64,000 nt of DNA, taken from Candidatus Latescibacterota bacterium (GTDB lineage: Bacteria; Latescibacterota; UBA2968). Both the position numbers and the translations under genes were made by a program. Position 1 is the stretch's first letter; the number at the start of each line of letters is the position of its first letter. This document shows positions 1 to 64,000 of this stretch, one piece after another. The notes beneath the pieces are model-generated. The model searched no databases. It saw only the letters and a program-made list of their open reading frames with translations, and was not told the DNA's origin. Location of the stretch: positions 2,656,001 through 2,720,000 of the forward strand of contig OZ241986.1 in NCBI GenBank assembly GCA_965204375.1, written 5' to 3'.

Positions 1-973
1 CCACATCTTGGCTCAATAATAGCGCGTAAGACCCATCCGGCACATGTCTCAGCTCAAATGCCAGTTGCTCATTGAAATTGACAATGCGAACAACAGCACG
101 TAGGAACAGATCAATGTCCTCACTCTCCAGAGCCTTTAAATATAATTCAGGATCCATCAGCGTCGCTCCACCGGGTTCACCGCTCAGCGTAAAACCCTCG
201 GGCAAAATACCCACGCCAGAAACCACAGCGTCTGACAGCTCCACTGTGCCGAAAAAATACTGCTGCACAGGTATCAAAGCAATACCCGTCGTACCTGGAC
301 TGCTAATAACCATCTGATACGCTGCATTCTCGGACAAAGTAACATTGACTGTCACTTTCATACGATCATCACTGACAGCCAAATCCGTTGCCGTTTCGAG
401 TAACGCAATGGGAAATACCAAAAGCTCCACATTTTCAATACCGACTCCCTCTGTGGGGTCAACGGTCACAACCAGTGGCTTATCAAATGTTATCTCAAGC
501 GTTTGTGTACCACTCGGTACGATCGGATTCATCATATCTTCCCCGATCGTCACACCGCCAATTACAACGGAAGTCGCCGAAGGTATACCTCCGGGCGATG
601 GCATCTGCATAAAACTATTGGGATCGCCGGGATTAGTCACCTGAATACTCGCATCTACCGTACCATCGCCATCTGGATCGCCCAATTCTTGACCATTGGA
701 CACGCCATCGCCATCTGAGTCGCGCATTGCCAGCATGGCATTCCACACAACCTGACCACTGCGACCAGGCTGCGTTAGATAATTATTATTAATATCCCTG
801 CCAAAAGGCGTGAGAGTCCCCCCCCCGCTCGGATTCACATGGCACGAAGCACACCCGATCATACTGCCATTGGGCAACTGACCAACCCGTGCTGGACGAG
901 CATCTGCCTGTCCCCACCCAACAAAAACAAGGACCAGGACCGTTAGTACTCTGTGAGAATTCAACCGCGACAT
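1..973 (-). CDS. Secreted protein with N-terminal temptin-like/CxxCH domain and beta-rich repeats (runs off the window edge)
   Basis: Manually translated; not in ORF track. AGGAGG SD, ATG at 973, open to the window edge: MSRLNSHRVLTVLVLVFVGWGQADA|RPARVGQLPNGSMIGCASCHVNPSGGGTLTPFGRD...W...DSDGDGVSNGQELGDPDGDG. Confidence 0.8.
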   Translation of the reverse strand, partial: MSRLNSHRVLTVLVLVFVGWGQADARPARVGQLPNGSMIGCASCHVNPSGGGTLTPFGRDINNNYLTQPGRSGQVVWNAMLAMRDSDGDGVSNGQELGDPDGDGTVDASIQVTNPGDPNSFMQMPSPGGIPSATSVVIGGVTIGEDMMNPIVPSGTQTLEITFDKPLVVTVDPTEGVGIENVELLVFPIALLETATDLAVSDDRMKVTVNVTLSENAAYQMVISSPGTTGIALIPVQQYFFGTVELSDAVVSGVGILPEGFTLSGEPGGATLMDPELYLKALESEDIDLFLRAVVRIVNFNEQLAFELRHVPDGSYALLLSQDV

Positions 974-1090
974 AAATAATCCTCCTGAAGAGGGTGATAA
1001 TTAGAGACAACACGACGTTGCATCTCATCTCCGAAAAATGTAGAACATGTCCCCTTGAAAGGCAACTGCTTTCTTAATAAAAAAATTATC

Positions 1091-1161
1091 TTGCAACTTA
1101 TAGAGAAATGTATATAATTGAACCTTGTTTTTTTACCATTTGTCTATAATTGAGCCTTGTT
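1091..1161 (+). promoter_or_regulatory. Sigma70-like promoter(s) upstream of glnA within a 21-bp direct repeat
   Basis: TTGCAA(1091)-16 bp-TATAAT(1113); second TATAAT at 1145; 1109-1129 and 1141-1161 match at 19/21. Confidence 0.5.
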
Positions 1162-1326
1162 ATTGGGGTATCATCGCCCGACAGTGTAACACACATTTAA
1201 TACATGAGAAATCACGCGGAAACAAACACCATCTATATTCCGTGCCGATGTTTCGGGTCGGCAAAACTGCCGGTCCTTTTATTTATCAATACCAGGCCAC
1301 ATTTCTCACAATGAAAGGAGCAAAAT

Positions 1327-2745
1327 ATGGCCCAAACGCCACAAGATGTTCTTGCAATGATCGCAGATCAGGGCATTAGAGTTGTCGATTTTCGCTTTAC
1401 CGATTTTCCCGGACATTGGCAGCATTTTACTGTCATGGCCTCCGAGATCGAAGAAGAAACCTTTGAAGACGGACTCGGCTTTGACGGATCCAGTATTCGC
1501 GGCTGGCAGGCCATCAACGAATCGGACATGCTCGTCATACCCGATGCTACCACAGCGGTTATCGATCCTTTCCTCGAAGAACCCACACTCGTAATGATCT
1601 GTAATATTGCCGACCCCATCACCAAAAGCGGCTATTCGCGCGACCCGCGTTCGGTCGCTCAAAAAGCCGAAGCCTATATGCAATCCACGGGCATTGGCGA
1701 TACGGCATTTTTTGGTCCAGAAGCCGAGTTTTTTGTCTTTGACGATGTGCGCTTTGGCGAAGGGGCAAACCACGCCTTTCACAGCGTAGATTCAGTTGAA
1801 GGCTACTGGAACTCGGGCAGAGATGAAGGTCCCAATCTGGGTTATAAACCCCGCCATAAAGAAGGTTATTTCCCCGTGCCGCCTCACGACACACTGCAAA
1901 ATATACGCACGGAAATGGTACTGACCATGGAAGAAGTCGGCATTGATATAGAAGTTCATCACCACGAAGTGTCCACTGGTGGGCAGGGCGAGATTGACAT
2001 TCGGTTCTGCCCGATGGTCACATGCGCCGACAGAATGACTCTTTACAAATACATCGTCAAAAACGTAGCGCACAAACACGGCAAAACCGCCACCTTTATG
2101 CCCAAACCGCTTTTTGAAGACAATGGCACGGGCATGCACACGCATCAAAGCCTCTGGAAAGGCGATGAGCCTCTCTTTGCCGGATCGGGATACGCGGGCC
2201 TGAGCGAAATGGCTCTGCACTATATCGGCGGCATTCTCAAACACGCCGATGCACTGATTGCATTGACCAACCCGACCACCAACTCGTTTAAGCGTCTGGT
2301 ACCCGGGTATGAAGCGCCGGTCAATCTCGCCTACTCGCAGCGCAATCGCAGTGCTGCAGTACGCATCCCGGTGTATTCTCAAAGTCCCAAATCCAAGCGC
2401 GTCGAATTTCGGTGTCCGGATCCAAGTGCCAATCCCTACCTGGCTTTCGCCGCCATGTTGATGGCTGGCCTGGACGGCATTCAAAACAAAATTGATCCAG
2501 GAGAATCGCTCGACAAAAATCTCTACGACCTCGAACCCGAAGAAGCGGCATCCATCCCGCAGACACCGGGTTCACTGTCCGATGCCCTCGACGCACTGGA
2601 AGCGGATCACGACTTCTTGCTCAAGGGTGATGTCTTTACTGAGGACGTGATCGAAACCTGGATCGAATACAAGCGCGAAAACGAAGTTGACGCCATCAAC
2701 CAGCGTCCTCATCCACACGAATTCGCACTTTATTTCGATGTGTAA
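1327..2745 (+). CDS. glnA: Glutamine synthetase type I
   Basis: [52 protein letters not shown] adenylylation motif; AAGGAG SD. Confidence 0.98.
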
Positions 2746-2770
2746 TATTGTAAGTCGTTTTTAGAGGTAC

Positions 2771-2809
2771 AAAAAAGCAGGTGGTTATATTTTGCCACCT
2801 GCTTTTTTT
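2771..2809. terminator. Bidirectional intrinsic terminator
   Basis: AAAAAAGCAGGTGG-loop-CCACCTGCTTTTTTT between convergent genes. Confidence 0.85.
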
Positions 2810-2821
2810 ATCCAGTCCCTC

Positions 2822-3610
2822 TCAATCCCTCAACTTCGTCTTCTCATCCCACCTCACCACATCCAGATGTTTTTGTGAAAAGCCAATCGCATCCCGAACA
2901 TCGGCACCGCGCATGTCGGCATTGTCAAACTGGGCTTTGAACAGATCGGTTTTTTGCATGCGAGCGCGCTGGAGATTGGCCTGGCGCAAATCCACTTTGA
3001 CGAGATCGGCCTCCTGGAGCCTGGCACTTTGCAGATTGGCTCCCTTCAAATTGGCGTCGGTCAAATCCGATTTTCTGATATCGGCTGTACGCAAGGTGGC
3101 ATTTTCGAAATCCACTTTAACCAATATAGCCTCCGATAAATTGGCCTTGTAAAAATTCGCATTTTTGCATCTGGCTCCGCGCAAATTGCACCCCACCAAT
3201 TTTGCCTCCTCAAAATTTGCGTCTTCCATATTTGCACCACTGAGTTCTGCCAATTCTAAATCAGCCGGTGAGACCTGTGCGCCTTTCATATTCGCTCCTG
3301 TAAGGATCGCATTCTGCAAGAAGGCCCCGCTCAGATCAGCCTCTTCGAGATTTGCATCGCGCAAATTGGCCTGCAAAAGACGCGCACGTTGTAAGTTGGC
3401 ACCCGATAAATTGGCACCCCGCAACTGTGCGCCACTGAGAATGGCTTCGCGCATATCGGCGTGTTGTAATGCGGCATTTTGCAATTCCGCTCGGTTCAGG
3501 TTTGCACCGACCAGATCCGCGCGCGCTCCCTCCGCCCCATTGGACACTATCCAGGCTTGATGTCGTGCAAGGATCTCGCGCACCTGTGCAGGTGAAAGAA
3601 TTATGGACAT
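2822..3610 (-). CDS. Pentapeptide repeat protein
   Basis: Long run of A(D/N)Lxx repeats after an ILARHQAW N-terminal cap. Confidence 0.92.
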   Translation of the reverse strand: MSIILSPAQVREILARHQAWIVSNGAEGARADLVGANLNRAELQNAALQHADMREAILSGAQLRGANLSGANLQRARLLQANLRDANLEEADLSGAFLQNAILTGANMKGAQVSPADLELAELSGANMEDANFEEAKLVGCNLRGARCKNANFYKANLSEAILVKVDFENATLRTADIRKSDLTDANLKGANLQSARLQEADLVKVDLRQANLQRARMQKTDLFKAQFDNADMRGADVRDAIGFSQKHLDVVRWDEKTKLRD

Positions 3611-3626
3611 GTGATTTCTCCCTTCG

Positions 3627-4184
3627 CTAAATTTTTATGACCCCGTTTTCGGTTACGATCAAATCCATCTTCACATCGTGTGGCTCGGCAGGCACGCGAT
3701 CTATGATCTGAAAACCATAAGATAAACCGATTCGAACTGCTTCAGTTCGCGCCAGAAATCGGTCATAATATCCACCACCCGATCCAATCCGATGCCCACG
3801 GCGATCAAAAGCAATCCCCGGAATGAGAATCAGGTCAATGGTATGAGGCAACAGCACCTTTTGGGGATCTGGAACCGGTTCGCGCAAGCCATAATGCACA
3901 GGTCGCAAATCACTCAGTCCCGCAATCGCTTGAAAATCCATATCCCCATCTTCCTGCGTAACAGGTACTCCCACCTGTTTGCCATCGCCAATTGCGTTTG
4001 GGATCACTATTCTCGTATCCACTTCATTTTTTATCGACACATAACAGGCAATGCACCGTGCAAGCTGGTATGCTGGCATATCGATCAGCCGGTGATAAAT
4101 ACGCAAACTCTTCTCGCGAACAACTCGTTCGGACATTTGGACACGCTCGGAGCGAAGGCTACGTTTTAGATCTGGCTTTGTCAT
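3627..4184 (-). CDS. 5-formyltetrahydrofolate cyclo-ligase
   Basis: NEVDT, DLILIPGIAFDRRGHRIGSGGGYYDRFL, PHDVKMDLIVTE. Confidence 0.95.
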   Translation of the reverse strand: MTKPDLKRSLRSERVQMSERVVREKSLRIYHRLIDMPAYQLARCIACYVSIKNEVDTRIVIPNAIGDGKQVGVPVTQEDGDMDFQAIAGLSDLRPVHYGLREPVPDPQKVLLPHTIDLILIPGIAFDRRGHRIGSGGGYYDRFLARTEAVRIGLSYGFQIIDRVPAEPHDVKMDLIVTENGVIKI

Positions 4185-4205
4185 AATAAGTTTCTCGCTT
4201 CTCCC

Positions 4206-4234
4206 TTGACTTTAATAAATTAAACCGTTAAAAT
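4206..4234 (+). promoter_or_regulatory. Sigma70 promoter of the uppS operon
   Basis: TTGACT-17 bp-TAAAAT. Confidence 0.7.
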
Positions 4235-4302
4235 TTCACAACATTTTTTATTGTATTTTATCGGTATTCAGGCGGACAAGTTGAATTTTCATCGTTAATA
4301 AT

Positions 4303-5142
4303 ATGGAAGATACACATATAAACGGCTCTCGCAATTGCACTCAGCTTCAAGATAGGCTAAAAGCGCGAGGCAACCTGCCGTCGCATATTGCGATAATTAT
4401 GGATGGCAATGGGCGGTGGGCGCAACAGCGAGATTTGCGCCGCACAGATGGGCATCGGTCTGCCCGCGAAACTGTGCGCGATATTGTGCGTGCATGTGGC
4501 GAACTCGAAATAGATATTCTCACCCTGTTCACCTTTGGCACAGACAATTGGCGTCGCCCCTGGTCAGAAGTATTGTCACTGATGCAATTGTTGCGCGACT
4601 GTTCACACGAAGAACTCAATGAGTTGCAGGAAAACAACGTGCGTCTCATTGCAACCGGCGATACGGAGCGGTTGGTCAAGCACTCGCGTAAAGCACTTGA
4701 AAATGCCATTCGCGAAACGGCTAACAATACAGGACTAACGCTTAATCTCGCGTTGAGCTACGACGGCAAAAGCGATATACTTCAAGCCGTGCAAAACATT
4801 GCTGCCGACATCGCACAGGGACGCATTTCACCAGACGCTATTGATGCCAACTTATTTTCCAAACGCCTTTATACAGGTGATTTGCCCGATCCCGATTTGC
4901 TGATTCGCACCAGCGGCGAAGTGCGCTTGAGTAATTTTATGCTCTGGCAGTGCGCTTATACCGAATTCTGGTTTACAGATGTACTGTGGCCCGATTTTAA
5001 GCGCAAGCACCTCTACGAAGCCATCCGCAGTTATCAAAATCGAGAACGGCGGTTTGGCAAAACAGGACTTCAATTGCGCGATGAAACGCTCGCAAGCAAA
5101 ACCAATGGGGCTTCGGAGGACTTGTGGCAAAGTCCAATCTAA
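4303..5142 (+). CDS. uppS: Undecaprenyl diphosphate synthase
   Basis: HIAIIMDGNGRWA, PDLLIRTSGEVRLSNFMLWQ, RERRFG. Confidence 0.97.
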   Translation: MEDTHINGSRNCTQLQDRLKARGNLPSHIAIIMDGNGRWAQQRDLRRTDGHRSARETVRDIVRACGELEIDILTLFTFGTDNWRRPWSEVLSLMQLLRDCSHEELNELQENNVRLIATGDTERLVKHSRKALENAIRETANNTGLTLNLALSYDGKSDILQAVQNIAADIAQGRISPDAIDANLFSKRLYTGDLPDPDLLIRTSGEVRLSNFMLWQCAYTEFWFTDVLWPDFKRKHLYEAIRSYQNRERRFGKTGLQLRDETLASKTNGASEDLWQSPI

Positions 5143-5960
5143 TTCAGCGCGTGTTGGCAGCCGCAGTTTTTGGTCCAGTTTTGGTGGTGCTATTCTGGTT
5201 GGGTGACTATTGGCTATTGGTGATGTGGTGCGGCGTGGTCTCTGTAGGTACCTGGGAATTTTATCGCATGCTATCGCAGAAAGGGCTGCAACCCTGGACG
5301 GGATTTGGCATTGTTATATCCCTCTCCTGGTGCGCTGTGGCATTTGTTATTGGGCCAAATGCTTTCCCATTTTTTTTTCTCGTATTATTGCTTTTGATGT
5401 TTAGCATAGCCCTGTTTCGAGATACCACAGGCCATCGCCTGCTCAATGCGGGAGGCACGCTTTTAGGGGTACTTTATGTCGGTTTTTTGGGCAGTTTTGT
5501 TCTCATAGTGAGAAACACATTACCCGTTGACGCGTCAGAACAAGGGAAAGTTGCTGTTCTCATTTTACTGGGAATTTGGGCCAATGATACAATGGCCTAT
5601 TTTTTTGGACGGTGGTTTGGCCGATGGCATCCCTTTCCCACAATCAGCGCGGCTAAGACCGAAGCTGGATTCATCGGAGGTCTTCTATCCGCACTTTTGG
5701 TCATAGGACTCGGCGGACAGGTACTCGGACTATTTAATATAGCCCAAAGCCTCATACTCGGCCTTCTCATTGGCATTGGAGCATCTTTGGGAGATCTCGT
5801 TGAATCCATGATCAAACGCGATATGGACGTCAAAGATACATCGGAACTGATCCCCGGACACGGTGGCGTGCTGGACCGCTTTGACAGTACTTTTTTGGTT
5901 TTTCCGCTCGTCTATCTTTATTTTCAACTGATAGCCAGTACCTCACAGGTGTTGGACTAA
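5124..5960 (+). CDS. cdsA: Phosphatidate cytidylyltransferase
   Basis: Hydrophobic; GDLVESMIKRDMDVKD..LIPGHGGVLDRFDS. Confidence 0.95.
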   Translation: MAKSNLIQRVLAAAVFGPVLVVLFWLGDYWLLVMWCGVVSVGTWEFYRMLSQKGLQPWTGFGIVISLSWCAVAFVIGPNAFPFFFLVLLLLMFSIALFRDTTGHRLLNAGGTLLGVLYVGFLGSFVLIVRNTLPVDASEQGKVAVLILLGIWANDTMAYFFGRWFGRWHPFPTISAAKTEAGFIGGLLSALLVIGLGGQVLGLFNIAQSLILGLLIGIGASLGDLVESMIKRDMDVKDTSELIPGHGGVLDRFDSTFLVFPLVYLYFQLIASTSQVLD

Positions 5961-5965
5961 TTTTT

Positions 5966-7120
5966 ATGAGAAAACGCGTTGCCCTTCTCGGATCCACAGG
6001 CTCTATCGGCACAAACACGCTGCGTGTTCTGAATAGCCTATCCGACCGATTTGAACTGGTGAGTTTATGTGCCGGACGCAATGCCGAGTTGCTGTGTGAA
6101 CAAGCCGAGCACTGGCGCCCTAAACGCGTTTGTATTGCCCAGGGGGCAAAAGAGGTGCAGGCGCGTCTAGCCCCGCTGGGTATTGAAGTGCTCGAAGGCA
6201 GTTCGGGCTTGCAGGACCTGTCTGTCGATTCCGATACCGACCTGATCATTAACGGCCTGGCGGCAGGCGTGGGACTGCGCCCTACGCTATCTGCTGTACG
6301 CGCGGGCAAAGATGTGGCAATTGCCAATAAAGAGACACTGGTTGTCGCAGGGCATCTGGTAACCGATTGGGCAAAACAGACAGGCGCCACATTATTGCCG
6401 ATCGACAGTGAGACAACACCGCTGTGGCAATCGTTTCAAGAGACGAATCGGGACGAGATCAAACGCATTTTACTGCCCGCCTCGGGCGGTCCTTTTTTTG
6501 ACTATACGCAAAAGCAGATGGCGAGTGTTTCACGCGATCAGGCACTTAATCATCCCACCTGGCAGATGGGACCAAAAATTACGATTGACTCGGCCACATT
6601 GATGAACAAAGGCTTTGAAGTAATCGAAGCACAGTGGTTTCTCGATTTGCCAGTCTCGAAAATCGATGTGATTATCCATCGGCAGTCTATTGTGCATTGT
6701 CTTATCGAATATGTGGATGGCGGCATGATAGCGCACCTGAGCACACCCGATATGCAGTTGCCCATTCATCAGGCTCTGGTGCATCCCGAAAAACTGCCCA
6801 CACAGGTTGAACGCCTGGACCTGACAAAGGTCGGCACATTGAGTTTTTTTCAGCCCGATACCGAACGATTTCCCTGTCTTAAATTGGCATATCAGGCCGT
6901 AGAGCAGGGGGGAACCGCGCCCGCTGTACTCAACGCTGCCAATGAAGTTGCTGTGTATGCTTTTCTCGATGGCCGCATCGGATTTCTCGATATCCCTCGT
7001 GTAATTGCAAAAGCCCTCGATGAGCACGAGGCCTGCGAAGATACCCTCGAGGCAGTCATTGAAGCCGACCGCTGGGGGCGAGACCATGCAAATGAGCTGA
7101 TTTGTTCACTTGAATCATAG
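5966..7120 (+). CDS. dxr: 1-deoxy-D-xylulose 5-phosphate reductoisomerase
   Basis: LGSTGSIG, ANKE, PIDSE, HPTWQMGPKITIDSATLMNKGFEVIEA. Confidence 0.97.
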   Translation: MRKRVALLGSTGSIGTNTLRVLNSLSDRFELVSLCAGRNAELLCEQAEHWRPKRVCIAQGAKEVQARLAPLGIEVLEGSSGLQDLSVDSDTDLIINGLAAGVGLRPTLSAVRAGKDVAIANKETLVVAGHLVTDWAKQTGATLLPIDSETTPLWQSFQETNRDEIKRILLPASGGPFFDYTQKQMASVSRDQALNHPTWQMGPKITIDSATLMNKGFEVIEAQWFLDLPVSKIDVIIHRQSIVHCLIEYVDGGMIAHLSTPDMQLPIHQALVHPEKLPTQVERLDLTKVGTLSFFQPDTERFPCLKLAYQAVEQGGTAPAVLNAANEVAVYAFLDGRIGFLDIPRVIAKALDEHEACEDTLEAVIEADRWGRDHANELICSLES

Positions 7121-7134
7121 AAACGAGGTTTCCC

Positions 7135-8460
7135 GTGATCGTCGATCTTCTCTACTTCTTGTTTGTCTTAGGCGTGCTGGTGTTTGTTCACGAACTCGGG
7201 CATTTTTTAGTCGCCAAAAAATCGGGCATCAGAGTTGAAGCCTTTTCACTGGGATACCCACCCAAAGCAATAGGCGTGAAAATTGGTGAGACCGAATACT
7301 GCCTTTCGTGGTTGCCATTGGGGGGATATGTCAAAGTTGCCGGCATGGCCGATTTCGGTCACGAAGAAGGCAAGGGTAAGCCTTGGGAATTTCAGTCAAA
7401 ACCGCGATGGATTCAGATGGCAGTGATGGTCGCTGGTCCGGCAATGAACTTTTTTTTGGGCTTTTTGCTATTGCTCATTTTGCGTATGGCGGCGGGTGAA
7501 TACGCATTTTTGGACGATTCGCGCGTGGGGGAAGTTAAGATAGACTCGCCCTTCTATACGGCAGGACTAAGGCCAGGAGACCGCATTTTAACCGTTGGAA
7601 ATACAGCGGTAAATGACTGGGAAGAAATGGTAGATGCGTTTCTCCTTCAGACCGGTGATGTCGTGCCCGTTGAAATTGAACGAATATCCGCCTACCGATC
7701 AGACATGACCGAGCGATTGATGATCTCTGTCGATTTGACCTCGCTTCCCCGCGAAGGTCTGGGACTGGGATATTATATGACCACAGAAGTTGGAGCCGTG
7801 ATGCCTGGAATGCCAGCCGCAGAAATTGGACTGCAACCGGGCGATGTGATTACATCGGTCAATGGTATTCCAGTGACGATGTGGTGGGAGATGAGCCGCG
7901 AGATTTCTGCACAACCCGGCGTGGAAATCTCATTGACCTGGCAGCGCAATGGTGAAGAGATGACGAAGCAGATTATTCCCGCTTCTCAAACCCTTAATGG
8001 CGAAACCGTGGGACGCATTGGCATCGATTCGGCTTCCAAACGCAATCCCATTCCCTTTTTTAAGGCTGTGCGCCGCAGCGCAACAGAAACCATCAATTTG
8101 TCAACGGCTATTTTTGGATTTGTCAAACGCCTGGTCATAGGACAAGAATCCAGCAGTGCTCTGGCTGGACCTGTGGGGATTTTCCAGATGGTGGGCCAAA
8201 GTGCTGAGCGCGGCTTTTCCTATCTGCTATGGTTTATGGCCATGCTCAGCATTAACCTGGGTGTGCTCAACCTGTTGCCCATTCCCATGCTCGATGGTGG
8301 CCATCTCACCATTCTTGCGATTGAAAGCATTATCCGCCGAGATTTATCTGCGCGACACAAAGCCTGGCTCCAACAAGCTGGATTTGCATTTTTACTCTTC
8401 CTGATTATTTACGTAACCTTCAACGATATCGGACGCATTTCCGGATGGTTTGGAAACTAA
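7135..8460 (+). CDS. rseP: RIP metalloprotease RseP with two PDZ domains
   Basis: HELGH, PLGGYVK, NLLPIPMLDGGH; follows dxr. Confidence 0.95.
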   Translation: MIVDLLYFLFVLGVLVFVHELGHFLVAKKSGIRVEAFSLGYPPKAIGVKIGETEYCLSWLPLGGYVKVAGMADFGHEEGKGKPWEFQSKPRWIQMAVMVAGPAMNFFLGFLLLLILRMAAGEYAFLDDSRVGEVKIDSPFYTAGLRPGDRILTVGNTAVNDWEEMVDAFLLQTGDVVPVEIERISAYRSDMTERLMISVDLTSLPREGLGLGYYMTTEVGAVMPGMPAAEIGLQPGDVITSVNGIPVTMWWEMSREISAQPGVEISLTWQRNGEEMTKQIIPASQTLNGETVGRIGIDSASKRNPIPFFKAVRRSATETINLSTAIFGFVKRLVIGQESSSALAGPVGIFQMVGQSAERGFSYLLWFMAMLSINLGVLNLLPIPMLDGGHLTILAIESIIRRDLSARHKAWLQQAGFAFLLFLIIYVTFNDIGRISGWFGN

Positions 8461-8482
8461 AGCTCCAGTTCACCTGTTAGAT

Positions 8483-8517
8483 AAAATCCCCCGCATTTTT
8501 TGTGGGGGATTTTTTAT
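8483..8517. terminator. Bidirectional intrinsic terminator
   Basis: AAAATCCCCCGCA-loop-TGTGGGGGATTTTTT between convergent genes. Confidence 0.8.
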
Positions 8518-8536
8518 TTTCAATCAGCAATCCTCT

Positions 8537-8878
8537 TCACTTCTCACCTTTCTTTTCCGTCTTTTGAAATGACTTCATCTCACGCTCTGCTGCCTCGCCA
8601 AATCTCTGCTGAATCAGAGCAATGAGCGCATCCCATTTTTCGGGATGATCCCGACGATCTTTGAGAAATTTCTCAATATCGGCTTGTGTAATACCATGGC
8701 GTTTGAACAATTTTTTTCGTTCCACCAGTAGCGAATCGGGCGCGTGCACATAACGGCGGTGAAGTTCCATCGCATCTGCAAATAGCTCAATAAATTTCTT
8801 ATTCGATAGCTCTGGCGATGAAGCAGTCACGCATCCAACCGTACCGAGTACAACACACCAGAGGAGCAGTTTTTTCAT
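8537..8878 (-). CDS. Small helical lipoprotein, DUF4296-like
   Basis: Likely start MKKLLLW at 8878; lipobox-like TVGC; LFKRHGITQAD...PEKW pattern. Confidence 0.55.
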   Translation of the reverse strand: MKKLLLWCVVLGTVGCVTASSPELSNKKFIELFADAMELHRRYVHAPDSLLVERKKLFKRHGITQADIEKFLKDRRDHPEKWDALIALIQQRFGEAAEREMKSFQKTEKKGEK

Positions 8879-8985
8879 AACAGAGTTCCAAAAAGAGAAT
8901 CCCACAGAGGTCCTTCCACAATTCCCTCAAAATACGTCACAATAACGCATACATATAAATAACTTATTTTTTATAGATAAAACAA

Positions 8986-9050
8986 TTGACTTTTGAAACG
9001 CGAATTACTAATTTAAGCCAGGTGGTATATTGTGGTGGATTGTGGTGGAT
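8986..9050 (+). promoter_or_regulatory. dcw promoter with MraZ operator repeats
   Basis: TTGACT(8986)-17 bp-TAATTT(9009); GTGG at 9022, 9032, 9042 (10-bp period). Confidence 0.75.
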
Positions 9051-9108
9051 TTTGATTTTTTGTATATTACTTTGTAAAATAATAACTTATCTCCCTCAGG
9101 CTTTTCAG

Positions 9109-9555
9109 ATGTCCGATAATTGTCCAGAGTTTTATGGCGACTTTGAAAATATCCCCATCGATACCAAGGGTCGCTTAATCGTTCCGGCTGCATTTCGGAA
9201 TGCACTGCCCAGTGGCGTAAGTTCAATTATTGTCACGCAGTGGTTTGATGGCTGTTTGGCCGCGTTTGACCCCGATGGATGGCGGCGGATCATTGATCAA
9301 CTCCGCAACATGGGACACTCACAAGTCCAGTCAAGACAACTAGTTAGAGCAATGGCAGGACGTGCATCTGAAGTAAAACTCGACCGCCAGGGGCGTGCAT
9401 TGATCCCCAGAAAGCGTCTGGACTCGGTCGGTATTACAGATCGCGCAACGCTGGCAGGTGCCGTTGAGTGTATCGAAATTTGGGATCCGGATAGGTATAA
9501 CGAAGCTCAAAATGCCGTCAATATGGAAGAGATAGCAGAAGGATTAGAACGATAG
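9109..9555 (+). CDS. mraZ: Division/cell wall transcriptional repressor MraZ
   Basis: IDTKGRLIVPAAFR and LDRQGRALIP AbrB-type repeats, IEIWD; start moved to ATG 9109. Confidence 0.95.
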   Translation: MSDNCPEFYGDFENIPIDTKGRLIVPAAFRNALPSGVSSIIVTQWFDGCLAAFDPDGWRRIIDQLRNMGHSQVQSRQLVRAMAGRASEVKLDRQGRALIPRKRLDSVGITDRATLAGAVECIEIWDPDRYNEAQNAVNMEEIAEGLER

Positions 9556-9632
9556 AGAATATTCTAAAATTTGGAATAAATATTCAGAATAAATATTCGA
9601 ATATTTGGAAATTAAAATAAAAACAACATGTT

Positions 9633-10607
9633 ATGCACCACAAGGCCCCAGAGTATCACGTTCCGATCTTGGGGCCAGATGTGTCAAAATATCTCATGAT
9701 CGATCCCAATGGAATTTATGTCGATGCCACCTTGGGAGGGGGCGGACACGCTGAAATTATGCTCAATCATCTGGGACCTGATGGCAAATTGATCGGCATT
9801 GACCGCGATCCCAAAGCCATCGAAGTCGCGGCAAAACGCCTGTCTCCATTCAAAGATCGCGTTTATACAGTGCAAGCACCGTTTTGGAATCTTCGGCATA
9901 TTTTGGCTGAACAGGGTCTCGCGACAATCGCGGGTATTTTATTTGATCTGGGTCTCTCATCTCACCAGATTGACAATGCCGACCGGGGGTTCAGCTTTCA
10001 GCAACGCGGTGCGCTTGATATGCGTATGGGCCCCGATGCAAAATGCACGGCCCACGAGGTGGTCAATTCGTATTCGCAGGAAAATTTGACCCGCGTCATT
10101 AAAACTTATGGTGAAGAACGCGCAGCTGCCCGCATTGCCCGAGCAATCTGTGAAAACAGACCTCTTAATTATACGGATGATCTGGCCGATGTAATTGTGC
10201 GGCACAGTTATGGTCCTCGAAAGCAAAAGACGCTTGCACGGGTCTTTCAAGCGCTTCGCATTGAAGTCAACGACGAATTGACACATCTTGAAGACGCCCT
10301 TCAAACAGCAATTGACTTGCTCAAACCCGGTGGGCGCATTGGCGTTTTATCTTATCATTCGCTGGAACACCGCGCGGTCAAACGGGTTTTTGAACTGGGC
10401 ACGCGCGATTGTATCGGGCCTGTGGGTCTGCCCTTATGCGCGTGTGATCGCCTGCCTGTATTGACCTTGCCGAGAAAGCGAGCTATTCGACCAAATCGGG
10501 CGGAAATCGCCCAAAATCCACGGGCACGTAGCGCAACACTTCGCCTGGCGCAACGCCTTGATGTTTTCGCTCAGCCCTGGTTATGTCATCAAGGACTACT
10601 GTCGTGA
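9633..10607 (+). CDS. rsmH: 16S rRNA m4C1402 methyltransferase
   Basis: VDATLGGGGH, DLGLSSHQ, LDMRM, FQALRIEVN, NPRARSA. Confidence 0.97.
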   Translation: MHHKAPEYHVPILGPDVSKYLMIDPNGIYVDATLGGGGHAEIMLNHLGPDGKLIGIDRDPKAIEVAAKRLSPFKDRVYTVQAPFWNLRHILAEQGLATIAGILFDLGLSSHQIDNADRGFSFQQRGALDMRMGPDAKCTAHEVVNSYSQENLTRVIKTYGEERAAARIARAICENRPLNYTDDLADVIVRHSYGPRKQKTLARVFQALRIEVNDELTHLEDALQTAIDLLKPGGRIGVLSYHSLEHRAVKRVFELGTRDCIGPVGLPLCACDRLPVLTLPRKRAIRPNRAEIAQNPRARSATLRLAQRLDVFAQPWLCHQGLLS

Positions 10608-10897
10608 CTTCAGAACCGCGCCCGCCCTGGGGGATTTATCGCTCTGGTTTTTTATCGATTATTCTCCTCGTTGCGGGATTGCTAATTTATATGTGGGGGC
10701 ATGTGCAAACCCTGAGTCAGGGGCGTGAAATCGACCGGCTGAGTGAAGAGCGAAAAAATCTTTTGAACCAGCAAGAGCGACTCCTGGCACGCACAGCGAG
10801 TTTGAAGCAGAGCAAACGCATTCGCGATATTGCCGTTCGAGAATTGGGCATGGTGTTCCCAAGTGATCCACCGAAAAATTTGTATTTGAGTCGATAA
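10583..10897 (+). CDS. ftsL: Cell division protein FtsL
   Basis: One TM helix plus coiled coil, RIRDIAVRELGMVFP; between rsmH and ftsI. Confidence 0.85.
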   Translation: MSSRTTVVTSEPRPPWGIYRSGFLSIILLVAGLLIYMWGHVQTLSQGREIDRLSEERKNLLNQQERLLARTASLKQSKRIRDIAVRELGMVFPSDPPKNLYLSR

Positions 10898-12975
10898 TGA
10901 ATAACCGCTTAAGAATAATCGCGTTTTTCGGTATGGGATTCGCGCTACTTTTGGCGTTTCGGTTGGTTTCTCTACAAGTCTGGTCGGTGGAGACATACGC
11001 AGACCAGGCGCGTAGTCAGCATGTCAAGAAGCGGGTTTTACTGGCAGAAAGAGGACGCATTTTTGACCGACGCGGCCGGGTGCTGGCGACAAATCTCGAA
11101 TCCCAATCGTTCTTTCTCAATCAAATATCCGATAGAGACAGCCTCCGTGCGCTCGCCGTTCGGTTTTCTCGGCAATCCGGACATGATGAGGCATCTCTCC
11201 TTGAAAAGGTAGAACGCTCGCGCTCCTTCGTGTGGCTAGCTCGTCAGGTCATCGATGCACCTACTGGATTGCCAGAAGGTATCGGGCGCATTGTTGAAAT
11301 GAGGCGCAATTATCCCATGGGGACTCTGGCGGGTCAGGTATTGGGATATACCGATACCGATGGCCTGGGAATCGAAGGCATTGAACGCGCTTTTGATCCA
11401 ATCTTGAGGGGCGAGCCAGGGGAGTTATCCGCACGCGTTGATGCGCGGGGGCAAATGCTCAGCACACTCGGCGCAGTTCGGCAGATGCCTAAAAATGGCG
11501 ATGACATCACTCTTACCATCGATGCCGATTATCAGGCTATTGCAGAAGAAGAGTTGCTAAAAGGCATGCAGAATTACAATGCCAAAAGCGGCGTTGCCAT
11601 TGTAATGGAACCTCATACGGGCGAAATTTTAGCACTGGCAAACGCGCCCTTTTACGATCCAAATGATTTTTCAAAATCAGAACTCTGGATACGACGCAAT
11701 CGATCGGCAACCGATCAGTTCGAGCCGGGATCAACCTTTAAGGTTGTGGCATTTGCAGCCGCGCTCGAAGCCGGCCTGGTTGAGCCAGAAGATAAAATTT
11801 TCTGTGAAAATGGCAGAATGCGTATTGCTGGTGGCAAAATACTTCGAGACTCACATCCCAGTGGCTGGCTGACCGTGCGGGAAGTAATGGAAGAATCGAG
11901 CAATATTGGCACGGCTAAAATCGCGCGTAAAGTGAAAAAAGGGCCCTTATATCGTCAGATGCGCTTATTTGGCTTTGGCGCCAAAACAGGTGTGGATTTG
12001 CCGGGCGAAGTCGGCGGTCAACTTCGCCATCCAGATAAATGGTCGGCACGATCATTGGAAACCCTTTCCATTGGACAAGAGATCGCCGTGACCGCCCTTC
12101 AGGTCGCCGCTGCTTATAGCGCGATTGCCAATGGGGGACGATTGATGACGCCGCGTATTTTTTTGAGAGCTTCTCGCAAAGATTCCACAACGGTCGAAGG
12201 ATCGCGCAGACCAATTCGAAGGGTAATATCGCCCGAAACAGCGCGCACTCTTACCAGTTTTCTCGAAGGCGTTGTCAGTCACGGCACGGGTAAAAATGCG
12301 CGCATATCCGGTTATCGGGTCGCCGGAAAAACCGGAACAGCACAACAAGTGAAAGAAGGACAACCCGGATACGATCCCAATCGCTACATTCCGTCTTTTG
12401 TGGGATTTTTGCCCGCTGAACGCCCCGAGTTGCTGTGTCTGGTGGCCATAGATAGTCCCCAAAAGATTCACTGGGCAAGTCTGGTTGCTGCACCTGTTTT
12501 TAGCAGCATTGTAAAGCGAATTTTAAGCCTGCGGCAAGCTCCTCTGCGTCACAGCGCGCCCCTGCTTGATGAACAGCCGCCGCCACCTCCACGCACCGAC
12601 ATTCATCTGGTGGGCCTTTCGCGGAAAGCTGCAACAGATGCCCTGAAGCGTCTGGGAATGACCTATCAAATTGCGGGCGAAGGAGACCGCGTTGTTGGAC
12701 AGCATATCGACATTGAGGAAAATAATGTCTCGTTGTTTTTGGCTTCCTCGCCAATCACCACTCCCGATCACCGCACAGAGGCCAAAGGGTCTGAAGCACT
12801 TTACATGCCCGATGTGCGCGGAGCACCTGTGCGGCAGGCGGTTGCCCAATTGACACAGTTGGGGTTCCAGATCAAAATTTCAGGTAGTGGGCGGGTGATC
12901 GCACAATCGCCCGAACCGGGTGCAGCCGTAAAACCGGGAACAGTATGCACGGTCGAATGCAAACGAGAAAGTTGA
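10897..12975 (+). CDS. ftsI: Division transpeptidase PBP3 with PASTA domains
   Basis: RGRIFDR, EPGSTFK, SSN, GKTGTAQ; C-terminal PASTA repeats. Confidence 0.95.
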   Translation: MNNRLRIIAFFGMGFALLLAFRLVSLQVWSVETYADQARSQHVKKRVLLAERGRIFDRRGRVLATNLESQSFFLNQISDRDSLRALAVRFSRQSGHDEASLLEKVERSRSFVWLARQVIDAPTGLPEGIGRIVEMRRNYPMGTLAGQVLGYTDTDGLGIEGIERAFDPILRGEPGELSARVDARGQMLSTLGAVRQMPKNGDDITLTIDADYQAIAEEELLKGMQNYNAKSGVAIVMEPHTGEILALANAPFYDPNDFSKSELWIRRNRSATDQFEPGSTFKVVAFAAALEAGLVEPEDKIFCENGRMRIAGGKILRDSHPSGWLTVREVMEESSNIGTAKIARKVKKGPLYRQMRLFGFGAKTGVDLPGEVGGQLRHPDKWSARSLETLSIGQEIAVTALQVAAAYSAIANGGRLMTPRIFLRASRKDSTTVEGSRRPIRRVISPETARTLTSFLEGVVSHGTGKNARISGYRVAGKTGTAQQVKEGQPGYDPNRYIPSFVGFLPAERPELLCLVAIDSPQKIHWASLVAAPVFSSIVKRILSLRQAPLRHSAPLLDEQPPPPPRTDIHLVGLSRKAATDALKRLGMTYQIAGEGDRVVGQHIDIEENNVSLFLASSPITTPDHRTEAKGSEALYMPDVRGAPVRQAVAQLTQLGFQIKISGSGRVIAQSPEPGAAVKPGTVCTVECKRES

Positions 12976-12978
12976 GAT

Positions 12979-14433
12979 ATGCGTCTGCGAGAACTGCTAT
13001 CCGACGTGCCAGATGTCGTGAGGATGCGCGGAAATAATCCCAATATCGGGGGTATTGCAACCCATTCGGGACGCGTCAAAGAAGGCGATGTATTTGTCGC
13101 GCTCAGTAGCGATGGACACTTTCCAGATCGACATCCTTTTATTTTTCAGGCGGTTCAGGCAGGTGCTCGAGCCGTTGTTGCCGAACGCGATGTCGATATA
13201 GGGGATACGGCTTTTGTTCAAACGACTAACACGCACCGTGCACTTGCACATATTGCCCGTCGTTTTTACAACAAACCAGGTGAACAGTTGAAAATGATCG
13301 GTGTTACGGGCACCAATGGCAAAACATCGACCGTCTATCTCATCCGCGCGGTGCTCGAAATGGCTGGTCTCGCGCCGGGTTTGATTGGAACCATTGAACA
13401 CGACCTCGGCACAACACGCGAAACATCGCACAATTCTACGCCACAGGCACACGACTTACACCGCATGTTTCGCGCAATGGTCGATGCGGGATGCCGGTCA
13501 GCCGCGATGGAAGTGACCTCACACGGACTCGCACAAAACCGCGTGTTGGGCATTGATTATGAAGTTGCAGTATTCACTAACCTGACGCGCGATCATCTGG
13601 ATTATCACAACACGCCTGACGCCTATTTGGCTGCCAAGGCACAGCTCTTTGACAATCTCAAACCAGATGCTTATGCAGTCGTCAATACAGACGACGCGGC
13701 ATCAAAAATACTGATAAAAAAATGTTCGGCACACTTGTTGGGCTATGGCCGCTCAGAAAATGCGACAGTGCGCATTTTAGAGGGTAGCACATCGCTGGAT
13801 GGTACGCGACTTTACTTGCAAACGCCGCACGGACAGATGGACCTGGAACTGGCACTTCGGGGCGATTTCCAGTTGTATAATGCCACTGCAGCAGTCACTG
13901 CTGGCCTCGCATTGGAAATCGAACCTGACATCATCGCAGATGCTTTGCGCGAAATTCGGATTCCAGGTCGTTTTGAAGGCATTGATTGCGGGCAAGATTT
14001 TGGGGTATTTATCGATTATGCACACGCGCCAGATGGACTGAAAAATGTGCTGCAAACCGCGCGAGCCTTTGCCCGAGGGCAACTGATTTGCGTATTTGGA
14101 TGCGGCGGGGACCGCGATAAGGGCAAGCGACCTGTGATGGGCGGCCTATCTGCACGGTTGGCCGATCTGTCTGTAGTGACATCAGACAATCCTCGCACCG
14201 AAGACCCCGATGCCATCATTGCCGATATTTTGCCCGGTCTGGGGGATGCCCCGCACATCGTTGAACCCAATCGCCGACGGGCAATAGAAAAGGCCATTGC
14301 AAAAGCGCGAGCGGGCGACCTCGTGCTCATTGCGGGCAAGGGACATGAAAATTATCAGGAAATCAATGGGATTAAAAACCCTTTTGACGATCGGGAAGTT
14401 GCACGAGAAATACTCAAGTGCAAAGTGGAGTGA
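12979..14433 (+). CDS. murE: UDP-MurNAc-dipeptide:meso-DAP ligase
   Basis: GVTGTNGKTS, NLTRDHLDYH, DYAH, DNPR (DAP-type), AGKGHE. Confidence 0.97.
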   Translation: MRLRELLSDVPDVVRMRGNNPNIGGIATHSGRVKEGDVFVALSSDGHFPDRHPFIFQAVQAGARAVVAERDVDIGDTAFVQTTNTHRALAHIARRFYNKPGEQLKMIGVTGTNGKTSTVYLIRAVLEMAGLAPGLIGTIEHDLGTTRETSHNSTPQAHDLHRMFRAMVDAGCRSAAMEVTSHGLAQNRVLGIDYEVAVFTNLTRDHLDYHNTPDAYLAAKAQLFDNLKPDAYAVVNTDDAASKILIKKCSAHLLGYGRSENATVRILEGSTSLDGTRLYLQTPHGQMDLELALRGDFQLYNATAAVTAGLALEIEPDIIADALREIRIPGRFEGIDCGQDFGVFIDYAHAPDGLKNVLQTARAFARGQLICVFGCGGDRDKGKRPVMGGLSARLADLSVVTSDNPRTEDPDAIIADILPGLGDAPHIVEPNRRRAIEKAIAKARAGDLVLIAGKGHENYQEINGIKNPFDDREVAREILKCKVE

Positions 14434-15809
14434 TGGGTTATATGGAAGGATTAACACTATCAGATGTAATTGAATCGACCCATGGCCATTGGATCGGAAG
14501 AGATGATCCCTCTGCTATTGTGCCAATCGGGGTCAGTATTGATACGCGGACACTCAAACCGGGCGAAATTTTCTTTGCCTTGCCCGGTGAAAAGATCGAT
14601 GGTCACCAATTTTTGGACGCTGCATTTGCCAGGGGAGCCTGTGCTGCAGTAGTCACCCGGTCTGGTGCTCGAAAATCGCGGCAGGCACTGATCGCTGTCG
14701 ATGCTCCCGATTTAGCTCTGGGTGATCTGGCGCGAGTTTATCGCAGGCGTTTCGACATTCCCGTTATCGGCATTACGGGTAGCAGTGGCAAAACCACGAC
14801 TAAAGATATGATCGCTGCTGTTTTGAGCACGCGGTATCGGGTTTTGGCGACACAGGGAAATCTCAATAACAGACTGGGAGTGCCGCTCACCTTATTCAAC
14901 CTGTCGGCCCATTGCGATGTCGCAGTTATTGAAATGGGCATTAGCGAACGCGGCGGGATGCGCTATCTGTGTGAAATTGCGCAACCGACCATCGGCATGA
15001 TAACCAATATCGGACCAGCACATATCGAGTTTTTCGGCTCTGTAGAGGGTGTGGCAAAAGCCAAAGGGGAACTTCTGGAATATCTAGACGAGTCTTCTAT
15101 GACTATCTTGAATCTCGATGACCTGTTTTTGTCCAAGGAGCAAGCAAAAGTTAAGGGGAGACTCCTGGGCATTGGCATCGAGCAGATATGTCAGTTTCGT
15201 GGGGAGGGACTCAAACTGGATCAGAAGGGCTTTGGTCATTTCTCTCTACAGGGCCATTCTTTTCACCTGTCGATTCCGGGCAAGCACAATGTGTATAACG
15301 CGCTAATGGCCGCAACGGCAGGATGGGCTCTCGACGTGCCCTTACAAGATGCGGCAAAAGCACTTGAAAATTTTACGCTAACTGAATTGAGAAGTCAGGT
15401 ACTGGAACACAATGGGATTCGCATGATCAACGACACGTACAACGCCAACCCCGCGTCGATGCGGGCCGCACTTGAGACCCTATCGCAAATTGAGGTGGAT
15501 GGTCGGCGGATTGCAGTAGTGGGCGATATGCGCGAATTAGGAACAATGACCTATGACGCACATCGGGAATTGGGGCGCGAAGTGGGCAATCGACAAATTG
15601 ACGCACTTTTCGCGCTGGGCGATCTGGCGCCAGTAGTCGTTGAAGGGGGGCGCGAAGCAGGCATAGATCAGGCGTGGGCTTATGCAGACCGGGATGCGTT
15701 AACCGGGGCATTGCAGGCTTATTTGAAACCCGGAGATTTAATGCTCATCAAGGGATCGCGCGGCATTGCAATGGAAAGAATAGTTACAGCACTGGGATTT
15801 GAAATGTAG
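14433..15809 (+). CDS. murF: UDP-MurNAc-tripeptide:D-Ala-D-Ala ligase
   Basis: ITGSSGKTTTK, NDTYNANP, GDMRELG, KGSRG; start 14433 or 14442. Confidence 0.96.
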   Translation: MGYMEGLTLSDVIESTHGHWIGRDDPSAIVPIGVSIDTRTLKPGEIFFALPGEKIDGHQFLDAAFARGACAAVVTRSGARKSRQALIAVDAPDLALGDLARVYRRRFDIPVIGITGSSGKTTTKDMIAAVLSTRYRVLATQGNLNNRLGVPLTLFNLSAHCDVAVIEMGISERGGMRYLCEIAQPTIGMITNIGPAHIEFFGSVEGVAKAKGELLEYLDESSMTILNLDDLFLSKEQAKVKGRLLGIGIEQICQFRGEGLKLDQKGFGHFSLQGHSFHLSIPGKHNVYNALMAATAGWALDVPLQDAAKALENFTLTELRSQVLEHNGIRMINDTYNANPASMRAALETLSQIEVDGRRIAVVGDMRELGTMTYDAHRELGREVGNRQIDALFALGDLAPVVVEGGREAGIDQAWAYADRDALTGALQAYLKPGDLMLIKGSRGIAMERIVTALGFEM

Positions 15810-15836
15810 GGCGAGGGGAACCCCCTCACCTCTTAC
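15806..15836 (+). repeat. Degenerate GTAG-type REP-like palindrome at the murF stop
   Basis: GTAG-GGCGAGGGG-AAC-CCCCTCACC-TCT-TAC; one stem mismatch. Confidence 0.45.
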
Positions 15837-15852
15837 TTTTCAACCTTATTTT

Positions 15853-17058
15853 ATGACACTGACAAACGAACAAAGATATGATCGAACCTGGATTCTGTTG
15901 CTGCTCATTGTGGTTATGCTGGTGGGCTTTGGCACAGTAATGGTGTATAGTGCCAGTTCTGGATTGGCGCAACTGCGATTTGACAACAGCAATTTTTTTC
16001 TCAACCGCTGGGCCATTCGCATGGCCATCAGTTTGGTTGTGATGGTTCTGCTGATTCACATAGACTATCGCGTCTGGCGCAAACAGGCGCGTTTGATGCT
16101 GGCGATAGCTTTTGCTTTTTTGCTCGTGGTACTCATCCTCAAGCTACTTGGCATTGGCGGAGTGCGAGGTGCATATCGCTGGATACCGTTGCCGGGTGGG
16201 CAATTTCAACCCGCCGATATGATGCGCGTAGTTCTGGTACTTTACCTGGCCGATTCCCTGACGCGCCGTCAGGATGTAATTGAAAATTTCAAATCGGGCT
16301 TTTTACCACATGTAGTGGTAATCGGCACGGCAATGGTGATGATTTTGATACAACCCGATTTGGGTACAGCGATGGCAATTGGAGTGACCTGTGCATTGAT
16401 GCTCTATCTGGGCGGTATGCGATTGCGGCACCTCATGGCGACGTTCGCAGGTCTTTTGCCCGTTCTGTATGTGATTATTTTTGTTTTTGGGTATCGTCGC
16501 GAGCGCGTGATGACATTTATATTTCCCAGCGACGATGTGCAAAATACGGGCTATCAGATCGCGCAATCCCTTCTCGCCCTGGGCAGTGGTGGATTTTGGG
16601 GCACGGGCCTGGGACAGGGCCAGCAAAAATATTTCTTTTTGCCTGAGCCCCATACTGATTTTGTATTCAGCATTGTAGGTGAAGAGCTCGGGCTGTGGGG
16701 CACCATGCTCGTTTTGATTTTGTTTTTAATTTTTGGGCGGTACGGATTTCGCACTGCCCGCACAGCTCCCGATACCTTTGGTTTTCTACTCGCTTCTGGC
16801 ATTACTATTACGATTCTGATTTATGCTCTGATCAACATGGGTGTAGCTACCGGGTTGCTGCCTGTCACGGGACTTCCCCTCCCCTTTATCAGCTACGGTG
16901 GTTCATCCTTGATGTTTACACTCTCCGCGACAGGTGTGCTCATTGGTATTGGACGGGCGAGTACTCGACACAGAACCCGTCACGCACCTGCTACATCGCA
17001 AACCATTCCCCGGCACGCGATGTATAAACGACATCACCTCATCATTCCCCGACGTTGA
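15853..17058 (+). CDS. ftsW: SEDS peptidoglycan polymerase FtsW
   Basis: QPDLGTA, GYQIAQS, LPEPHTDFVFSIVGEELG, PFISYGGSS. Confidence 0.96.
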   Translation: MTLTNEQRYDRTWILLLLIVVMLVGFGTVMVYSASSGLAQLRFDNSNFFLNRWAIRMAISLVVMVLLIHIDYRVWRKQARLMLAIAFAFLLVVLILKLLGIGGVRGAYRWIPLPGGQFQPADMMRVVLVLYLADSLTRRQDVIENFKSGFLPHVVVIGTAMVMILIQPDLGTAMAIGVTCALMLYLGGMRLRHLMATFAGLLPVLYVIIFVFGYRRERVMTFIFPSDDVQNTGYQIAQSLLALGSGGFWGTGLGQGQQKYFFLPEPHTDFVFSIVGEELGLWGTMLVLILFLIFGRYGFRTARTAPDTFGFLLASGITITILIYALINMGVATGLLPVTGLPLPFISYGGSSLMFTLSATGVLIGIGRASTRHRTRHAPATSQTIPRHAMYKRHHLIIPRR

Positions 17059-18431
17059 ACGATTTCAAAATGGTCTCATTCGACGCTGGAACCCGAGTGC
17101 ATTTTATCGGCATTGGCGGCATAAGCATGAGCGCGCTGGCCGAGTTGCTCGCCGCACATGGATGCCTCATTTCGGGTTCTGACCGGCAGGATTCACCGCT
17201 CATCCGGCGTTTGGTCCAACTCGGTATTCCCGTGCGAATTGGTCATGCGCGCGATGCCATTGCTGGAGCCGACTGCGTCGTTTACACATCGGCGACGGAT
17301 TCTGAGAATCCCGAAAGAAAAGCCGCGCGTGAAAAAGGCATTCCCCTATTGCGCCGCGCTGAATTGCTCGGTCAACTTGTGAATCCACATCCCGCGATAT
17401 GCGTGGCGGGTACACACGGCAAGACCACCACAACGGCAATGATCACGACCATGCTCATCGCCGCTGGCCATGACCCAACGGCTCTTGTAGGGGGTGTGAT
17501 TTCCGGCTGGGAAACCGCGTTGCACATTGGCAATGGCGTGCATTGGGTAGTAGAAGCCGATGAATACGATCGCTCTTTTTTGACATTAAAACCCAAAATT
17601 GCCGTGGTGACGGCGCTGGAAGCCGATCACCTCGACTGCTACGAAGATATGAACGACATTCGCGCGACTTTTGAACAATTTGTCAATGCCCTGCCAAACG
17701 ATGGCTGCGCTGTGTTGTATGCCGACTCTCCCGAGATACGCATGCTCAACCTCGATAGGCGATACAAAAAAATGACCTTCGGTTTGACAGATGGCGACCT
17801 TCGCGCAACAAGCATTGAACAAGACGGTTTTGGGATGGCTTTTGACGTGTTTGAAAAGAATACGCGGTTGGGGCGTACGCGCCTTCAAGTGCCAGGCAAA
17901 CACAATGTGACTAATGCTCTATCAGCACTTGGAGTTGGCGTGTATGTCGGCCTCAATTGGGCAGAAATCTGTGGTGGTATCGAAGCATTTCGAGGTGTTC
18001 ATCGCCGGTTTGAAATGCTCGGCGAAGCGCGGGGGATCACGGTGGTTGATGATTACGCCCATCACCCCACAGAAATTGCTGCCACACTTCAGGCTGTGCG
18101 GGCGGGATGGTGTGGCCGCCTTGTAGTCGCTTTTCAACCGCATTTGTACACCCGGACGCGCGATTTTGCACCCGATTTTGCCCGAGTGTTACAACGGGCC
18201 GATCGCGTGTGGATCACCGATATTTATCCCGCGCGGGAAGAACCCATTGCGGGCGTTGACGGGAAGTGGCTTGCCGATCAGATTTCCGGCGCAAATTACG
18301 CACCTGCACTAAATGATTTAAAAGCGGCATTATTAAACGACTTGCGTGCTGGAGATCTGCTACTGGTTATGGGTGCTGGAGATATTGAAACAGTTGCCCG
18401 CGATATTTACCAAATGCTTAGAGAAATATAA
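17055..18431 (+). CDS. murC: UDP-MurNAc:L-alanine ligase
   Basis: HFIGIGGISMS, GTHGKTTTT, EADEYDRSF, DDYAHHPTEI. Confidence 0.97.
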   Translation: MNDFKMVSFDAGTRVHFIGIGGISMSALAELLAAHGCLISGSDRQDSPLIRRLVQLGIPVRIGHARDAIAGADCVVYTSATDSENPERKAAREKGIPLLRRAELLGQLVNPHPAICVAGTHGKTTTTAMITTMLIAAGHDPTALVGGVISGWETALHIGNGVHWVVEADEYDRSFLTLKPKIAVVTALEADHLDCYEDMNDIRATFEQFVNALPNDGCAVLYADSPEIRMLNLDRRYKKMTFGLTDGDLRATSIEQDGFGMAFDVFEKNTRLGRTRLQVPGKHNVTNALSALGVGVYVGLNWAEICGGIEAFRGVHRRFEMLGEARGITVVDDYAHHPTEIAATLQAVRAGWCGRLVVAFQPHLYTRTRDFAPDFARVLQRADRVWITDIYPAREEPIAGVDGKWLADQISGANYAPALNDLKAALLNDLRAGDLLLVMGAGDIETVARDIYQMLREI

Positions 18432-18435
18432 GGCA

Positions 18436-19353
18436 ATGTACGATGCACGACGCAATTTGCTCGCGAGAGAGATTCAACGCCAATGCCGGGGAAAGCTCAA
18501 GCGTGATGAATCCCTCGCCAAACACACGACATTTGGGTTGGGTGGTACAGCAGACCTCTTTTTTTCACCAGCCGATCTCAGCGATTTGACCATTGCTGTA
18601 CCCCTGATCAAAGATGCCGGACTCCCGATTTTTCCGCTGGGCGGGGGAACGAATACTCTCGTGCGCGATAGCGGATTTCACGGGTTGGTCATTTCACTTA
18701 CAACGGGCGCACGACGCATTGAGATTGGGGATGATGAGGGCGTCATACAGGCCGGTGCAAGCACGCAGGTGGTATCTCGTCAATGCCAGCGGGCAGGCAA
18801 AACAGGATTGGAATTTGGGTGTGGAATTCCCGGCACCATCGGCGGCGCAATATGGGGCAATGCCGGTGCTTGGGGCGGTGAAACGATGGATCAGGTGAAC
18901 TGGTTGCGCGGTGTTGATCTCAGAACGAGTCGGGAAATTTACCTCGAGCAATCCGACATTTCTTTTGGATATCGACACACAGACTTGCCTGCTGATCTGC
19001 TCATTGTCGAAGCCGGGTTCCGACTTGCAGAAGGCGATCCCAAAACCATTGCCGCCGAGATGAATCGCATGTTGGCAGAGCGCAAGAGCACGCAACCGCT
19101 GTCAAACCGCAGTTCAGGGTGCATTTTTAAGAATCCACCAGGTCATTCTGCGGGAGCACTCATCGATAGTGCCGGATGTAAAGGGATGTCGATAGGTGCA
19201 GTGAAAGTTTCGGATGTACACGCCAATTTTATGGTCAACCTCGGTGGGCATTCCACCGAAGATGTACTCGCGCTGATCGCGCGGGTTCAAAAGCGCGTTT
19301 TTCAGGTTCACAAAATCGAATTGGAGACAGAAGTAAGGATATTGGGTGAATAA
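18436..19353 (+). CDS. murB: UDP-N-acetylenolpyruvoylglucosamine reductase
   Basis: GGGTNTLV, IPGTIGGA..NAGA, SSGCIFKNP, HANF, LETEV. Confidence 0.96.
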   Translation: MYDARRNLLAREIQRQCRGKLKRDESLAKHTTFGLGGTADLFFSPADLSDLTIAVPLIKDAGLPIFPLGGGTNTLVRDSGFHGLVISLTTGARRIEIGDDEGVIQAGASTQVVSRQCQRAGKTGLEFGCGIPGTIGGAIWGNAGAWGGETMDQVNWLRGVDLRTSREIYLEQSDISFGYRHTDLPADLLIVEAGFRLAEGDPKTIAAEMNRMLAERKSTQPLSNRSSGCIFKNPPGHSAGALIDSAGCKGMSIGAVKVSDVHANFMVNLGGHSTEDVLALIARVQKRVFQVHKIELETEVRILGE

Positions 19354-19376
19354 TGATCTTTTCTCAGGAGGGTTTT

Positions 19377-20192
19377 ATGTCTGAGTATAAACCAATCTAT
19401 ATATCTCACAGGTCTAAAAATATAGAGGACGCGATGAATACGACTCTGTACACAACGCCTGCACCGCAGAAACGTCCGCGAAAATTCGCGCGTTGGGTAA
19501 TTGTTATGACACTGATGAGCCTGCTGGGTGTGGGCATCCAAAATGCCTATTCATCGCTGACAGATTCAGATTTCTTTCTCATGACACATATTCGGGTCCT
19601 CGGCAACTCTCTGATGTCTGAAACTGAAGTCGTGGCTCTTTCGCAATTGCAGGTAGGTACAAATCTTTTTGCCTGTGATATAACATCTGTAACAGAACGT
19701 GTGGCACAACACCCGATGGTCAAAAAAGTGTTGCTACACAGAGAACCACCGGAAACACTGGTCATTAGCATTGAGGAACGCCAGCCTGTTGGACTGTTGA
19801 ACACGCCCAATGGTTTGATGGGGCTGGATGAGTCTGGCAAAATTTTCCTCCTGTCCCCTGCGGCGCAGGTGGATTTGCCCATTCTAACGGGTATTGATTT
19901 GCAACGAGATAAGGATGGCTCCTGGGCAAGTGCGCTGGCGAAATTTGTGACGGTATTGCAAATCCGCACACCGGCGTTCTGGCGTGAAATTTCAGAAATT
20001 TGCACGGATAATCCCCATTCTGCTACGGTTTATCTGGTGGCTGATGATCTGGCCCTCAGAATGCGTTTAGAAAACCCCGAAAAGCAGATTCGGAATTTCC
20101 GGGCCTACACCCAGGCCTCATCTAGACTTGGCACAGACCTCGCGTATATTGACCTGCGCTATCGGGATCAAGTAATCGTGGGAAGGCGGTAG
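19377..20192 (+). CDS. ftsQ: Cell division protein FtsQ/DivIB
   Basis: TM plus POTRA domain, C-terminal YIDLRY; precedes ftsA; start uncertain (19353/19377/19434). Confidence 0.88.
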   Translation: MSEYKPIYISHRSKNIEDAMNTTLYTTPAPQKRPRKFARWVIVMTLMSLLGVGIQNAYSSLTDSDFFLMTHIRVLGNSLMSETEVVALSQLQVGTNLFACDITSVTERVAQHPMVKKVLLHREPPETLVISIEERQPVGLLNTPNGLMGLDESGKIFLLSPAAQVDLPILTGIDLQRDKDGSWASALAKFVTVLQIRTPAFWREISEICTDNPHSATVYLVADDLALRMRLENPEKQIRNFRAYTQASSRLGTDLAYIDLRYRDQVIVGRR

Positions 20193-20220
20193 TAGTTCAT
20201 TAGTGAAAGGGACCCACACG

Positions 20221-21441
20221 ATGGATCGGATTGTTGGACTCGATATTGGCTCCACCAAGATCTGTGTTGTTGTAGCTGAAGTGGACGACGATGGCACGCT
20301 CAAAATCACGGGATTGGGCAGCAGTCCCTCCCAGGGCCTCAAGCGCGGTGTGGTGATCAATGTGGAAAAGACCGTGCAATCTATCCGTGTAGCTATAGAA
20401 GAAGCGCAGGAAATGTCGGGCACGCGTATCGGTGCTGTTTATGCGGGCATTGCTGGAGATCATATTCGCAGCGTGAATACGCGAGCGGTTGTGGCCGTTT
20501 CGGGACCGGACAATGAGATTACAGCTAATGATGAAGAACGTGCGATTGAAGCAGCCAAAGCGGTATCTATTCCCATGGATCGAGAAATTGTTCATGTGCT
20601 GCCGCAGTCTTTTGTAGTTGACGATCAGCCCGGCATTAAAGACCCCATAGGCATGTCGGGTGTGAGACTCGAAGTCGATGTACATATTGTAACCGGCGCA
20701 GTAACTTCAGCGCAGAATATCTGCAAAAGTATCCGTCGTGCAGGTGTAGAGGTGGTGGATCTGGTGCTTGAACCCATTGCTTCGAGTTATGCGGTATTGA
20801 CACCTGACGAAGAGGAAATGGGCGTGGCACTGGTCGATGTAGGAGGTGGCACGACCGATCTGGCGGTGTTTTACGATGGTGCTATTCGCCATACAGCTGT
20901 TGTGGGATTGGGGGGGGCAAATGTGACAAACGATATGGCTATTGGTTTGCGCACGCCCTGGAAACAAGCCGAATCCATGAAACGAGAAAGCGGCTGTGCA
21001 TTGCAATCGCTGGTCAAGCCCAACGATATGATCGAAGTGCCGGGTGTTGCCGGAAGACCTTCTCGCAAGGTGTCCCGGACAAAAATGGCCGCGATTATTG
21101 AGGCGCGTATGGAAGAAATTTTTGGACATATAAATCAGGAGATTCGCCGCACCGACTATGCCGACTTACTGGGGGCGGGCATCGTGCTCACAGGTGGGGG
21201 TTCAATGCTCCAGGGTTGTGCTGAACTGGCCAAAGAAATTTTTGACTCACCCGTGACTATTGGCAAACCCCGAGGGATAACGGGACGAGCCAATACCGTG
21301 AGTGAACCGCTCTATGCCACCGCTGTTGGGCTGGTGCAATTTGGGCTATTTCACCAAAATGGCAATTTTATATCCGATGACGGCGTTTTTCACAATTCAA
21401 TTTTTGGTCGTATGAAAAACTGGGTTCAGAATTTTTTTTAA
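20221..21441 (+). CDS. ftsA: Cell division protein FtsA
   Basis: GLDIGSTKI, VDVGGGTTD, VLTGGG, C-terminal amphipathic RMKNWVQNFF. Confidence 0.97.
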   Translation: MDRIVGLDIGSTKICVVVAEVDDDGTLKITGLGSSPSQGLKRGVVINVEKTVQSIRVAIEEAQEMSGTRIGAVYAGIAGDHIRSVNTRAVVAVSGPDNEITANDEERAIEAAKAVSIPMDREIVHVLPQSFVVDDQPGIKDPIGMSGVRLEVDVHIVTGAVTSAQNICKSIRRAGVEVVDLVLEPIASSYAVLTPDEEEMGVALVDVGGGTTDLAVFYDGAIRHTAVVGLGGANVTNDMAIGLRTPWKQAESMKRESGCALQSLVKPNDMIEVPGVAGRPSRKVSRTKMAAIIEARMEEIFGHINQEIRRTDYADLLGAGIVLTGGGSMLQGCAELAKEIFDSPVTIGKPRGITGRANTVSEPLYATAVGLVQFGLFHQNGNFISDDGVFHNSIFGRMKNWVQNFF

Positions 21442-21516
21442 AAGCTTCATCTTTAACGTTGTGTTCTAATCGTCGATAGTCAATCGATTTCTACGGTGTT
21501 TTAACAGGGGGTTCTC

Positions 21517-22740
21517 ATGGTAACTTTTTCAATTGTCGACGCAGATAGCCAGGCCAAAATCCGGGTCGTAGGCGTTGGGGGATCAGGTGGTAATGCGATC
21601 AATCGCATGATTGAGTCGGGATTGCAGGGCGTTGAGTTTATCGCCATCAACACCGACGAACAAGATCTCGAACTTTCACAGGCGCCTAATTGCATTCAAA
21701 TTGGGCGCAATATCACAAAAGGGTTGGGCGCGGGTGCCAATCCCGAAATTGGCGCAGAGGCCATTGAAGAAAATCGCGACGAGGTCGCCGAAGCATTGGC
21801 CGAATCCGATATGGTTTTTGTGACCGCTGGCATGGGAGGCGGCACGGGCACGGGTGCAGCGCCCACCGTCGCCGAAATTGCTCGCGATGCAGGCGCGCTC
21901 ACTGTGGGCATTGTGAGTCTGCCATTCAGAATGGAAGGCATGCCGCGCATGCGCAATGCGCAAGCGGGTATTGATTCCTTGAAAAGAGCTTCGGATACGG
22001 TGATTATTATACCCAATCAGCGGCTTTTGGAAATCAGTTCAGAAGATACAACGCTGACAGAGGCATTTATCATCGCCGATGATATTTTGTTGCAGGCCAC
22101 GCGGGGTATTTCCGATTTGATCACCATACCCGGCGAAGTGAATCTCGACTTTAATGACGTGCGTACGGTGATGCAAGCTGGCGGCGATGCGCTGATGGGT
22201 ACGGCCGAAGCTTCTGGCGAAAACCGGGCACTCACAGCAGCCGAAAAAGCATTGAACAGCCCATTGCTCGACAATGTATCTGTTGCAGGTGCTCAGGGGG
22301 TGCTGGTAAATATTTCAGCCAGCAGCGAACTGAAGCTGTTTGAAATGGATAAAGCTGTGAATCTCATTACTGATGCCGTGGGTCACGAAGCCAATATTAT
22401 ATGGGGCACAGTACTCGATGATAATCTCGGGGACGAATTGCGCGTCACAGTTATTGCCACGGGCTTTAATACCGGATCACCATCGAACACCAATGGGTCC
22501 GGTGCGAACTTTTCTTTCTCGAAATCCATACCCGACGAGCCTGCTGTCAGCACAGATATTCCCGCCTTTATACGCAAAATTGAATCTGAGAATACTGAGC
22601 TTGATACACAGGAAGAGTCCGAGGAAAAATTCGAGAAAAAATTCGAGAAAAAACCCGAAGAAAAACCCGAAGAAAAACCCAAAATCGACACCATATCCCT
22701 AAACGATCTACAATACCCTACATTTCTTCGCAGACAATAG
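21517..22740 (+). CDS. ftsZ: Cell division protein FtsZ
   Basis: GVGGSGGNA, GMGGGTGTG tubulin signature, NLDFNDV. Confidence 0.98.
   Translation: MVTFSIVDADSQAKIRVVGVGGSGGNAINRMIESGLQGVEFIAINTDEQDLELSQAPNCIQIGRNITKGLGAGANPEIGAEAIEENRDEVAEALAESDMVFVTAGMGGGTGTGAAPTVAEIARDAGALTVGIVSLPFRMEGMPRMRNAQAGIDSLKRASDTVIIIPNQRLLEISSEDTTLTEAFIIADDILLQATRGISDLITIPGEVNLDFNDVRTVMQAGGDALMGTAEASGENRALTAAEKALNSPLLDNVSVAGAQGVLVNISASSELKLFEMDKAVNLITDAVGHEANIIWGTVLDDNLGDELRVTVIATGFNTGSPSNTNGSGANFSFSKSIPDEPAVSTDIPAFIRKIESENTELDTQEESEEKFEKKFEKKPEEKPEEKPKIDTISLNDLQYPTFLRRQ
22621..22680 (+). repeat. 12-bp tandem repeat x5 in the FtsZ linker
   Basis: GAGGAAAAATTC GAGAAAAAATTC GAGAAAAAACCC GAAGAAAAACCC GAAGAAAAACCC. 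Confidence 0.8.
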
Positions 22741-22753
22741 GAAGGATAAAAAT

Positions 22754-22799
22754 AAGACGTGAGACGTAAGACGCAAGACGTAAGCTCCCCCTTGCGTCT
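22754..22799. repeat. Heptamer array (RAGACGY)x4 with inverted partner
   Basis: AAGACGT GAGACGT AAGACGC AAGACGT; AGACGCAAG(22769) pairs with CTTGCGTCT(22791). Confidence 0.7.
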
Positions 22800-23679
22800 C
22801 CCCCAACAACAGGCATATCTCTACGCAATTTCTGCCGTCTTTCTGTGGTCAACGGCGGCCACGGCATTTAAGCTGTCACTGCGCGTTTTAGATCCCATTC
22901 AACTTTTGTTCTACGCTGTACTTGCGTCGTCCATTGTTCTGGGCCTGATTATAGTGGTTCAGGGCAAATGGTCAGCGGTTTTTTTGTGTACGCGACGGCA
23001 GTATTTGCAATCCCTCGGATTGGGGTTGCTCAATCCATGTGCTTACTATCTGGTGTTGCTGCGCGCTTACGACCTGCTGCCTGCGCAGGAAGCACAACCT
23101 CTGAACTACACCTGGGCAATAGCGCTGGCACTGTTGTCCATTCCCCTTTTAAAACAAAAACTGACCCTGTGGGATGTGATCGGCGGGACTGTGAGTTATG
23201 CGGGGGTATTTGTGATTTCTACTCGGGGCGATATAATGGGATTTCGATTTTCCAATCCCCTGGGAGTGGGACTGGCTCTTTTCAGCAGCTTTTTGTGGGC
23301 ACTGTACTGGATCTTCAACAAACGGGATACACGAGACCCGGTTGTGGGAATGTTTTTGAATTTTGTTTTTGCATTGCCTTTTGTGCTGACAATCTGCATC
23401 GTATTTTCAGATCTACGGATCAATATACAGGGATTAGGCGGCGCTATTTACGTCGGATTATTTGAAATGGGCATCACATTTGTTCTGTGGTTGTCAGCGA
23501 TGAAGCTTACTGATCACACGGCGCGAATCGGAAATTTGATCTTTTTATCCCCATTCTTATCACTCGTCTTTATCCACTTTTTGGTGGGAGAAGACATATT
23601 GCCCTCCACTTATATCGGGTTGACGTTGATCATCGCGGGCTTGATAGTGCAGCAAAAAAAGCCCGAGAGCGTTGTCTGA
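22759..23679 (+). CDS. DMT/EamA family transporter
   Basis: About 10 TM helices in two EamA repeats; true start may be TTG 22792. Confidence 0.9.
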   Translation: MRRKTQDVSSPLRLPQQQAYLYAISAVFLWSTAATAFKLSLRVLDPIQLLFYAVLASSIVLGLIIVVQGKWSAVFLCTRRQYLQSLGLGLLNPCAYYLVLLRAYDLLPAQEAQPLNYTWAIALALLSIPLLKQKLTLWDVIGGTVSYAGVFVISTRGDIMGFRFSNPLGVGLALFSSFLWALYWIFNKRDTRDPVVGMFLNFVFALPFVLTICIVFSDLRINIQGLGGAIYVGLFEMGITFVLWLSAMKLTDHTARIGNLIFLSPFLSLVFIHFLVGEDILPSTYIGLTLIIAGLIVQQKKPESVV

Positions 23680-23700
23680 ACCGCTTTACACACCACACAT

Positions 23701-23729
23701 TTGACATTAGTTTAATCCGACTCTACAAC
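23701..23729 (+). promoter_or_regulatory. Putative sigma70 promoter
   Basis: TTGACA-17 bp-TACAAC ahead of AAGGAGG SD. Confidence 0.45.
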
Positions 23730-23751
23730 GACTGATGATCAAGGAGGGTTT

Positions 23752-25293
23752 ATGTCTGAACGTCCGAATATCCTGATTTTGCACAGTGACGAACACAGTT
23801 TTCGTTTTTTGTCGGCACGCAGCCGTGAGCGGGGTGGTGAACCCTGTCACACGCCCACATTGGACGGTTTGATCGCACAAGGCGTCAATTTTGACGCGGC
23901 CTATTGTCAGATGCCTCTGTGTACACCAAGCCGTATATCAATGCTGACAGGGCGACACGCCCATCGGTGTGGCGCGTGGACCAATGGGTCGATTTTAGAT
24001 CCCGATTTGCCAACTTTTGGCAGTCATTTTCAAGCCAATGGATATAAAACAGCGGTCGTGGGCAAAACCCATTTGGGTGGATCTTTGCAACACGCCGGAT
24101 TTGGCGCTCGGCCCTATGGCGACTTCGGTGGTCCCTGTTCCCATCAGCCCGACCCATTAAACAAAACAGGAGATGGTTTGCGGACGCGCACAGTTGATGC
24201 GGGAATCAGCGAGGTCCCCGAATCACTCTTACAAGAAAATATGATTGCGCGCGAATCGCTTGCGTGGCTGCGCGAACATCGCCATGCCAATCCCGACAAG
24301 CCGTGGCTGGTCTATACATCATTTAGCCGCCCGCACTTCCCACTAACCGCGCCGAAGCGATTTTTTGACCGCTATTACCCCGAAGGGGTGACACCACCCT
24401 GGGTGCGCCGCACCGGCGATAGTGCCGACCATCCGATGACTGTGGGCGCGATCAGGGGATTTCGGACCGAAGAGATTGCCGAAGATGAAATGATGAAAGC
24501 ACGCGCAGCTTATTTTGCAGCGGTCGATTTTCTGGACGAAATTTTGGGCGATTTTCTAACTTTACTCGACCGCGATGGATTTTTGGATAACACAGTCATT
24601 GTATATACGTCCGATCACGGAGAACTGGTGGGCGAACACGGGATATGGTGGAAAAATACATGGCACGAAGCCGCCGCTCACGTGCCTTTTATCTTTTCGC
24701 TCCCCGAACACCGCAACGGGAGCCTGAACGCGCGAGAAATACGCACACCCGTAAGCCTCGCCGATCTCTTCCCCACACTTTGCGGATTGGCGGATCTAAA
24801 TTGTCCAGATGGATTGGATGGGGTGGATTTGACGGATGTACTAAAAGGAGAAACGAGTCCCGCGCTCGATAACCGCACAGGCGTGATTACCGAATCACCA
24901 AATCCGCGCTGGGGCAAAGGCACAGAGTTTCGGATGATTCGCTCCAAAAAGTATAAGTATATCGCATTTCGAGATTGTGAAGACCTCGCCTTCGATATGG
25001 AAACCGATCCCGACGAGCAACGCAATTTGCTAAAACATGATCCCGACAATGCCGACTTAAAAGCATTGCGAGAAGCGGTACTGGATGGATTTGACTTTGC
25101 CAAAGTAGAAGCCCTGCGCGAAAAGCAAACCGCTGAATTGCGCGCCAAATATCCAGCGCGAGTAAAAATGCAAACCCCCAATCAAATTCTGCGGGGCGAC
25201 GGCAAATTGGTCGAAGTCGATACACCTCTGTACGCGTCCAAAGTAATCAGCGATGATCTCTCACGAGACTTTGACGATTATCCCGGTCAGTAA
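23752..25293 (+). CDS. Formylglycine-dependent sulfatase (choline-sulfatase-like)
   Basis: RPNIL, CTPSR, GKTH, YTSDHG; no signal peptide. Confidence 0.92.
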   Translation: MSERPNILILHSDEHSFRFLSARSRERGGEPCHTPTLDGLIAQGVNFDAAYCQMPLCTPSRISMLTGRHAHRCGAWTNGSILDPDLPTFGSHFQANGYKTAVVGKTHLGGSLQHAGFGARPYGDFGGPCSHQPDPLNKTGDGLRTRTVDAGISEVPESLLQENMIARESLAWLREHRHANPDKPWLVYTSFSRPHFPLTAPKRFFDRYYPEGVTPPWVRRTGDSADHPMTVGAIRGFRTEEIAEDEMMKARAAYFAAVDFLDEILGDFLTLLDRDGFLDNTVIVYTSDHGELVGEHGIWWKNTWHEAAAHVPFIFSLPEHRNGSLNAREIRTPVSLADLFPTLCGLADLNCPDGLDGVDLTDVLKGETSPALDNRTGVITESPNPRWGKGTEFRMIRSKKYKYIAFRDCEDLAFDMETDPDEQRNLLKHDPDNADLKALREAVLDGFDFAKVEALREKQTAELRAKYPARVKMQTPNQILRGDGKLVEVDTPLYASKVISDDLSRDFDDYPGQ

Positions 25294-25393
25294 AAGCCGC
25301 TGTGAAATTGAGTGCGTTAGGATTTTCCGTAAAAGAAATGATCGGCGGTATTACCTATTGGCAAGAAGAGGGATATCCAGTAGTATCAGGCGT

Positions 25394-26092
25394 TTAGGAC
25401 CTGATCTGAGCTTGTATAAGCAAGTGCTCGAAGATGCGATCGAAGATGGTATTGGGCATTTTTTCGGGATGAAATTGTACGCCAATAATGCGACCATCTC
25501 GCGTTTCGATACCTTCTATAACTCGATCTTCACTGCGAGCACTTATATTGAGTTCTCCCCCAACTGTCTCGAGTCCTTGCAGGTGAAAGCTATTGGTCGT
25601 ACATTCGATCTTGTCCAAAATGGTTGCGAGATGGGAGTTAGGCTCAAGCGAAACCGTGTGATAAACGGGATCTTCGGTGCGCCTGGGTGAATGAGGATCG
25701 ACATCGCATTGTATTTGAATATCGGCATAGATCGTGCCGCCAAATTGAGCATTGATAAATTGCATGCCATAGCAGATGCCCAAAACGGGCATCTGTTTTT
25801 TTTGTGCGTATTCAAAAGCGCGAATATCATTTTCATAGCGCGTAGAAGCAACCGGGGGCAGGTCTTTGGGCAACTTGCCAACCAAACCTTCGGTAATACC
25901 GGGACCGCCTGTGATAATCAGGCCGTTGAGCAGAGCGAACAGCGGTGCGAGGGTTTCTGGTTCCTCTGTCATAGGCAGAATGAGAGGACAACCACCCGCG
26001 CGTTCTACCGCAATCACATACTCGTGATCTAGCGATTGCTGTTTACTTTTGGAAAGAAAGCTGGTCGTGATACCGATTATCGGACGTGACAT
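25394..26092 (-). CDS. Class I glutamine amidotransferase, peptidase C26/PuuD family
   Basis: RPIIGIT, GLIITGG, LGICYGMQ, NSFHLQ, GVQFHPE. Confidence 0.92.
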   Translation of the reverse strand: MSRPIIGITTSFLSKSKQQSLDHEYVIAVERAGGCPLILPMTEEPETLAPLFALLNGLIITGGPGITEGLVGKLPKDLPPVASTRYENDIRAFEYAQKKQMPVLGICYGMQFINAQFGGTIYADIQIQCDVDPHSPRRTEDPVYHTVSLEPNSHLATILDKIECTTNSFHLQGLETVGGELNISARSEDRVIEGIETRDGRIIGVQFHPEKMPNTIFDRIFEHLLIQAQIRS

Positions 26093-26203
26093 TTTAAAAA
26101 TTGGGTAGAATTGGCAACGCTTTTTGCTTGATGAATGCACAAATATGTAACATCATGAAATGAAGAACAAGATTAAAATAAAGAACTTGAACAGGAGGCG
26201 GAA

Positions 26204-26944
26204 ATGGACGCGGGAGATAGAGCGGCTGTTGAAGCCGCATGGAAGAACGGCGTAGGCGTCTTGCACAACCTGCTCTTGCAAGATGAACTGGATGCAATCC
26301 GCCGTGAGTTAGAACAGGCGTACCTGGATCTGGATATGGGACCGGGAGAACCCGGCAGCCGGGACAGCCTGCGAAATGAACCGCTGTTAAATTACCCCGC
26401 TCTGGGCAGATTATTTTCCCATCCCCGCATTCTGGGGATCGTATCGGCGATCCTGGATGAGCCGTGCCCTTTTCTATTGCAAATGAAAACCAACCGATAC
26501 ACGCCAGAACACAAAGGCGTGGGACGGCACTCAGATGGCAGCCCGACGGAACTCGCCGCGCCCTTTCAGTGGGTGGCAACGATGATTTATCTGGACGATA
26601 TCGCCATCAACTCCGGGGCGTTGACCTACGTTCCAGGCACGCATCTGTATCACTTTGCCTCTGCGTGCGACCCGGGCCGAATACTCCCGACAAAGGAAGA
26701 TATCCAATCGGGCGACTACACTCCAATCGAACTGAAAGCGGGCAGCGTCGTTTTTCGCGTACCTGAGGTCTGGCATGGCGTAGTGCCCATCCATCGGTTG
26801 CGGCGATATATCACCGGTTTGTACACATCTCGAAAAAAGGGAAATGCGCCGATCAAAGAGCAGATACAGGGGGTCCGAAAAAGCCGCAAACAAATCCCCA
26901 AGACATCCATACCCGAACACGTCAGAGAATACTGGCAATATTGA
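26204..26944 (+). CDS. Phytanoyl-CoA dioxygenase (PhyH) family Fe/2OG enzyme
   Basis: HxD (RHSD), MIYLDD, GALTYVPGTH, distal WHG. Confidence 0.85.
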   Translation: MDAGDRAAVEAAWKNGVGVLHNLLLQDELDAIRRELEQAYLDLDMGPGEPGSRDSLRNEPLLNYPALGRLFSHPRILGIVSAILDEPCPFLLQMKTNRYTPEHKGVGRHSDGSPTELAAPFQWVATMIYLDDIAINSGALTYVPGTHLYHFASACDPGRILPTKEDIQSGDYTPIELKAGSVVFRVPEVWHGVVPIHRLRRYITGLYTSRKKGNAPIKEQIQGVRKSRKQIPKTSIPEHVREYWQY

Positions 26945-26952
26945 TCAGTGGA

Positions 26953-28545
26953 TCAACCCAAAAAGCGGTTCAGCACATTCTTTGTAATCGCCGAAATCGA
27001 CTCATCTACCGGAAGAGAACTCGGATAACTGATCGACCCCACCGAAAACACCTCTCCCCCGCTCCCGGTGCGGTGATACACGATCTCCGCGCCTCCCTCA
27101 TCGGGGTTTAAGCCTTTGGCCAGCAGTTGTGCGTTTTTTGGCGAACTCTCTGTCATCTTATCCGTTTCGTGTCCCGATGCACCGCCCGGGCACCGCATAT
27201 GCAGACACTTCTCGCCAAAAATATCTCCCGTCTTCAGCCCTGTCCCTTCAAAGAACTCGTGTGCCCCATCCACCACCCGATAAGGCGCGCCAGTCATAAT
27301 ACCCGTCTCCGAACAGGTTACACCCAGCAGATTCGCCTCTGACTCGTGAAACAAATGGAATCGACTCTCCAATCCCAACTTCTGTAGATGGCTAAATCCC
27401 CCACCTTTATCTCCATTTCGCACCACCATCGTATATTCATCCGCAAACACCACCTCGCAATTCAGACCATTTCCACCCAGATACATCAGCTTGCCGCCCC
27501 GCTCAAACACCCAGGTCTTCAGCTTGTAATACATATCCGCAGACCAATACTCCGGATGCGTGCTGATGATCAATACCCGGTAATCGTCCAAATTCAATAC
27601 CCCGGAATGGAACTGCGTCTCCGCATAAAAATCGTATTCATATCCCTCCCGCTCCAACCACCCCAGCAACCGCCACTCCGCCGGGGCCACATGGCAATTC
27701 GACCTTCCCTCAATCGGATCGGTAATCCGTTCCTCCTCGGCAATAAAATTGATCGGCTCAGGCCGGTCGAACGACAGCGGGGCATATTCCTTTGAAGTAA
27801 AAAGCAAATGCCTGGGATCCGTATATCGCTTGAGATCCATTCGCGCATTCACGGTGGGCCTGGGCGGAAATTTCTCCGCGTGGATGTAATTGCTGCGCCC
27901 CCCAAAATTATTATACGCATTCCAGTTTATATTCGACGCCAGCACTGCAACGTCGGCACTCGGCTTTGCCGGTGCGACAATCCACGGAAACGAAAAAAAT
28001 ACACCTGACTCTGTTTTGGCGTGCAGATAATACAATCCCGATCGTTCGGGTGCTGTTATATATTGCTTGTGTGTCGGGCTGGTATAACCCTGTGCATTCC
28101 ATTGAATACCGGTCTGCGTATAATCCCCATCCGGCGTAACTTGCATCGTCGCCCGGGGACCGTGTTCATCGTACCAACCAATTGGACGCACCAACTCTTT
28201 CTGCCACCCATACCGCCACAGCGACAGCTTGTAAGCCTCCACCGCGTGTACCCTGAACTCTGACGACTGTCCGGACTGTACCCACTTTGGCCACATATAT
28301 CCCAGCAGCCCATCGGTCAACAGCCGGAACTGATAGAGGACCTTAGTCGGTATCTCAAGCGGTACTGTCTTAAAGCCATAACCCGGCTTGTAAAGTGTCA
28401 CTCTATACTTGCCGGAAGGCAACTCCGCATAAACCGCTCCAGTCGCCCGCGAACGCGCCTCAAATGACCCCGCCTCGCCTTCAAACTCCAGCAGCACCTC
28501 CGGCACTGCCACATATCGCTCATCGCTCACATATCCAATCAGCAT
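26953..28545 (-). CDS. N,N-dimethylformamidase beta-subunit-like protein with N-terminal beta-sandwich
   Basis: SGLYYL, NWNAYNNFGGRSNY, LSFDRP, LLGWLEREGY, HPEYWS, YLGGN. Confidence 0.8.
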   Translation of the reverse strand: MLIGYVSDERYVAVPEVLLEFEGEAGSFEARSRATGAVYAELPSGKYRVTLYKPGYGFKTVPLEIPTKVLYQFRLLTDGLLGYMWPKWVQSGQSSEFRVHAVEAYKLSLWRYGWQKELVRPIGWYDEHGPRATMQVTPDGDYTQTGIQWNAQGYTSPTHKQYITAPERSGLYYLHAKTESGVFFSFPWIVAPAKPSADVAVLASNINWNAYNNFGGRSNYIHAEKFPPRPTVNARMDLKRYTDPRHLLFTSKEYAPLSFDRPEPINFIAEEERITDPIEGRSNCHVAPAEWRLLGWLEREGYEYDFYAETQFHSGVLNLDDYRVLIISTHPEYWSADMYYKLKTWVFERGGKLMYLGGNGLNCEVVFADEYTMVVRNGDKGGGFSHLQKLGLESRFHLFHESEANLLGVTCSETGIMTGAPYRVVDGAHEFFEGTGLKTGDIFGEKCLHMRCPGGASGHETDKMTESSPKNAQLLAKGLNPDEGGAEIVYHRTGSGGEVFSVGSISYPSSLPVDESISAITKNVLNRFLG

Positions 28546-28614
28546 ATTGTTCCCTTCTATTCAGCGATCTATCCGGCGCGTGCCTCGCTGAACAAAGTGT
28601 ATTCGCCCATCAGG

Positions 28615-30690
28615 TCAGATCCCCACACGCTCAAAATAGAAAATCCGCCCATCGTACGTCCCTACAAACAAGCCCCCGTCCACCACACAGGGAGGTGCTG
28701 TAATTGGCGATCCGAACACCACGCGGTCCCTGCATTCACCGGAATCGGCATCTAAGACGTACAAACACCCATCACATCCGCAAATTAGAAGACAATCCTC
28801 GAAATGGACCGGCGCAGCTAAAATGCTCCGCACGCCTCTGCGATAGGGAACCATATCCAGCAGATCGATCTCTGTCTGGAACCGCCACAGCAACGCCCCG
28901 GAATTGAAATCAAAACAGAGGGCCTCTCCCTCCGGTGTGGTAGCGTAGATCAGGCCATCCCGCACGAGCAGTCCAGTTGGATACCCGGCCGGGAGAATCG
29001 GCCTGTCCCAAACGACCTCCCCCGAAATCGCCCGCAACGCGGTTAAATGCGACGAGTCTCCCCCACTTACCAGCAGATCCCCAGCCACAACCGGCGTGGG
29101 ATATGGATACTCAACCCCTATCTGTTGTTCCCACACCACATTTCCGCTTTGCCGGTCCAGTGCCATCAGTCCCCGCCGCTGCAGGAGCAGAATAAGCAGG
29201 TCCTCATAAACCTGAGGGCTTGCGTAGCACGCCCAATTATCGCTGTCTTCAACAGGTACATACCACTGCTGCTCTCCCGTCTTCAGATCAAAAGCTACGT
29301 AACCGGCCTTTGCCCCTGCGTACAACGTCCCATCTGCAATAACCGGAGACGTATAAATCCAGCGCTCGGGATACCCGGGCAGATTCGCATGCCACAGCAG
29401 GCGGCCCGACGTCTCCTCCAGCGCATGCACCCGCCCGGTAACTGACACAGCCGCGCAGATGCCATCATCTACAGCCACGCTGTTTTTCACCGTCGCATCC
29501 GTGCGTGCATGCCACACCAGATCCCCACTACCCACCTCAATACAACATATCCCGCTGCGTGTGGGATACCCCTCATCTCGCAAGCTCAACAGCAGCCGAT
29601 CGCCTGCAGACACGGGTGCAGCCCGATGCAGTCCTCCTATAAGTCGCTGCTCCCAGCGCAGGCGCAGTCCTATTTCGTCAAATGCAATCTCTACCGGCGT
29701 ATCCTCAGAGGGTAGCGAAACGCCAGTGGATTTGTGCGCACGGAGTTCTACTCCCGCCCCCTCCTCTCCGAACCGCAAGACGCGGTAGCCCTTCGGCGAC
29801 GTATCGATCCCACCAAAACAGAACGGCGGGGTTGCGGCCACAACCATCTCTTTATAAGAGAATACCTTGCTGGAATGCCAGTGCCCGTGCAATACCAGAT
29901 GGACATTATACTGGCTCAACGCCTCCAAAAATGAAATCGGCGGAGGCGTGTGAATCACCACTACGATCTCCCGGTCCGCAGGCTGTAACTCCAAATCCGC
30001 CCAAAACCACGTCTCTTTCCGTTCCTGGTCCTCAGACGAAAAAAACGACTGTTCGTTGGGATAAAATACAAAGTGGCGTCCCCCCCAATCAAAGCTGTAA
30101 TACGAGGGACCGAGCACCGCTTCGAAATGCCGGGTAAACGTATAGCCCCCCTGTGAGACTCCCTCGTGGCGTTCCTCATTCCCATCGTGCCCGCCGAACA
30201 GCGGGAACACCGGCGTCGAAACCGTCTCAATTGCCTCGCGGAAACGGTACAATTCTGCAAGCTCTCCCCTATTCGTGAGATCTCCACTCGCCACAATCAG
30301 ATCCGGACTGGCTTCCCGGACAAGTTGCTGTAGTGCCTCGGCAAGAACCTCTCCAGATGTCAGCATATCCCCTTCCGTCACAACGTGTGTATCGGTAATC
30401 TGCACAAGCGTAAACTCCCGTGCAGCCCGCTCAGGCGCAGGCTCAAGCCCAAAATCCACCCCATCTTGCGTGCCCATCCAGTTCCGTGTAGAAGAGTAAA
30501 ACCCCGATGTTGCCCGAAAACCATCCGGAACGGTCACAAAGACAAACCGGTGCGCCTCCGGTTCCACCGCAAGCGCGTACCGGCCCCCCTCGTCCGTCTG
30601 CACAACCCGCTCCCCATTGGAGACCAAAACGCCGCCCAGACCGCGTCCAGACGGATCTTCCATCACCCTGCCTCGAATTTCAATCGCCAT
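28615..30690 (-). CDS. Calcineurin-like metallophosphoesterase fused to a PQQ-type beta-propeller
   Basis: ITDTH, SGDL, GGHD, HGHWH; C-terminal xxW/SP repeats. Confidence 0.85.
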   Translation of the reverse strand: MAIEIRGRVMEDPSGRGLGGVLVSNGERVVQTDEGGRYALAVEPEAHRFVFVTVPDGFRATSGFYSSTRNWMGTQDGVDFGLEPAPERAAREFTLVQITDTHVVTEGDMLTSGEVLAEALQQLVREASPDLIVASGDLTNRGELAELYRFREAIETVSTPVFPLFGGHDGNEERHEGVSQGGYTFTRHFEAVLGPSYYSFDWGGRHFVFYPNEQSFFSSEDQERKETWFWADLELQPADREIVVVIHTPPPISFLEALSQYNVHLVLHGHWHSSKVFSYKEMVVAATPPFCFGGIDTSPKGYRVLRFGEEGAGVELRAHKSTGVSLPSEDTPVEIAFDEIGLRLRWEQRLIGGLHRAAPVSAGDRLLLSLRDEGYPTRSGICCIEVGSGDLVWHARTDATVKNSVAVDDGICAAVSVTGRVHALEETSGRLLWHANLPGYPERWIYTSPVIADGTLYAGAKAGYVAFDLKTGEQQWYVPVEDSDNWACYASPQVYEDLLILLLQRRGLMALDRQSGNVVWEQQIGVEYPYPTPVVAGDLLVSGGDSSHLTALRAISGEVVWDRPILPAGYPTGLLVRDGLIYATTPEGEALCFDFNSGALLWRFQTEIDLLDMVPYRRGVRSILAAPVHFEDCLLICGCDGCLYVLDADSGECRDRVVFGSPITAPPCVVDGGLFVGTYDGRIFYFERVGI

Positions 30691-30829
30691 AGTGCACCTC
30701 TTTGTTCGCAGTTATAGGCAAAATACAATATTCACACCCCGAGGCAAAACAAACAATGATTGCCTGCCATATAAAGATTGTGCATAATAGAATCAGAATC
30801 CAATATGTAACCCTCACAAAGGATGGAAA

Positions 30830-32419
30830 ATGAGTGATAGACCGAATATTTTGTGGTTATCCTTAGAAGACACAAGCCCGAGATTTGGGTGTTATGGCGA
30901 TGAAGTAGCGCGCACGCCAAATCTCGACAAACTGGCATCGGAGGGATGCCGGTACCCCAATGCATTTTCAACGGCGGGCGTATGCGCGCCAAGTCGCTCG
31001 GCGATTATTACAGGCATGTATCAAACGGCAATTGGCTCGCAGCACATGCGCACGCGCCACACCAATGCGCACGCACCGCAAATGCCCACGCCCTATGATG
31101 CAGTACCCCCACATTATGTCAAATGTTTTCCAGAATATTTGCGGATGGCCGGGTATTACTGCACGAACAACACAAAAACCGACTATCAATTTACCCCGCC
31201 AATTACTGCCTGGGATGAATTGAGCGCACAAGCCCACTGGCGCAACCGTCCCGATGGCACGCCCTTCTTTGCGGTATTTAATCGCACCGTAACGCACGAA
31301 AGCGGCATGTGGCCCGAGAAACGCCCAGAAGTAGAGACCGATCCAGATACAGTCACATTACCGCCCTATATCCCCAACACGCCCAAAGCGCGACTATCAT
31401 TAGCGCGGCATTACGACAATATCGCCGACAACGATGCGTGGGTTGGCGAAATGCTACAGCAATTGGAAGACGATGGATTGGCAGACAACACAATAGTATT
31501 CATCTGGAGCGATCACGGCGAAGGACTACCTCGCGCCAAGCGCTGGCCCTATGATGCGGGCATTCGCATACCGTGCATCGTGCGCTGGCCGGGCAAATTG
31601 GAACCGGGCAGCGTCAATGAGCGGTTGGTGAGCATGATCGACCTTGGCCCGACCGTACTATCACTCGCCGGCGTACAAATCCCAGCCCACCTCCAGGGCC
31701 AACCCTTTGTGGGACCACAGGAAAAAGACCGGGATTACATATTCGCAACGCGGGATCGATACGACGAATCTTATGACATGATGCGCGCCGTGCGGGATAA
31801 GCGATTCAAATACATACGAAACTACATGACGGAAAACCCGTATTTATTGTGGATCCCCTATCGCAATCGGCATCCCGCATTGCAGGAAATGTGGCGGCTC
31901 CATCTCGCGGGCGAATTGGAAGGTGTACAAAATGTGATGTTTCAAAAACGCCCCGTAGAAGAATTGTACGACACGGAAAACGATCCATTTGAAGTCAACA
32001 ATCTCGCAGACGATCCCGCACACGCCGAAACTTTGAACCGCTTGCGCGGAGCACTGGACGACTGGCGCGAAAAATACGATGTATGGGGCGATGTGCCCGA
32101 AGATCAGATGGTATTTCGCATGTGGCAAGGAACAGAGCAACCGCAGACCGAATTACCGGTTTTTGTACCGATATGCGAAGAAAGCCCCGGGCGAGAGGCC
32201 GCGCCCGAAGGTGGAACTTTTAAAGGTCCGATAATCGTACAATTTTACTGCGGCACACAGGGCGCGTCAATGGCGTATCAACTCCCAGGCGATGAACACT
32301 GGCGATTGTACACCGAATCCATTCCTCTGCCAAAAGGCGAGACCACCATTCGCGCAAAAGCTATTCGAATAGGATACAAAGAGAGTGAGGAAGTGGAAGC
32401 GAATTTTGTCGTAACCTGA
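30830..32419 (+). CDS. Formylglycine-dependent sulfatase
   Basis: RPNILW, CAPSRSAIITG, WSDHG, EELYD. Confidence 0.92.
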   Translation: MSDRPNILWLSLEDTSPRFGCYGDEVARTPNLDKLASEGCRYPNAFSTAGVCAPSRSAIITGMYQTAIGSQHMRTRHTNAHAPQMPTPYDAVPPHYVKCFPEYLRMAGYYCTNNTKTDYQFTPPITAWDELSAQAHWRNRPDGTPFFAVFNRTVTHESGMWPEKRPEVETDPDTVTLPPYIPNTPKARLSLARHYDNIADNDAWVGEMLQQLEDDGLADNTIVFIWSDHGEGLPRAKRWPYDAGIRIPCIVRWPGKLEPGSVNERLVSMIDLGPTVLSLAGVQIPAHLQGQPFVGPQEKDRDYIFATRDRYDESYDMMRAVRDKRFKYIRNYMTENPYLLWIPYRNRHPALQEMWRLHLAGELEGVQNVMFQKRPVEELYDTENDPFEVNNLADDPAHAETLNRLRGALDDWREKYDVWGDVPEDQMVFRMWQGTEQPQTELPVFVPICEESPGREAAPEGGTFKGPIIVQFYCGTQGASMAYQLPGDEHWRLYTESIPLPKGETTIRAKAIRIGYKESEEVEANFVVT

Positions 32420-32455
32420 CCGCGAGGGCTGGTTTTTCTAAACAGGAGGTACATA

Positions 32456-33193
32456 GTGCGCAGGATGCAAATACTGAATAACAGCATTTCAGCACATGCT
32501 TTACTGCTCTTATTAGTAGGTGTGGCGGTGATCTCTACATCGCATGCACAGGACCTCATGGAGCGATTGCGAGAACGTATGGTAAGGACACAAATTGAAA
32601 ACCGAGGCATCAAAGACCCCGCTGTCCTGGAAGCGATGCGAAAAGTGGAACGCCACCAGTTTGTGCCCGAGTCTTATGCGTCACGAGCGTACGGCGATCA
32701 TCCATTGCCCATCGGCGAAGGACAGACCATTTCTCAACCGTATATTGTCGCACTAATGACCGAAGTGTTGAATTTGAAGGAATCGGATAAAGTGCTGGAA
32801 ATCGGAACGGGTTCGGGATATCAGGCGGCGGTCCTGGGCGAATTGTGTGACAGCATCTACACCATAGAAATTGTAGAAGTACTGGGCAAGCGCGCCGCAA
32901 ACTTGCTCAACACATTGGGATATGAGAATATCGAAGTGAAAGTTGGCGATGGGTACAAAGGATGGCCAGAACACGCGCCTTTTGATGCGATTATTGTGAC
33001 GTGTTCACCAACACAGGTACCCCAACCCCTTCAAGACCAACTCGCCGAAGGTGGACGCATGGTAATCCCAGTTGGAAAACGCGATGCACAAGAACTCGTG
33101 CTATTGACCAAGCAGGAAGGCAAATTGCAACAGCAACACATTATACCTGTCAGATTCGTGCCAATGGTAGATTCCACTGGCGCGACGTATTAG
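32456..33193 (+). CDS. pcm: Protein-L-isoaspartate O-methyltransferase with signal-peptide-like N-terminus
   Basis: QTISQPYIVA, LEIGTGSGYQAAVL, APFDAIIVT, VRFVPM. Confidence 0.95.
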   Translation: MRRMQILNNSISAHALLLLLVGVAVISTSHAQDLMERLRERMVRTQIENRGIKDPAVLEAMRKVERHQFVPESYASRAYGDHPLPIGEGQTISQPYIVALMTEVLNLKESDKVLEIGTGSGYQAAVLGELCDSIYTIEIVEVLGKRAANLLNTLGYENIEVKVGDGYKGWPEHAPFDAIIVTCSPTQVPQPLQDQLAEGGRMVIPVGKRDAQELVLLTKQEGKLQQQHIIPVRFVPMVDSTGATY

Positions 33194-33202
33194 ACTCACC
33201 CC

Positions 33203-34048
33203 TCACCTATCAATCCACTTATACGCAGCTTTTGAATTCTTCCAGAAGAACTTCTCCATCGCTTCTGGTCCCTTGTTCTCAATATAATGGGTGACAATAC
33301 TGAGCACGGTCTCATAGGGTGCTGCGCGTTCGCACACGAGCCAATTGCTACCATAGACCAGGCGATCTTCACCAAAAGCATGCCATAACACATCGAGCGT
33401 AGGCACATAATAAGCCGGATCGTCGGGGGCGGGTTGTTGTGCTGCGCGTTCAACCATACCAGACACCTTGCAATACACATTGGAGTATTTAGCAATAGTC
33501 TGAATACCCTGCACCCATTCGGGATCGGGCGCTTCACCCGTTACCTCAACATGCGCCACATGGTCGATAACAATGCGCAGACTGGGGATTTGCTCGGCAA
33601 TAACAGCATTGATGGGCAACTGTTTGCCATTGGTCATCAAATCGAGTTGCAAATCGCGGTCGGCCAATTTTTGGAGTTGTGGCATAAGAGCGTCTTGATC
33701 TTCCAAACTACCCCGCTGAAGACCCAGACGAATCCCGCGATAGAGCGGATCGGCTGAAAAGCGGTTGAGATTCTTCTCAAAATCTTCGGTCTTGGGATCC
33801 AGGCTACCAACAAAGCCGACAATACAGGGATTATCTGCTGCGAGATCCAGAATCCACTGATTGTCTTCAACGAGCTTGCTGGCTTCAACCACAACCGTAC
33901 CCGTCACCCCCATCTTTTCGGTGCGTTCAACAAAGTGTTGCGGCAAAATGGGGCGATAGAGCAATTCATTGTCTTCGGGCGGCCAGGGAACGCCGCCAGG
34001 TCGCGTCGTGTCATAAAAATGAACATGTGTATCAATGATCATAGACAT
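33203..34048 (-). CDS. Amidohydrolase family 2 (sugar lactonase-like)
   Basis: IDTHVH, VIDH, CKVSG, FGEDRLVYGSNW. Confidence 0.85.
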   Translation of the reverse strand: MSMIIDTHVHFYDTTRPGGVPWPPEDNELLYRPILPQHFVERTEKMGVTGTVVVEASKLVEDNQWILDLAADNPCIVGFVGSLDPKTEDFEKNLNRFSADPLYRGIRLGLQRGSLEDQDALMPQLQKLADRDLQLDLMTNGKQLPINAVIAEQIPSLRIVIDHVAHVEVTGEAPDPEWVQGIQTIAKYSNVYCKVSGMVERAAQQPAPDDPAYYVPTLDVLWHAFGEDRLVYGSNWLVCERAAPYETVLSIVTHYIENKGPEAMEKFFWKNSKAAYKWIDR

Positions 34049-34065
34049 ATCCTTTCCGATCAAAA

Positions 34066-34938
34066 TTATTTAATTCCCGACATTTTTCTCAGCACTTCGA
34101 CAATAGCGGAATTATCCTGTTCTGCAAGACCGAGCGCAACGCCCGTGCGCAAAAGTTGGGCGTGAAGCCCGGTTACGGGCAATGGTGTCTCCGTGCGCGC
34201 GCCGAGGTCAAGGATGAGTTCCACATCTTTTAAGTGCTGATCCAATGCAGCCTGAGTGGTAAAATCTCCGGTGATCATTTTTTCGCCTTTAATATCCATC
34301 ACGCGAGAATACGCGCCACCCATCTTAAAAACATCGAGCAAAACATCGATATCCACCCCTGTTTTTTGTGCGAGAACAAGCCCCTCGGCCAATACGAGAC
34401 GGTTGAGACCGAGCACGAGATTGACAATGAGTTTGGCTTCCGCACCTTTGCCCGAAGGTCCCATGTGAAAAGTCTTAAGGGAAAAAGCTTCAAAAATATC
34501 CGTACACAACTCAAAAACGGGTAACGTGCCACCGACCATCACGAGAACATCCGATTCTCGCACCTGCTTGCTGGAGCCGAGAATGGTCGCATCGAGAAAG
34601 CGAATGCTTCTGCTTTCAAGACGTTTGGCAAGCGCAGTTGACATCTGCGGATCGGCTGTGGTCGTATCCACTATAATTGCGCCGGGAGATGCCGCAGACA
34701 AAACGCCCCTCGCGCCTGTAACCACATCGTTGACAACATAAGAGTCGGGAAGCGAAAGAACGATTCGACGCGCTTTATCGGCGACATCGGCTGGCGATTT
34801 GCAGGGCGTAAAACCGTCGCCTTCATGTGCTTTTATTCTTTCGGGATCAATATCATACCCCGCAATTTCTAAACCTTTGTCGCGAAAGCGTTCCACGAGT
34901 GCGGACCCGACGAGTCCAAGTCCGATAAGACCGAGCAT
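34066..34938 (-). CDS. Beta-hydroxyacid dehydrogenase family NAD(P)-dependent oxidoreductase
   Basis: GLIGLGLVG, DATILG, AKLIVN, KDVELI; start moved to ATG after AGGAGG. Confidence 0.88.
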   Translation of the reverse strand: MLGLIGLGLVGSALVERFRDKGLEIAGYDIDPERIKAHEGDGFTPCKSPADVADKARRIVLSLPDSYVVNDVVTGARGVLSAASPGAIIVDTTTADPQMSTALAKRLESRSIRFLDATILGSSKQVRESDVLVMVGGTLPVFELCTDIFEAFSLKTFHMGPSGKGAEAKLIVNLVLGLNRLVLAEGLVLAQKTGVDIDVLLDVFKMGGAYSRVMDIKGEKMITGDFTTQAALDQHLKDVELILDLGARTETPLPVTGLHAQLLRTGVALGLAEQDNSAIVEVLRKMSGIK

Positions 34939-35142
34939 GGGACCTCCTGTAAAAAAATAATAAAACCGTATTATGCACGGCAGATAATATGTCAAATCTT
35001 AAAACAAACGAGACCAGTGCTTACAAAAATACTGTACAATCAGATTCTTGCCAAATAAGAAAATAGTGTTGAATCCCTGCGGGCATTGTTTATCTTAAGA
35101 CCATAACAATATGCCCAAAAACACTCACAACAGGAGCTATAA

Positions 35143-35892
35143 ATGAGTCTGGAACCCATTCAAACACCGGATATAGAACGCCCACCAAAAGCATTGATCG
35201 ACGCGTTATCACATATTGGCAGCGCTACAGCCAGTGGAGAATTATTCAAGCTGGGTATCCGCAATGCCCAGATTTTGGGTCCCCTTCCCCGAACGCCGGG
35301 CAAATCAATTTGCGGCCCGGCACTAACGCTACAATTTATGCCCAAACGAGAAGACTTGCATTCATCGGGTGAATATCAGGGACCGGAAAGACAATTGCAT
35401 CGCCACGTGTTGTATCACACACAGCCAGGCGATGTGGTCGTAGTCGATGCTCGAGGCGACTTGAGCAGTGGCGTTTTTGGCGAAATGATGCTGACCTATT
35501 TCTGCGGGCAGGGCGGTTGTGGTGCGATTGTCGATGGTTGTATTCGCGATTTTCCCCACGCCAGGGAATTAAACCTCGGCTTATGGCTTAAAGGAACAAC
35601 GCCCAATTTTCACGCGCAAACCAATATTTTCCCCCACGCTGTGAATGTCCCGATAGCGTGTGGTGACACGCTTGTAATGCCTGGCGATATTATTATTGCC
35701 GACGACGACGGCGCCGTAGTAGTACCGATTAAACTCGCGCCTGAATTGGCAGAAAAAGCGACCGAACACGCCGAATGGGAAGTCTTTAGCCGAATGAAAC
35801 TCGCCGAAGGCGGCGACCTGCGGAAATATTATCCACTGACAGATGAAGCGCGGGTTGAATATGAAGCGTGGCAAAAAGAAGAGAGAAGTTAG
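35143..35892 (+). CDS. RraA/HMG-aldolase family protein
   Basis: GPALT, PGDVVVVDARG, DGCIRD, VMPGDIIIADDDG. Confidence 0.88.
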   Translation: MSLEPIQTPDIERPPKALIDALSHIGSATASGELFKLGIRNAQILGPLPRTPGKSICGPALTLQFMPKREDLHSSGEYQGPERQLHRHVLYHTQPGDVVVVDARGDLSSGVFGEMMLTYFCGQGGCGAIVDGCIRDFPHARELNLGLWLKGTTPNFHAQTNIFPHAVNVPIACGDTLVMPGDIIIADDDGAVVVPIKLAPELAEKATEHAEWEVFSRMKLAEGGDLRKYYPLTDEARVEYEAWQKEERS

Positions 35893-36028
35893 AAGAGTGA
35901 AGTGTGAAGTAGGAAGAGTTGTAGCGGCGACCCGTTGTAAACCGCTCGTGGTCGCCCACTGGCACTGGTACACCGCGGGGACGGCGCGGGGTGGACTTCT
36001 TACTTCTCACTTCTTACTTTTTACTTTC
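35885..36028. repeat. Inverted-heptamer element copy A with internal REP-like palindrome
   Basis: GAAGTGT/GAAGTAG arm; core with GTAGCGGCGACC...GGTCGCC; CTTCTTA/CTTCTCA arm. Confidence 0.7.
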
Positions 36029-36957
36029 GCATGTCTGGCCGCGCCTAAAATCCCCGCATCATCTCCCAATTCAGCAGAAACAATCTGCACATGTTCTTTT
36101 ACACCAACAGTACCGCGATCCCAAAAAGTTCGCATTGCCGGATCAAAAATCCAATCACCCGCCTGCGCCAATCCGCCTGTTAGTGCAACGCGATCCACAT
36201 TCAATACATTCACCAGACTCACCAGCCCCACACCGAGGAAAAACCCTGTCTCCTCAAACATCTGCATCGCAAAATCATCACCCGCCTCTGCCGCTTCAAA
36301 AATAACCTGTGTGGTCAAACCCTCGGCTTTCAGAGACGTCTCCGGCTTTTCCCCTTCAAGTCTTTCCAACGTACGGCGCACCATAGCCGTGGCAGATGCA
36401 TACATCTCCAAACATCCAAAATTGCCACACGGACAGCGCGGCCCATTGTGGTCCACTGTAATATGCCCCACCTCGGCCGCATTGCCATTAAACCCGTGCA
36501 TAACCCGTCCCTCGCTAATCCATCCACCGCCAACTCCTGTACCCAGAGTCACGCACAAAAAGTGATCAACACCTCGACCTGCTCCCAGCCATTGCTCGCC
36601 ATAAGCAGCCAAATTTGCATCATTATCCACCACCACGCCCAGACCGAGCAGCGCCTCCAGGCGATCCTTTAACCGCACACCGTGCATACACTGTAAATTC
36701 TCGGGCGATATGATCACACCTTCAAACGGATCTAAAGGACCTGGCGCACCAACCCCGACACCCTGCACTTCATCCAGTGAAATCCCGCCATCCCGCGCAG
36801 CCGCACGCGCACATTCAACAATGCCTTCTACCACACCTTCGGCACCCAGATGCAATCGCGTCGGTCGTCGCGCTCTGCCCACAATCTCACCCGACGCTGT
36901 CACAAGCCCCGCACGCGTATTGGTGCCTCCCAAATCTATACCAATCGTCACACTCAT
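36007..36957 (-). CDS. ROK family sugar kinase (glucokinase-like)
   Basis: GIDLGGT, DNDAN, TLGTGVGGG, EVGH, CPCGNFGCLE. Confidence 0.93.
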   Translation of the reverse strand: MSVTIGIDLGGTNTRAGLVTASGEIVGRARRPTRLHLGAEGVVEGIVECARAAARDGGISLDEVQGVGVGAPGPLDPFEGVIISPENLQCMHGVRLKDRLEALLGLGVVVDNDANLAAYGEQWLGAGRGVDHFLCVTLGTGVGGGWISEGRVMHGFNGNAAEVGHITVDHNGPRCPCGNFGCLEMYASATAMVRRTLERLEGEKPETSLKAEGLTTQVIFEAAEAGDDFAMQMFEETGFFLGVGLVSLVNVLNVDRVALTGGLAQAGDWIFDPAMRTFWDRGTVGVKEHVQIVSAELGDDAGILGAARHAKVKSKK

Positions 36958-37595
36958 TTTTTCGCTCGCGCCTGTGCCACAGCATCTACAAACGATTTTG
37001 CCGTCGCCGTCAAAGATGCCCAGTCTTTATTATCCACAGCCGTCTTATCGACCATCGCGCTGCCAGCCCCCACAGCCACCGCGCCATTTTTGATAAACTC
37101 GGGCGTTGTTTTGGCATCTACCCCACCCGTGGGCATAAGCTTCACCTGCGGCAAAGGACCCAGAATATCCTTAAAATAAGACGGTCCCCCCACGCCAGCG
37201 GGAAACACCTTGACCACATCGGCCCCTGCTTGCCACGCCGTCAAAATTTCCGTAGGCGTAAACCCTGCGGGCATCACGGCCTTGCCATACCGCTTGCTCA
37301 TCTCGATCACCGCCGTATTCAAAATGGGACTCACCACATATTCTGCGCCGGACAGAATTGCTGCCCGCGCCGTCTCTGGATCGAGCACAGACCCCACCCC
37401 AATAATCGTATCTTCCATCTTTGCCGACGCTTCTTCAATCACCTTCAGCGCCCCCGGCACCGTCATCGTCACCTCAATCGCCACCACACCGCCTTCGCGC
37501 AACGCCTTTGACACATCCATCAACTGAGACGGATTATCTGCACGCAACACAGCGACCACGCCGCAATCAATAATGCGATCTACAGTACTTGACAT
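36954..37595 (-). CDS. eda: KDPG/KHG aldolase
   Basis: VAVLR, EVT, GVGSV, TPTE, KVFPA, MPTGGV. Confidence 0.93.
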   Translation of the reverse strand: MSSTVDRIIDCGVVAVLRADNPSQLMDVSKALREGGVVAIEVTMTVPGALKVIEEASAKMEDTIIGVGSVLDPETARAAILSGAEYVVSPILNTAVIEMSKRYGKAVMPAGFTPTEILTAWQAGADVVKVFPAGVGGPSYFKDILGPLPQVKLMPTGGVDAKTTPEFIKNGAVAVGAGSAMVDKTAVDNKDWASLTATAKSFVDAVAQARAKK

Positions 37596-37670
37596 TTTTC
37601 CTCCCCAAAATTAAACCTCTCTCCAAAAATAGAGAGAGGCGTTATGTTATTGGCGCATTCATCTCAGACT

Positions 37671-38714
37671 CTACCGTCTAATCCGTGCACTCTCACCCTT
37701 CATTGCACTCTCGGCTTCCTCACGCGTAGCCCAGTTCACATCTCCCGGGAACGTATGTGCAAGCGCCGAATAAGCCCCTGCAAAATCCACGATATCCTGA
37801 GCGGACTTGCCCTCGAGCACCCCGGCAATAATACCCGCTGAAAAATTATCGCCACCACCCACGCGATCCACCATCTCCAAATCTTCATAAATGCGCGAAA
37901 AATAAAACTCACTACCATCGTAAAGCAGCGTACGCCAGTCATTCAGCAATCCGGTCTTCGCAACGCGCAGAGTTGTGCCCACAAGCGTCACATTGGGATA
38001 TTGCGATACGGCTTTGCGCGCGACATCTTTATAGCTTTCGGGATCCAGCGCATCGTAATCGCCCGATGTGCCTTCGGCTTTAAGCCCCATCGTTTTTTCA
38101 AAATCCTCTTCATTGCCGATAAGCACCTGCACGTGCGGAATACACTTTGCAATTGTCTCCTGTGCTTGTTCTGCACTCCACAATTTGGATCTGAAATTGA
38201 GATCAAAACTCGTGGTCACGCCTGCATTGCGGGCTGCTACCAGCGCTTCTACTGTAGCCTCTGCCGCACCTTCGGACAACGCGGGGGTAATCCCACTGAC
38301 GTGAAACCACTTGCTCCCTTCAAAAATAGATGCCCAATCCACCATCCCGGGTTTGATATTCATAATCGCGGTATGGCCTCTGTCATACGTCACCGCACTC
38401 GCACGCGGTCCCACCCCAACTTCCATGTGATAAAATCCATTGCGCTCGAGTCCCACACCATCAAAATCCGTCCACAAAATATTGGACATATCCACCCCGT
38501 GCTCGCGCCCCTTGTTGCGAATAATCCAACCCGTCCAATTATCGACCAGGCGGGACACCCACGCCGCCTTCAATCCCAAATGCGCGCAACCGACCGCGAC
38601 ATTGTATTCCCCCCCACCGATCTCGACATCGAGTTTACTCGCATTCTCCAATCGGCGGTATTCTGGCGAAGACAACCGAATCATCGCCTCGCCAAAAGTC
38701 ACGACATCGTACAT
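37671..38714 (-). CDS. kdgK: 2-keto-3-deoxygluconate kinase (PfkB family)
   Basis: VTFGEAMIRL, GGGEYNVA, SGITPALS, DLNFR, DRVGGGDNF; adjacent to eda. Confidence 0.88.
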   Translation of the reverse strand: MYDVVTFGEAMIRLSSPEYRRLENASKLDVEIGGGEYNVAVGCAHLGLKAAWVSRLVDNWTGWIIRNKGREHGVDMSNILWTDFDGVGLERNGFYHMEVGVGPRASAVTYDRGHTAIMNIKPGMVDWASIFEGSKWFHVSGITPALSEGAAEATVEALVAARNAGVTTSFDLNFRSKLWSAEQAQETIAKCIPHVQVLIGNEEDFEKTMGLKAEGTSGDYDALDPESYKDVARKAVSQYPNVTLVGTTLRVAKTGLLNDWRTLLYDGSEFYFSRIYEDLEMVDRVGGGDNFSAGIIAGVLEGKSAQDIVDFAGAYSALAHTFPGDVNWATREEAESAMKGESARIRR

Positions 38715-38731
38715 ATAGTCCTCCAAAAAAA

Positions 38732-38828
38732 GAAGTAAGAAGTGAGAAATGAGAAGTGAGAAGTCCCCCAACACCACCCCAGAGCGGGTGCTTCTTCACC
38801 CTTCACACTTCCTACTTCACACTTCATT
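38732..38828. repeat. Inverted-heptamer element copy B (opposite orientation)
   Basis: GAAGTAA GAAGTGA GAAATGA GAAGTGA / core / CTTCACA CTTCCTA CTTCACA. Confidence 0.75.
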
Positions 38829-39509
38829 CTATTCATCCGATCCGCCCAAAAAACCCGCCATCCACAGCAGGCGCAACAACTCCAAAATCGCCACCAGTGC
38901 TGATGCGACATAAGTCAGCGCGGCGGCATTCAAAACCTTGCGCGAAGCGGGGATCTCCTCAGACGTCAAATATCCGCCATCTGCCAGAATCTGAATAGCC
39001 CGACTGCTCGCATTAAATTCAACTGGCAAGGTGACAATACTAAAAACCACAGCCGCAGAAAAGAACACAATACCCAAAAACAGCAGTTCAAATATGCTGA
39101 AAAGTGCCCCGGCAATAATGAAAATCCACGCCGCCTTCGATCCCAAATTAGCCACCGGAACCAGACTCGTCCGAAGAGACAGGGGCACATATCCCTGTGC
39201 GTGTTGAAACGCATGCCCGGCTTCGTGAGCAGCCACGCCAATCGCGGCTAAGGAGCGATTCCCATACACACTTTCCGACAGGCGCAACATGCGATCTCTC
39301 GGATCGTAGTGATCTGTCAAATGCCCCTGCACAGGCTCCACGCCCACGGGTAAACCGCCGCGACGCAAAATATCTCGCGCGACCTGATCGGCAGTCGCAC
39401 CGCTTCGCGCAACAAATTCATCGTACTTGCGAAACGTGCGCTTCACCTTAAATTGAGCCCACAGCGTAATGGCTATTCCTATAAACATCACCATCAAACC
39501 TACCAGCAT
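38829..39509 (-). CDS. Neutral zinc metallopeptidase (YugP family)
   Basis: LTDHYDP, AAHEAGHA, TLPVEFNASSRA, AAALTYVA. Confidence 0.93.
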   Translation of the reverse strand: MLVGLMVMFIGIAITLWAQFKVKRTFRKYDEFVARSGATADQVARDILRRGGLPVGVEPVQGHLTDHYDPRDRMLRLSESVYGNRSLAAIGVAAHEAGHAFQHAQGYVPLSLRTSLVPVANLGSKAAWIFIIAGALFSIFELLFLGIVFFSAAVVFSIVTLPVEFNASSRAIQILADGGYLTSEEIPASRKVLNAAALTYVASALVAILELLRLLWMAGFLGGSDE

Positions 39510-39527
39510 GACCTTCACCTCCTGAAA

Positions 39528-39558
39528 CAGTTGTCAGTTATCAGTTATCGGTTGTCAG
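39528..39558. repeat. Heptamer array (CAGTTRT)x4
   Basis: CAGTTGT CAGTTAT CAGTTAT CGGTTGT CAG. Confidence 0.75.
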
Positions 39559-39574
39559 CCTTCGCGTCTCACCA

Positions 39575-40504
39575 TTAACCAAATTTTTCGCCAACCTCAA
39601 TGCGATATCCCCGCACAAAATCAGCACCGGACATGCGTTTTTTACCTGCCGGTTGCACCTCGTCCAGCACGAGAACCCCTTCGCCCGTCCCCACAATCAG
39701 TCCGCGTTTCCCATCTACACCAATAACGGTACCCGCTTCTCCCTGCCCCGTGTCAACTGTTGCCCTGTGAACCTTCAACAGTTTATCGCGCCAGAGTGTA
39801 AACGCCCCCGGAAAAGGATTGGTTCCCCGAATGAGATTGCGAATATCCCCAGTGCCTTTCGACCAATCAATCTCCCCATCTTCCTTCTCTAATTTTGGAG
39901 CGCGACTCACCCCTTCGTCCGTCTGCGGCACGGGCATAACAGAACCATCTGACATGCCATCAATAGCCCGAATGAGCAACTCAGCGCCCTGCACCTTCAA
40001 CCGCTCATACAGTTCACCCGCCGTCTCATCGTCCCCAATCGCCACCTTTTGCTGAATTAAAACATCGCCGGCATCCACGCGCGGCGACAATTGAAAAATG
40101 GTCACACCCGTCTCGGTCTCACCATTGATAATAGCCCATTGAATAGGCGCTGCCCCGCGGTATTTGGGCAACAGAGATGGGTGGACATTCACAGAACCCA
40201 ATTTTGGAATCGCCAGCACAGAACGCGGCAAAATCAGAAAAGCCACCACCGCAAATAAATCCGGTTCCAGAGCCTGCAACTGCGCGTGAAAATTCTCATC
40301 TCTGAGCGATTCGGGCTGCAAAACCGGCACATCCAATCCCAGCGACGCAACCGCAGCCTTCACATCGGTTGGTTGCATCTGCTGACCCCGACCGCGTGGC
40401 CTATCTGGCCGCGTCACCACGCCCACAAGATCATGACTGCTTTGAGCCACGCCCTCGAGCGACGGCACTGCAAAATCGGGCGTGCCCATAAACACCACCC
40501 TCAT
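39575..40504 (-). CDS. fmt: Methionyl-tRNA formyltransferase
   Basis: FMGTPDFA, PDRPRGRG, NVHPSLLPKYRGAAPIQ. Confidence 0.97.
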   Translation of the reverse strand: MRVVFMGTPDFAVPSLEGVAQSSHDLVGVVTRPDRPRGRGQQMQPTDVKAAVASLGLDVPVLQPESLRDENFHAQLQALEPDLFAVVAFLILPRSVLAIPKLGSVNVHPSLLPKYRGAAPIQWAIINGETETGVTIFQLSPRVDAGDVLIQQKVAIGDDETAGELYERLKVQGAELLIRAIDGMSDGSVMPVPQTDEGVSRAPKLEKEDGEIDWSKGTGDIRNLIRGTNPFPGAFTLWRDKLLKVHRATVDTGQGEAGTVIGVDGKRGLIVGTGEGVLVLDEVQPAGKKRMSGADFVRGYRIEVGEKFG

Positions 40505-40525
40505 CGCCAATCTTCACCTCTCTGA

Positions 40526-42146
<1,621 letters not shown>

Positions 42147-42148
42147 TC

Positions 42149-42177
42149 AATATAACATCCCATCCCTCATGCGTCAA
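42149..42177 (-). promoter_or_regulatory. Sigma70 promoter of the tgt operon
   Basis: Minus strand TTGACG-17 bp-TATATT. Confidence 0.65.
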
Positions 42178-42178
42178 G

Positions 42179-42280
42179 GAAGTGTGAAGTAAGAAGTGTG
42201 AAGTAGGAAGTAGAATGAAGCACCATTCTTTGGGGGCGAGGCGGGGTTTTCTTCCTTCTCACTTCTCACTTCTCACTTCT
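42179..42280. repeat. Inverted-heptamer element copy C
   Basis: GAAGTGT GAAGTAA GAAGTGT GAAGTAG / core / CTTCTCA x3. Confidence 0.75.
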
Positions 42281-43503
42281 TTTACTGCCTCTTCAGCCAG
42301 CACAAATACAAACCCCTGTTCTGCCAACTCGGGTAACATGCGTTGCAATGCATGTAGTGTATTGGATTTTGCGTGCCCAATACCGATCACCGTACCTTCA
42401 TGCCGTGCGCGTGCAGCGAGCCTGTGCAATCGCTTGATCACCGCGTCTTCATCTTCGACAATATCCAAAAACATCGCATTGCGACCACTTGGAATACCCA
42501 TATCCCGTGCAATTGCATAAGCCACCGATTCGGATGACGTGACACTATCTAAAAAAAAGAAATTCCACTTTTCCACAACGCCTAACACCGCTTTCATCGC
42601 TGCAAAATTTTGTGTTAATCGAGACCCCATGTGATTGTTCATCCCCTTTGCATGGGGCACGGATGCGAGAGCATTCTGAGTCAACTCCGCGATCTTTTCA
42701 GGCGCGTAATCCAAAAAAATTGCATTGGGACCTGGATCGTGTGATGGATAGCCTATCGGCTCCATAGGCAAATGAACCATCACGCCGTGATTTTTCTCAA
42801 TCGCCTGTTGCGCTATCCAAGCCGTATGCTTCTCCCCGGGAAAAATCGAAAACGTAATCGGCTGTGGCAACTCGCAAAAAGACAGAATCAAATCCTGCTC
42901 CTGATACCCAAAATCATCGATCACAATGGCAATGCGACCCGCGAGGCGTTCGAGTTCTTTAATTTTCTCAAACCTGAATAAATTGGTCTGCTTATCATTC
43001 AAACCCACGCGAAGCCACAACTCATTGCCCTGTCGGTCTTCGCTACCTTCAATGACTGCCCCACCCAATTCATGCGCCAGATGGGTCAAAGACAGATTGC
43101 AAAGAGCCAGTGGCAAAGCATCGGGCACTTTCGACTGCACTTCCCAACGCAAATGGGGATCCTCGTCTTTGGACAAACGCACCTCTTTAATCACTTCAGG
43201 AGGAACCCCCAGACCGATCAACACATTTTTTGCCCGCACGACCATCGTATCGGCAAATGCGACAATATCTTCTGGACCGGCTTTCCATCTGGGCGTCTCT
43301 TCTACGGGAAGTGCATATTCGACCGACTGTGGTCGCAAAAAATACGACCGCAGCCGCCAAAAATATGATCGCGGCAGCCAAAAATAGGCAGCCACTCCAC
43401 CGGCGAGCAAAATTATCACAACACAGGGCACAACCCATAACCGAAGAGAGCGCCGCTTGCGAGCCATTTCTAATGGTCTTTTTTCCGACAAACGTTTCGC
43501 CAT
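42259..43503 (-). CDS. Divergent polysaccharide deacetylase family protein
   Basis: N-terminal TM; IAIVIDDFG, HLPMEP, NNHMGS, FLDS, IGIGH. Confidence 0.92.
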   Translation of the reverse strand: MAKRLSEKRPLEMARKRRSLRLWVVPCVVIILLAGGVAAYFWLPRSYFWRLRSYFLRPQSVEYALPVEETPRWKAGPEDIVAFADTMVVRAKNVLIGLGVPPEVIKEVRLSKDEDPHLRWEVQSKVPDALPLALCNLSLTHLAHELGGAVIEGSEDRQGNELWLRVGLNDKQTNLFRFEKIKELERLAGRIAIVIDDFGYQEQDLILSFCELPQPITFSIFPGEKHTAWIAQQAIEKNHGVMVHLPMEPIGYPSHDPGPNAIFLDYAPEKIAELTQNALASVPHAKGMNNHMGSRLTQNFAAMKAVLGVVEKWNFFFLDSVTSSESVAYAIARDMGIPSGRNAMFLDIVEDEDAVIKRLHRLAARARHEGTVIGIGHAKSNTLHALQRMLPELAEQGFVFVLAEEAVKEVRSEK

Positions 43504-43512
43504 TTTACAGAC

Positions 43513-44514
43513 TCAATAAATCTGAATTGGATCGGGAATAAAACACAAAACAAAAATAGCCAAGGACGCGTACCCAATCCATCGCCGGGCGGGATCCAGT
43601 TCAACATCGGGATTTGCAGGCGGCGGATGATGCCGCCCCATCAGCGCAGCCAATCCCAACCACACCAGCCAACCGACCCAGCGGGAATCATACCAGGCCC
43701 TGAACACAGATTGTGCATCCCACCAGTGGTAAGGCGGTGCCAATAACCACATCAGAGCCAATCCCACCATTGTCGCCCGAGAAATTAACTGGTGTTTCCC
43801 ACCAAAAATCGCATATACAATATGCCCGCCATCAAATTGTCCCATCGGCAACAAATTCAACACCGTCACAAACAATCCCAACCAGCCCGCAAAAGCCACC
43901 GGGTGCAACATTATCGTGTAGCCCTCAGGCAGATCGCCAATAACCCAGTTGCCCAACCAGCCCGACAACAGGGAATGACCCAGTGCGAGTGTCCCTGCTG
44001 ACACATCCCGCGCTTCCATGATTTTCGACATGTGCAGACCAGCACTCCACGCAATCACCGACATCACAAATCCGGCAATAGGCCCAGACGCGCCAATATC
44101 GATAAGCGCCCGTCGGTTGGGAATTTGAGACCGCAATTTGATCACTGCGCCCAGGGTGCCAATAAACGAAGGGAAGGGGATAAAATAGGGCAATGACGCG
44201 CGCACGCCCCACCAGCGCGAAGTCACATAATGCCCCATCTCGTGTACGACCAAAATAATTAGCAATGTCATGGAAAACGGCAAGCCATAGACCAGATAAC
44301 GCGGATCGAAAATGCGCCAGTCTTCGAACACGGACATAGAGGCCAATTGTGGCGACATAATCATCCCCGCCACCGTCGTCGTGTACGCAGTCGCCAAAAA
44401 CAGCCCAACATGCAGCCTCAAATTCTCCTGCGTCCTGGGCAAAGCCGTCTGCGTGGGAAAATACCGATTATCATTCAAATCGTCTGACACAATCGCTCCT
44501 TCTTCTTCCTTCAC
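43513..44514 (-). CDS. Site-2 protease (M50) family protein
   Basis: HEMGH, LPYFIP, GTLGA, NLLPMGQFDGGH. Confidence 0.92.
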   Translation of the reverse strand: MKEEEGAIVSDDLNDNRYFPTQTALPRTQENLRLHVGLFLATAYTTTVAGMIMSPQLASMSVFEDWRIFDPRYLVYGLPFSMTLLIILVVHEMGHYVTSRWWGVRASLPYFIPFPSFIGTLGAVIKLRSQIPNRRALIDIGASGPIAGFVMSVIAWSAGLHMSKIMEARDVSAGTLALGHSLLSGWLGNWVIGDLPEGYTIMLHPVAFAGWLGLFVTVLNLLPMGQFDGGHIVYAIFGGKHQLISRATMVGLALMWLLAPPYHWWDAQSVFRAWYDSRWVGWLVWLGLAALMGRHHPPPANPDVELDPARRWIGYASLAIFVLCFIPDPIQIY

Positions 44515-44517
44515 CTT

Positions 44518-45402
44518 CTACCTTATCCCCACTGCAATGCGATGCGAATCGCCCAACCCCTGCGATGCAGGCACAAAAGCGTAATCCACCCGCCAGTTGC
44601 GCCGCGTAATACCCAGTCCAAACGACAACATGCGCGTATCGTGCCCGGTTTGAATCCCACCGCGCAAAAACAACCTGCCCATCACCCCGTATTCCAAACC
44701 AAAATTTGCACCTCTGTTGCCCACTGCTGGCAGGCGAAAATCGGCTGTTGCTATCCACGTGCGCCAGAACCACGCCACCCCCATGCGAAACACCCGGGGC
44801 AAGGGGGTGCGTGCCCGGTCTAACTGCGCCATCCGTCCCCAATTTCGATACGATGCTCCCAGCATCAAGTTCTCAGACAGGCGATACAACACGCCTCCAT
44901 CCGCGCTCATCCCCCACGCACTCTCTGGCCCGATATTTTCGTGCAATGCCCGAACCGAAAATCCCACATAAATTCGCTGCCCTATCTTCTGTGCAAAAGA
45001 CAACCCCGCATTGAGATCGTAAACACTAAACATGCCCGCAGGTGTCGCAGTCGGCTCCCGTCGCGCTTCCAATCCCCCAACCCCATAAACGCCCAAACTC
45101 AGCGCAAGGCCGCGCCTACCATTGCCATAAGCCCAGCCACCATACCCCTGCTTGATACCCTGAAACGATCGGTGGTGCGCCAGGATAAAATGTTTGCCCT
45201 GCATAGCTGCCACACCTGCCGGATTCCAAAACGCCGCCGTCTGTTCACCCACCACAGCGGTCTGCGCCTCACCCATCGCAGCAGCACGCGCACCAACTCC
45301 CTCGCGCAACAGCACAAAACCGGCCTTGCGTGCCGAAGCACTGGCCTCAGCGGAAAAAAGGCAACATGTCGCAATAAAAATGCCAAAAATAATGCGCTTC
45401 AC
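44518..45402 (-). CDS. PorV/PorQ-like (UPF0164) outer-membrane protein
   Basis: Signal peptide; GARAAAMGEA, AFWNPAG, VDYAF, SHRI; GTG start after AGGAGG. Confidence 0.8.
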   Translation of the reverse strand: MKRIIFGIFIATCCLFSAEASASARKAGFVLLREGVGARAAAMGEAQTAVVGEQTAAFWNPAGVAAMQGKHFILAHHRSFQGIKQGYGGWAYGNGRRGLALSLGVYGVGGLEARREPTATPAGMFSVYDLNAGLSFAQKIGQRIYVGFSVRALHENIGPESAWGMSADGGVLYRLSENLMLGASYRNWGRMAQLDRARTPLPRVFRMGVAWFWRTWIATADFRLPAVGNRGANFGLEYGVMGRLFLRGGIQTGHDTRMLSFGLGITRRNWRVDYAFVPASQGLGDSHRIAVGIR

Positions 45403-45449
45403 AAAAACCTCCTGATATAGAAATGCTCCAAAACCCAGCGTATCGAATA

Positions 45450-45544
45450 AGAGTAAGCAAACGGGCAAAATGTGTCAACCGCCCATTAGTAAAATGGACC
45501 ATCCCAAGCGCGTAATTGACAGTCTCTGATTTCCTGTTTACATT
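45450..45544. promoter_or_regulatory. Divergent sigma70 promoter pair
   Basis: Minus: TTGACA(45478)-17-TACTCT. Plus: TTGACA(45516)-17-TACATT. Confidence 0.6.
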
Positions 45545-45580
45545 GTGCAGAGGCTCATAGCAATTCTCATTGGAGTCATC

Positions 45581-46015
45581 ATGGCACAAGCAGAAATTGG
45601 CGACCGCGTCCAGATTTACTACAAGGGCATCCTGGAAGACGGAACCATAGCCGAAGGTACACCTGAGAACGAACCATTTGAATTTACAATGGGGGACGAA
45701 TCTGTAAAAGATATATTCACGCGCCTTGTAAACGGCATGGAAGAAGGCGACTCTCGCACGGTGATCCTATCTCCGGAAGATGCGTTTGGCCCCTATAATC
45801 CCGACTTTGTAATCGAAGTTGCGCGATCAAAATTCCCTCCTGATGCACTCCTCGAAAAGGGAATGCGCATGGAAGTACAGTCCGACCCCAATGGTACACC
45901 CATCGAAGTATCCGTCAAAGAAATAACATCCCAAACCGTTACATTAGATGGCAACCATCCCTTTGCGGGAGAAGAAATTACTATGACGATTCAATTGTTA
46001 GAGATTGTGGTTTAG
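45581..46015 (+). CDS. FKBP-type peptidyl-prolyl isomerase (SlyD/SlpA-like, no His tail)
   Basis: YKGILEDG, PEDAFG, LDGNHPFAG. Confidence 0.9.
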   Translation: MAQAEIGDRVQIYYKGILEDGTIAEGTPENEPFEFTMGDESVKDIFTRLVNGMEEGDSRTVILSPEDAFGPYNPDFVIEVARSKFPPDALLEKGMRMEVQSDPNGTPIEVSVKEITSQTVTLDGNHPFAGEEITMTIQLLEIVV

Positions 46016-48406
46016 TTGTACGAACGCATATCCGATGGAAAGGAACTTAGCAAAGTGAAAATAGATGAGACTGCACAATTCTGGAGAACTAAAAAACTTA
46101 GCGTCCGTGCATCCAATTGTCTGGCAAAAGCAGATATTGCAAACGAACAAGAGCTAATCAAAAAATTCACAACCCTTGATAGTCTAATTGCTCTCAGAAA
46201 TTGTGGCAGAAAAACAGCCGAAGAGATATGGAAATTTCTCACAAACTTAAAATTTGTCTCCAACTACGATCAGGAAACCGAAATTACATCGTTCAATTCG
46301 AGCAATAAGTATTCGCCCCAAACGCAATCGGTCTTTATCCCGCTTCTGAACATAAAAGTATCTGGTCAAACATGGGAAGCTCTTCAAAAAATTCCGGTCA
46401 ACAATATCCTATGGAGTGTTCGAACTCAAAACATTCTCCTTGTGCAAGGCTTCAAAACACTTGCCGAGATTGCTGAACTTTCCGCCAAACAATGGCTCAA
46501 ATTTAAGAATTTCCGACGCAAATCTCTGATCGAGATTCAGGAGACAGTCAATAGAATTATAGAAAACCCTGATATGTTTAATCCAGATGATGAGCATTCT
46601 GATCTGGATCCTAATCATTCTGTTAAATCACAATGGTTCTTTATACCGCTCTTAAACATAAAAGTATCTGTTCGCACATGGGCAGCTATTCAAAAGACTC
46701 CCGTCAACAGTATCCAATGGAGTGTTCGAACAAGAAATGTGATCAAGCAGCAGGGACTACAACAACTTGCCGACCTATGCCAATTTTCATCAGAGGAATG
46801 GCTCAGTTTTAGAAACTTCGGAAGTACCTCTTTGACTGAACTTCAAGTACGCTTGACCAAAACAGTCAAGCAACTTGGAGCCAATCTTGATATGCTTGAC
46901 CCGACCGATGAGGATTCTGATCCACGTCCTGAACATTCTAGCAAAGAGCAACCGCCGGTCTTTATCCCACTTCTGAACATAAAAGTATCTGGTCAGACAT
47001 GGATAGCTCTTCAAAATAGATCTATTCATCAATTAACCTGGAGTGTTCGGACCCAAAATATTCTCCTTGCACAAGACTTCAAAACACTTGCCGAGATTGC
47101 CAAACTTTCTCCCAAACAATGGCTCAAATTTAGAAATTTCGGGCGCAAATCCCTGACCGAAATTCAGGAAACAGTCAATAAAATTATAGCAAATCCCGAT
47201 GTGCTTGATCCGAAAACTGAGTATTCCGTGGAAGTATCACAGATTCAGACACTGACTGAACTCGGTCATGTGGTTTTTCAACGCCTGCAAATTCGCCAAC
47301 AGGAAGTTGTTAAATACTACCACGGTTATGACGAAACACCTAAAAACTTACAGCAAATTGGTGAATTACTTGGGTTTACTCGTGAGTACGTCAGACAAAT
47401 TAAGAAGACAGTCAACAACAAACTCAATCAGGGCGTGGACAATTATCTAATCACAACCACCATCTTCCGTCTTTTGAGCAAGTCTATCCGCTATATTCTA
47501 TCACAGTATGGCGGATTCTGTTCTGTCGAAAAACTCCAAGAAATTATTCGTCAGCGGTTGAGATGGGGAAATAGCGAACAGTGGATTATAAACTGGTTTA
47601 ATGAAGCATTCGGCGAGGCGTGGATATGCTCAGGAGCAGACGATTATAAAATTGTTGATGGTGTCTGCTATCTGAAATCGGGAGAATCCTTTCAGGACTT
47701 TTTAATACAACTCGCATCGAGACTCCAACATTACGGTTATCGACCATTGGCATTGGAAGAATGCCAAAATCTCATTGCAAAAATGGACGGAGCAGTATAC
47801 AACTGCGACAGCAGTTCAATAGCTTTCGATTCAAGTCGGTTGCTCGATGTAATTACCAGCTATCCCAGCTTAAAAGTTTATCGGTATGGTAAAACACACA
47901 TCGGACTAAAAGCATGGACCTGGTTCAATCCTGAAAAACCAATGACTGCCGCAGGACAAGCTTCACTCATCGAATGGTATCTCCGAATGACTAATGAGCC
48001 AGCCACGGCAAAAGAGATTGCCAATGGGATAGGGAGCCAACTTGGCAATTTCAGGTTGACGTCTTTCGACGTTGCCGATATTTGCGAAAAACACCCCTAT
48101 CGCTTTCAAGTTGATGACAATGGTGCCTACGGCTTACACCTTTGGGAAGAATCTTCAAAATATCGACAAGACCTCACAGAATTACTTTCAGATGAACCAT
48201 TATCTATTGAACAGATTGTAGAGGTATTATCCGCCCCAGAACCGGCTGATACGTTGCTAATTGTTGCAGCATTAAACTTTTCAGATTCGTTTGTAGAAAC
48301 GGTGCCTTTCGAGTGGGTATTAAAGCCACAGACGGGCACTATTAAAACGGAAGATGATTTCGATTATACCAATCTTACTTTTGAAGACTTAATACCTAAA
48401 TTATGA
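46016..48406 (+). CDS. Protein with 4 RNAP alpha-CTD-like repeats, sigma70 region-4 HTH and HARE-HTH-like C-terminus
   Basis: LSVRASNCL...RNCGRKTAEEI plus three WSVRTxN...NFxxxSLxE(I/L) repeats; RQQEVV...NLQQIGELLGFTREYVRQI; RFQVDDNGAYGLHLWE; start may be GTG 46055. Confidence 0.8.
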   Translation: MYERISDGKELSKVKIDETAQFWRTKKLSVRASNCLAKADIANEQELIKKFTTLDSLIALRNCGRKTAEEIWKFLTNLKFVSNYDQETEITSFNSSNKYSPQTQSVFIPLLNIKVSGQTWEALQKIPVNNILWSVRTQNILLVQGFKTLAEIAELSAKQWLKFKNFRRKSLIEIQETVNRIIENPDMFNPDDEHSDLDPNHSVKSQWFFIPLLNIKVSVRTWAAIQKTPVNSIQWSVRTRNVIKQQGLQQLADLCQFSSEEWLSFRNFGSTSLTELQVRLTKTVKQLGANLDMLDPTDEDSDPRPEHSSKEQPPVFIPLLNIKVSGQTWIALQNRSIHQLTWSVRTQNILLAQDFKTLAEIAKLSPKQWLKFRNFGRKSLTEIQETVNKIIANPDVLDPKTEYSVEVSQIQTLTELGHVVFQRLQIRQQEVVKYYHGYDETPKNLQQIGELLGFTREYVRQIKKTVNNKLNQGVDNYLITTTIFRLLSKSIRYILSQYGGFCSVEKLQEIIRQRLRWGNSEQWIINWFNEAFGEAWICSGADDYKIVDGVCYLKSGESFQDFLIQLASRLQHYGYRPLALEECQNLIAKMDGAVYNCDSSSIAFDSSRLLDVITSYPSLKVYRYGKTHIGLKAWTWFNPEKPMTAAGQASLIEWYLRMTNEPATAKEIANGIGSQLGNFRLTSFDVADICEKHPYRFQVDDNGAYGLHLWEESSKYRQDLTELLSDEPLSIEQIVEVLSAPEPADTLLIVAALNFSDSFVETVPFEWVLKPQTGTIKTEDDFDYTNLTFEDLIPKL
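46334..47210 (+). repeat. Three ~310-bp intragenic repeats encoding alpha-CTD-like units
   Basis: TTTATCCCGCTTCTGAACATAAAAGTATCTGG-type unit at 46334, 46640, 46961; copies 1 and 3 most alike. Confidence 0.9.
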
Positions 48407-50046
48407 AAGGTTCACATCGCATGGTTTTGCCACAACATCAACAACCCATAACTATTCGACTTGCACGGAAAGCAGACATTGAAGGCGCGAAACGAATTGC
48501 GGACCAAAACCGATCAGAATTGGGATTTGTCAACATCGCCATTTTACAGGTAGCACAAAGCAAGGGCTGGCTACTTGTTGCAGCCGAATGGGAAGATCAG
48601 AGAAAGCATGATATGGTCATTGGCTTTGCAAACTTCCGAATTAGACAGGATAGAAATGCAACGCTGTATGAAATAGCAGTAGCTGATACACACAGGCGCA
48701 CAGGTGTCGGTACCCGTTTACTGAGCGAATTAATCCGACGTGTTCACCTTGCAGGAGGACAATATATTCGTCTCAAGTGCCCTGACGACCTAGATTCTAA
48801 TCAGTTTTACCAAAAATGCGGATTTCGGCATGTCGAAACGGAACAAGGGAAAAAAAGACGACTCCATGTGTGGCACTACCATATCCCCCCGACGCACGGC
48901 AAAGAGATAGAAACTTTCTCGATTACTTCACCTAATTCCATGGTTGATGAGAGGGAGACAAGGCATCCCATTGGATGGGAGGTCGAATCTCACATACCCG
49001 CGCATTTCTACGCTTCTTTGACTGTTTCACCGGATCAAATGAGAACATTGCACCACCTCTGGCATGAACATGCACACAATTTTGATTGGAAATTTGGCAA
49101 ATCGAATCCATTTCAACGAGTACTCATCTCGCCTGTCGTTGCTAGCAAGCAGACCTTTGATTTTGTGAGAGAACTAAAACGGACGGGTGAAACGGAAGTA
49201 GCCATGTTTGATTCTGGTGGCTATTTCGTCCAAAAGGGAGATATTTCTTACTACGATCTACATCGAAAACTCTATGAATGCTATAAGCGAGAGGATTGGG
49301 CGGATATATACGTTTTACCAGATAATCCGCCACTCAGCAAAGATTCGCTGAGTTCCGCTGAAGCGAAGATAAAACAAACTGTTGAAGGTAGCTTGCGCCT
49401 TTATAATGACCTTTCCGACACAATTCAGCAGCGGGCGATGCCCGTCGTTCACGCAACGAAAAGTGAACATCTCGACTATTGCCTGCGACATTACAAAAAT
49501 TTTAAAAAAATTGGGTTCGGCTCATTTCCCACAAGTGGGACTTCGAACTCTATCAACCGATTGAACATCAATGCACTGATGATTCTCCAACGGCTGACTC
49601 GAATGCTGAATTCTGACGGTGTTAAAATACATACTTTCGGTATTTCAACACCGCCCGCAATCTATCTGCTGTCATTGGTCGGTGTGCATTCGTTTGATTC
49701 CAATGGATGGATGCGCTCAGGTGGCTATGGCAAGGTCTTCCTACCATTTATGCGGGGTTATATGGTCACTTTTAATTCTCGAAATAATGGGAGTTTGAAT
49801 GAAGCGGAATTTAAATTATGGAAAGAAAACATACAGCATGATTGTCCGTTCTGTGATTCTTTTGATCGGCTTTCCAACAACCGATGGGATCGGATTATGC
49901 ACAATTTAATCGTTATGGCAGAATTGGAAACGCATCAGCGAACACCTCAAATGGATATGTTACAAGAGTTATCAGGAGCTTACTATCGTATGTCGGAAAG
50001 CTTAATAGGTGAAGACTTGTGGCCTATTAGTAATCACGACCTTTAA
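48403..50046 (+). CDS. GNAT acetyltransferase fused to a TGT-fold (DpdA-like) transglycosylase
   Basis: GNAT: YEIAV..HRRTGVGTRL, SNQFYQKCGF. TGT: MFDSGGY, VLPDNP, MPVVH, IHTFG, SFDSNGW, HDCPFC...HNL. ATGA overlap with upstream gene. Confidence 0.85.
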   Translation: MKGSHRMVLPQHQQPITIRLARKADIEGAKRIADQNRSELGFVNIAILQVAQSKGWLLVAAEWEDQRKHDMVIGFANFRIRQDRNATLYEIAVADTHRRTGVGTRLLSELIRRVHLAGGQYIRLKCPDDLDSNQFYQKCGFRHVETEQGKKRRLHVWHYHIPPTHGKEIETFSITSPNSMVDERETRHPIGWEVESHIPAHFYASLTVSPDQMRTLHHLWHEHAHNFDWKFGKSNPFQRVLISPVVASKQTFDFVRELKRTGETEVAMFDSGGYFVQKGDISYYDLHRKLYECYKREDWADIYVLPDNPPLSKDSLSSAEAKIKQTVEGSLRLYNDLSDTIQQRAMPVVHATKSEHLDYCLRHYKNFKKIGFGSFPTSGTSNSINRLNINALMILQRLTRMLNSDGVKIHTFGISTPPAIYLLSLVGVHSFDSNGWMRSGGYGKVFLPFMRGYMVTFNSRNNGSLNEAEFKLWKENIQHDCPFCDSFDRLSNNRWDRIMHNLIVMAELETHQRTPQMDMLQELSGAYYRMSESLIGEDLWPISNHDL

Positions 50047-50056
50047 CGGAGAAACT

Positions 50057-50899
50057 ATGGCACGGTCACACATCTTAAAAGGATTTTCAGATTTGGAGTC
50101 GGCATTGTGGGTTCACAAATACTACCCCGGACTTACAATTCGGCAAATGATCAAAAGAGCTTTGGAAAACGGTTACTCAGTAACAGATACCGCACGTTAT
50201 GAAGCAGTTCAGCTATTAAGCGAGTGGGGATTGGCGGATGGAAAAGGCCGATCATTAACTCCCGAAGGCCAGGCTTTCTATTCTCTATGGGAAACAAAAC
50301 GAAGTACCGCAATTGATTTTTTACACGGACGACAATACGGCTTATGGACCCAAAATCACCCCGACCAAAACATCGCTTCGTGGGCATATAAAAACATCTG
50401 TGACTACCTGTGGACACAGCAAACGCTTCCAGACAAAGATCGAGACCTGGTGTCTTACATCAATGATCTTCGTACTTCCGACGAAGTGGTGATTCCACCG
50501 GATACGGGTAATGCGTTCTCCAATAAGTCAATTAAAGACGCTTACGATTGGCTCCTACCATTAGATCCACCTGTCTTAGCTAACGGAGGAGTTGAGCACA
50601 GATCACTTAAAGACGCGATATTCACACAAAGAGCATTCTGTTCGACATTACTTTTTATGATGGGACTCGGTTATATTGTGCGAGAATCTGACACGGCATT
50701 TGGGGATCTGGTCAAAATTGACGATACGCGAAAACAGGCCATTTGTCGCTTCTGTCTCATCAGCGAAACCGGTTTCGATCTCATGCTTGACGAGGCACTA
50801 CGTCAGGTCTCTTACTCGTGCCTTTCGGTACAGCGGGACTGGGACGGGATTTACATGGTGTTGAATCAAGAGCCTGAGGTCAGGGACTTTATTGATTGA
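50057..50899 (+). CDS. Hypothetical winged-helix protein (BrxA-like position)
   Basis: GGAG SD then ATG 50057; LLSEWGLADGKGRSLTPEG wHTH-like pattern. Confidence 0.55.
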   Translation: MARSHILKGFSDLESALWVHKYYPGLTIRQMIKRALENGYSVTDTARYEAVQLLSEWGLADGKGRSLTPEGQAFYSLWETKRSTAIDFLHGRQYGLWTQNHPDQNIASWAYKNICDYLWTQQTLPDKDRDLVSYINDLRTSDEVVIPPDTGNAFSNKSIKDAYDWLLPLDPPVLANGGVEHRSLKDAIFTQRAFCSTLLFMMGLGYIVRESDTAFGDLVKIDDTRKQAICRFCLISETGFDLMLDEALRQVSYSCLSVQRDWDGIYMVLNQEPEVRDFID

Positions 50900-50910
50900 A
50901 ATGCTCGAAA

Positions 50911-51117
50911 ATTGCGATCCATTCCCTTCAAGAAGCGATCAACTATGAAGACGAAGAGGACGCTTGATTGCATTGAGATGAATGCCTTGGGCGGAACAAA
51001 TCTACAATCAAATCGCAAACCTGACACTCGAAGAACAACTAACTTTCTGGCAAGAACGACCCAAGTTGCAGTGAAAGCATCATGAAAAAAATGAGACACA
51101 AAACATCTACAAATTAA
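50911..51117 (+). pseudogene. Frameshifted copy of 60090-60303
   Basis: ATGAAGACGAAGAGGACGCTTGATTGC vs ATGAAGACGAAGAAGACATTTGATTGC; frame lost after about 13 codons. Confidence 0.85.
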
Positions 51118-51122
51118 ATTCG

Positions 51123-51656
51123 ATGCTCTGGCAATCTTACCATAGAAAACTGCTTGCATTGGCGGAAACCAGCGAGACTTTGACAGTTTCTCAGCAAACG
51201 GTCTGTCAGTTTTTGCGACAAGAGATTGGAGACTATCAGCAGCGTATCAATCTCTGGGGAAATCCAGGAGTCGGTAAAACGTTTCTCGTTCACCATCTCC
51301 ATCACTGTGCAGAAGGTCTCTATTTTTCATCTGTGGAAAATCGTCCAAGCACAGAAATTTCCCCAAATTCAGTGGTTATCATTGATAACGCACCATCTGA
51401 CCGAAGTTTGACGCGTTCCACCTTTGGGGATACGCTTTGGGCTGGCGCATCATCGGTAATTCTGGTAACACGCCAACCAATTGATGATGCGGTTCGGAGA
51501 ATTGAGTTGGCCCTGACAGATAGAGATAGGGCGCAAATTGAGGATGTGATGGGTAGGCTTTTCTCTCATTTGCCACCAGATAAGGTGCGCGATTTTGAAC
51601 GCTACCGCTCAGGAATTTGGGAACAACTTAAGGTGTTAGTAGAACAGGCGAGATAA
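51123..51656 (+). CDS. Small P-loop ATPase (BrxB-like position)
   Basis: INLWGNPGVGKT (Walker A), VVIIDN (Walker B), VILVTR. Confidence 0.75.
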   Translation: MLWQSYHRKLLALAETSETLTVSQQTVCQFLRQEIGDYQQRINLWGNPGVGKTFLVHHLHHCAEGLYFSSVENRPSTEISPNSVVIIDNAPSDRSLTRSTFGDTLWAGASSVILVTRQPIDDAVRRIELALTDRDRAQIEDVMGRLFSHLPPDKVRDFERYRSGIWEQLKVLVEQAR

Positions 51657-51693
51657 AACATAGGCAAAATCCTATCGGGAGAGGATAATATAT

Positions 51694-54600
51694 ATGGCTT
51701 TAGAAGAGATCCGTCAGAAAAGAACTGTGATTGATACGCCAAGAGCATCAGACCTCGCGGCGAGACCCGACGAATGGGAAAACCGTTTTCAATTTCACGT
51801 CTCAACGCATGTCACGCTTGCAGATATGACCGATAAGTGGGATGCCATTCTTAAAAATCTCCTACAAGGGCGTTCGGCAACCGGACTCATCCATGCTGAT
51901 ACAGGATATGGCAAAACCTCAACAGCAGCCGCACTTTGGCATTATGCCGAAAAACGTGATGTAGTCACTGTGCCACCTTTTGCGTGGAATAGCATTGCTG
52001 ACATGCTCATCGCAACGCACGGTTGGGTCTGTCATCGCTTGAAGGTGACCAGACCGGATCTAATTTCTGATTTAGACCAAGAATATAAAACGCTGATTGC
52101 AAGTAGTAATGAAGATAGAGCGCTCAGAATAAGCCAAGAAGAAGAAGTTCCACTCGATTATGCTCGAAAGTCTGTCCAGTCCCTCAAAGCAAGGGGAGAT
52201 TTAACGGATGAGGTTTCCGCGAATCGTCTCATTGACTACCTGCTAAAGGCAACTTCAACGGTTCTTGAGGCAGACTACAAAGGGTTGCTTATTCTGCCAG
52301 ATGAGTTCGAACTTTTTGCCAATACGAACCCAGACATCGCCAAGAATTTTTCTGAACTCAAAGATTTTATTTTTTCGCTCTATCAAGAAGAGAATCTCCC
52401 AGTCGGCTGTGTGGTTCTGACCTACCGCCGAACATTTTCAACAATCCAAAACAGGGAACCTCACATAGTCGCACGTTTCAACCAGCCTCCAGGGAGTTCA
52501 ACGGACCTTGAGCAAGAATATGGAAAAATTGAAAACGGCAAATCTTTCGCCCACGAACTTTGGGAAAAGTTATCTATTACTTGTGACCTATCCAACGAGG
52601 AGCAAAATGCTATTGATCCAGATGTGCTGTTTGCCCTCGGACAATTTTTGGGGCATCAACGCACAACCCAACTGATTAGTGGCCCCAGGTCCGTTGTCGC
52701 GACGTTGCAACGAGCAGCTATTCACTACACTGAAACGCAACAGCCATATTCAATTTTCGATTTTTGTAAAGATTATATCTCTCAAGGCATCATCTGCTTC
52801 AACAACCAAGAAATCGACGCGGTCAAAGCCTATACCTCAATCATGAGCCAACCCATCATCGACGGTAACGAGGCGAGGCAACAAGTCGTCAAACTCCTAT
52901 GCATCTGTCCAGATGGCGTGCCGGAGGCACTTTTCAAGAAGCACAACATTTCTGATAAAGATCGCGCAGCAGTTGTGAATAAGTTATTGGGTACACACGT
53001 TATTAGAAAAATCATCGGACCGACATTAACCCACTACAAGGATGATCTGCAGGCAGGCGACGCACTCATTGAACTCCTAAAAGTCCTGAGGGATCAGTAC
53101 AACCCCGCAAGTCCAGAAACGCATCGCGCCGCTGTCAGGTCATTTGCAAATTTCATTTTACCCGAAATCTTCACTCAGACTGTAGGAGCATCCTTTACTG
53201 GTTGGGGAGGACTGAAAAAGATGGAAGGAGATATTGAACCGATATTTCAGGCTGCCTTATCGGGCAGTTCTCTCCGAGATTATCCTGATCGGACACTGAC
53301 AGTCCATGTTGGCACTGAGGAATTCCAAGAAATTAGCGGTGCCTATCGTGAAAGCCAGTTGTTCACCTCCTTTATTCTTAATACTCAGCAGGATAAGCAC
53401 ATCCCAAATACCTGTGACATTCATGCAGACAAGGTCTGTTTTCACCTCAACATCTCTGAAGCTATCGACAAACTAGAAATCCCAAAAGATATTGGCAAAC
53501 TCGGCGATCTCTTTCTCCCCGAGTCTGTTACCCCTTCGCTACTCTTGTCGATGCTCGACTTCTTTGCTCAAGAAACCACTCTTGCCCAAATCAAGGAGTT
53601 AAAACAGGACGCGCAGGTGCAACTCTTGGAAACCCAAATTCGTAACCAATTGATCGGTTACTTCTTCTCCGCTGAGGTCAAGAAAAGTGCTGTATCACAA
53701 CAGGCAGATTTAGCACAAGTGCCTGCAGGGAAAAATTTTGTTGAACGGGCTTTAGGTGTACTGATACGAAAAAAATTCAAATCATATCGTGCCATAGCGA
53801 TCTCACATCAGTGGAAAAAAAATTTGGGGATCTACATGCAGGTATTGAGAGACGCCGAAAATCTCGGAGTAAGGAGAGGTGAGGAACCGGTTGAAATGAT
53901 TGGCAGAGATGTGCCAAGGTTGTTTAATGTTGGTCAGCACACCACTTTTTCTAATACCTTCTACCCAGACGGTATTTTGCGTGATCTTTTGCTCGTCAAT
54001 GAACTTGACGTCAATGGAAAAACCGTAGCGGAAGGAGTTGAGGTTAAAAATAATCAGGGATCCGTTGCGGTATATCTCAAACTCCATGACATGGAAAAGC
54101 GCATTTTGAAGAGGCTGGAGAAAAGCGAAGAAAGCATCGTCGTTGATGGCAAGAGCACAGAAGCAATAAAATGCCACGAGATTTTCCAGCAGGAAGCAAA
54201 GTTTGGATATCTCAATGATGAAATTGAGGAGTTAATAAAAGTATTGACAGCAAGAGGATTAGTTGACCAAAAACAACAGCAAGGGAGGGATTACCTGTAT
54301 TGTGTTGAGACAGAAATCAATTTCGCCGAACTGCAAAGCAAATTCCAACGGCTTGAGGAAATTGAGGCACTGGCAAAATCAAATGGCTTCACCCCGGAAA
54401 GAGAAGGGAATAACTCGCTATCATCGGTTGGAGCAGATTTGCAGACAACCGGCATTGAGTTCGATGAAGTTCGCAAGGATTCATTACGGCAAAAACTCAA
54501 TTCCATTGAGCACGCTTTCACAACGCAGTGTGCAAGGTGGCTGGATACGGAAAAACAACGAGCCAATCAGAAACGCCATGAAATTGAGCCGTTGCGCCTT

Positions 54601-55779
54601 GATATTCCTAAAGTACTTGATGAAAAAACGGGACACCCATTGACAGAGTTTTCGACACTCCTGTTTAATAATATTCGCAGTGAGGTCAGGAAAGCGTATA
54701 CAGCTATCTCTGATCAAGTTTCCGCTTTACAGAATGAAGTCAAGAACACACTAAACGGAAAGTTACAAAAATACTACATGGAGGGTAGAAGTTCTGAAAC
54801 AGCAATTGACGTTGCGGCACAACTTCGGGACTTCTGCGGCGTGATTGATACAAAAATCGGTGTACTGCGGACTTCTCAAAAAAAGGCTGAACAACTTTAC
54901 ACATTTTTTGAGAAATGGCGCACGCTTGCCAGACAGATAGAAAATGATCGGCAAATGATGCACGATGCAAACTCCAACGATGCTATCAACAATCTTATTG
55001 GCCGGTTAGATACAGAACAGCAACAAATCAAAAAACATCTCGCTAATCGGACATTGAGTCTGAGCCAAGTCCTTGAAAATCATGAACACTTCGCCAAACG
55101 ATTCTTAGAAATCAAGGATGAATACGATCAGATTACTGCTAACCGGAGGGATGAATTTATCAAATTCCAAGCTGAAATTGAAAAGGAACTCAATGAATTG
55201 CTTGAAAAGCCTCATATCGGAGAACCCTACAATCCGTTAGACGAAGATGGATCCTACCGCCGAGTCCAGGAAAAAGTAGTTGAAAGAATTCAAGAATTCA
55301 GTGAAAAGGCAGTTAAGAGTGTTCAAGCCATCATGAGCGATCTGATGAAACCAATCGAAGTTTTCGAAGTCAAGCCCAAGGTCAAAAATGATGCTATGGC
55401 TTTGCAAGAGAAGCTCTCAGCATTAGAAATTCGGATCAGTCATATTGATCGGAAACTAAAACCTAATGGTATTGAGGATCAATTGTCCGAGTTAGTTCAA
55501 TCTTTGCTTAAAATGAGAGAAGAAGGTACAGAGTTGGTGCAGCAATGGGAAGATATTCAAGGTCAGTTAAGATGTGACAAGAGTGAGTTAAGTCCCAAGG
55601 CAAGAGCACTGTTGGACCTGATTGAAATGGATACAGACAAAGATTTCACAGAACTTATTATTGATCTCAGGCAGTCTGGAAATGAAATGTTTGGTTCGAC
55701 TTCAGAGATTATCGAGAGTCTGGAAGAATTATATCAATACAATTGGCTGAACATCAAAATCTCACGCACAACTGCATAA
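51694..55779 (+). CDS. Large BrxC-like P-loop ATPase with coiled coils
   Basis: 1361 aa; ADTGYGKTS, LLILPDEFE, SGPRSVV; long helical C-half; terminal wHTH-like LEELYQYNWLNIKI. Confidence 0.75.
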   Translation: MALEEIRQKRTVIDTPRASDLAARPDEWENRFQFHVSTHVTLADMTDKWDAILKNLLQGRSATGLIHADTGYGKTSTAAALWHYAEKRDVVTVPPFAWNSIADMLIATHGWVCHRLKVTRPDLISDLDQEYKTLIASSNEDRALRISQEEEVPLDYARKSVQSLKARGDLTDEVSANRLIDYLLKATSTVLEADYKGLLILPDEFELFANTNPDIAKNFSELKDFIFSLYQEENLPVGCVVLTYRRTFSTIQNREPHIVARFNQPPGSSTDLEQEYGKIENGKSFAHELWEKLSITCDLSNEEQNAIDPDVLFALGQFLGHQRTTQLISGPRSVVATLQRAAIHYTETQQPYSIFDFCKDYISQGIICFNNQEIDAVKAYTSIMSQPIIDGNEARQQVVKLLCICPDGVPEALFKKHNISDKDRAAVVNKLLGTHVIRKIIGPTLTHYKDDLQAGDALIELLKVLRDQYNPASPETHRAAVRSFANFILPEIFTQTVGASFTGWGGLKKMEGDIEPIFQAALSGSSLRDYPDRTLTVHVGTEEFQEISGAYRESQLFTSFILNTQQDKHIPNTCDIHADKVCFHLNISEAIDKLEIPKDIGKLGDLFLPESVTPSLLLSMLDFFAQETTLAQIKELKQDAQVQLLETQIRNQLIGYFFSAEVKKSAVSQQADLAQVPAGKNFVERALGVLIRKKFKSYRAIAISHQWKKNLGIYMQVLRDAENLGVRRGEEPVEMIGRDVPRLFNVGQHTTFSNTFYPDGILRDLLLVNELDVNGKTVAEGVEVKNNQGSVAVYLKLHDMEKRILKRLEKSEESIVVDGKSTEAIKCHEIFQQEAKFGYLNDEIEELIKVLTARGLVDQKQQQGRDYLYCVETEINFAELQSKFQRLEEIEALAKSNGFTPEREGNNSLSSVGADLQTTGIEFDEVRKDSLRQKLNSIEHAFTTQCARWLDTEKQRANQKRHEIEPLRLDIPKVLDEKTGHPLTEFSTLLFNNIRSEVRKAYTAISDQVSALQNEVKNTLNGKLQKYYMEGRSSETAIDVAAQLRDFCGVIDTKIGVLRTSQKKAEQLYTFFEKWRTLARQIENDRQMMHDANSNDAINNLIGRLDTEQQQIKKHLANRTLSLSQVLENHEHFAKRFLEIKDEYDQITANRRDEFIKFQAEIEKELNELLEKPHIGEPYNPLDEDGSYRRVQEKVVERIQEFSEKAVKSVQAIMSDLMKPIEVFEVKPKVKNDAMALQEKLSALEIRISHIDRKLKPNGIEDQLSELVQSLLKMREEGTELVQQWEDIQGQLRCDKSELSPKARALLDLIEMDTDKDFTELIIDLRQSGNEMFGSTSEIIESLEELYQYNWLNIKISRTTA

Positions 55780-55792
55780 AGCGAGGAGTAAA

Positions 55793-56923
55793 TTGGATAG
55801 GTTGTTCAAATCTCTAAAGAAAATTCCGTGCCTGACAAATCTACCAAAGGAGACGCGAGGACTATGGGAGATGTGCTTGGCTGATATTTGGTGTCCCAGT
55901 TCGCTAGCAGAATGGCGCGAGACTGTTGATGCTCCCTGGGAAGTTCCTGCAAAAGAAGTGCTCTTTGTGAATTTCCCAGAAGCTGAAAGCAAAGAATTGA
56001 CGGACACTTTTGGTTTTCCCAAAATTGACCTTCCTCCGTTACCTCTAATCGAATACGTAAACCAGAAATTACCCGAGCATTTCAACACCTTATGCACAGA
56101 CGACTCGAAACTCTTAAAACAATCACAACTCGTCCAGACAGTTACAGAACGCGTATCATATACGCTTCCCGACATTGTGGTTTTTCTGGTGCTTGATGGG
56201 CTGTCGTTGTACGATGTGGCAGATTGGGCATTCCCAAAATCTTGGCACATGATGTGTGAACCTTGTCTTGTTGATGGACTAAGCGTCACAACGAGTGGCA
56301 TGCGTCGGTTAATCGGGTCGCCACCCTTAACACATCAATTGTTTACATTAGGGTACATGCAGCGGTTAGGATTTTCATATTGGGAGCGTTCTAAAAATCA
56401 GCTTACTAACATACTCTTTTCCGAATTTCCACCGAGCCAATTGTTTCGCATCACAACCTTTGAAGAGATTTTAGATAGATTACAGAATACGGACATACCC
56501 AACCGAACGTTCATCCAAATTGTCCGCACAGGACTCGATGGGGTCTGCCACAATCACAGAGAAAAACCGAATATAGACGCAATGCTTAGTCAACTTAAAT
56601 TGGACATTGAGCAGATTGTCGAAGCGGTTGGCTCATCTCAGAAAACGGTACGGGTTTTTATAACCAGCGACCATGGGATTCTTTGGTTCACAAAACAAAA
56701 AGTGATGCCATTTCAATCGGGTAATACCTCCGCTCGTTATACTTATGCGGAATCCTCACCTGACACATCAAGAATCACCATTGCTGAATCCGGAGAGCCA
56801 GTTACAGTTTTGACAGGCGATAAAGTCATCGCCAGAAAATGTAAAGTGACGGAGTGGGGATTTCACGGTGGGATTTCTGCACAAGAATCTTTCGTGCCTT
56901 TATTCGACATCACACCCATATAG
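55793..56923 (+). CDS. PglZ-like alkaline-phosphatase-superfamily protein
   Basis: FLVLDGLS, SVTT, FITSDHG, GFHGGISAQESFVP; GAGGAG SD then TTG. Confidence 0.85.
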   Translation: MDRLFKSLKKIPCLTNLPKETRGLWEMCLADIWCPSSLAEWRETVDAPWEVPAKEVLFVNFPEAESKELTDTFGFPKIDLPPLPLIEYVNQKLPEHFNTLCTDDSKLLKQSQLVQTVTERVSYTLPDIVVFLVLDGLSLYDVADWAFPKSWHMMCEPCLVDGLSVTTSGMRRLIGSPPLTHQLFTLGYMQRLGFSYWERSKNQLTNILFSEFPPSQLFRITTFEEILDRLQNTDIPNRTFIQIVRTGLDGVCHNHREKPNIDAMLSQLKLDIEQIVEAVGSSQKTVRVFITSDHGILWFTKQKVMPFQSGNTSARYTYAESSPDTSRITIAESGEPVTVLTGDKVIARKCKVTEWGFHGGISAQESFVPLFDITPI

Positions 56924-56935
56924 TAGGTAATTCAA

Positions 56936-58144
56936 ATGGCAGAAGTCAACTTGCGAATCGGTACAGAATACGAAAGCGACGAACTGATTTATATGAATGC
57001 GACAGGGTCACGTGCCGTTTTCATCTGCGGCAAGCGTGGATCTGGCAAAAGCTATACCATGGGAGTTATTATTGAAGAACTGTTCAACCAAGAACAGGAT
57101 GAGGCAACGATTATCATTGCCGACCCGATGGGAATTTACCACACGATGGCTCAGCCAAACGAAACGCAAGCCGATGAAGTCCGTGATGCCGGATTTCTTA
57201 CCAGTGGTTTTCCCGTTCGACTCATTGTCCCAGGCGATCCCTTGATTCGATACGGTGATGCTGCGGTGCTTGCGAAGTTACGAGAAAACGAGGTCGAAGT
57301 CGTTCCACTTGAAATTAACGCCGCTGACCTTTCTCCCGAGGCCTGGTGTGAGTTGTTCGACATTGGCATAAACGACGCAATGGGAATTGTTTTGTGGAGA
57401 GCTGTTGATACACTTCTTGAAAAAGATCAACATTTTACGATTGATGATATTCTTTCGGCAATCCAAGAAGACCGAAAGGCAAAAGATACCTCCAAAGAGG
57501 CTTTAGAAAATCGGCTAACGGTGGCTAATCGCTGGGGAATTTTCGCAAAAGAACCAACTTCGTTGAATGATTTATTTCTCTTAAATCATATTAACATCTT
57601 AGACCTTAGTGTGATTGATGCAGGTACAAAAGGACTACGTAACATGGTACTCGATGTTGTCTCCCGTCGTCTTTTTACTGAACGAACCCGAGAAAGACGT
57701 AGAGAGGAGTTTGGATTATCTACAAAACTACCGCGGGTTTGGCTGGCGATTGACGAAGCTCATCAATTTGTCCCAAAAGGACGAGCCTCGCTCTGCAAGG
57801 AAATGCTCATTCGTTGGGTGAAAGAAGGACGTCAGCCGGGACTTAGCCTCGTTGTAGCAACCCAACAGCCAGCTGCGATTGACCCTGAGCTATTATCACA
57901 ATGCGATGTCATTGTCGCACATAAAATTACAACTTGGGATGACATTAACGCACTTGACCGACTGAGTGCTACTTACATGGAAGGGGACTTAAAGAGCTAC
58001 ATTCGCGATCTGAATCGTAGGGGTGAAGCCTTGTTAGTCGATGATGAAACTGAGTCTGTTGCGACAATTCGAGTTCGCCCGCGATTTAGTTCGCATGGCG
58101 GTGCTGAAATTCAAGAGAAGACTATCCAGAAATTTTTATTTTAA
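56936..58144 (+). CDS. HerA/FtsK-family (DUF87-like) ATPase
   Basis: ICGKRGSGKSYT, DPMG, IDEAHQF, KEGRQPG, ATQQP. Confidence 0.9.
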   Translation: MAEVNLRIGTEYESDELIYMNATGSRAVFICGKRGSGKSYTMGVIIEELFNQEQDEATIIIADPMGIYHTMAQPNETQADEVRDAGFLTSGFPVRLIVPGDPLIRYGDAAVLAKLRENEVEVVPLEINAADLSPEAWCELFDIGINDAMGIVLWRAVDTLLEKDQHFTIDDILSAIQEDRKAKDTSKEALENRLTVANRWGIFAKEPTSLNDLFLLNHINILDLSVIDAGTKGLRNMVLDVVSRRLFTERTRERRREEFGLSTKLPRVWLAIDEAHQFVPKGRASLCKEMLIRWVKEGRQPGLSLVVATQQPAAIDPELLSQCDVIVAHKITTWDDINALDRLSATYMEGDLKSYIRDLNRRGEALLVDDETESVATIRVRPRFSSHGGAEIQEKTIQKFLF

Positions 58145-58201
58145 CGTCTCATTTACTCCAAGCTAATCATACAATCCAAAATATTTGAAAGGAGACCAAC
58201 C

Positions 58202-58492
58202 ATGCAAACTCCAACAAAAGAATGGATACACAAGGCGGTGGATGGGCTTCCTGATCAAGAGACAGAACAACTGAAAGACTACCTCGAATTTCTAACCTGG
58301 AAAGCCAAGGAGAAGAAATCATCGTCGGAGCAAAGAAAAAAAAATCCGACTGCGCAACGCATTATCAAAGCAATGGAAAAACCGCCCTATGTCACGCATG
58401 AAGACATCGAATCACTTTTACAAGTGATCAAAGAAGCAAAGCAACCGACACATTTTGAGTCACCCTTTGAGTCGGATGAGCAAAAAGATTAA
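58202..58492 (+). CDS. Putative antitoxin
   Basis: AAGGAG SD; 96 aa; TAATG overlap with PIN gene. Confidence 0.65.
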   Translation: MQTPTKEWIHKAVDGLPDQETEQLKDYLEFLTWKAKEKKSSSEQRKKNPTAQRIIKAMEKPPYVTHEDIESLLQVIKEAKQPTHFESPFESDEQKD

Positions 58493-58911
58493 TGAGCAGA
58501 TATCTATTAGAAACCACAACTTGTAGCCGCTTGATGGAAAATGAACCCACCGTCAAGAGGCATTTGGAATCTCTGACCGATTTGGACTACTCCTTCACTA
58601 TTCCTATCGTCCACGGAGAGATACTGTATGGGATTGAACGGTTGCCAAAAGGAAAAAGAAAGCGAGATATTTCGCAGAGGGCCAATCGTCTTTTTTCCGA
58701 AATTCAATGCGACCCCATTCCAAAAGAAACGGCCACCCACTACGCAAAACTCAAACGGCAAGCCGAGGGACAGGGAACCTCCGTCGCAGAAAATGACCTC
58801 TGGATCGCTGCGACAGCTCTGGCGTTAGATGCGATTCTGGTGACTTCTGATACTGATTTTCAGAGGATTCAGGGATTGTTGGGTTTGCAGTTAGAGGATT
58901 GGACTACTTGA
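58492..58911 (+). CDS. vapC: PIN-domain VapC toxin
   Basis: YLLETT, GEILYG, ENDLWIAATAL, LVTSD.DF, LEDW. Confidence 0.88.
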   Translation: MSRYLLETTTCSRLMENEPTVKRHLESLTDLDYSFTIPIVHGEILYGIERLPKGKRKRDISQRANRLFSEIQCDPIPKETATHYAKLKRQAEGQGTSVAENDLWIAATALALDAILVTSDTDFQRIQGLLGLQLEDWTT

Positions 58912-58932
58912 CGACATATTGAGGATAAAAAA

Positions 58933-60063
58933 ATGTGTTTTAGAAAACCTGGCTGGACCAGTTTTTTGCGACACCAGGGTCCCGATTTTCTCAAATGGAT
59001 TGAGAAAGAAAATATTCTATTGAGGAAATTTGATGCATTAGCGACAGCACTATATTCACTACTAAAGGCTCGTATCAATACAACCGAGGCCGCTCAGGCT
59101 GTCTGGAGAACTGTTCCAGATGTATTGGCTCGCTGTAACGAACAAGACACCTATGAAAAGCCGGGAGCATTTGATGCATACGCTTGGCTACACTTGTTAG
59201 AACGCTATGTCCGAACCTGGCTCGCTCTGGAAAAACTTGTAGAGGCGTGTTGCCTTCCATTAGCAAAGCACGGGATACGTGCTTTGGATGTGGGAACTGG
59301 CCCTGGCCCATCCGCATTTGCGGTTCACGACTTTTACAGTGCTATGACCGAATTTTCTGAACAGACAGGTAATTTGAAATGGAGACAACCCGCCAAGGTC
59401 ACTCCTGTCGATCTTAGCCATAGCACCAATGAGCTACGATATCAGCTCGAACAGTCTCTACGAAAATCGGAAAAAGTAATTATACAATACGACGTCTTGC
59501 CGAATTTTGGCAACATTATGCCAAGGCAAGAACGTGAAGCACTCAGAGAACGTTTACTTTATGAGGACGTGTACTTCGATGAAGACCATGGTGAGGAAGA
59601 ATCTTGGTACTCGGCAGATGAGATCAATCACATAGTTCAATCTTTGCATCGATACCGCCTGATTACATTTAGTAACTTTCTTACTACTGAGGATACGGTA
59701 AACAAATTCAGACCTAATCTTGACGGTATTTTTCGCGATGCCCGTACAGGCACTGTCATCCTGGTACTTGGCGGCAAAGGAAAAAAGTATCAAAAAATAT
59801 ATAAAAAGTTGGACTGCATAGCTGAACAGACAGGATTTCAACGGAAAGTTGTCGAGGAAAGAATATCTGCCAAAGACAGCGGACTCGCCGAACGAATCTA
59901 CAAAGAAGGCTGGCGATTTTACAAACACCTCCAATGCCTCGCTCCAAATGAAAACCCTAAGGCAAGGGAGACACGAAAAGTATGTCAAGAGTTTAAAAAC
60001 GGAAAACTGTGTTTCCATTCCAGTCAGCTACGCGCATACCGAAAATACCGCTATACAATGTAG
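58933..60063 (+). CDS. SAM-dependent methyltransferase-like protein (Rsm22-like motif)
   Basis: ALDVGTGPGP motif I, VDLS, LITFSNFL, GTVILVLG. Confidence 0.6.
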   Translation: MCFRKPGWTSFLRHQGPDFLKWIEKENILLRKFDALATALYSLLKARINTTEAAQAVWRTVPDVLARCNEQDTYEKPGAFDAYAWLHLLERYVRTWLALEKLVEACCLPLAKHGIRALDVGTGPGPSAFAVHDFYSAMTEFSEQTGNLKWRQPAKVTPVDLSHSTNELRYQLEQSLRKSEKVIIQYDVLPNFGNIMPRQEREALRERLLYEDVYFDEDHGEEESWYSADEINHIVQSLHRYRLITFSNFLTTEDTVNKFRPNLDGIFRDARTGTVILVLGGKGKKYQKIYKKLDCIAEQTGFQRKVVEERISAKDSGLAERIYKEGWRFYKHLQCLAPNENPKARETRKVCQEFKNGKLCFHSSQLRAYRKYRYTM

Positions 60064-60123
60064 TAAACACATTTTCTGGATACTCAAATATTGCGATCCA
60101 TTCTCCTCATGAGGCGATCAACT

Positions 60124-60303
60124 ATGAAGACGAAGAAGACATTTGATTGCGTTGAGATGAAACACCGTGGCGCAGAACGAATCTACAATCAAATAGCAAA
60201 CATGACACTCAAAGAACAACTAACTTTCTGGAGAGAACGTACCGAGTTGCTGCGAAAGCATCAGCAAAGGGTACAAATGAGAAGCAAGACATCTGCGAAT
60301 TAA
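60124..60303 (+). CDS. Small protein of the type found downstream of PIN toxins
   Basis: MKTKKTFDCVEMKHRGAERIYNQIANMTLKEQLTFW; preceded by PIN C-terminal-like remnant GYSNIAIHSPHEAI. Confidence 0.65.
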   Translation: MKTKKTFDCVEMKHRGAERIYNQIANMTLKEQLTFWRERTELLRKHQQRVQMRSKTSAN

Positions 60304-60338
60304 AAAAGCAAAGCAACCGACACAAATTAGGTGACACG

Positions 60339-60848
60339 ATGTGGCATCAATTGGGAATCATCGCGCTTGGTATCGCGCTATATGCGTGTGGCCCCGATGT
60401 TCAATTGGTAAAAGATGAACACGAAGAGTATTATGTGTATTGGGATGACGCCCACAAACGGTATTTCAGACATGGGTTATACCAGTCATTTTACGAAAGT
60501 GGTCGCCAGCGATCGGTTGGCAAATACGAACAAGACATAAAAGTAGGTATTTGGACACACTGGTATGAAAACGGGCAAAAACAGGGAGAAATGGACTGGG
60601 TAGATGGCAAGCCCGAAGGCGTAGTGACAGAATGGTACAAAAACGGACAGCAAAAAAATACGGGAACGTGGGAAAATGGTGGGCGACATGGTCTCTCGAC
60701 CTGGTGGTATGCAAACGGACAAAAGCAAAAAGAAGTGAACTACATAGAGGGAGAACCCGACGGAATCTGGACGTATTGGGATTCGACAGGTGTAATAACA
60801 AAAAAGCAGTACTGGGATCGCGGTGCATTCTTACGGGTTGACGAATAG
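60339..60848 (+). CDS. MORN-variant repeat (YwqK-like) lipoprotein
   Basis: Lipobox LYAC; repeated WYENGQK...G...G..T.W units. Confidence 0.85.
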   Translation: MWHQLGIIALGIALYACGPDVQLVKDEHEEYYVYWDDAHKRYFRHGLYQSFYESGRQRSVGKYEQDIKVGIWTHWYENGQKQGEMDWVDGKPEGVVTEWYKNGQQKNTGTWENGGRHGLSTWWYANGQKQKEVNYIEGEPDGIWTYWDSTGVITKKQYWDRGAFLRVDE

Positions 60849-60885
60849 ACGAATAGACGAATAGACGAATAGACGAATAGACGAA
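60840..60885 (+). repeat. Octamer tandem repeat (GACGAATA)x5.75
   Basis: Perfect units beginning at the last codons and stop of the upstream gene. Confidence 0.9.
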
Positions 60886-60963
60886 CCCTACCCCACTACC
60901 CAAAATCACTATGAGCTTTGATGAACTGCTGGCGCAGTTGTATCTCGCCTGAAAGGATCAAAA

Positions 60964-63729
60964 ATGGCAGACAAAACCCTGTACTTATTAGACGGCATGG
61001 CACTGGTCTATCGCGGGCATTTTGCAATGATACGCAATCCGCGGATGACATCGAAAGGACTGAACACCTCGTCGTTATTCGTCTTTGCCAATACCCTATT
61101 GGATATTTTGGGCAACACACAGCCCTCGCATTTGGCCGTGGTCTTCGACACGCCAGAACCGACATTTCGGGACGAGATATACAAAGAATACAAGGCACAA
61201 CGAGAAAAAATGCCCGAAGACATAAGTGGCGCGCTACCCTACATCAACCAAATGTGTGAAGCGTTCAACGTGCCCGTCATCCGCAAACCCGGCTATGAAG
61301 CCGACGACGTAATCGGCACACTGGCAAAAATAGCCGAAAAGGACGACTTCACAACGTATATGGTAACCCCCGATAAAGACTACGCACAACTCGTCTCAAA
61401 CAAGACATTCATCAGCAAACCTGGACGCACGGGCGATGGCGCTGAGATTTTAGGCGTTCCGGAGGTACTGGAACAATGGGAAATAGAGCGTGTGGATCAG
61501 GTCATCGACATGTTGGGACTGATGGGTGATTCGAGTGATAATGTGCCGGGCATACCGGGCATAGGGCCAAAAACCGCACAAAAACTGATCGCCCAATACG
61601 ACAGTGTGGAGGGACTACTCGACCACATTGATGAATTGAAAGGCAAACAAAAAGAAAATGTAGAGACATATCGCGATCAGGCCCTACTATCAAAGGAATT
61701 GGTCACCATCCATCTCAACGTACCCTTGGACTTTGGATTAGATGACCTCGCGGTAAAAAAACGAGACGAACAAAAATTGAAAACCCTGTTCGCAGAACTG
61801 GAATTCAGCACACTGGGCAAGCGGCTATTTGGAAATGATTTTAATATAGATCAGCAACAGATCTCGCTCTTCGGCGATGATACAGCGCTGGACGGCGTAT
61901 CAACACACAAAACCATTGCAGATGTCGAACACACATACCACCTCGTAGATACGCCGGAAAAGCGCGCATCATTGATCAAAAAATTGGCACAGCAAAAGGC
62001 GTTTTGTTTTGATACAGAAACAACGGGACTAAACCCGAGAACATGTGAATTGCTCGGCCTCGCCTTTTCATTTCAACCGCACACGGGATATTACGTGCCA
62101 ATGCCAGAAGACCCGGATAAAAATAAGGCCGTATTGGAAGAATTCCGCGGCATTCTGGAAAATCCTGACACGGAGAAAATCGGGCACCATCTCAAATTTG
62201 ACCTCGCCGTCTTATTGTGGCAAGGCATCAGGGTTCAAGGGCCGTTTTTTGATACCATGCTCGCCGCTTATGTAACCGCACCTGAAATGCGTCTCAATAT
62301 GAATGCTCTATCGCTGGCATTATTGGATTATGAACCCATTAAAATTGAGTCTTTAATCGGCGAAAAAGAAAAAGGCAAAAAACAAAAAACCCTGCGCGAA
62401 GTCCCTCTGGACAAAGTAGCAGAATACGCGGCCCAAGATGCGGACATCACCTTGCAACTCGCCGAAGCTCTGCGTCCCAAAATCAAAGAAATGGGACAAA
62501 CGCGCGTATTTGAAGACATAGAATGCCCGCTGGTATCTGTACTGGCGCAAATGGAATACGAAGGCATTCGTATGGAAGCATCAGTTATCGAAGTACTCTC
62601 GGAAGATCTGAAAGATGAATTAGTCGCCATCCAAAGGCGTATTTACGACCTGGCCGATGAAACATTTAACCTGAACTCACCCAAACAATTGGGCGATATC
62701 CTATTTGAAAAATTAAAACTCGATCCCAATGCACCGCGCACAGGTAAGACAAAGCAGTATAAGACAGATGAATCAACTTTACAACGGTTGGAGCACAAAC
62801 ACGAGATAGTGAAGCAAATTTTGGATTATCGCACTTATGCAAAACTAAAATCCACCTATCTGGATATGTTGCCGGGAACCATCTTTAAAAATACCGGGCG
62901 CGTCCACACGCATTACGAGCAGGCCGTCACGGCCACCGGACGGTTGCAATCGCACGGACCAAATCTGCAAAATATTCCCATTCGCACGGAAAAGGGACGC
63001 GAAATTCGCAAAGCCTTTGTACCTCGCAATGAAAATTACACCCTCTTGTCAGCAGACTATTCACAAATTGAATTGCGCGTAGCGGCCGAACTGAGTCGAG
63101 ATGAAGAGATGCACAGGGCATTTCGGGAAGGGCTGGATATCCACGCGGCAACCGCAATGAAAATTTACGGATTGGATGAACGCGATGTAACCGACGACAT
63201 GCGTCGGCAAGCAAAAACCGTAAACTTTGGTATAATTTATGGAATTTCGGCCTTTGGCCTGGCGCAACGCCTGAATATTCCGCGCTATGAAGCCAGTAAT
63301 TTAATCGAGCAATATTTTGAACAATTTCCCGGTGCCAAAAAGTACATGGATGACACCATTGAATTTGCGCGAGAACACGGGTATGTGGAAACCATGGCGG
63401 GACGCAGGCGATATCTGCGGGATATCCACTCGCGCAATGCCACCACGCGCAAAAGTGCCGAGCGCAACGCAATCAACTCGCGGATTCAGGGTTCAGCGGC
63501 CGACATGATTAAAATTGCGATGCGCCGCGTCCAGGATGCCTTGTTTGAACGGGACTTAAAAACGCGCATGCTGCTACAAGTACACGACGAACTCGTCTTT
63601 GACATGCACAAAGACGAAGCCGATATCGTGATGCCACTAATCGAAGACGCGATGAAAAATGCCCTGCCAATGTCCGTGCCAATTGTCGTGGAAATGGGCA
63701 TGGGAAATACCTGGCTGGAAGCGCATTGA
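60964..63729 (+). CDS. polA: DNA polymerase I
   Basis: 5'-3' exo (EADD, GDSSDN), 3'-5' exo (FDTETT), polymerase motifs DYSQIELR, KTVNFGIIYG, QVHDE. Confidence 0.98.
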   Translation: MADKTLYLLDGMALVYRGHFAMIRNPRMTSKGLNTSSLFVFANTLLDILGNTQPSHLAVVFDTPEPTFRDEIYKEYKAQREKMPEDISGALPYINQMCEAFNVPVIRKPGYEADDVIGTLAKIAEKDDFTTYMVTPDKDYAQLVSNKTFISKPGRTGDGAEILGVPEVLEQWEIERVDQVIDMLGLMGDSSDNVPGIPGIGPKTAQKLIAQYDSVEGLLDHIDELKGKQKENVETYRDQALLSKELVTIHLNVPLDFGLDDLAVKKRDEQKLKTLFAELEFSTLGKRLFGNDFNIDQQQISLFGDDTALDGVSTHKTIADVEHTYHLVDTPEKRASLIKKLAQQKAFCFDTETTGLNPRTCELLGLAFSFQPHTGYYVPMPEDPDKNKAVLEEFRGILENPDTEKIGHHLKFDLAVLLWQGIRVQGPFFDTMLAAYVTAPEMRLNMNALSLALLDYEPIKIESLIGEKEKGKKQKTLREVPLDKVAEYAAQDADITLQLAEALRPKIKEMGQTRVFEDIECPLVSVLAQMEYEGIRMEASVIEVLSEDLKDELVAIQRRIYDLADETFNLNSPKQLGDILFEKLKLDPNAPRTGKTKQYKTDESTLQRLEHKHEIVKQILDYRTYAKLKSTYLDMLPGTIFKNTGRVHTHYEQAVTATGRLQSHGPNLQNIPIRTEKGREIRKAFVPRNENYTLLSADYSQIELRVAAELSRDEEMHRAFREGLDIHAATAMKIYGLDERDVTDDMRRQAKTVNFGIIYGISAFGLAQRLNIPRYEASNLIEQYFEQFPGAKKYMDDTIEFAREHGYVETMAGRRRYLRDIHSRNATTRKSAERNAINSRIQGSAADMIKIAMRRVQDALFERDLKTRMLLQVHDELVFDMHKDEADIVMPLIEDAMKNALPMSVPIVVEMGMGNTWLEAH

Positions 63730-63743
63730 AAAATGGAAAACAC

Positions 63744-64000
63744 ATGTTCAACTGGCTCAAAAAACTATTCGCCCCTCCTGTCGAACACCTGCCCCAACTC
63801 GAAATGTTTCGCGATCACCTCAATGACCTGCCCGAAATTCAGCACATTATCGGCTATGCCACACGCACCTATCGTTCGGGTGACGAAGCCGCCTGGTGTC
63901 GCATTATGGAAGGCAATGTGGGCAGCAACTGGACAACGGAGAAATGCCGGGCGCAATTGATCCGCGACCCTCGCTTCCAGGCAGAGAACCTCTTTTTCAT
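63744..64000 (+). CDS. GNAT-family acetyltransferase, N-terminal part (runs off the window edge)
   Basis: Manually translated; not in ORF track: MFNWLKKLFAPPVEHLPQLEMFRDHLNDLPEIQHIIGYATRTYRSGDEAAWCRIM. Confidence 0.6.
   Translation, partial: MFNWLKKLFAPPVEHLPQLEMFRDHLNDLPEIQHIIGYATRTYRSGDEAAWCRIMEGNVGSNWTTEKCRAQLIRDPRFQAENLFF

Follow-up and report, generated by a model that had tools for sequence, protein, structure and literature searches.

The GNAT-TGT gene and its operon

The window, by which we mean the whole 64,000-nt stretch of DNA analysed, contains an open reading frame at 48403-50046 (+) encoding a 547-aa protein in which a GNAT acetyltransferase is fused to a TGT-fold domain. The original prediction of a GNAT-TGT fusion proved correct: the frame is open, the motifs lie at the positions predicted for them, and Pfam recognises a GNAT together with a weak TGT match (PF01702, residues 300-489, E 2.1e-5, 24.2 bits against a cut-off of 26.3). 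An AlphaFold model of the whole fusion has a mean pLDDT of 89.5 and a pTM of 0.89. The prediction had missed that the gene belongs to an operon; it is gene 2 of eight (46016-58144), in a defence operon of the seven-to-eight-gene kind described in PMC12839542. The relevant features are as follows.

40932-42071, -: canonical tgt (PF01702, E 1.8e-163)
46016-48406, +: 796-aa alpha-CTD/sigma-4 protein (Pfam RNA_pol_A_CTD, E 4e-48, four stretches; Sigma70_r4, E 5e-8)
48403-48897, +: GNAT acetyltransferase domain, residues 1-165 (Pfam Acetyltransf_1 at residues 58-141, E 1.7e-12)
48898-48987, +: disordered linker, about residues 166-195 (pLDDT < 50 at residues 168-193), variable in length among aligned homologues
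48988-50046, +: TGT-fold domain, with D270, D307, D432 and an H479/C481/C484/H500 zinc site
50009-50899, +: 296-aa protein, with a homologue directly after TGT in 69/73 loci (tblastn)
51123-51656, +: 177-aa putative P-loop NTPase (weak AAA_16 and AAA_25 matches), position conserved across loci
51694-55779, +: 1361-aa putative BrxC/DUF6079-like ATPase (AAA_16, E 9e-4), position conserved across loci
55793-56923, +: 376-aa short PglZ-like phosphodiesterase (PADLOC PglZ, E 6.5e-6; NCBIfam BREX_PglZ_2, E 1.2e-6; Pfam PglZ, E 0.0022)
56936-58144, +: 402-aa HerA/FtsK-type ATPase (Pfam DUF87, E 3.1e-20; PADLOC HerA, E 4.2e-24)

Judged by gene content, the operon corresponds to BREX-Related Capture (BRC), an already known kind of system with seven components, which was itself predicted purely computationally (NAR, January 2026; PMC12839542). 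[quoted passage not shown] In a set of 73 bacterial and archaeal loci anchored on the TGT, 50 of which have a HerA-like gene, the order TGT, 296-aa gene, NTPase, BrxC-like ATPase, PglZ, HerA recurs widely, and this recurrent order matches the published seven-part system. The fusion itself is patchily distributed, being found in four of 20 other species of the genus and in none of 10 genomes from the family's other genera.

The 296-aa protein occupies the slot termed DUF4007/BrxA-like in the BRC paper (PMC12839542); none of 11 family members tried gave a Pfam match, and a protein atlas offered leads only, to DpdG-like clusters (0.88 and 0.86). The 177-aa NTPase, in the "STAND NTPase" slot of that paper, has weak P-loop matches (AAA_16, E 6e-4; nSTAND3 and NACHT, E about 0.1). 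For the 1361-aa ATPase, one of 12 homologues weakly matches BrxC_BrxD and the atlas neighbours belong to the BrxC_BrxD or DUF6079 families (0.88-0.96); its size and position fit the BrxC/DUF6079 slot. The 376-aa protein is a divergent PglZ member, as its PADLOC and NCBIfam scores fall under the curated cut-offs. The HerA ATPase has 462 relatives in species-representative genomes. No operon protein matched ParB/DpdB or DpdC in Pfam, PADLOC or NCBIfam.

The 796-aa protein, whose gene's stop overlaps the GNAT-TGT start, combines four RNA polymerase alpha C-terminal domain repeats with a sigma-70 region 4 and has weak NCBIfam matches to MzaA and PglW. It is a recurrent upstream component outside the seven published BRC parts: among the 59 loci whose upstream sequence extends for 3 kb or more, 38 have a related gene on the same strand immediately before TGT, and no archaeal locus has one. 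The main text of PMC12839542 mentions neither alpha-CTD nor RpoA, and it mentions sigma only outside its BRC section.

Catalytic residues and fold of the two domains

The TGT motifs were all read correctly in the original prediction. D270 of FDSGG sits at 49210, the "PD" is L305-P306-D307, D432 of SFDS sits at 49696, and the variant zinc site at 49837-49902 is H479-x-C481-x-x-C484...H500. D270, D307, D432 and S433 are invariant in 119/119 aligned homologues, and H479, C481, C484 and H500 are each kept in at least 90% of them. In a profile-profile alignment, D270 falls on the TDSGG motif of bacterial TGT, D307 on fDEC and D432 on mFDC, and the H/C/C/H set lines up with CxCxxC...H. The domain has the barrel and zinc site of a TGT, here with His as first ligand, together with two catalytic Asp residues and a further Asp for recognition of the base. 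Its model is closest to the archaeosine TGT 1iq8 (Z 25.6, rmsd 3.0, 298 aligned), followed by bacterial TGT 3unt (Z 22.4), DpdA 7ui4 (Z 21.5, rmsd 4.1, 289 aligned) and Cap10 9ntn (Z 18.1, rmsd 4.2, 268 aligned); generic TIM barrels reached at most Z 14.8.

In a phylogeny with DpdA, bacterial TGT and archaeal TGT, the fusion TGTs form a clade of their own apart from all three; a sister grouping with DpdA is weakly supported (74), with long branches between. Family models reject two assignments. The fusion matched neither NCBIfam NF041059 (E <= 0.001) nor the PADLOC DpdA models (E <= 0.01), on which a true DpdA from another part of the genome reaches 345 bits (4e-98). Nor do the models make it a bacterial Tgt(34): PF01702 stays below its cut-off and TIGR00430 gives no match. 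NCBIfam TIGR00432 reaches 18.9 bits against a cut-off of 350.

The best structural match being an archaeosine tRNA-guanine transglycosylase, the fusion might be a second TGT that modifies tRNA, whether the host's or a phage's. To our knowledge, all characterised cellular TGTs except DpdA and Cap10 act on tRNA, which speaks for this reading. We nevertheless regard it as very improbable. The domain, of ~350 aa, aligns to residues 15-353 of the 577-residue archaeosine TGT chain and is without its C-terminal domains, and the gene occurs strictly in association with defence genes that act on DNA. The nearby canonical tgt noticed in the original prediction is indeed present, and a canonical tgt also occurs in 50/50 other host genomes; the fusion is therefore redundant for tRNA queuosine, as had been supposed.

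The GNAT domain has the fold, acetyl-CoA motif A and conserved Tyr of its superfamily, and four Pfam GNAT families exceed their own cut-offs. The predicted HRRTGVG acetyl-CoA motif is there, though G103 is its only residue invariant across 87 fused homologues; N133, Y136 and the three residues of an LKC motif, L124-K125-C126, do not vary either. The nearest solved structures are the protein N-terminal acetyltransferases Ard1 (4r3k, Z 20.8) and RimI (5isv, Z 20.4), and the best NCBIfam matches are also of RimI/Ard1 type. This likeness is not specific, since more than 40 further GNATs reach Z >= 16.7. The GNAT's nearest structures and the failure of the TGT domain on DpdA models were both counted against acylation of preQ1 in DNA.

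The resemblance to N-terminal acetyltransferases would also suit a role like that of Cap10, a TGT-fold defence protein, with the TGT binding or transferring a protein-conjugated 7-deazaguanine, or tethering protein to nucleic acid, and the GNAT helping to build the conjugate. The fusion has a His-Asp pair spaced by 22 residues (H410, D432), as does Cap10 (H226, D248). We give this reading little credence: archaeosine TGT, bacterial TGT and DpdA all outscore Cap10 against the model, neither a QueC-like Cap9 nor a CD-NTase was flagged in the loci by annotation searches or locus clustering, and the position of the phage homologue described below within a replication module fits DNA modification better.

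Co-inheritance, a phage pair and precursor supply

We sampled 80 HerA-anchored loci, of which 53 were complete. Among the complete loci, 48 have both GNAT and TGT, five have neither and none has just one; a GNAT was thus never found without a TGT. Both were detected by family HMMs in 44; in the remaining four loci with a TGT, all of them from archaea, the GNAT is divergent and was detected by Pfam (L130, L151) or tblastn (L140, L144). The GNAT is fused to the TGT, directly upstream of it, or directly after HerA. The five loci with neither gene show no obvious replacement modifier, which indicates that the restriction half can exist without the mark proposed below, a point against that proposal.

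The pair also occurs in a hot-spring tailed phage, Thermocrinis Great Boiling Spring virus (family HMMs, E 3e-40 for GNAT and 4e-83 for TGT), where it adjoins sliding clamp, helicase, nuclease and DNA polymerase genes. The phage carries GNAT and TGT alone, with no BRC restriction genes. Its TGT is nested within the BRC TGT clade (SH-aLRT 98); at 257 aa it lacks the zinc subdomain, a point against an acylated preQ1 in DNA. A search of 50,697 phage records with the TGT domain gave two matches at E <= 0.01, one of them convincing, so no phage DpdA subfamily is a close relative of the domain.

The five complete loci without GNAT and TGT imply that a self-mark is not strictly needed, and in the BRC model HerA-mediated capture is the central step (PMC12839542). 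Both would be compatible with a TGT that acts on invading DNA, as an effector or sensor excising guanine or swapping bases in HerA-captured phage DNA. We think this quite improbable: a phage is not expected to carry an enzyme damaging its own DNA within its replication module, and the linkage to precursor synthesis and transport set out next fits steady marking.

The original prediction held that queD, queE and queC are missing from the window and that precursor must come from elsewhere. Our que queries found no que gene within the window, and a search of the genome recovered QueC, QueF, QueD-like and QueE-like proteins, all encoded outside it. In four archaeal genomes the linkage is closer, and it involves QueF, the reductase that turns preQ0 into preQ1. 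The Halorubrum locus (L130) has the order QueF, TGT, ..., HerA, GNAT, QueD, radical-SAM QueE-like, QueC; QueF abuts TGT in Halorientalis (L154), lies between HerA and GNAT in Methanotrichaceae (L131) and is 8.5 kb from HerA in Halovenus (L144). In each case this is the genome's only QueF match, and none of four archaeal control genomes had a QueF. These QueF proteins retain the catalytic Cys together with the motif E(S/L)(K/R)SxK. Immediately after HerA, another locus (L046) encodes a precursor transporter of YhhQ type; in Halovenus one lies near TGT.

Supply is less obvious elsewhere. The Methanococcales and Methanosarcina genomes (G039, G045-G047) gave no QueF match at E <= 1e-5, though their loci carry TGT and GNAT; preQ1 is thus not obviously available there. 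Full-length QueC and QueF are both missing from 22 of 50 host genomes. These 22 retain tgt (22/22), QueA (18/22) and YhhQ (15/22), which makes salvage plausible; DNA marking would then depend on a scavenged base. Both the methanogens and this dependence were counted against the acylated preQ1 proposed below.

These methanogens, which have QueC and keep the GNAT, would suit a TGT that inserts only preQ0 and a GNAT with a protein target, for instance a phage protein or a system component at its N-terminus, whose acetylation would serve regulation or an effector function. The BRC paper's own reading of the base is "perhaps restricted to dPreQ0 alone" (PMC12839542), and the GNAT's top structural and NCBIfam matches are to protein N-terminal acetyltransferases. 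We consider this arrangement unlikely. If preQ0 were the base, the sole QueF at the archaeal loci would be pointless; the GNAT is never found without the TGT, and in the phage there is no BRC protein to regulate.

A possible acylated preQ1 mark and its relation to known systems

The co-inheritance of GNAT and TGT, the phage pair and the archaeal QueF linkage favour preQ1 in DNA, N-acylated by the GNAT. We tentatively propose, with a probability of roughly 0.4, that the fusion is the self-marking module of a BRC-type anti-phage system. Working on the double-stranded DNA of its own host, the TGT domain would excise guanine by way of a covalent Asp432-deoxyribose intermediate and put in a 7-deazaguanine, most likely preQ1 (7-aminomethyl-7-deazaguanine) supplied by the host via QueC and QueF. 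The GNAT would acylate the aminomethyl nitrogen, in the simplest case with acetyl taken from acetyl-CoA, either on the free base or after insertion, giving 7-(acetylamino)methyl-7-deazaguanine in DNA. The BrxC-like ATPase, small NTPase, PglZ and HerA would then act on DNA without the mark. The original suggestion that the GNAT could acylate inserted preQ1 gains comparative support, from the absence of any GNAT without TGT and the sole-copy archaeal QueF; we infer that the substrate is DNA, that the base is preQ1 and that the chemistry is acetylation, as well as the restriction logic.

Compared with the published BRC system, the locus shares PglZ, HerA, GNAT and TGT, the occasional GNAT-TGT fusion, the lack of DpdB and DpdC, and an occurrence in both bacteria and archaea; its putative BrxC/DUF6079-like ATPase, candidate small NTPase and 296-aa protein would fill the remaining slots, the last of these being that of a ~290-aa DNA-binding-type protein. 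It differs in the alpha-CTD/sigma-4 protein upstream. The paper reports 45 taxa, against the 73 TGT-anchored loci and 462 HerA relatives here, and its main text, which leans to preQ0, does not mention QueF, preQ1 or queuosine, whereas we favour preQ1 (PMC12839542). To that account we add the GNAT/TGT co-inheritance, the phage pair, the archaeal QueF linkage and the separate TGT clade.

With DpdA, which inserts preQ0 into DNA in the bacterial Dpd system, the fusion shares the TGT fold, a defence context and the H-x-F-G and (S/I)-F/I-D-S motifs; DpdA is its best TGT-type PDB sequence match (E 0.008) and aligns by hhalign with 96% probability (E 2e-9, 119 columns). The fusion TGT differs in failing the DpdA models, in its separate clade, in the lack of a ParB-like DpdB and of DpdC, and in the His that serves as first zinc ligand, where Latescibacterota DpdA sequences have CxCxxC. 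Archaeosine TGT 1iq8 aligns by hhalign with 95.7% probability over 262 columns, including all catalytic motifs and the zinc site; it differs in its C-terminal tRNA-binding domains, and archaeal BRC hosts keep an archaeosine TGT of their own. Cap10, of type IV CBASS, shares the TGT fold, an anti-phage setting and the His-Asp catalytic pair, but binds a protein-linked 7-amido-7-deazaguanine, scores lower structurally and belongs with Cap9 and CD-NTase partners not found here.

The logic would be that of the phage systems in which a DpdA places preQ1 in DNA and a partner enzyme modifies its aminomethyl nitrogen, the base being methylated by DpdM or formylated by DpdN, and in which QueF marks the preQ1 branch (PMC10516641). 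Where that source lists natural DNA 7-deazaguanines it gives eight, none acetylated; an acetyl or other acyl product would fall outside those eight. The decorating enzyme here would be a GNAT rather than a PurN-like or DUF3109 protein, and the setting is a cellular defence operon.

Architecture of the fusion and its operon

The reading frame at 48403-50046 (+) is open and encodes a product of 547 aa. Pfam assigns residues 58-141 to a GNAT domain (Acetyltransf_1, E 1.7e-12), followed by a sub-threshold TGT match over residues 300-489 (PF01702, 24.2 bits against a cut-off of 26.3 bits). The motif coordinates given in the original prediction were all correct:

nt 49210, + strand: start of D270 in the FDSGG motif
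+ strand: "PD" motif, L305-P306-D307
nt 49696, + strand: D432 in the SFDS motif
nt 49837-49902, + strand: zinc site, H479-x-C481-x-x-C484...H500

Across an alignment of 119 homologues, F269, D270, S271, G272, G273, P306, D307, H410, D432 and S433 of the TGT half are invariant, and at least 90% of the sequences keep the zinc-site residues H479, C481, C484 and H500. Profile-profile alignment places D270, D307 and D432 on the bacterial TGT motifs TDSGG, fDEC and mFDC, respectively, and the H/C/C/H set on the bacterial zinc site CxCxxC...H; an archaeal TGT profile yields the same mapping. In the GNAT half, G103, N133, Y136 and the LKC motif (L124-K125-C126) are invariant among 87 fused sequences, and the first glycine of the acetyl-CoA motif is not. 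The AlphaFold model is confident (pLDDT 89.5, pTM 0.89) and shows residues 168-193 as a disordered linker. Among solved structures, the GNAT domain comes closest to protein N-terminal acetyltransferases (Ard1, Z 20.8; RimI, Z 20.4). This likeness would be weak counter-evidence to acylation of preQ1, because other GNATs crowd densely at Z 17-20.

The fusion lies in an operon whose genes all share one strand, with short gaps or overlaps:

46016-48406, + strand: 796-aa protein with four RNA polymerase alpha-CTD repeats and sigma-70 region 4
48403-50046, + strand: GNAT-TGT fusion
50009-50899, + strand: 296-aa protein with no family match
51123-51656, + strand: 177-aa P-loop protein
51694-55779, + strand: 1361-aa ATPase
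55793-56923, + strand: short PglZ-like protein
56936-58144, + strand: HerA-type ATPase

Immediately upstream of the operon lies an FKBP isomerase gene (45545-46015), for which tblastn found no counterpart at the 73 related loci described below. Directly downstream of HerA are a 139-aa ORF with a PIN domain and a 376-aa family-less ORF, then a MORN-repeat ORF and polA (58492-60063 and 60964-63729).

BREX-Related Capture (BRC) was defined in January 2026 in NAR by comparative genomics alone; the authors list seven parts, namely PglZ, a DUF6079/BrxC-like ATPase, a STAND NTPase, DUF4007, HerA/FtsK, GNAT and TGT, report the system in 45 taxa and describe the GNAT as "occasionally fused with TGT" (PMC12839542). 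Our operon matches this part list in content and size and is therefore a member of a kind already in print. Family models confirm its HerA, PglZ, GNAT and TGT, and give no confirmation of the DUF4007, DUF6079 and STAND labels for its proteins; Pfam searches of 31 BRC partner homologues likewise gave no support for the DUF4007 or DUF6079 label.

Distribution, coupling and a phage-borne pair

A search of 5.8 billion proteins returned 190 homologues, among them fused proteins with identity as low as 36% and TGT-only proteins of ~335 aa with ~40% identity. A relative is encoded at 73 loci in species-representative genomes, with hosts among Latescibacterota (78-83% identity), a Gemmatimonadetes MAG, Poribacteria (~51%), many Chloroflexota and the archaea Methanocaldococcus, Methanothermococcus and Methanosarcina. 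When the window's proteins were used as tblastn queries, the 296-aa gene was detected directly 3' of TGT in 69 of these loci and HerA downstream in 50, with many of the misses running out at contig edges. Within the window's genus the fusion occurs in 4 of 20 other species genomes, and it was found in none of 10 genomes from other genera of the same family, a patchy spread typical of defence islands.

An alpha-CTD-repeat and sigma-70 region 4 gene lies directly upstream of TGT in 38 of 59 loci (examples of related genes are at L033:394-2300 and L040:6434-9985, in locus coordinates), none of them archaeal. Some versions add sigma region 2, TPR or HARE-HTH domains, and the Poribacteria version is an 86-aa protein with a single alpha-CTD. 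The protein is absent from the seven BRC parts of the published description (PMC12839542), and its recurrence beside GNAT-TGT is a new observation here. Its building blocks are parts of RNA polymerase at which phage takeover factors aim, so that one may speculate on a role as decoy or sensor.

A second scan was anchored on HerA, for which 462 relatives were found; the best 80 loci were examined, and 53 had enough flanking sequence for a presence/absence call. With family-specific HMMs, 44 of the 53 carried both GNAT and TGT, four (all archaeal) carried TGT without GNAT, and five carried neither. The four apparent GNAT-less loci do carry divergent GNATs: Pfam places one directly after HerA in L130 and one directly before TGT in L151, and homologues of those GNATs were found by tblastn in L144 and L140. 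The final tally for the 53 complete loci is thus 48 with both genes, five with neither, and none with GNAT and no TGT. Halorubrum sp. SY-15, Halorientalis regularis and Methanocaldococcus indicus are among the hosts available in culture. GNAT placement is variable (fused, directly upstream of TGT or directly after HerA); that the gene moves yet is retained argues for a task shared with TGT. This strict coupling is new here. The five complete loci that lack the pair, with no obvious substitute modifier among their neighbours (an SPFH protein, MazF, a radical-SAM protein with lipoate ligase, and an FAD oxidoreductase, all unrelated), cut the other way.

Loci L045, L062, L063, L065, L071, L020, L052 and L156 have GNAT, TGT and a BrxC-like gene with no PglZ or HerA by tblastn, though L156 does carry these two as well. 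Several share instead a DEAD/Helicase_C protein (~1600-1950 aa) and proteins of ~440 and ~580 aa, and the modification module may thus serve in another kind of host system too.

The TGT domain was also searched by tblastn against 50,697 phage records, giving one convincing match, in the Thermocrinis Great Boiling Spring virus (BK013347.1; 33.6% identity, E 5e-41). Here a 135-aa acetyltransferase gene overlaps a 257-aa TGT gene, and the pair adjoins genes for a sliding clamp, helicase, PD-(D/E)XK nuclease and DNA polymerase of this tailed virus. Both proteins match the BRC-specific HMMs (E 3e-40 for the acetyltransferase and 4e-83 for TGT). The viral TGT keeps the catalytic motifs and lacks the zinc subdomain: the gene (L080:4357-5130) ends before it and the next gene begins 185 nt on, leaving no room for it. 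No BRC restriction genes or que genes are annotated in the record, and passages of the paper describing the virus do not discuss the GNAT and TGT genes. A virus with the modifying half of a system alone is what one would expect of a protective DNA mark. A phage-borne GNAT and TGT pair is new here. Viral spread looks rare, since a scan of IMG/VR gave only three loci: the same Thermocrinis virus, a BRC-like locus and one truncated at a contig end, of which the latter two were not informative.

Precursor supply and identity of the base

The canonical tgt predicted near the fusion is the ORF at 40932-42071 (-) (PF01702, E 1.8e-163). Precursor genes lie elsewhere, as anticipated: the genome's QueC, two QueF-like, QueD-like and QueE-like matches are all outside the window. 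The QueF-like genes are in tandem (G000:C1:4156712-4157346 in this genome; L078:1486-2234, minus strand), and the second has no catalytic Cys, reading ALYAVT instead of SLCPKT.

Across 50 host genomes, full-length QueC is present in 26 and QueF in 20, and 22 have neither; canonical tgt is present in all 50 and QueA in 41. YhhQ-type precursor transporters occur in 15 of the 22 hosts without QueC and QueF, against 3 of 26 QueC-positive hosts. We considered whether the missing full-length QueC (24 of 50 hosts) refutes 7-deazaguanine use, and rejected this because tgt is universal in the set, QueA is widespread and YhhQ is found mainly in QueC-less hosts. Retention of tgt and QueA together with YhhQ in hosts lacking QueC and QueF points instead to precursor salvage, and we infer that the salvaged precursor should be preQ1, as the hosts keep QueA.

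The most telling result on base identity is the linkage of QueF to archaeal loci. In Halorubrum (L130) the order is QueF, TGT, 296-aa gene, NTPase, BrxC-like, PglZ, HerA, GNAT, QueD (PTPS), radical-SAM QueE-like and QueC; QueF abuts TGT in Halorientalis (L154), sits between HerA and GNAT in a Methanotrichaceae MAG (L131) and, in Halovenus (L144), is found at a distance of 8.5 kb from HerA. Each is the sole QueF match of its genome, and four archaeal control genomes have none. These proteins keep the catalytic Cys and, like the bacterial copy, the E(S/L)(K/R)SxK motif, which sets the NADPH-dependent nitrile reductase apart from the archaeal QueF-like amidinotransferase. YhhQ lies directly after HerA in a Chloroflexaceae locus (L046) and near TGT in Halovenus. 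The linkage to QueF, preQ0 synthesis genes and YhhQ is new, and points to preQ1 over preQ0.

Against this reading, no QueF was found in the Methanocaldococcus, Methanothermococcus and Methanosarcina genomes, whose loci do have TGT and GNAT. The same loci carry an adjoining pair, a 2-hydroxyacyl-CoA-dehydratase D-component-like gene (HGD-D) and a BcrAD/BadFG-type ATPase gene, upstream of GNAT in Methanococcales (L151:795-2545; also L060, L068/L140 and L066) and after HerA in Methanosarcina (L123:11187-12832; also L067). The pair occurs in exactly those archaeal hosts without QueF, and may be a QueF substitute, a supply of an unusual acyl-CoA for GNAT, or unrelated.

The sole extra functional group of preQ1, the QueF product, is a primary amine, a natural GNAT target. 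Phages are described as methylating (DpdM) or formylating (DpdN) dPreQ1, in a paper that lists eight natural DNA 7-deazaguanines with no acetyl form among them (PMC10516641); by analogy, these modifications would support acylation by GNAT. Full-text literature searches returned no paper tying GNAT to preQ1 in DNA besides PMC12839542, and the main text of that article makes no mention of QueF, preQ1 or queuosine.

A distinct TGT subfamily and its proposed mark

A whole-protein single-sequence PDB search returned GNATs and no TGT-type structure; DpdA and archaeosine TGT were reached, weakly, through a TGT-domain profile. Foldseek and a first VIA pass gave lists filled by Zymomonas TGT entries, with DpdA absent, whereas a wide search with the domain-only model did show DpdA. 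Generic TIM barrels reached Z ≤14.8 against this model.

Structural matches to the domain-only model of the TGT half
1iq8, archaeosine TGT: Z 25.6, rmsd 3.0, 298 aligned
3unt, bacterial TGT: Z 22.4, rmsd 3.4, 293 aligned
7ui4, DpdA: Z 21.5, rmsd 4.1, 289 aligned
6fv5, QTRT2: Z 21.3, rmsd 3.7, 295 aligned
9ntn, Cap10: Z 18.1, rmsd 4.2, 268 aligned

Cap10 of type IV CBASS, a TGT-fold defence protein, is described in a preprint as acting on a protein-linked base (bioRxiv 10.1101/2025.04.06.647259). It demonstrates that TGT-fold defence proteins can use such bases, and we keep as a rival that the BRC TGT might, by analogy, do the same; the position of the viral pair among replication genes is a better fit to DNA modification.

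In hhalign comparisons the domain matched DpdA at 96.2% probability (E 2e-9), but over only 119 columns, archaeal TGT at 95.7% (E 9e-9, 262 columns) and bacterial TGT at 85% (E 6e-6, 238 columns). Curated DpdA models from NCBIfam and PADLOC did not match the fusion's TGT domain; the genuine DpdA of the same genome, 3.1 Mb off, scored 345 bits (NCBIfam) and E 4e-98 (PADLOC). A maximum-likelihood tree of 73 rows (quick search, LG+G4) joined 42 BRC TGTs and the viral TGT in one group (SH-aLRT 98), while DpdA (100), bacterial TGT (97) and archaeal TGT (87) formed groups of their own. DpdA came out as partner of the BRC group, but this node (support 74, long branches) is too weak to rely on. The BRC TGT domain is a distinct TGT subfamily, and this separate clade is new here.

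The genuine DpdA (582 aa, extended at its N-terminus; G000:C1:5838000-5857900, L193) is ~3.1 Mb from the window. Behind it come genes for a 715-aa protein, a 607-aa HerA, a UvrD/GajB-like helicase and a Cas4-like nuclease, and neither DpdB nor DpdC was detected at this site with PADLOC; it has the look of another deazaguanine defence island, of a non-canonical type. A further TGT paralogue, in ORFs of ~640-656 aa that are archaeosine-TGT-like and ArcS-like, occurs in Poribacteria and an Aggregatilineales genome (G042:C72:77952-85956 and G008:C1:3225160-3226026, likewise in genomes G010, G012 and G013); it is neither BRC TGT nor DpdA, and in G042 is close to YhhQ and QueC.

The original prediction was that the GNAT could N-acetylate preQ1 inserted into DNA, or else acetylate a protein partner. 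The fusion is real and acylation of preQ1 is the best-supported reading, on the coupling, the phage pair and the QueF linkage; the system itself had already been described computationally. The TGT probably places a 7-deazaguanine in DNA. The full chain (a DNA substrate, preQ1, N-acylation and self-marking) is more tentative, and we would give it a probability of roughly 0.4. Broader still, and on balance unlikely as a whole, is a scheme in which the cellular DNA of BRC hosts would carry N-acyl-preQ1 (acetyl in most lineages) as the ninth 7-deazaguanine of natural DNA, written by a non-DpdA TGT clade and a dedicated GNAT; in QueF-less methanogens the locus-linked HGD-D-like protein and BcrAD-type activase may stand in for the nitrile reductase or provide an unusual acyl-CoA, and the bacterial alpha-CTD/sigma-4 protein would be a further component, for example a decoy for RNA-polymerase-targeting phage factors.

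If true, an unreported DNA base, 7-(acylamino)methyl-7-deazaguanine, would occur in the genomes of several archaea, of Chloroflexota and of bacteria associated with sponges. In practice, marks of this kind prevent cutting by restriction enzymes and interfere with base calling when metagenomes are read by nanopore or SMRT. The comparative evidence sharpens a vague statement of GNAT/TGT DNA modification to the prediction of QueF-dependent dPreQ1 + 42 Da. Marking with 7-deazaguanine would have evolved a second time, outside DpdA, and been joined to BREX-like restriction machinery where a methyltransferase would otherwise serve. The BRC TGT is DpdA-like in its working by context and not a DpdA by membership.

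Follow-up and report, generated by a model that had tools for sequence, protein, structure and literature searches.

It is still poorly understood how machines of the BREX type locate foreign DNA, and the locus analysed here raises the question in a particular form: what does a protein built from the promoter-gripping parts of RNA polymerase (RNAP) do at the head of an operon that encodes such a machine? The operon lies in a 64,000-nucleotide stretch of contig OZ241986.1 from a Candidatus Latescibacterota bacterium (the window), and its first gene encodes what we call the alpha-CTD-array protein (Table 1). A sequence-only reading had described this protein as a mosaic of RNAP parts, acting either as a multivalent DNA scanner or as a bait that detects phage proteins. 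The gene probably starts at GTG 46055, giving a product of 783 aa, because AGGA sits 9-12 nt 5' of this codon and the homologue P0002, which is 93% identical to the alpha-CTD-array protein, is 783 aa long. The protein consists of four alpha-CTD units, a sigma-70 region 4, a winged-helix array of about 320 residues and an acidic C-terminal peptide, of which the alpha-CTD and sigma-4 parts are confirmed by the searches described below. No catalytic family was found in it by Pfam, PADLOC or NCBIfam, in agreement with the earlier statement that no catalytic domain is visible.

Table 1. Features of the alpha-CTD-array gene, its upstream region and the genes that follow it, in positions of the window.
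Feature	Position	Strand	Description
Best sigma-70-like promoter match of the region	45516..45544	+	TTGACA-17-TACATT; upstream of the FKBP gene
Alpha-CTD-array protein ORF	46016..48406	+	796 codons from TTG; gene 1 of the conserved seven-gene unit
Alpha-CTD unit 1	46076..46249	+	aa 21-78; distinct 'first-unit' type (SVRASNCL ... LRNCGRKT)
Alpha-CTD unit 2	46391..46564	+	aa 126-183; beta-hairpin and helix (FIPLLNIKVS..TW) and acidic linker before the unit
Alpha-CTD unit 3	46697..46870	+	aa 228-285
Alpha-CTD unit 4	47018..47191	+	aa 335-392; 72% identical to unit 2
Sigma-70 region 4-like HTH	47252..47440	+	aa 413-475 (Pfam 422-470); recognition helix TREYVRQIKK
Three winged helices and helical domain	47441..48325	+	aa 476-770
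Acidic tail with putative docking motif	48326..48403	+	ends in the conserved peptide DFDYTNLTFEDLIPKL
GNAT and TGT-like fusion protein	48403..50046	+	BRC modification module; 547 aa; ATG overlaps the stop of the alpha-CTD-array gene (ATGA)
296-aa protein at the DUF4007/BrxA-like position	50009..50899	+	homologue at the same place in the Haloplanus locus, E 1e-16
177-aa P-loop NTPase	51123..51656	+	at the position of the BRC BrxB-like STAND NTPase; Walker A GVGKT
BrxC-like ATPase	51694..55779	+	1361 aa; homology to the Haloplanus protein
Short PglZ-like protein	55793..56923	+	376 aa; weak Pfam, PADLOC and NCBIfam matches
HerA/FtsK-type ATPase	56936..58144	+	402 aa; DUF87/HerA E 3e-20

The Pfam family RNA_pol_A_CTD (PF03118) covers four stretches of the protein (whole-protein E 4e-48), and in a six-frame search of the genome each of the four units singly exceeded the curated cut-off (39.5-53.6 bits versus 23.8). 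The four Arg- and Asn-bearing motifs reported earlier were all located, with SVRASN, SVRTQN, SVRTRN and SVRTQN starting at residues 29, 134, 236 and 343, respectively, and the accompanying hairpins GRKT, RRKS, GSTS and GRKS are likewise visible in the sequence. Units 2-4 are direct DNA repeats of 306-321 nt with 70-84% identity, too diverged for Tandem Repeats Finder, which detected no array in the alpha-CTD region. The proposal that the repeats fold as alpha-CTDs was borne out when residues 14-399 were modelled with AlphaFold2 (mean pLDDT 65), the model containing four helical units with disordered linkers between them. Nearly all Foldseek matches of this model in the PDB were alpha subunits of RNAP or isolated alpha-CTDs; they have target-normalised TM scores of 0.82-0.91 and an rmsd of 0.9-1.2 Å over 55-60 residues. 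Their E-values are weak (at least 0.03), since the match covers a single small domain of a query of 386 residues. Both predicted models, of this part and of the C-terminal array, are of moderate confidence (pLDDT 64-65). The NCBIfam rpoA models match at their C-terminal ends only and far below cut-off, and the host genome has a separate rpoA gene. The alpha-CTD-array protein has no RpoA N-terminal dimerisation and core-assembly domain and is not RpoA proper. The number of units varies within the family: among close relatives, the 38 whose C-terminus is intact carry two (7 proteins), three (17), four (10), five (3) or six (1).

To see which alpha-CTD surface the family retains, the 134 units spanning the whole unit model, out of 148 found in 43 family proteins, were compared with host RpoA. 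Five residues are common to the units and RpoA (R in 0.99, N in 0.87, N in 0.93, G in 0.91 and E in 0.98 of the units), and we take these positions to be the '265 determinant' that contacts UP-element DNA, with Arg and Asn in helix 1 and Asn-x-Gly..Ser..Glu in the hairpin (E. coli numbering). At the patches through which RpoA contacts sigma and activators, positions are shared in only 0-0.04 and 0-0.40 of the units, respectively. By this comparison, the predicted DNA-contact surface of the units is conserved and the protein-contact patches of RpoA are not. The units are also basic, with net charges of +3 to +6, and the linkers between them range from -1 to -6. This residue pattern and the charge of the units fit the scanner half of the earlier proposal, while its bait half found no positive support.

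The same comparison bears on the idea that the protein is an RNAP decoy or guard, in which the copies of alpha-CTD and sigma region 4, the RNAP parts that phages attack most often, serve as bait and their modification or binding by phage proteins would switch on the BRC effectors. R265 of the E. coli alpha-CTD is a target of T4 Alt/ModA, and T4 AsiA targets sigma region 4. Both modules of the alpha-CTD-array protein are true homologues of RNAP parts, the Arg equivalent to R265 is among the residues kept, the AsiA target is present, and several copies would make a sensitive bait. However, the units are merely 33-40% identical to the host alpha-CTD, and only the DNA-contact surface is conserved, not the surfaces that contact sigma or activators. 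Viral-labelled Atlas clusters that combine alpha-CTD and sigma-4, which we treat as a lead, would fit a simple DNA-binding cassette that both sides employ, and we know of no phage counterpart for these uncultured hosts. A decoy role is therefore very unlikely.

The sigma70 region-4 HTH said to follow the alpha-CTD units is present, with Pfam Sigma70_r4 (PF04545) matching residues 422-470 at 32.8 bits (cut-off 24.1, E 5e-8). The recognition helix keeps the form [ST]RER[VI]RQ[IL]K in 38 of the 43 close and 7 of the 14 distant relatives. Compared with the sigma factors of the host, the unit shares 40-44% identity over 46-50 residues with region 4.2 of five of them, including one of 550 aa, and 28-38% with the other four that match. 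Sequence matches to solved sigma factors reach into region 4.1. On the other hand, Pfam gave no match to Sigma70_r2 or r3 in the alpha-CTD-array protein at E<=0.01, and all NCBIfam sigma-factor models score far below cut-off on it. Sigma regions 2 and 3, which serve core binding and -10 recognition, are absent from the protein, which is thus not a sigma factor proper.

The C-terminal array was less readily assigned. Its third winged helix (aa 635-714) is the best-modelled part, and the C-terminal third of the protein is acidic, with net charges of -5 for this winged helix (wHTH-C), -8 for the following domain D and -4 for the tail. Of the 43 close and 14 distant relatives, 38 and 11, respectively, retain the peptide at the extreme C-terminus. 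The sequence-only reading had placed an RNAP-delta/HARE-HTH motif here, of which a weak likeness in fold remains but a family match does not. Pfam gave no HARE-HTH (PF05066) match in residues 466-796 even at E<=10, and when 40 family members were searched at E<=1, HARE-HTH was not among the 25 families listed of the 64 matched. The distant relative P0050 does have a HARE-HTH match (E 3.7e-8), but upstream of the shared region, and such a match occurs in only 1 of 41 relatives' genomes. In structure comparisons, Foldseek paired the C-terminal array with the N-terminal domain of RNAP delta (2krc) at a probability of 0.89 and a weak E of 0.22, and VIA paired it with RpoE (9a6y; Z 7.5, rmsd 3.2 Å, 71 residues aligned) at a level shared with many generic winged helices; the top VIA match was a Zalpha-like protein (Z 10.7). 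Among 30 Atlas feature matches, 18 were HARE-HTH-bearing clusters at 0.94, with a low recognition value of the query. The HARE-HTH assignment is weakly supported, and the idea of a mosaic of three RNAP subunits is weakened because this assignment is insecure. The module itself is rare, with 26 clusters among 1.84 billion representatives. Two candidate relatives of it within BRC loci were rejected, as hhalign gave a probability of only 0.4% for the 296-aa protein at the BrxA position and only 0.1% for the 123-aa product of the first gene of the Haloplanus locus.

Taken with the sigma-4 unit, the weak fold likeness to delta could point to a protein that binds RNAP itself, its sigma region 4 on the beta flap and its winged helices acting like delta, so as to couple BRC to transcription complexes on invading DNA. 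That sequence matches extend into region 4.1 and that one winged helix weakly resembles the delta fold would be in line with such a role. We nevertheless regard it as the least probable of the explanations weighed here, since sigma regions 2 and 3 are absent and the likeness to delta/HARE-HTH does not rise above that of many generic winged helices.

The six genes 3' of the alpha-CTD-array gene place it in a defence context. BRC ('BREX-Related Capture') was first delineated in 2026 through comparative genomics, and its mechanism has still to be put to experiment; the published description gives seven components (Nucleic Acids Res. 2026, PMC12839542). Judged by homology and position, the six genes match the component set given there: GNAT and TGT (fused here), a protein of about 290 aa at the DUF4007 position, a small P-loop NTPase, a BrxC-like ATPase, a short PglZ and a HerA/FtsK ATPase, all in one operon. 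The fusion protein matches Acetyltransf_1 (E 1.7e-12) and TGT (E 2.1e-5) and shares 38% identity with the TGT-like gene product of Haloplanus; the BrxC-like ATPase shares 22% identity over 1186 aa with a Haloplanus protein annotated 'BREX system ATP-binding domain-containing protein'. No Pfam family matches the 296-aa protein, and the 177-aa NTPase has weak AAA_16 matches only. A distant archaeal BRC, carried by a Haloplanus plasmid, contains homologues of five components in unchanged order, confirming the core, and has no alpha-CTD-array gene; the core therefore works without this gene, which is accessory. In contrast to the six downstream genes, the alpha-CTD-array gene has no equivalent among the seven components as published, none of which is described as an alpha-CTD or sigma-4 protein (PMC12839542). 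The terms alpha-CTD, RpoA, HhH and helix-hairpin-helix are absent from the main text of that paper, whose supplementary tables may list the gene, and its three mentions of 'RNA polymerase' stand in passages that concern BrxL or PglW. Our searches of the literature turned up no study of tandem alpha-CTD proteins in defence systems.

The gene is nonetheless strictly linked to BRC. When 168 genomes from the phylum were sampled, the same 9 proved to contain the C-terminal module as well as the PglZ gene, at the same spacing; gene order is identical in all six loci compared by tblastn, and the spacing is 7.1-7.4 kb in two further genomes. The upstream neighbours vary (UbiD at three loci, DUF6785 at one and FKBP here), and the stop codon of the gene overlaps the start of the GNAT-TGT gene in an ATGA. 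The coupling to the neighbouring system that had been assumed from the window is thus strongly supported, with the qualification that the nine linked cases are not independent, because all loci with known context fall in two genera of one class. A transfer between phyla, suggested by locus L002 (titled Gemmatimonadetes), was rejected, as the same contig was placed in the window's own class. Beyond these genomes, a metagenome scan with the C-terminal alignment yielded a single 1.5-kb contig, a scan of viral contigs found no relative, and a BFVD fold search gave no match at E<=0.001.

Comparison with known systems shows where similar parts are used. The earlier parallel to PglW of type 2 BREX is real: residues 333-509, comprising the last alpha-CTD unit, the sigma-4-like HTH and the start of the winged-helix array, match positions 803-982 of the PADLOC PglW model (E 3.2e-7) and also the NCBIfam model (E 2.4e-5). 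PglW combines a kinase, an alpha-CTD-like domain, three winged helices and a BrxB-like iSTAND (PMC12839542). Different from PglW, the alpha-CTD-array protein has no NERD nuclease, kinases or fused iSTAND and carries four alpha-CTDs instead of one, and the match is confined to model positions of about 800-985, at 22-27 bits against a family cut-off of 990. A word-based search, hence weak evidence, found no longer fused forms of residues 333-520. Similarly, residues 353-466 match positions 579-697 of the 726-position model NF041931 for MzaA of mzaABCDE (E 3.5e-6), in which an alpha-CTD part is also followed by sigma region 4; only this cassette is in common (26.2 bits versus a cut-off of 800), the remainder of MzaA and its partner genes being unrelated. 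The mzaA gene is called 'a sigma factor' of a validated anti-phage system (PMC9523054). As a further lead, Atlas clusters contain both Pfam families together (scores 0.82-0.89) in proteins of 171-454 aa from several bacterial phyla and viruses, but these have neither the array of about 320 aa nor the terminal peptide and carry no noted link to BRC.

A further comparison is with RNAP itself on UP and -35 DNA, with which the folds and the DNA-contact residues are shared; PDB entries 3N97 and 1LB2 are among the Foldseek matches, and sigma region 4 chains are among the sequence matches. In RNAP the alpha-CTD touches sigma through an acidic patch, which is not kept in the units of the array, and here the parts stand in one chain, in 2-6 copies plus one, with neither the alpha N-terminal domain nor sigma regions 2-3.

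Based on these data, we tentatively favour, with slightly less than even confidence, the explanation that the alpha-CTD-array protein is a clade-specific, non-enzymatic DNA-targeting adaptor subunit of BRC. Its basic N-terminal arm, with 2-6 alpha-CTD helix-hairpin-helix units on acidic flexible linkers and the sigma region-4 HTH last, would bind DNA multivalently, as RNAP grips the upstream half of a promoter, and from the modules present we infer a preference for an A/T-rich minor groove together with a -35-like hexamer. The acidic C-terminal part, comprising the winged-helix array and the terminal peptide, would dock onto the BRC machinery. The likeliest docking partner would be the small BrxB-like NTPase/PglZ sub-complex, because PglW fuses an alpha-CTD, three winged helices and a BrxB-like domain; PglZ is described as forming a sub-complex with BrxB (PMC12205998). 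The BrxC-like ATPase, the PglZ nuclease and the HerA translocase might thereby be brought to the target DNA. Under this explanation the family would be an eighth, lineage-specific BRC part, resembling a ready-made DNA-targeting arm borrowed from RNAP, and its natural range of 2-6 units would offer a built-in series for valency effects on targeting.

The position of the gene as the first of the operon, its make-up of DNA-binding-type domains only and the absence of an enzyme domain would also suit a transcriptional regulator of the operon in a BrxR-like role. Such a regulator would contact a UP-like A/T tract and a -35 element to repress or time the BRC genes, with the winged helices as signal input. 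The sigma-4 helix belongs to the primary-sigma type, which reads -35 elements, and at loci L001 and L017 an A/T tract with a perfect -35 (AAAATTTATTTGACA-N17-TAATTT) stands ahead of the gene. BrxR is described as a separable regulatory element of a BREX system (PMC9122589), BrxA-like HTH components may also be regulatory (PMC12839542), and, as a lead, the Atlas holds many small, regulator-looking bacterial and viral proteins of alpha-CTD plus sigma-4. However, a protein of 783 aa with 2-6 repeat units and an extra array of about 320 aa is far above the size of known defence-island regulators, and a protein partner is indicated by the strictly conserved terminal peptide together with the acidic C-terminal third. 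Furthermore, no operator-like motif common to the upstream regions of all seven loci was seen by eye, and the stop/start overlap suggests that output is matched to the next subunit. We thus consider a purely regulatory role unlikely, though it deserves serious weight; it would still give a useful annotation to an unnamed family.

A bolder version of DNA targeting would make the protein a promoter-reading immune receptor, in which upstream-gripping parts free of RNAP find DNA with strong or dense UP and -35 elements, such as phage early regions, and PglZ/HerA captures it. The number of alpha-CTD units might then set the threshold, and in a still bolder variant the array could double as bait for phage proteins attacking the alpha-CTD or sigma region 4. 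We judge this improbable; if true, the cassette in PglW and MzaA would mark a general 'promoter-sensing' arm of bacterial immunity.

In the region upstream of the operon, a promoter and terminator scan found sites no more numerous than in shuffled sequence, and the FKBP gene behind the best promoter match precedes the operon in the present genome only. Within the operon, the alpha-CTD-array protein is the most divergent product, with a mean pairwise identity of 0.70-0.72 versus 0.74-0.91 for the others, an excess in divergence that is small relative to BrxC (0.74) and the NTPase (0.76).

The open reading frame of the alpha-CTD-array protein is genuine and uninterrupted in the window, and its real start is probably a GTG preceded by AGGA, a sequence-based assignment consistent with the 783-aa length of its homologue P0002. 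Pfam assigned four stretches of the protein to RNA_pol_A_CTD (E 4e-48), and when the window's own genome (6.3 Mb) was searched in all six frames, every unit singly exceeded the curated cut-off (39.5-53.6 bits versus 23.8), the sole alpha-CTD match besides the array being the ordinary rpoA gene. The motifs from which four alpha-CTD-like units had been recognized in the sequence-only reading lie at residues 29, 134, 236 and 343, confirming that claim. The alpha-CTD fold proposed for the repeats is also supported: AlphaFold2 modelled residues 14-399 (pLDDT 65) as four helical units with disordered linkers between them, and Foldseek matched this model almost exclusively to RNA polymerase alpha chains, on which single units superposed over 55-60 residues (TM 0.82-0.91, rmsd 0.9-1.2 Å) with weak E-values of at least 0.03. 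Units 2-4 are direct repeats at the DNA level (306-321 nt, 70-84% identity), and each is preceded by a FIPLLNIKVS..TW..LQ element, modelled as a short beta-hairpin plus helix, which is without counterpart in the Pfam alpha-CTD model and may represent an extension of the domain peculiar to this family.

As also read from the sequence earlier, a sigma70 region 4 follows the units. Sigma70_r4 matched residues 422-470 (E 5e-8), and the match to solved sigma factors spans regions 4.1 through 4.2. Over 46-50 residues, this part shares 40-44% identity with five host sigma factors, among them the probable primary sigma (550 aa), and 28-38% with the other four matching ones. Its recognition helix is TREYVRQIKK, the family form of which, [ST]RER[VI]RQ[IL]K, is shared by 38 of the 43 close relatives and by 7 of the 14 distant ones; in primary sigma factors this helix reads the -35 hexamer. 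Pfam detected neither sigma region 2 nor region 3 in the protein, indicating that it is not a sigma factor.

No Pfam family matched the C-terminal 320 residues, and the protein had no sequence relatives in the PDB beyond alpha-CTD and sigma. Modelling of residues 400-796 (pLDDT 64) produced the sigma-4 helices followed by three helix-plus-hairpin modules and a helical domain, with weak Foldseek matches to tandem winged-helix proteins (UFL1/DDRGK1, SelB WH1-4 and ESCRT-II) and, among these, RNA polymerase delta (2krc; probability 0.89, E 0.22). VIA-align confirmed a winged helix at residues 635-714, best matched by a Zalpha-like protein (Z 10.7, rmsd 1.5 Å, 66 aligned residues). HARE-HTH-bearing clusters ranked first in a language-model Atlas search (18 of 30 matches, score 0.94, at a low recognition value of the query), and the distant relative P0050 carries a significant Pfam HARE-HTH immediately upstream of the shared region. 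We thus describe the array as winged helices that are possibly HARE-HTH-like; the motif resembling RNAP-delta/HARE-HTH that was proposed for the C terminus is less secure than the other domains. Delta (9a6y) scored Z 7.5, level with many other matches, and a link to the delta subunit is not established. That the protein binds RNA polymerase directly, for which this weak fold likeness is the sole argument, would be the most improbable of the readings considered here. The net charges are -5 for wHTH-C, -8 for domain D and -4 for the tail, and +3 to +6 for the alpha-CTD units. Of the close relatives, 38 of 43 retain the terminal residues ..NLTFEDL(I/M)PKL, as do 11 of the 14 distant ones; this peptide looks like a putative docking tip, in the style of the SSB tail.

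A word-based search retrieved 43 proteins at E <= 0.001 (42 strong relatives and one weak), and a full HMMER scan of 1.84 billion representatives yielded no more than 26 clusters for the C-terminal profile. Sigma region 4 is present in every distant member long enough to judge, and at least one alpha-CTD in nearly all of them, P0050 and P0057 being without. Of the close relatives, 38 have an intact C-terminus; seven of these have two units, 17 three, ten four, three five and one six; the open frames in nine carrier genomes range from 584 to 1021 codons. The 43 family proteins hold 148 units, of which 134 covering the whole unit model were compared with host RpoA, 14 partial ones being dropped. 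S-V-R (R 0.99), N (0.87), L, R-N-F-G (N 0.93, G 0.91), S-L and E (0.98) are common to both, positions that we take to be the DNA-binding '265 determinant' (E. coli numbering). The acidic positions ahead of the motif agree in a fraction of only 0-0.04 of the units and the stretch corresponding to T-E-N-E-M in 0-0.40; these presumably represent the '261' (sigma contact) and '287' (activator contact) determinants. Selection thus appears, from these alignments, to have kept the DNA-contact face of every unit and the sigma-4 recognition helix while the protein-contact faces drifted, so that the N-terminal arm is best read as a multivalent DNA binder. Of the two functions suggested earlier, DNA scanner or phage bait, the scanner is therefore favoured and the bait is unsupported: a decoy retains one argument, the conserved Arg, against the loss of the non-DNA surfaces and the low overall identity of the units to host alpha-CTD (33-40%), and we regard it as very unlikely.

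The six genes downstream of the array gene appear to match the set of components published for the BREX-Related Capture (BRC) system (Nucleic Acids Res. 2026, PMC12839542); that account reports the system in 45 taxa and proposes that HerA draws the DNA of an invader towards a PglZ complex resembling that of BREX, and that GNAT/TGT may mark self DNA. None of the seven components named there is an alpha-CTD or sigma-4 protein, and the terms alpha-CTD, RpoA and helix-hairpin-helix do not occur in its main text. Among 168 genomes sampled from the phylum, the C-terminal module and the PglZ gene were found in the same nine, all within one class and hence not independent, whereas 159 genomes lack both. 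A tblastn comparison of six loci showed the full set of seven genes in one shared order; in the remaining two genomes, both markers are on the same strand at a distance of 7.1-7.2 kb, which matches the arrangement in the window. The suggested coupling of the gene to the cluster is thereby substantiated. Carriers make up 4 of the 21 genomes in one genus and 5 of the 31 in a second, a patchy distribution. Different genes lie upstream of the unit (UbiD at three loci, DUF6785 at one, FKBP isomerase and housekeeping genes in the window), which places the array gene at the 5' edge of a mobile unit. We conclude that the protein represents an undescribed, rare family that equips this system with a putative DNA-reading arm derived from RNA polymerase.

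Features of the window and of related loci (window positions unless a contig or accession is named)
Feature	Position	Strand	Residues	Remark
tRNA-guanine transglycosylase gene	40932-42071	-		ordinary; Pfam TGT E 1.8e-163; adjoins yajC; 4 kb upstream of BRC unit
Promoter-like site	45516-45544			best of region; upstream of FKBP gene
FKBP-type peptidyl-prolyl isomerase gene	45545-46015	+		ends one base before TTG of array ORF
alpha-CTD-array ORF	46016-48406	+		
Probable GTG start	46055	+		
Element before unit 2	46331-46393	+	105-125	conserved
Element before unit 3	46634-46696	+	207-227	conserved
Element before unit 4	46955-47017	+	314-334	conserved
Downstream gene 1		+		GNAT + TGT-like fusion
Downstream gene 2		+		296-aa protein, no family match
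Downstream gene 3		+		177-aa P-loop NTPase
Downstream gene 4		+		1361-aa ATPase
Downstream gene 5		+		376-aa PglZ-like protein
Downstream gene 6		+		402-aa HerA-type ATPase
Small ORF	58202-58492	+		stop overlaps PIN gene start
PIN-domain gene	58492-58911	+		Pfam PIN E 3e-18
376-aa protein	58933-60063			no family match
MORN-repeat protein	60339-60848	+		after island
polA	60964-63729	+		after island
queC	G000:C1:137152-137796			elsewhere in window's genome
L016	G001:C1:2455500-2475000			related locus
L039	NZ_CP098519.1, 103166-124451			archaeal BRC-type locus, Haloplanus sp. HW8-1 plasmid

The main alternative, that the protein regulates the BRC operon, is unlikely. In its favour, the gene is first in the operon, its product has DNA-binding-type domains only and a promoter-reading head, and an A/T tract with a perfect TTGACA lies just upstream in two loci. 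Against regulation stand the size of the protein, its variable unit number, its conserved terminal peptide and the translational coupling with the next gene, the array stop overlapping the GNAT-TGT start (ATGA). Across seven orthologous loci, the array gene is the most divergent of the operon by a small margin (mean pairwise identity 0.70-0.72 for its domains and 0.78 for its tail, versus 0.74 for the BrxC-like ATPase, 0.76 NTPase, 0.78 PglZ, 0.82 GNAT-TGT, 0.83 296-aa protein and 0.91 HerA).

For the DNA-reading arm that we favour, basic beads on acidic strings with an HTH at the end would grip DNA multivalently, mimicking the hold of RNA polymerase on an UP element and -35 hexamer, and the acidic C-terminal third with its invariant tip seems better suited to hold a protein. 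Type 2 BREX PglW combines in a single chain an alpha-CTD-like domain, three winged helices and a BrxB-like iSTAND, according to PMC12839542; its alpha-CTD-like domain had been pointed out earlier, and PglW profiles match residues 333-509 of the array protein at that same place. PglW has the BrxB-like iSTAND fused, whereas BRC encodes its BrxB-like NTPase separately, and BrxB is described as forming a sub-complex with PglZ (PMC12205998). By this analogy, the array protein might dock on the NTPase/PglZ part of BRC and bring it to DNA. MzaA has the same alpha-CTD plus sigma-4 cassette, and Atlas clusters of small proteins with both domains, a lead only at scores below 0.9, come from several phyla and viruses, which suggests repeated recruitment of the cassette into defence systems. 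These occurrences suggest an old, widely used DNA-binding cassette rather than a one-off mosaic. If the protein senses promoters or phage anti-RNAP factors, its significance would rise sharply.

Around the unit, no other locus has the FKBP gene at this position; read-through from it into the operon may therefore be peculiar to the window's genome. The small ORF and PIN-domain gene directly after the HerA gene look like a VapBC-type toxin-antitoxin pair; neither these nor the following 376-aa protein were found by tblastn in six related loci. The island is bracketed by MORN/polA downstream and housekeeping genes (fmt, yajC, tgt, M50 peptidase) upstream. At L016, the best tblastn segment for the BrxC-like gene is confined to residues 505-1359 of the ATPase, which has 1361 residues, and the gap between NTPase and BrxC-like genes is wider than in other loci; this gene may be disrupted or rearranged. 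The record of another locus, L002 (G118/G168), is labelled Gemmatimonadetes bacterium, which disagrees with the placement of its contig in the class to which the window's genome belongs.

The Haloplanus plasmid locus, a distant BRC, holds homologues of five window proteins in the same order, with an AAA gene at the NTPase position. No alpha-CTD protein was found in it and its first gene is unrelated, indicating that the array protein is an accessory of a single bacterial BRC lineage rather than a core component. With an ordinary tgt and queC, the window's genome has the preQ0 supply that would be needed by a DNA-modifying TGT paralogue. The Haloplanus locus is flanked on one side by queC, queE and a 6-pyruvoyl-tetrahydropterin synthase-family (queD-type) gene and on the other by a separate GNAT, a QueF-like gene, a PD-(D/E)XK nuclease and a helicase, a gene set that gives good circumstantial support to 7-deazaguanine DNA modification by BRC systems.
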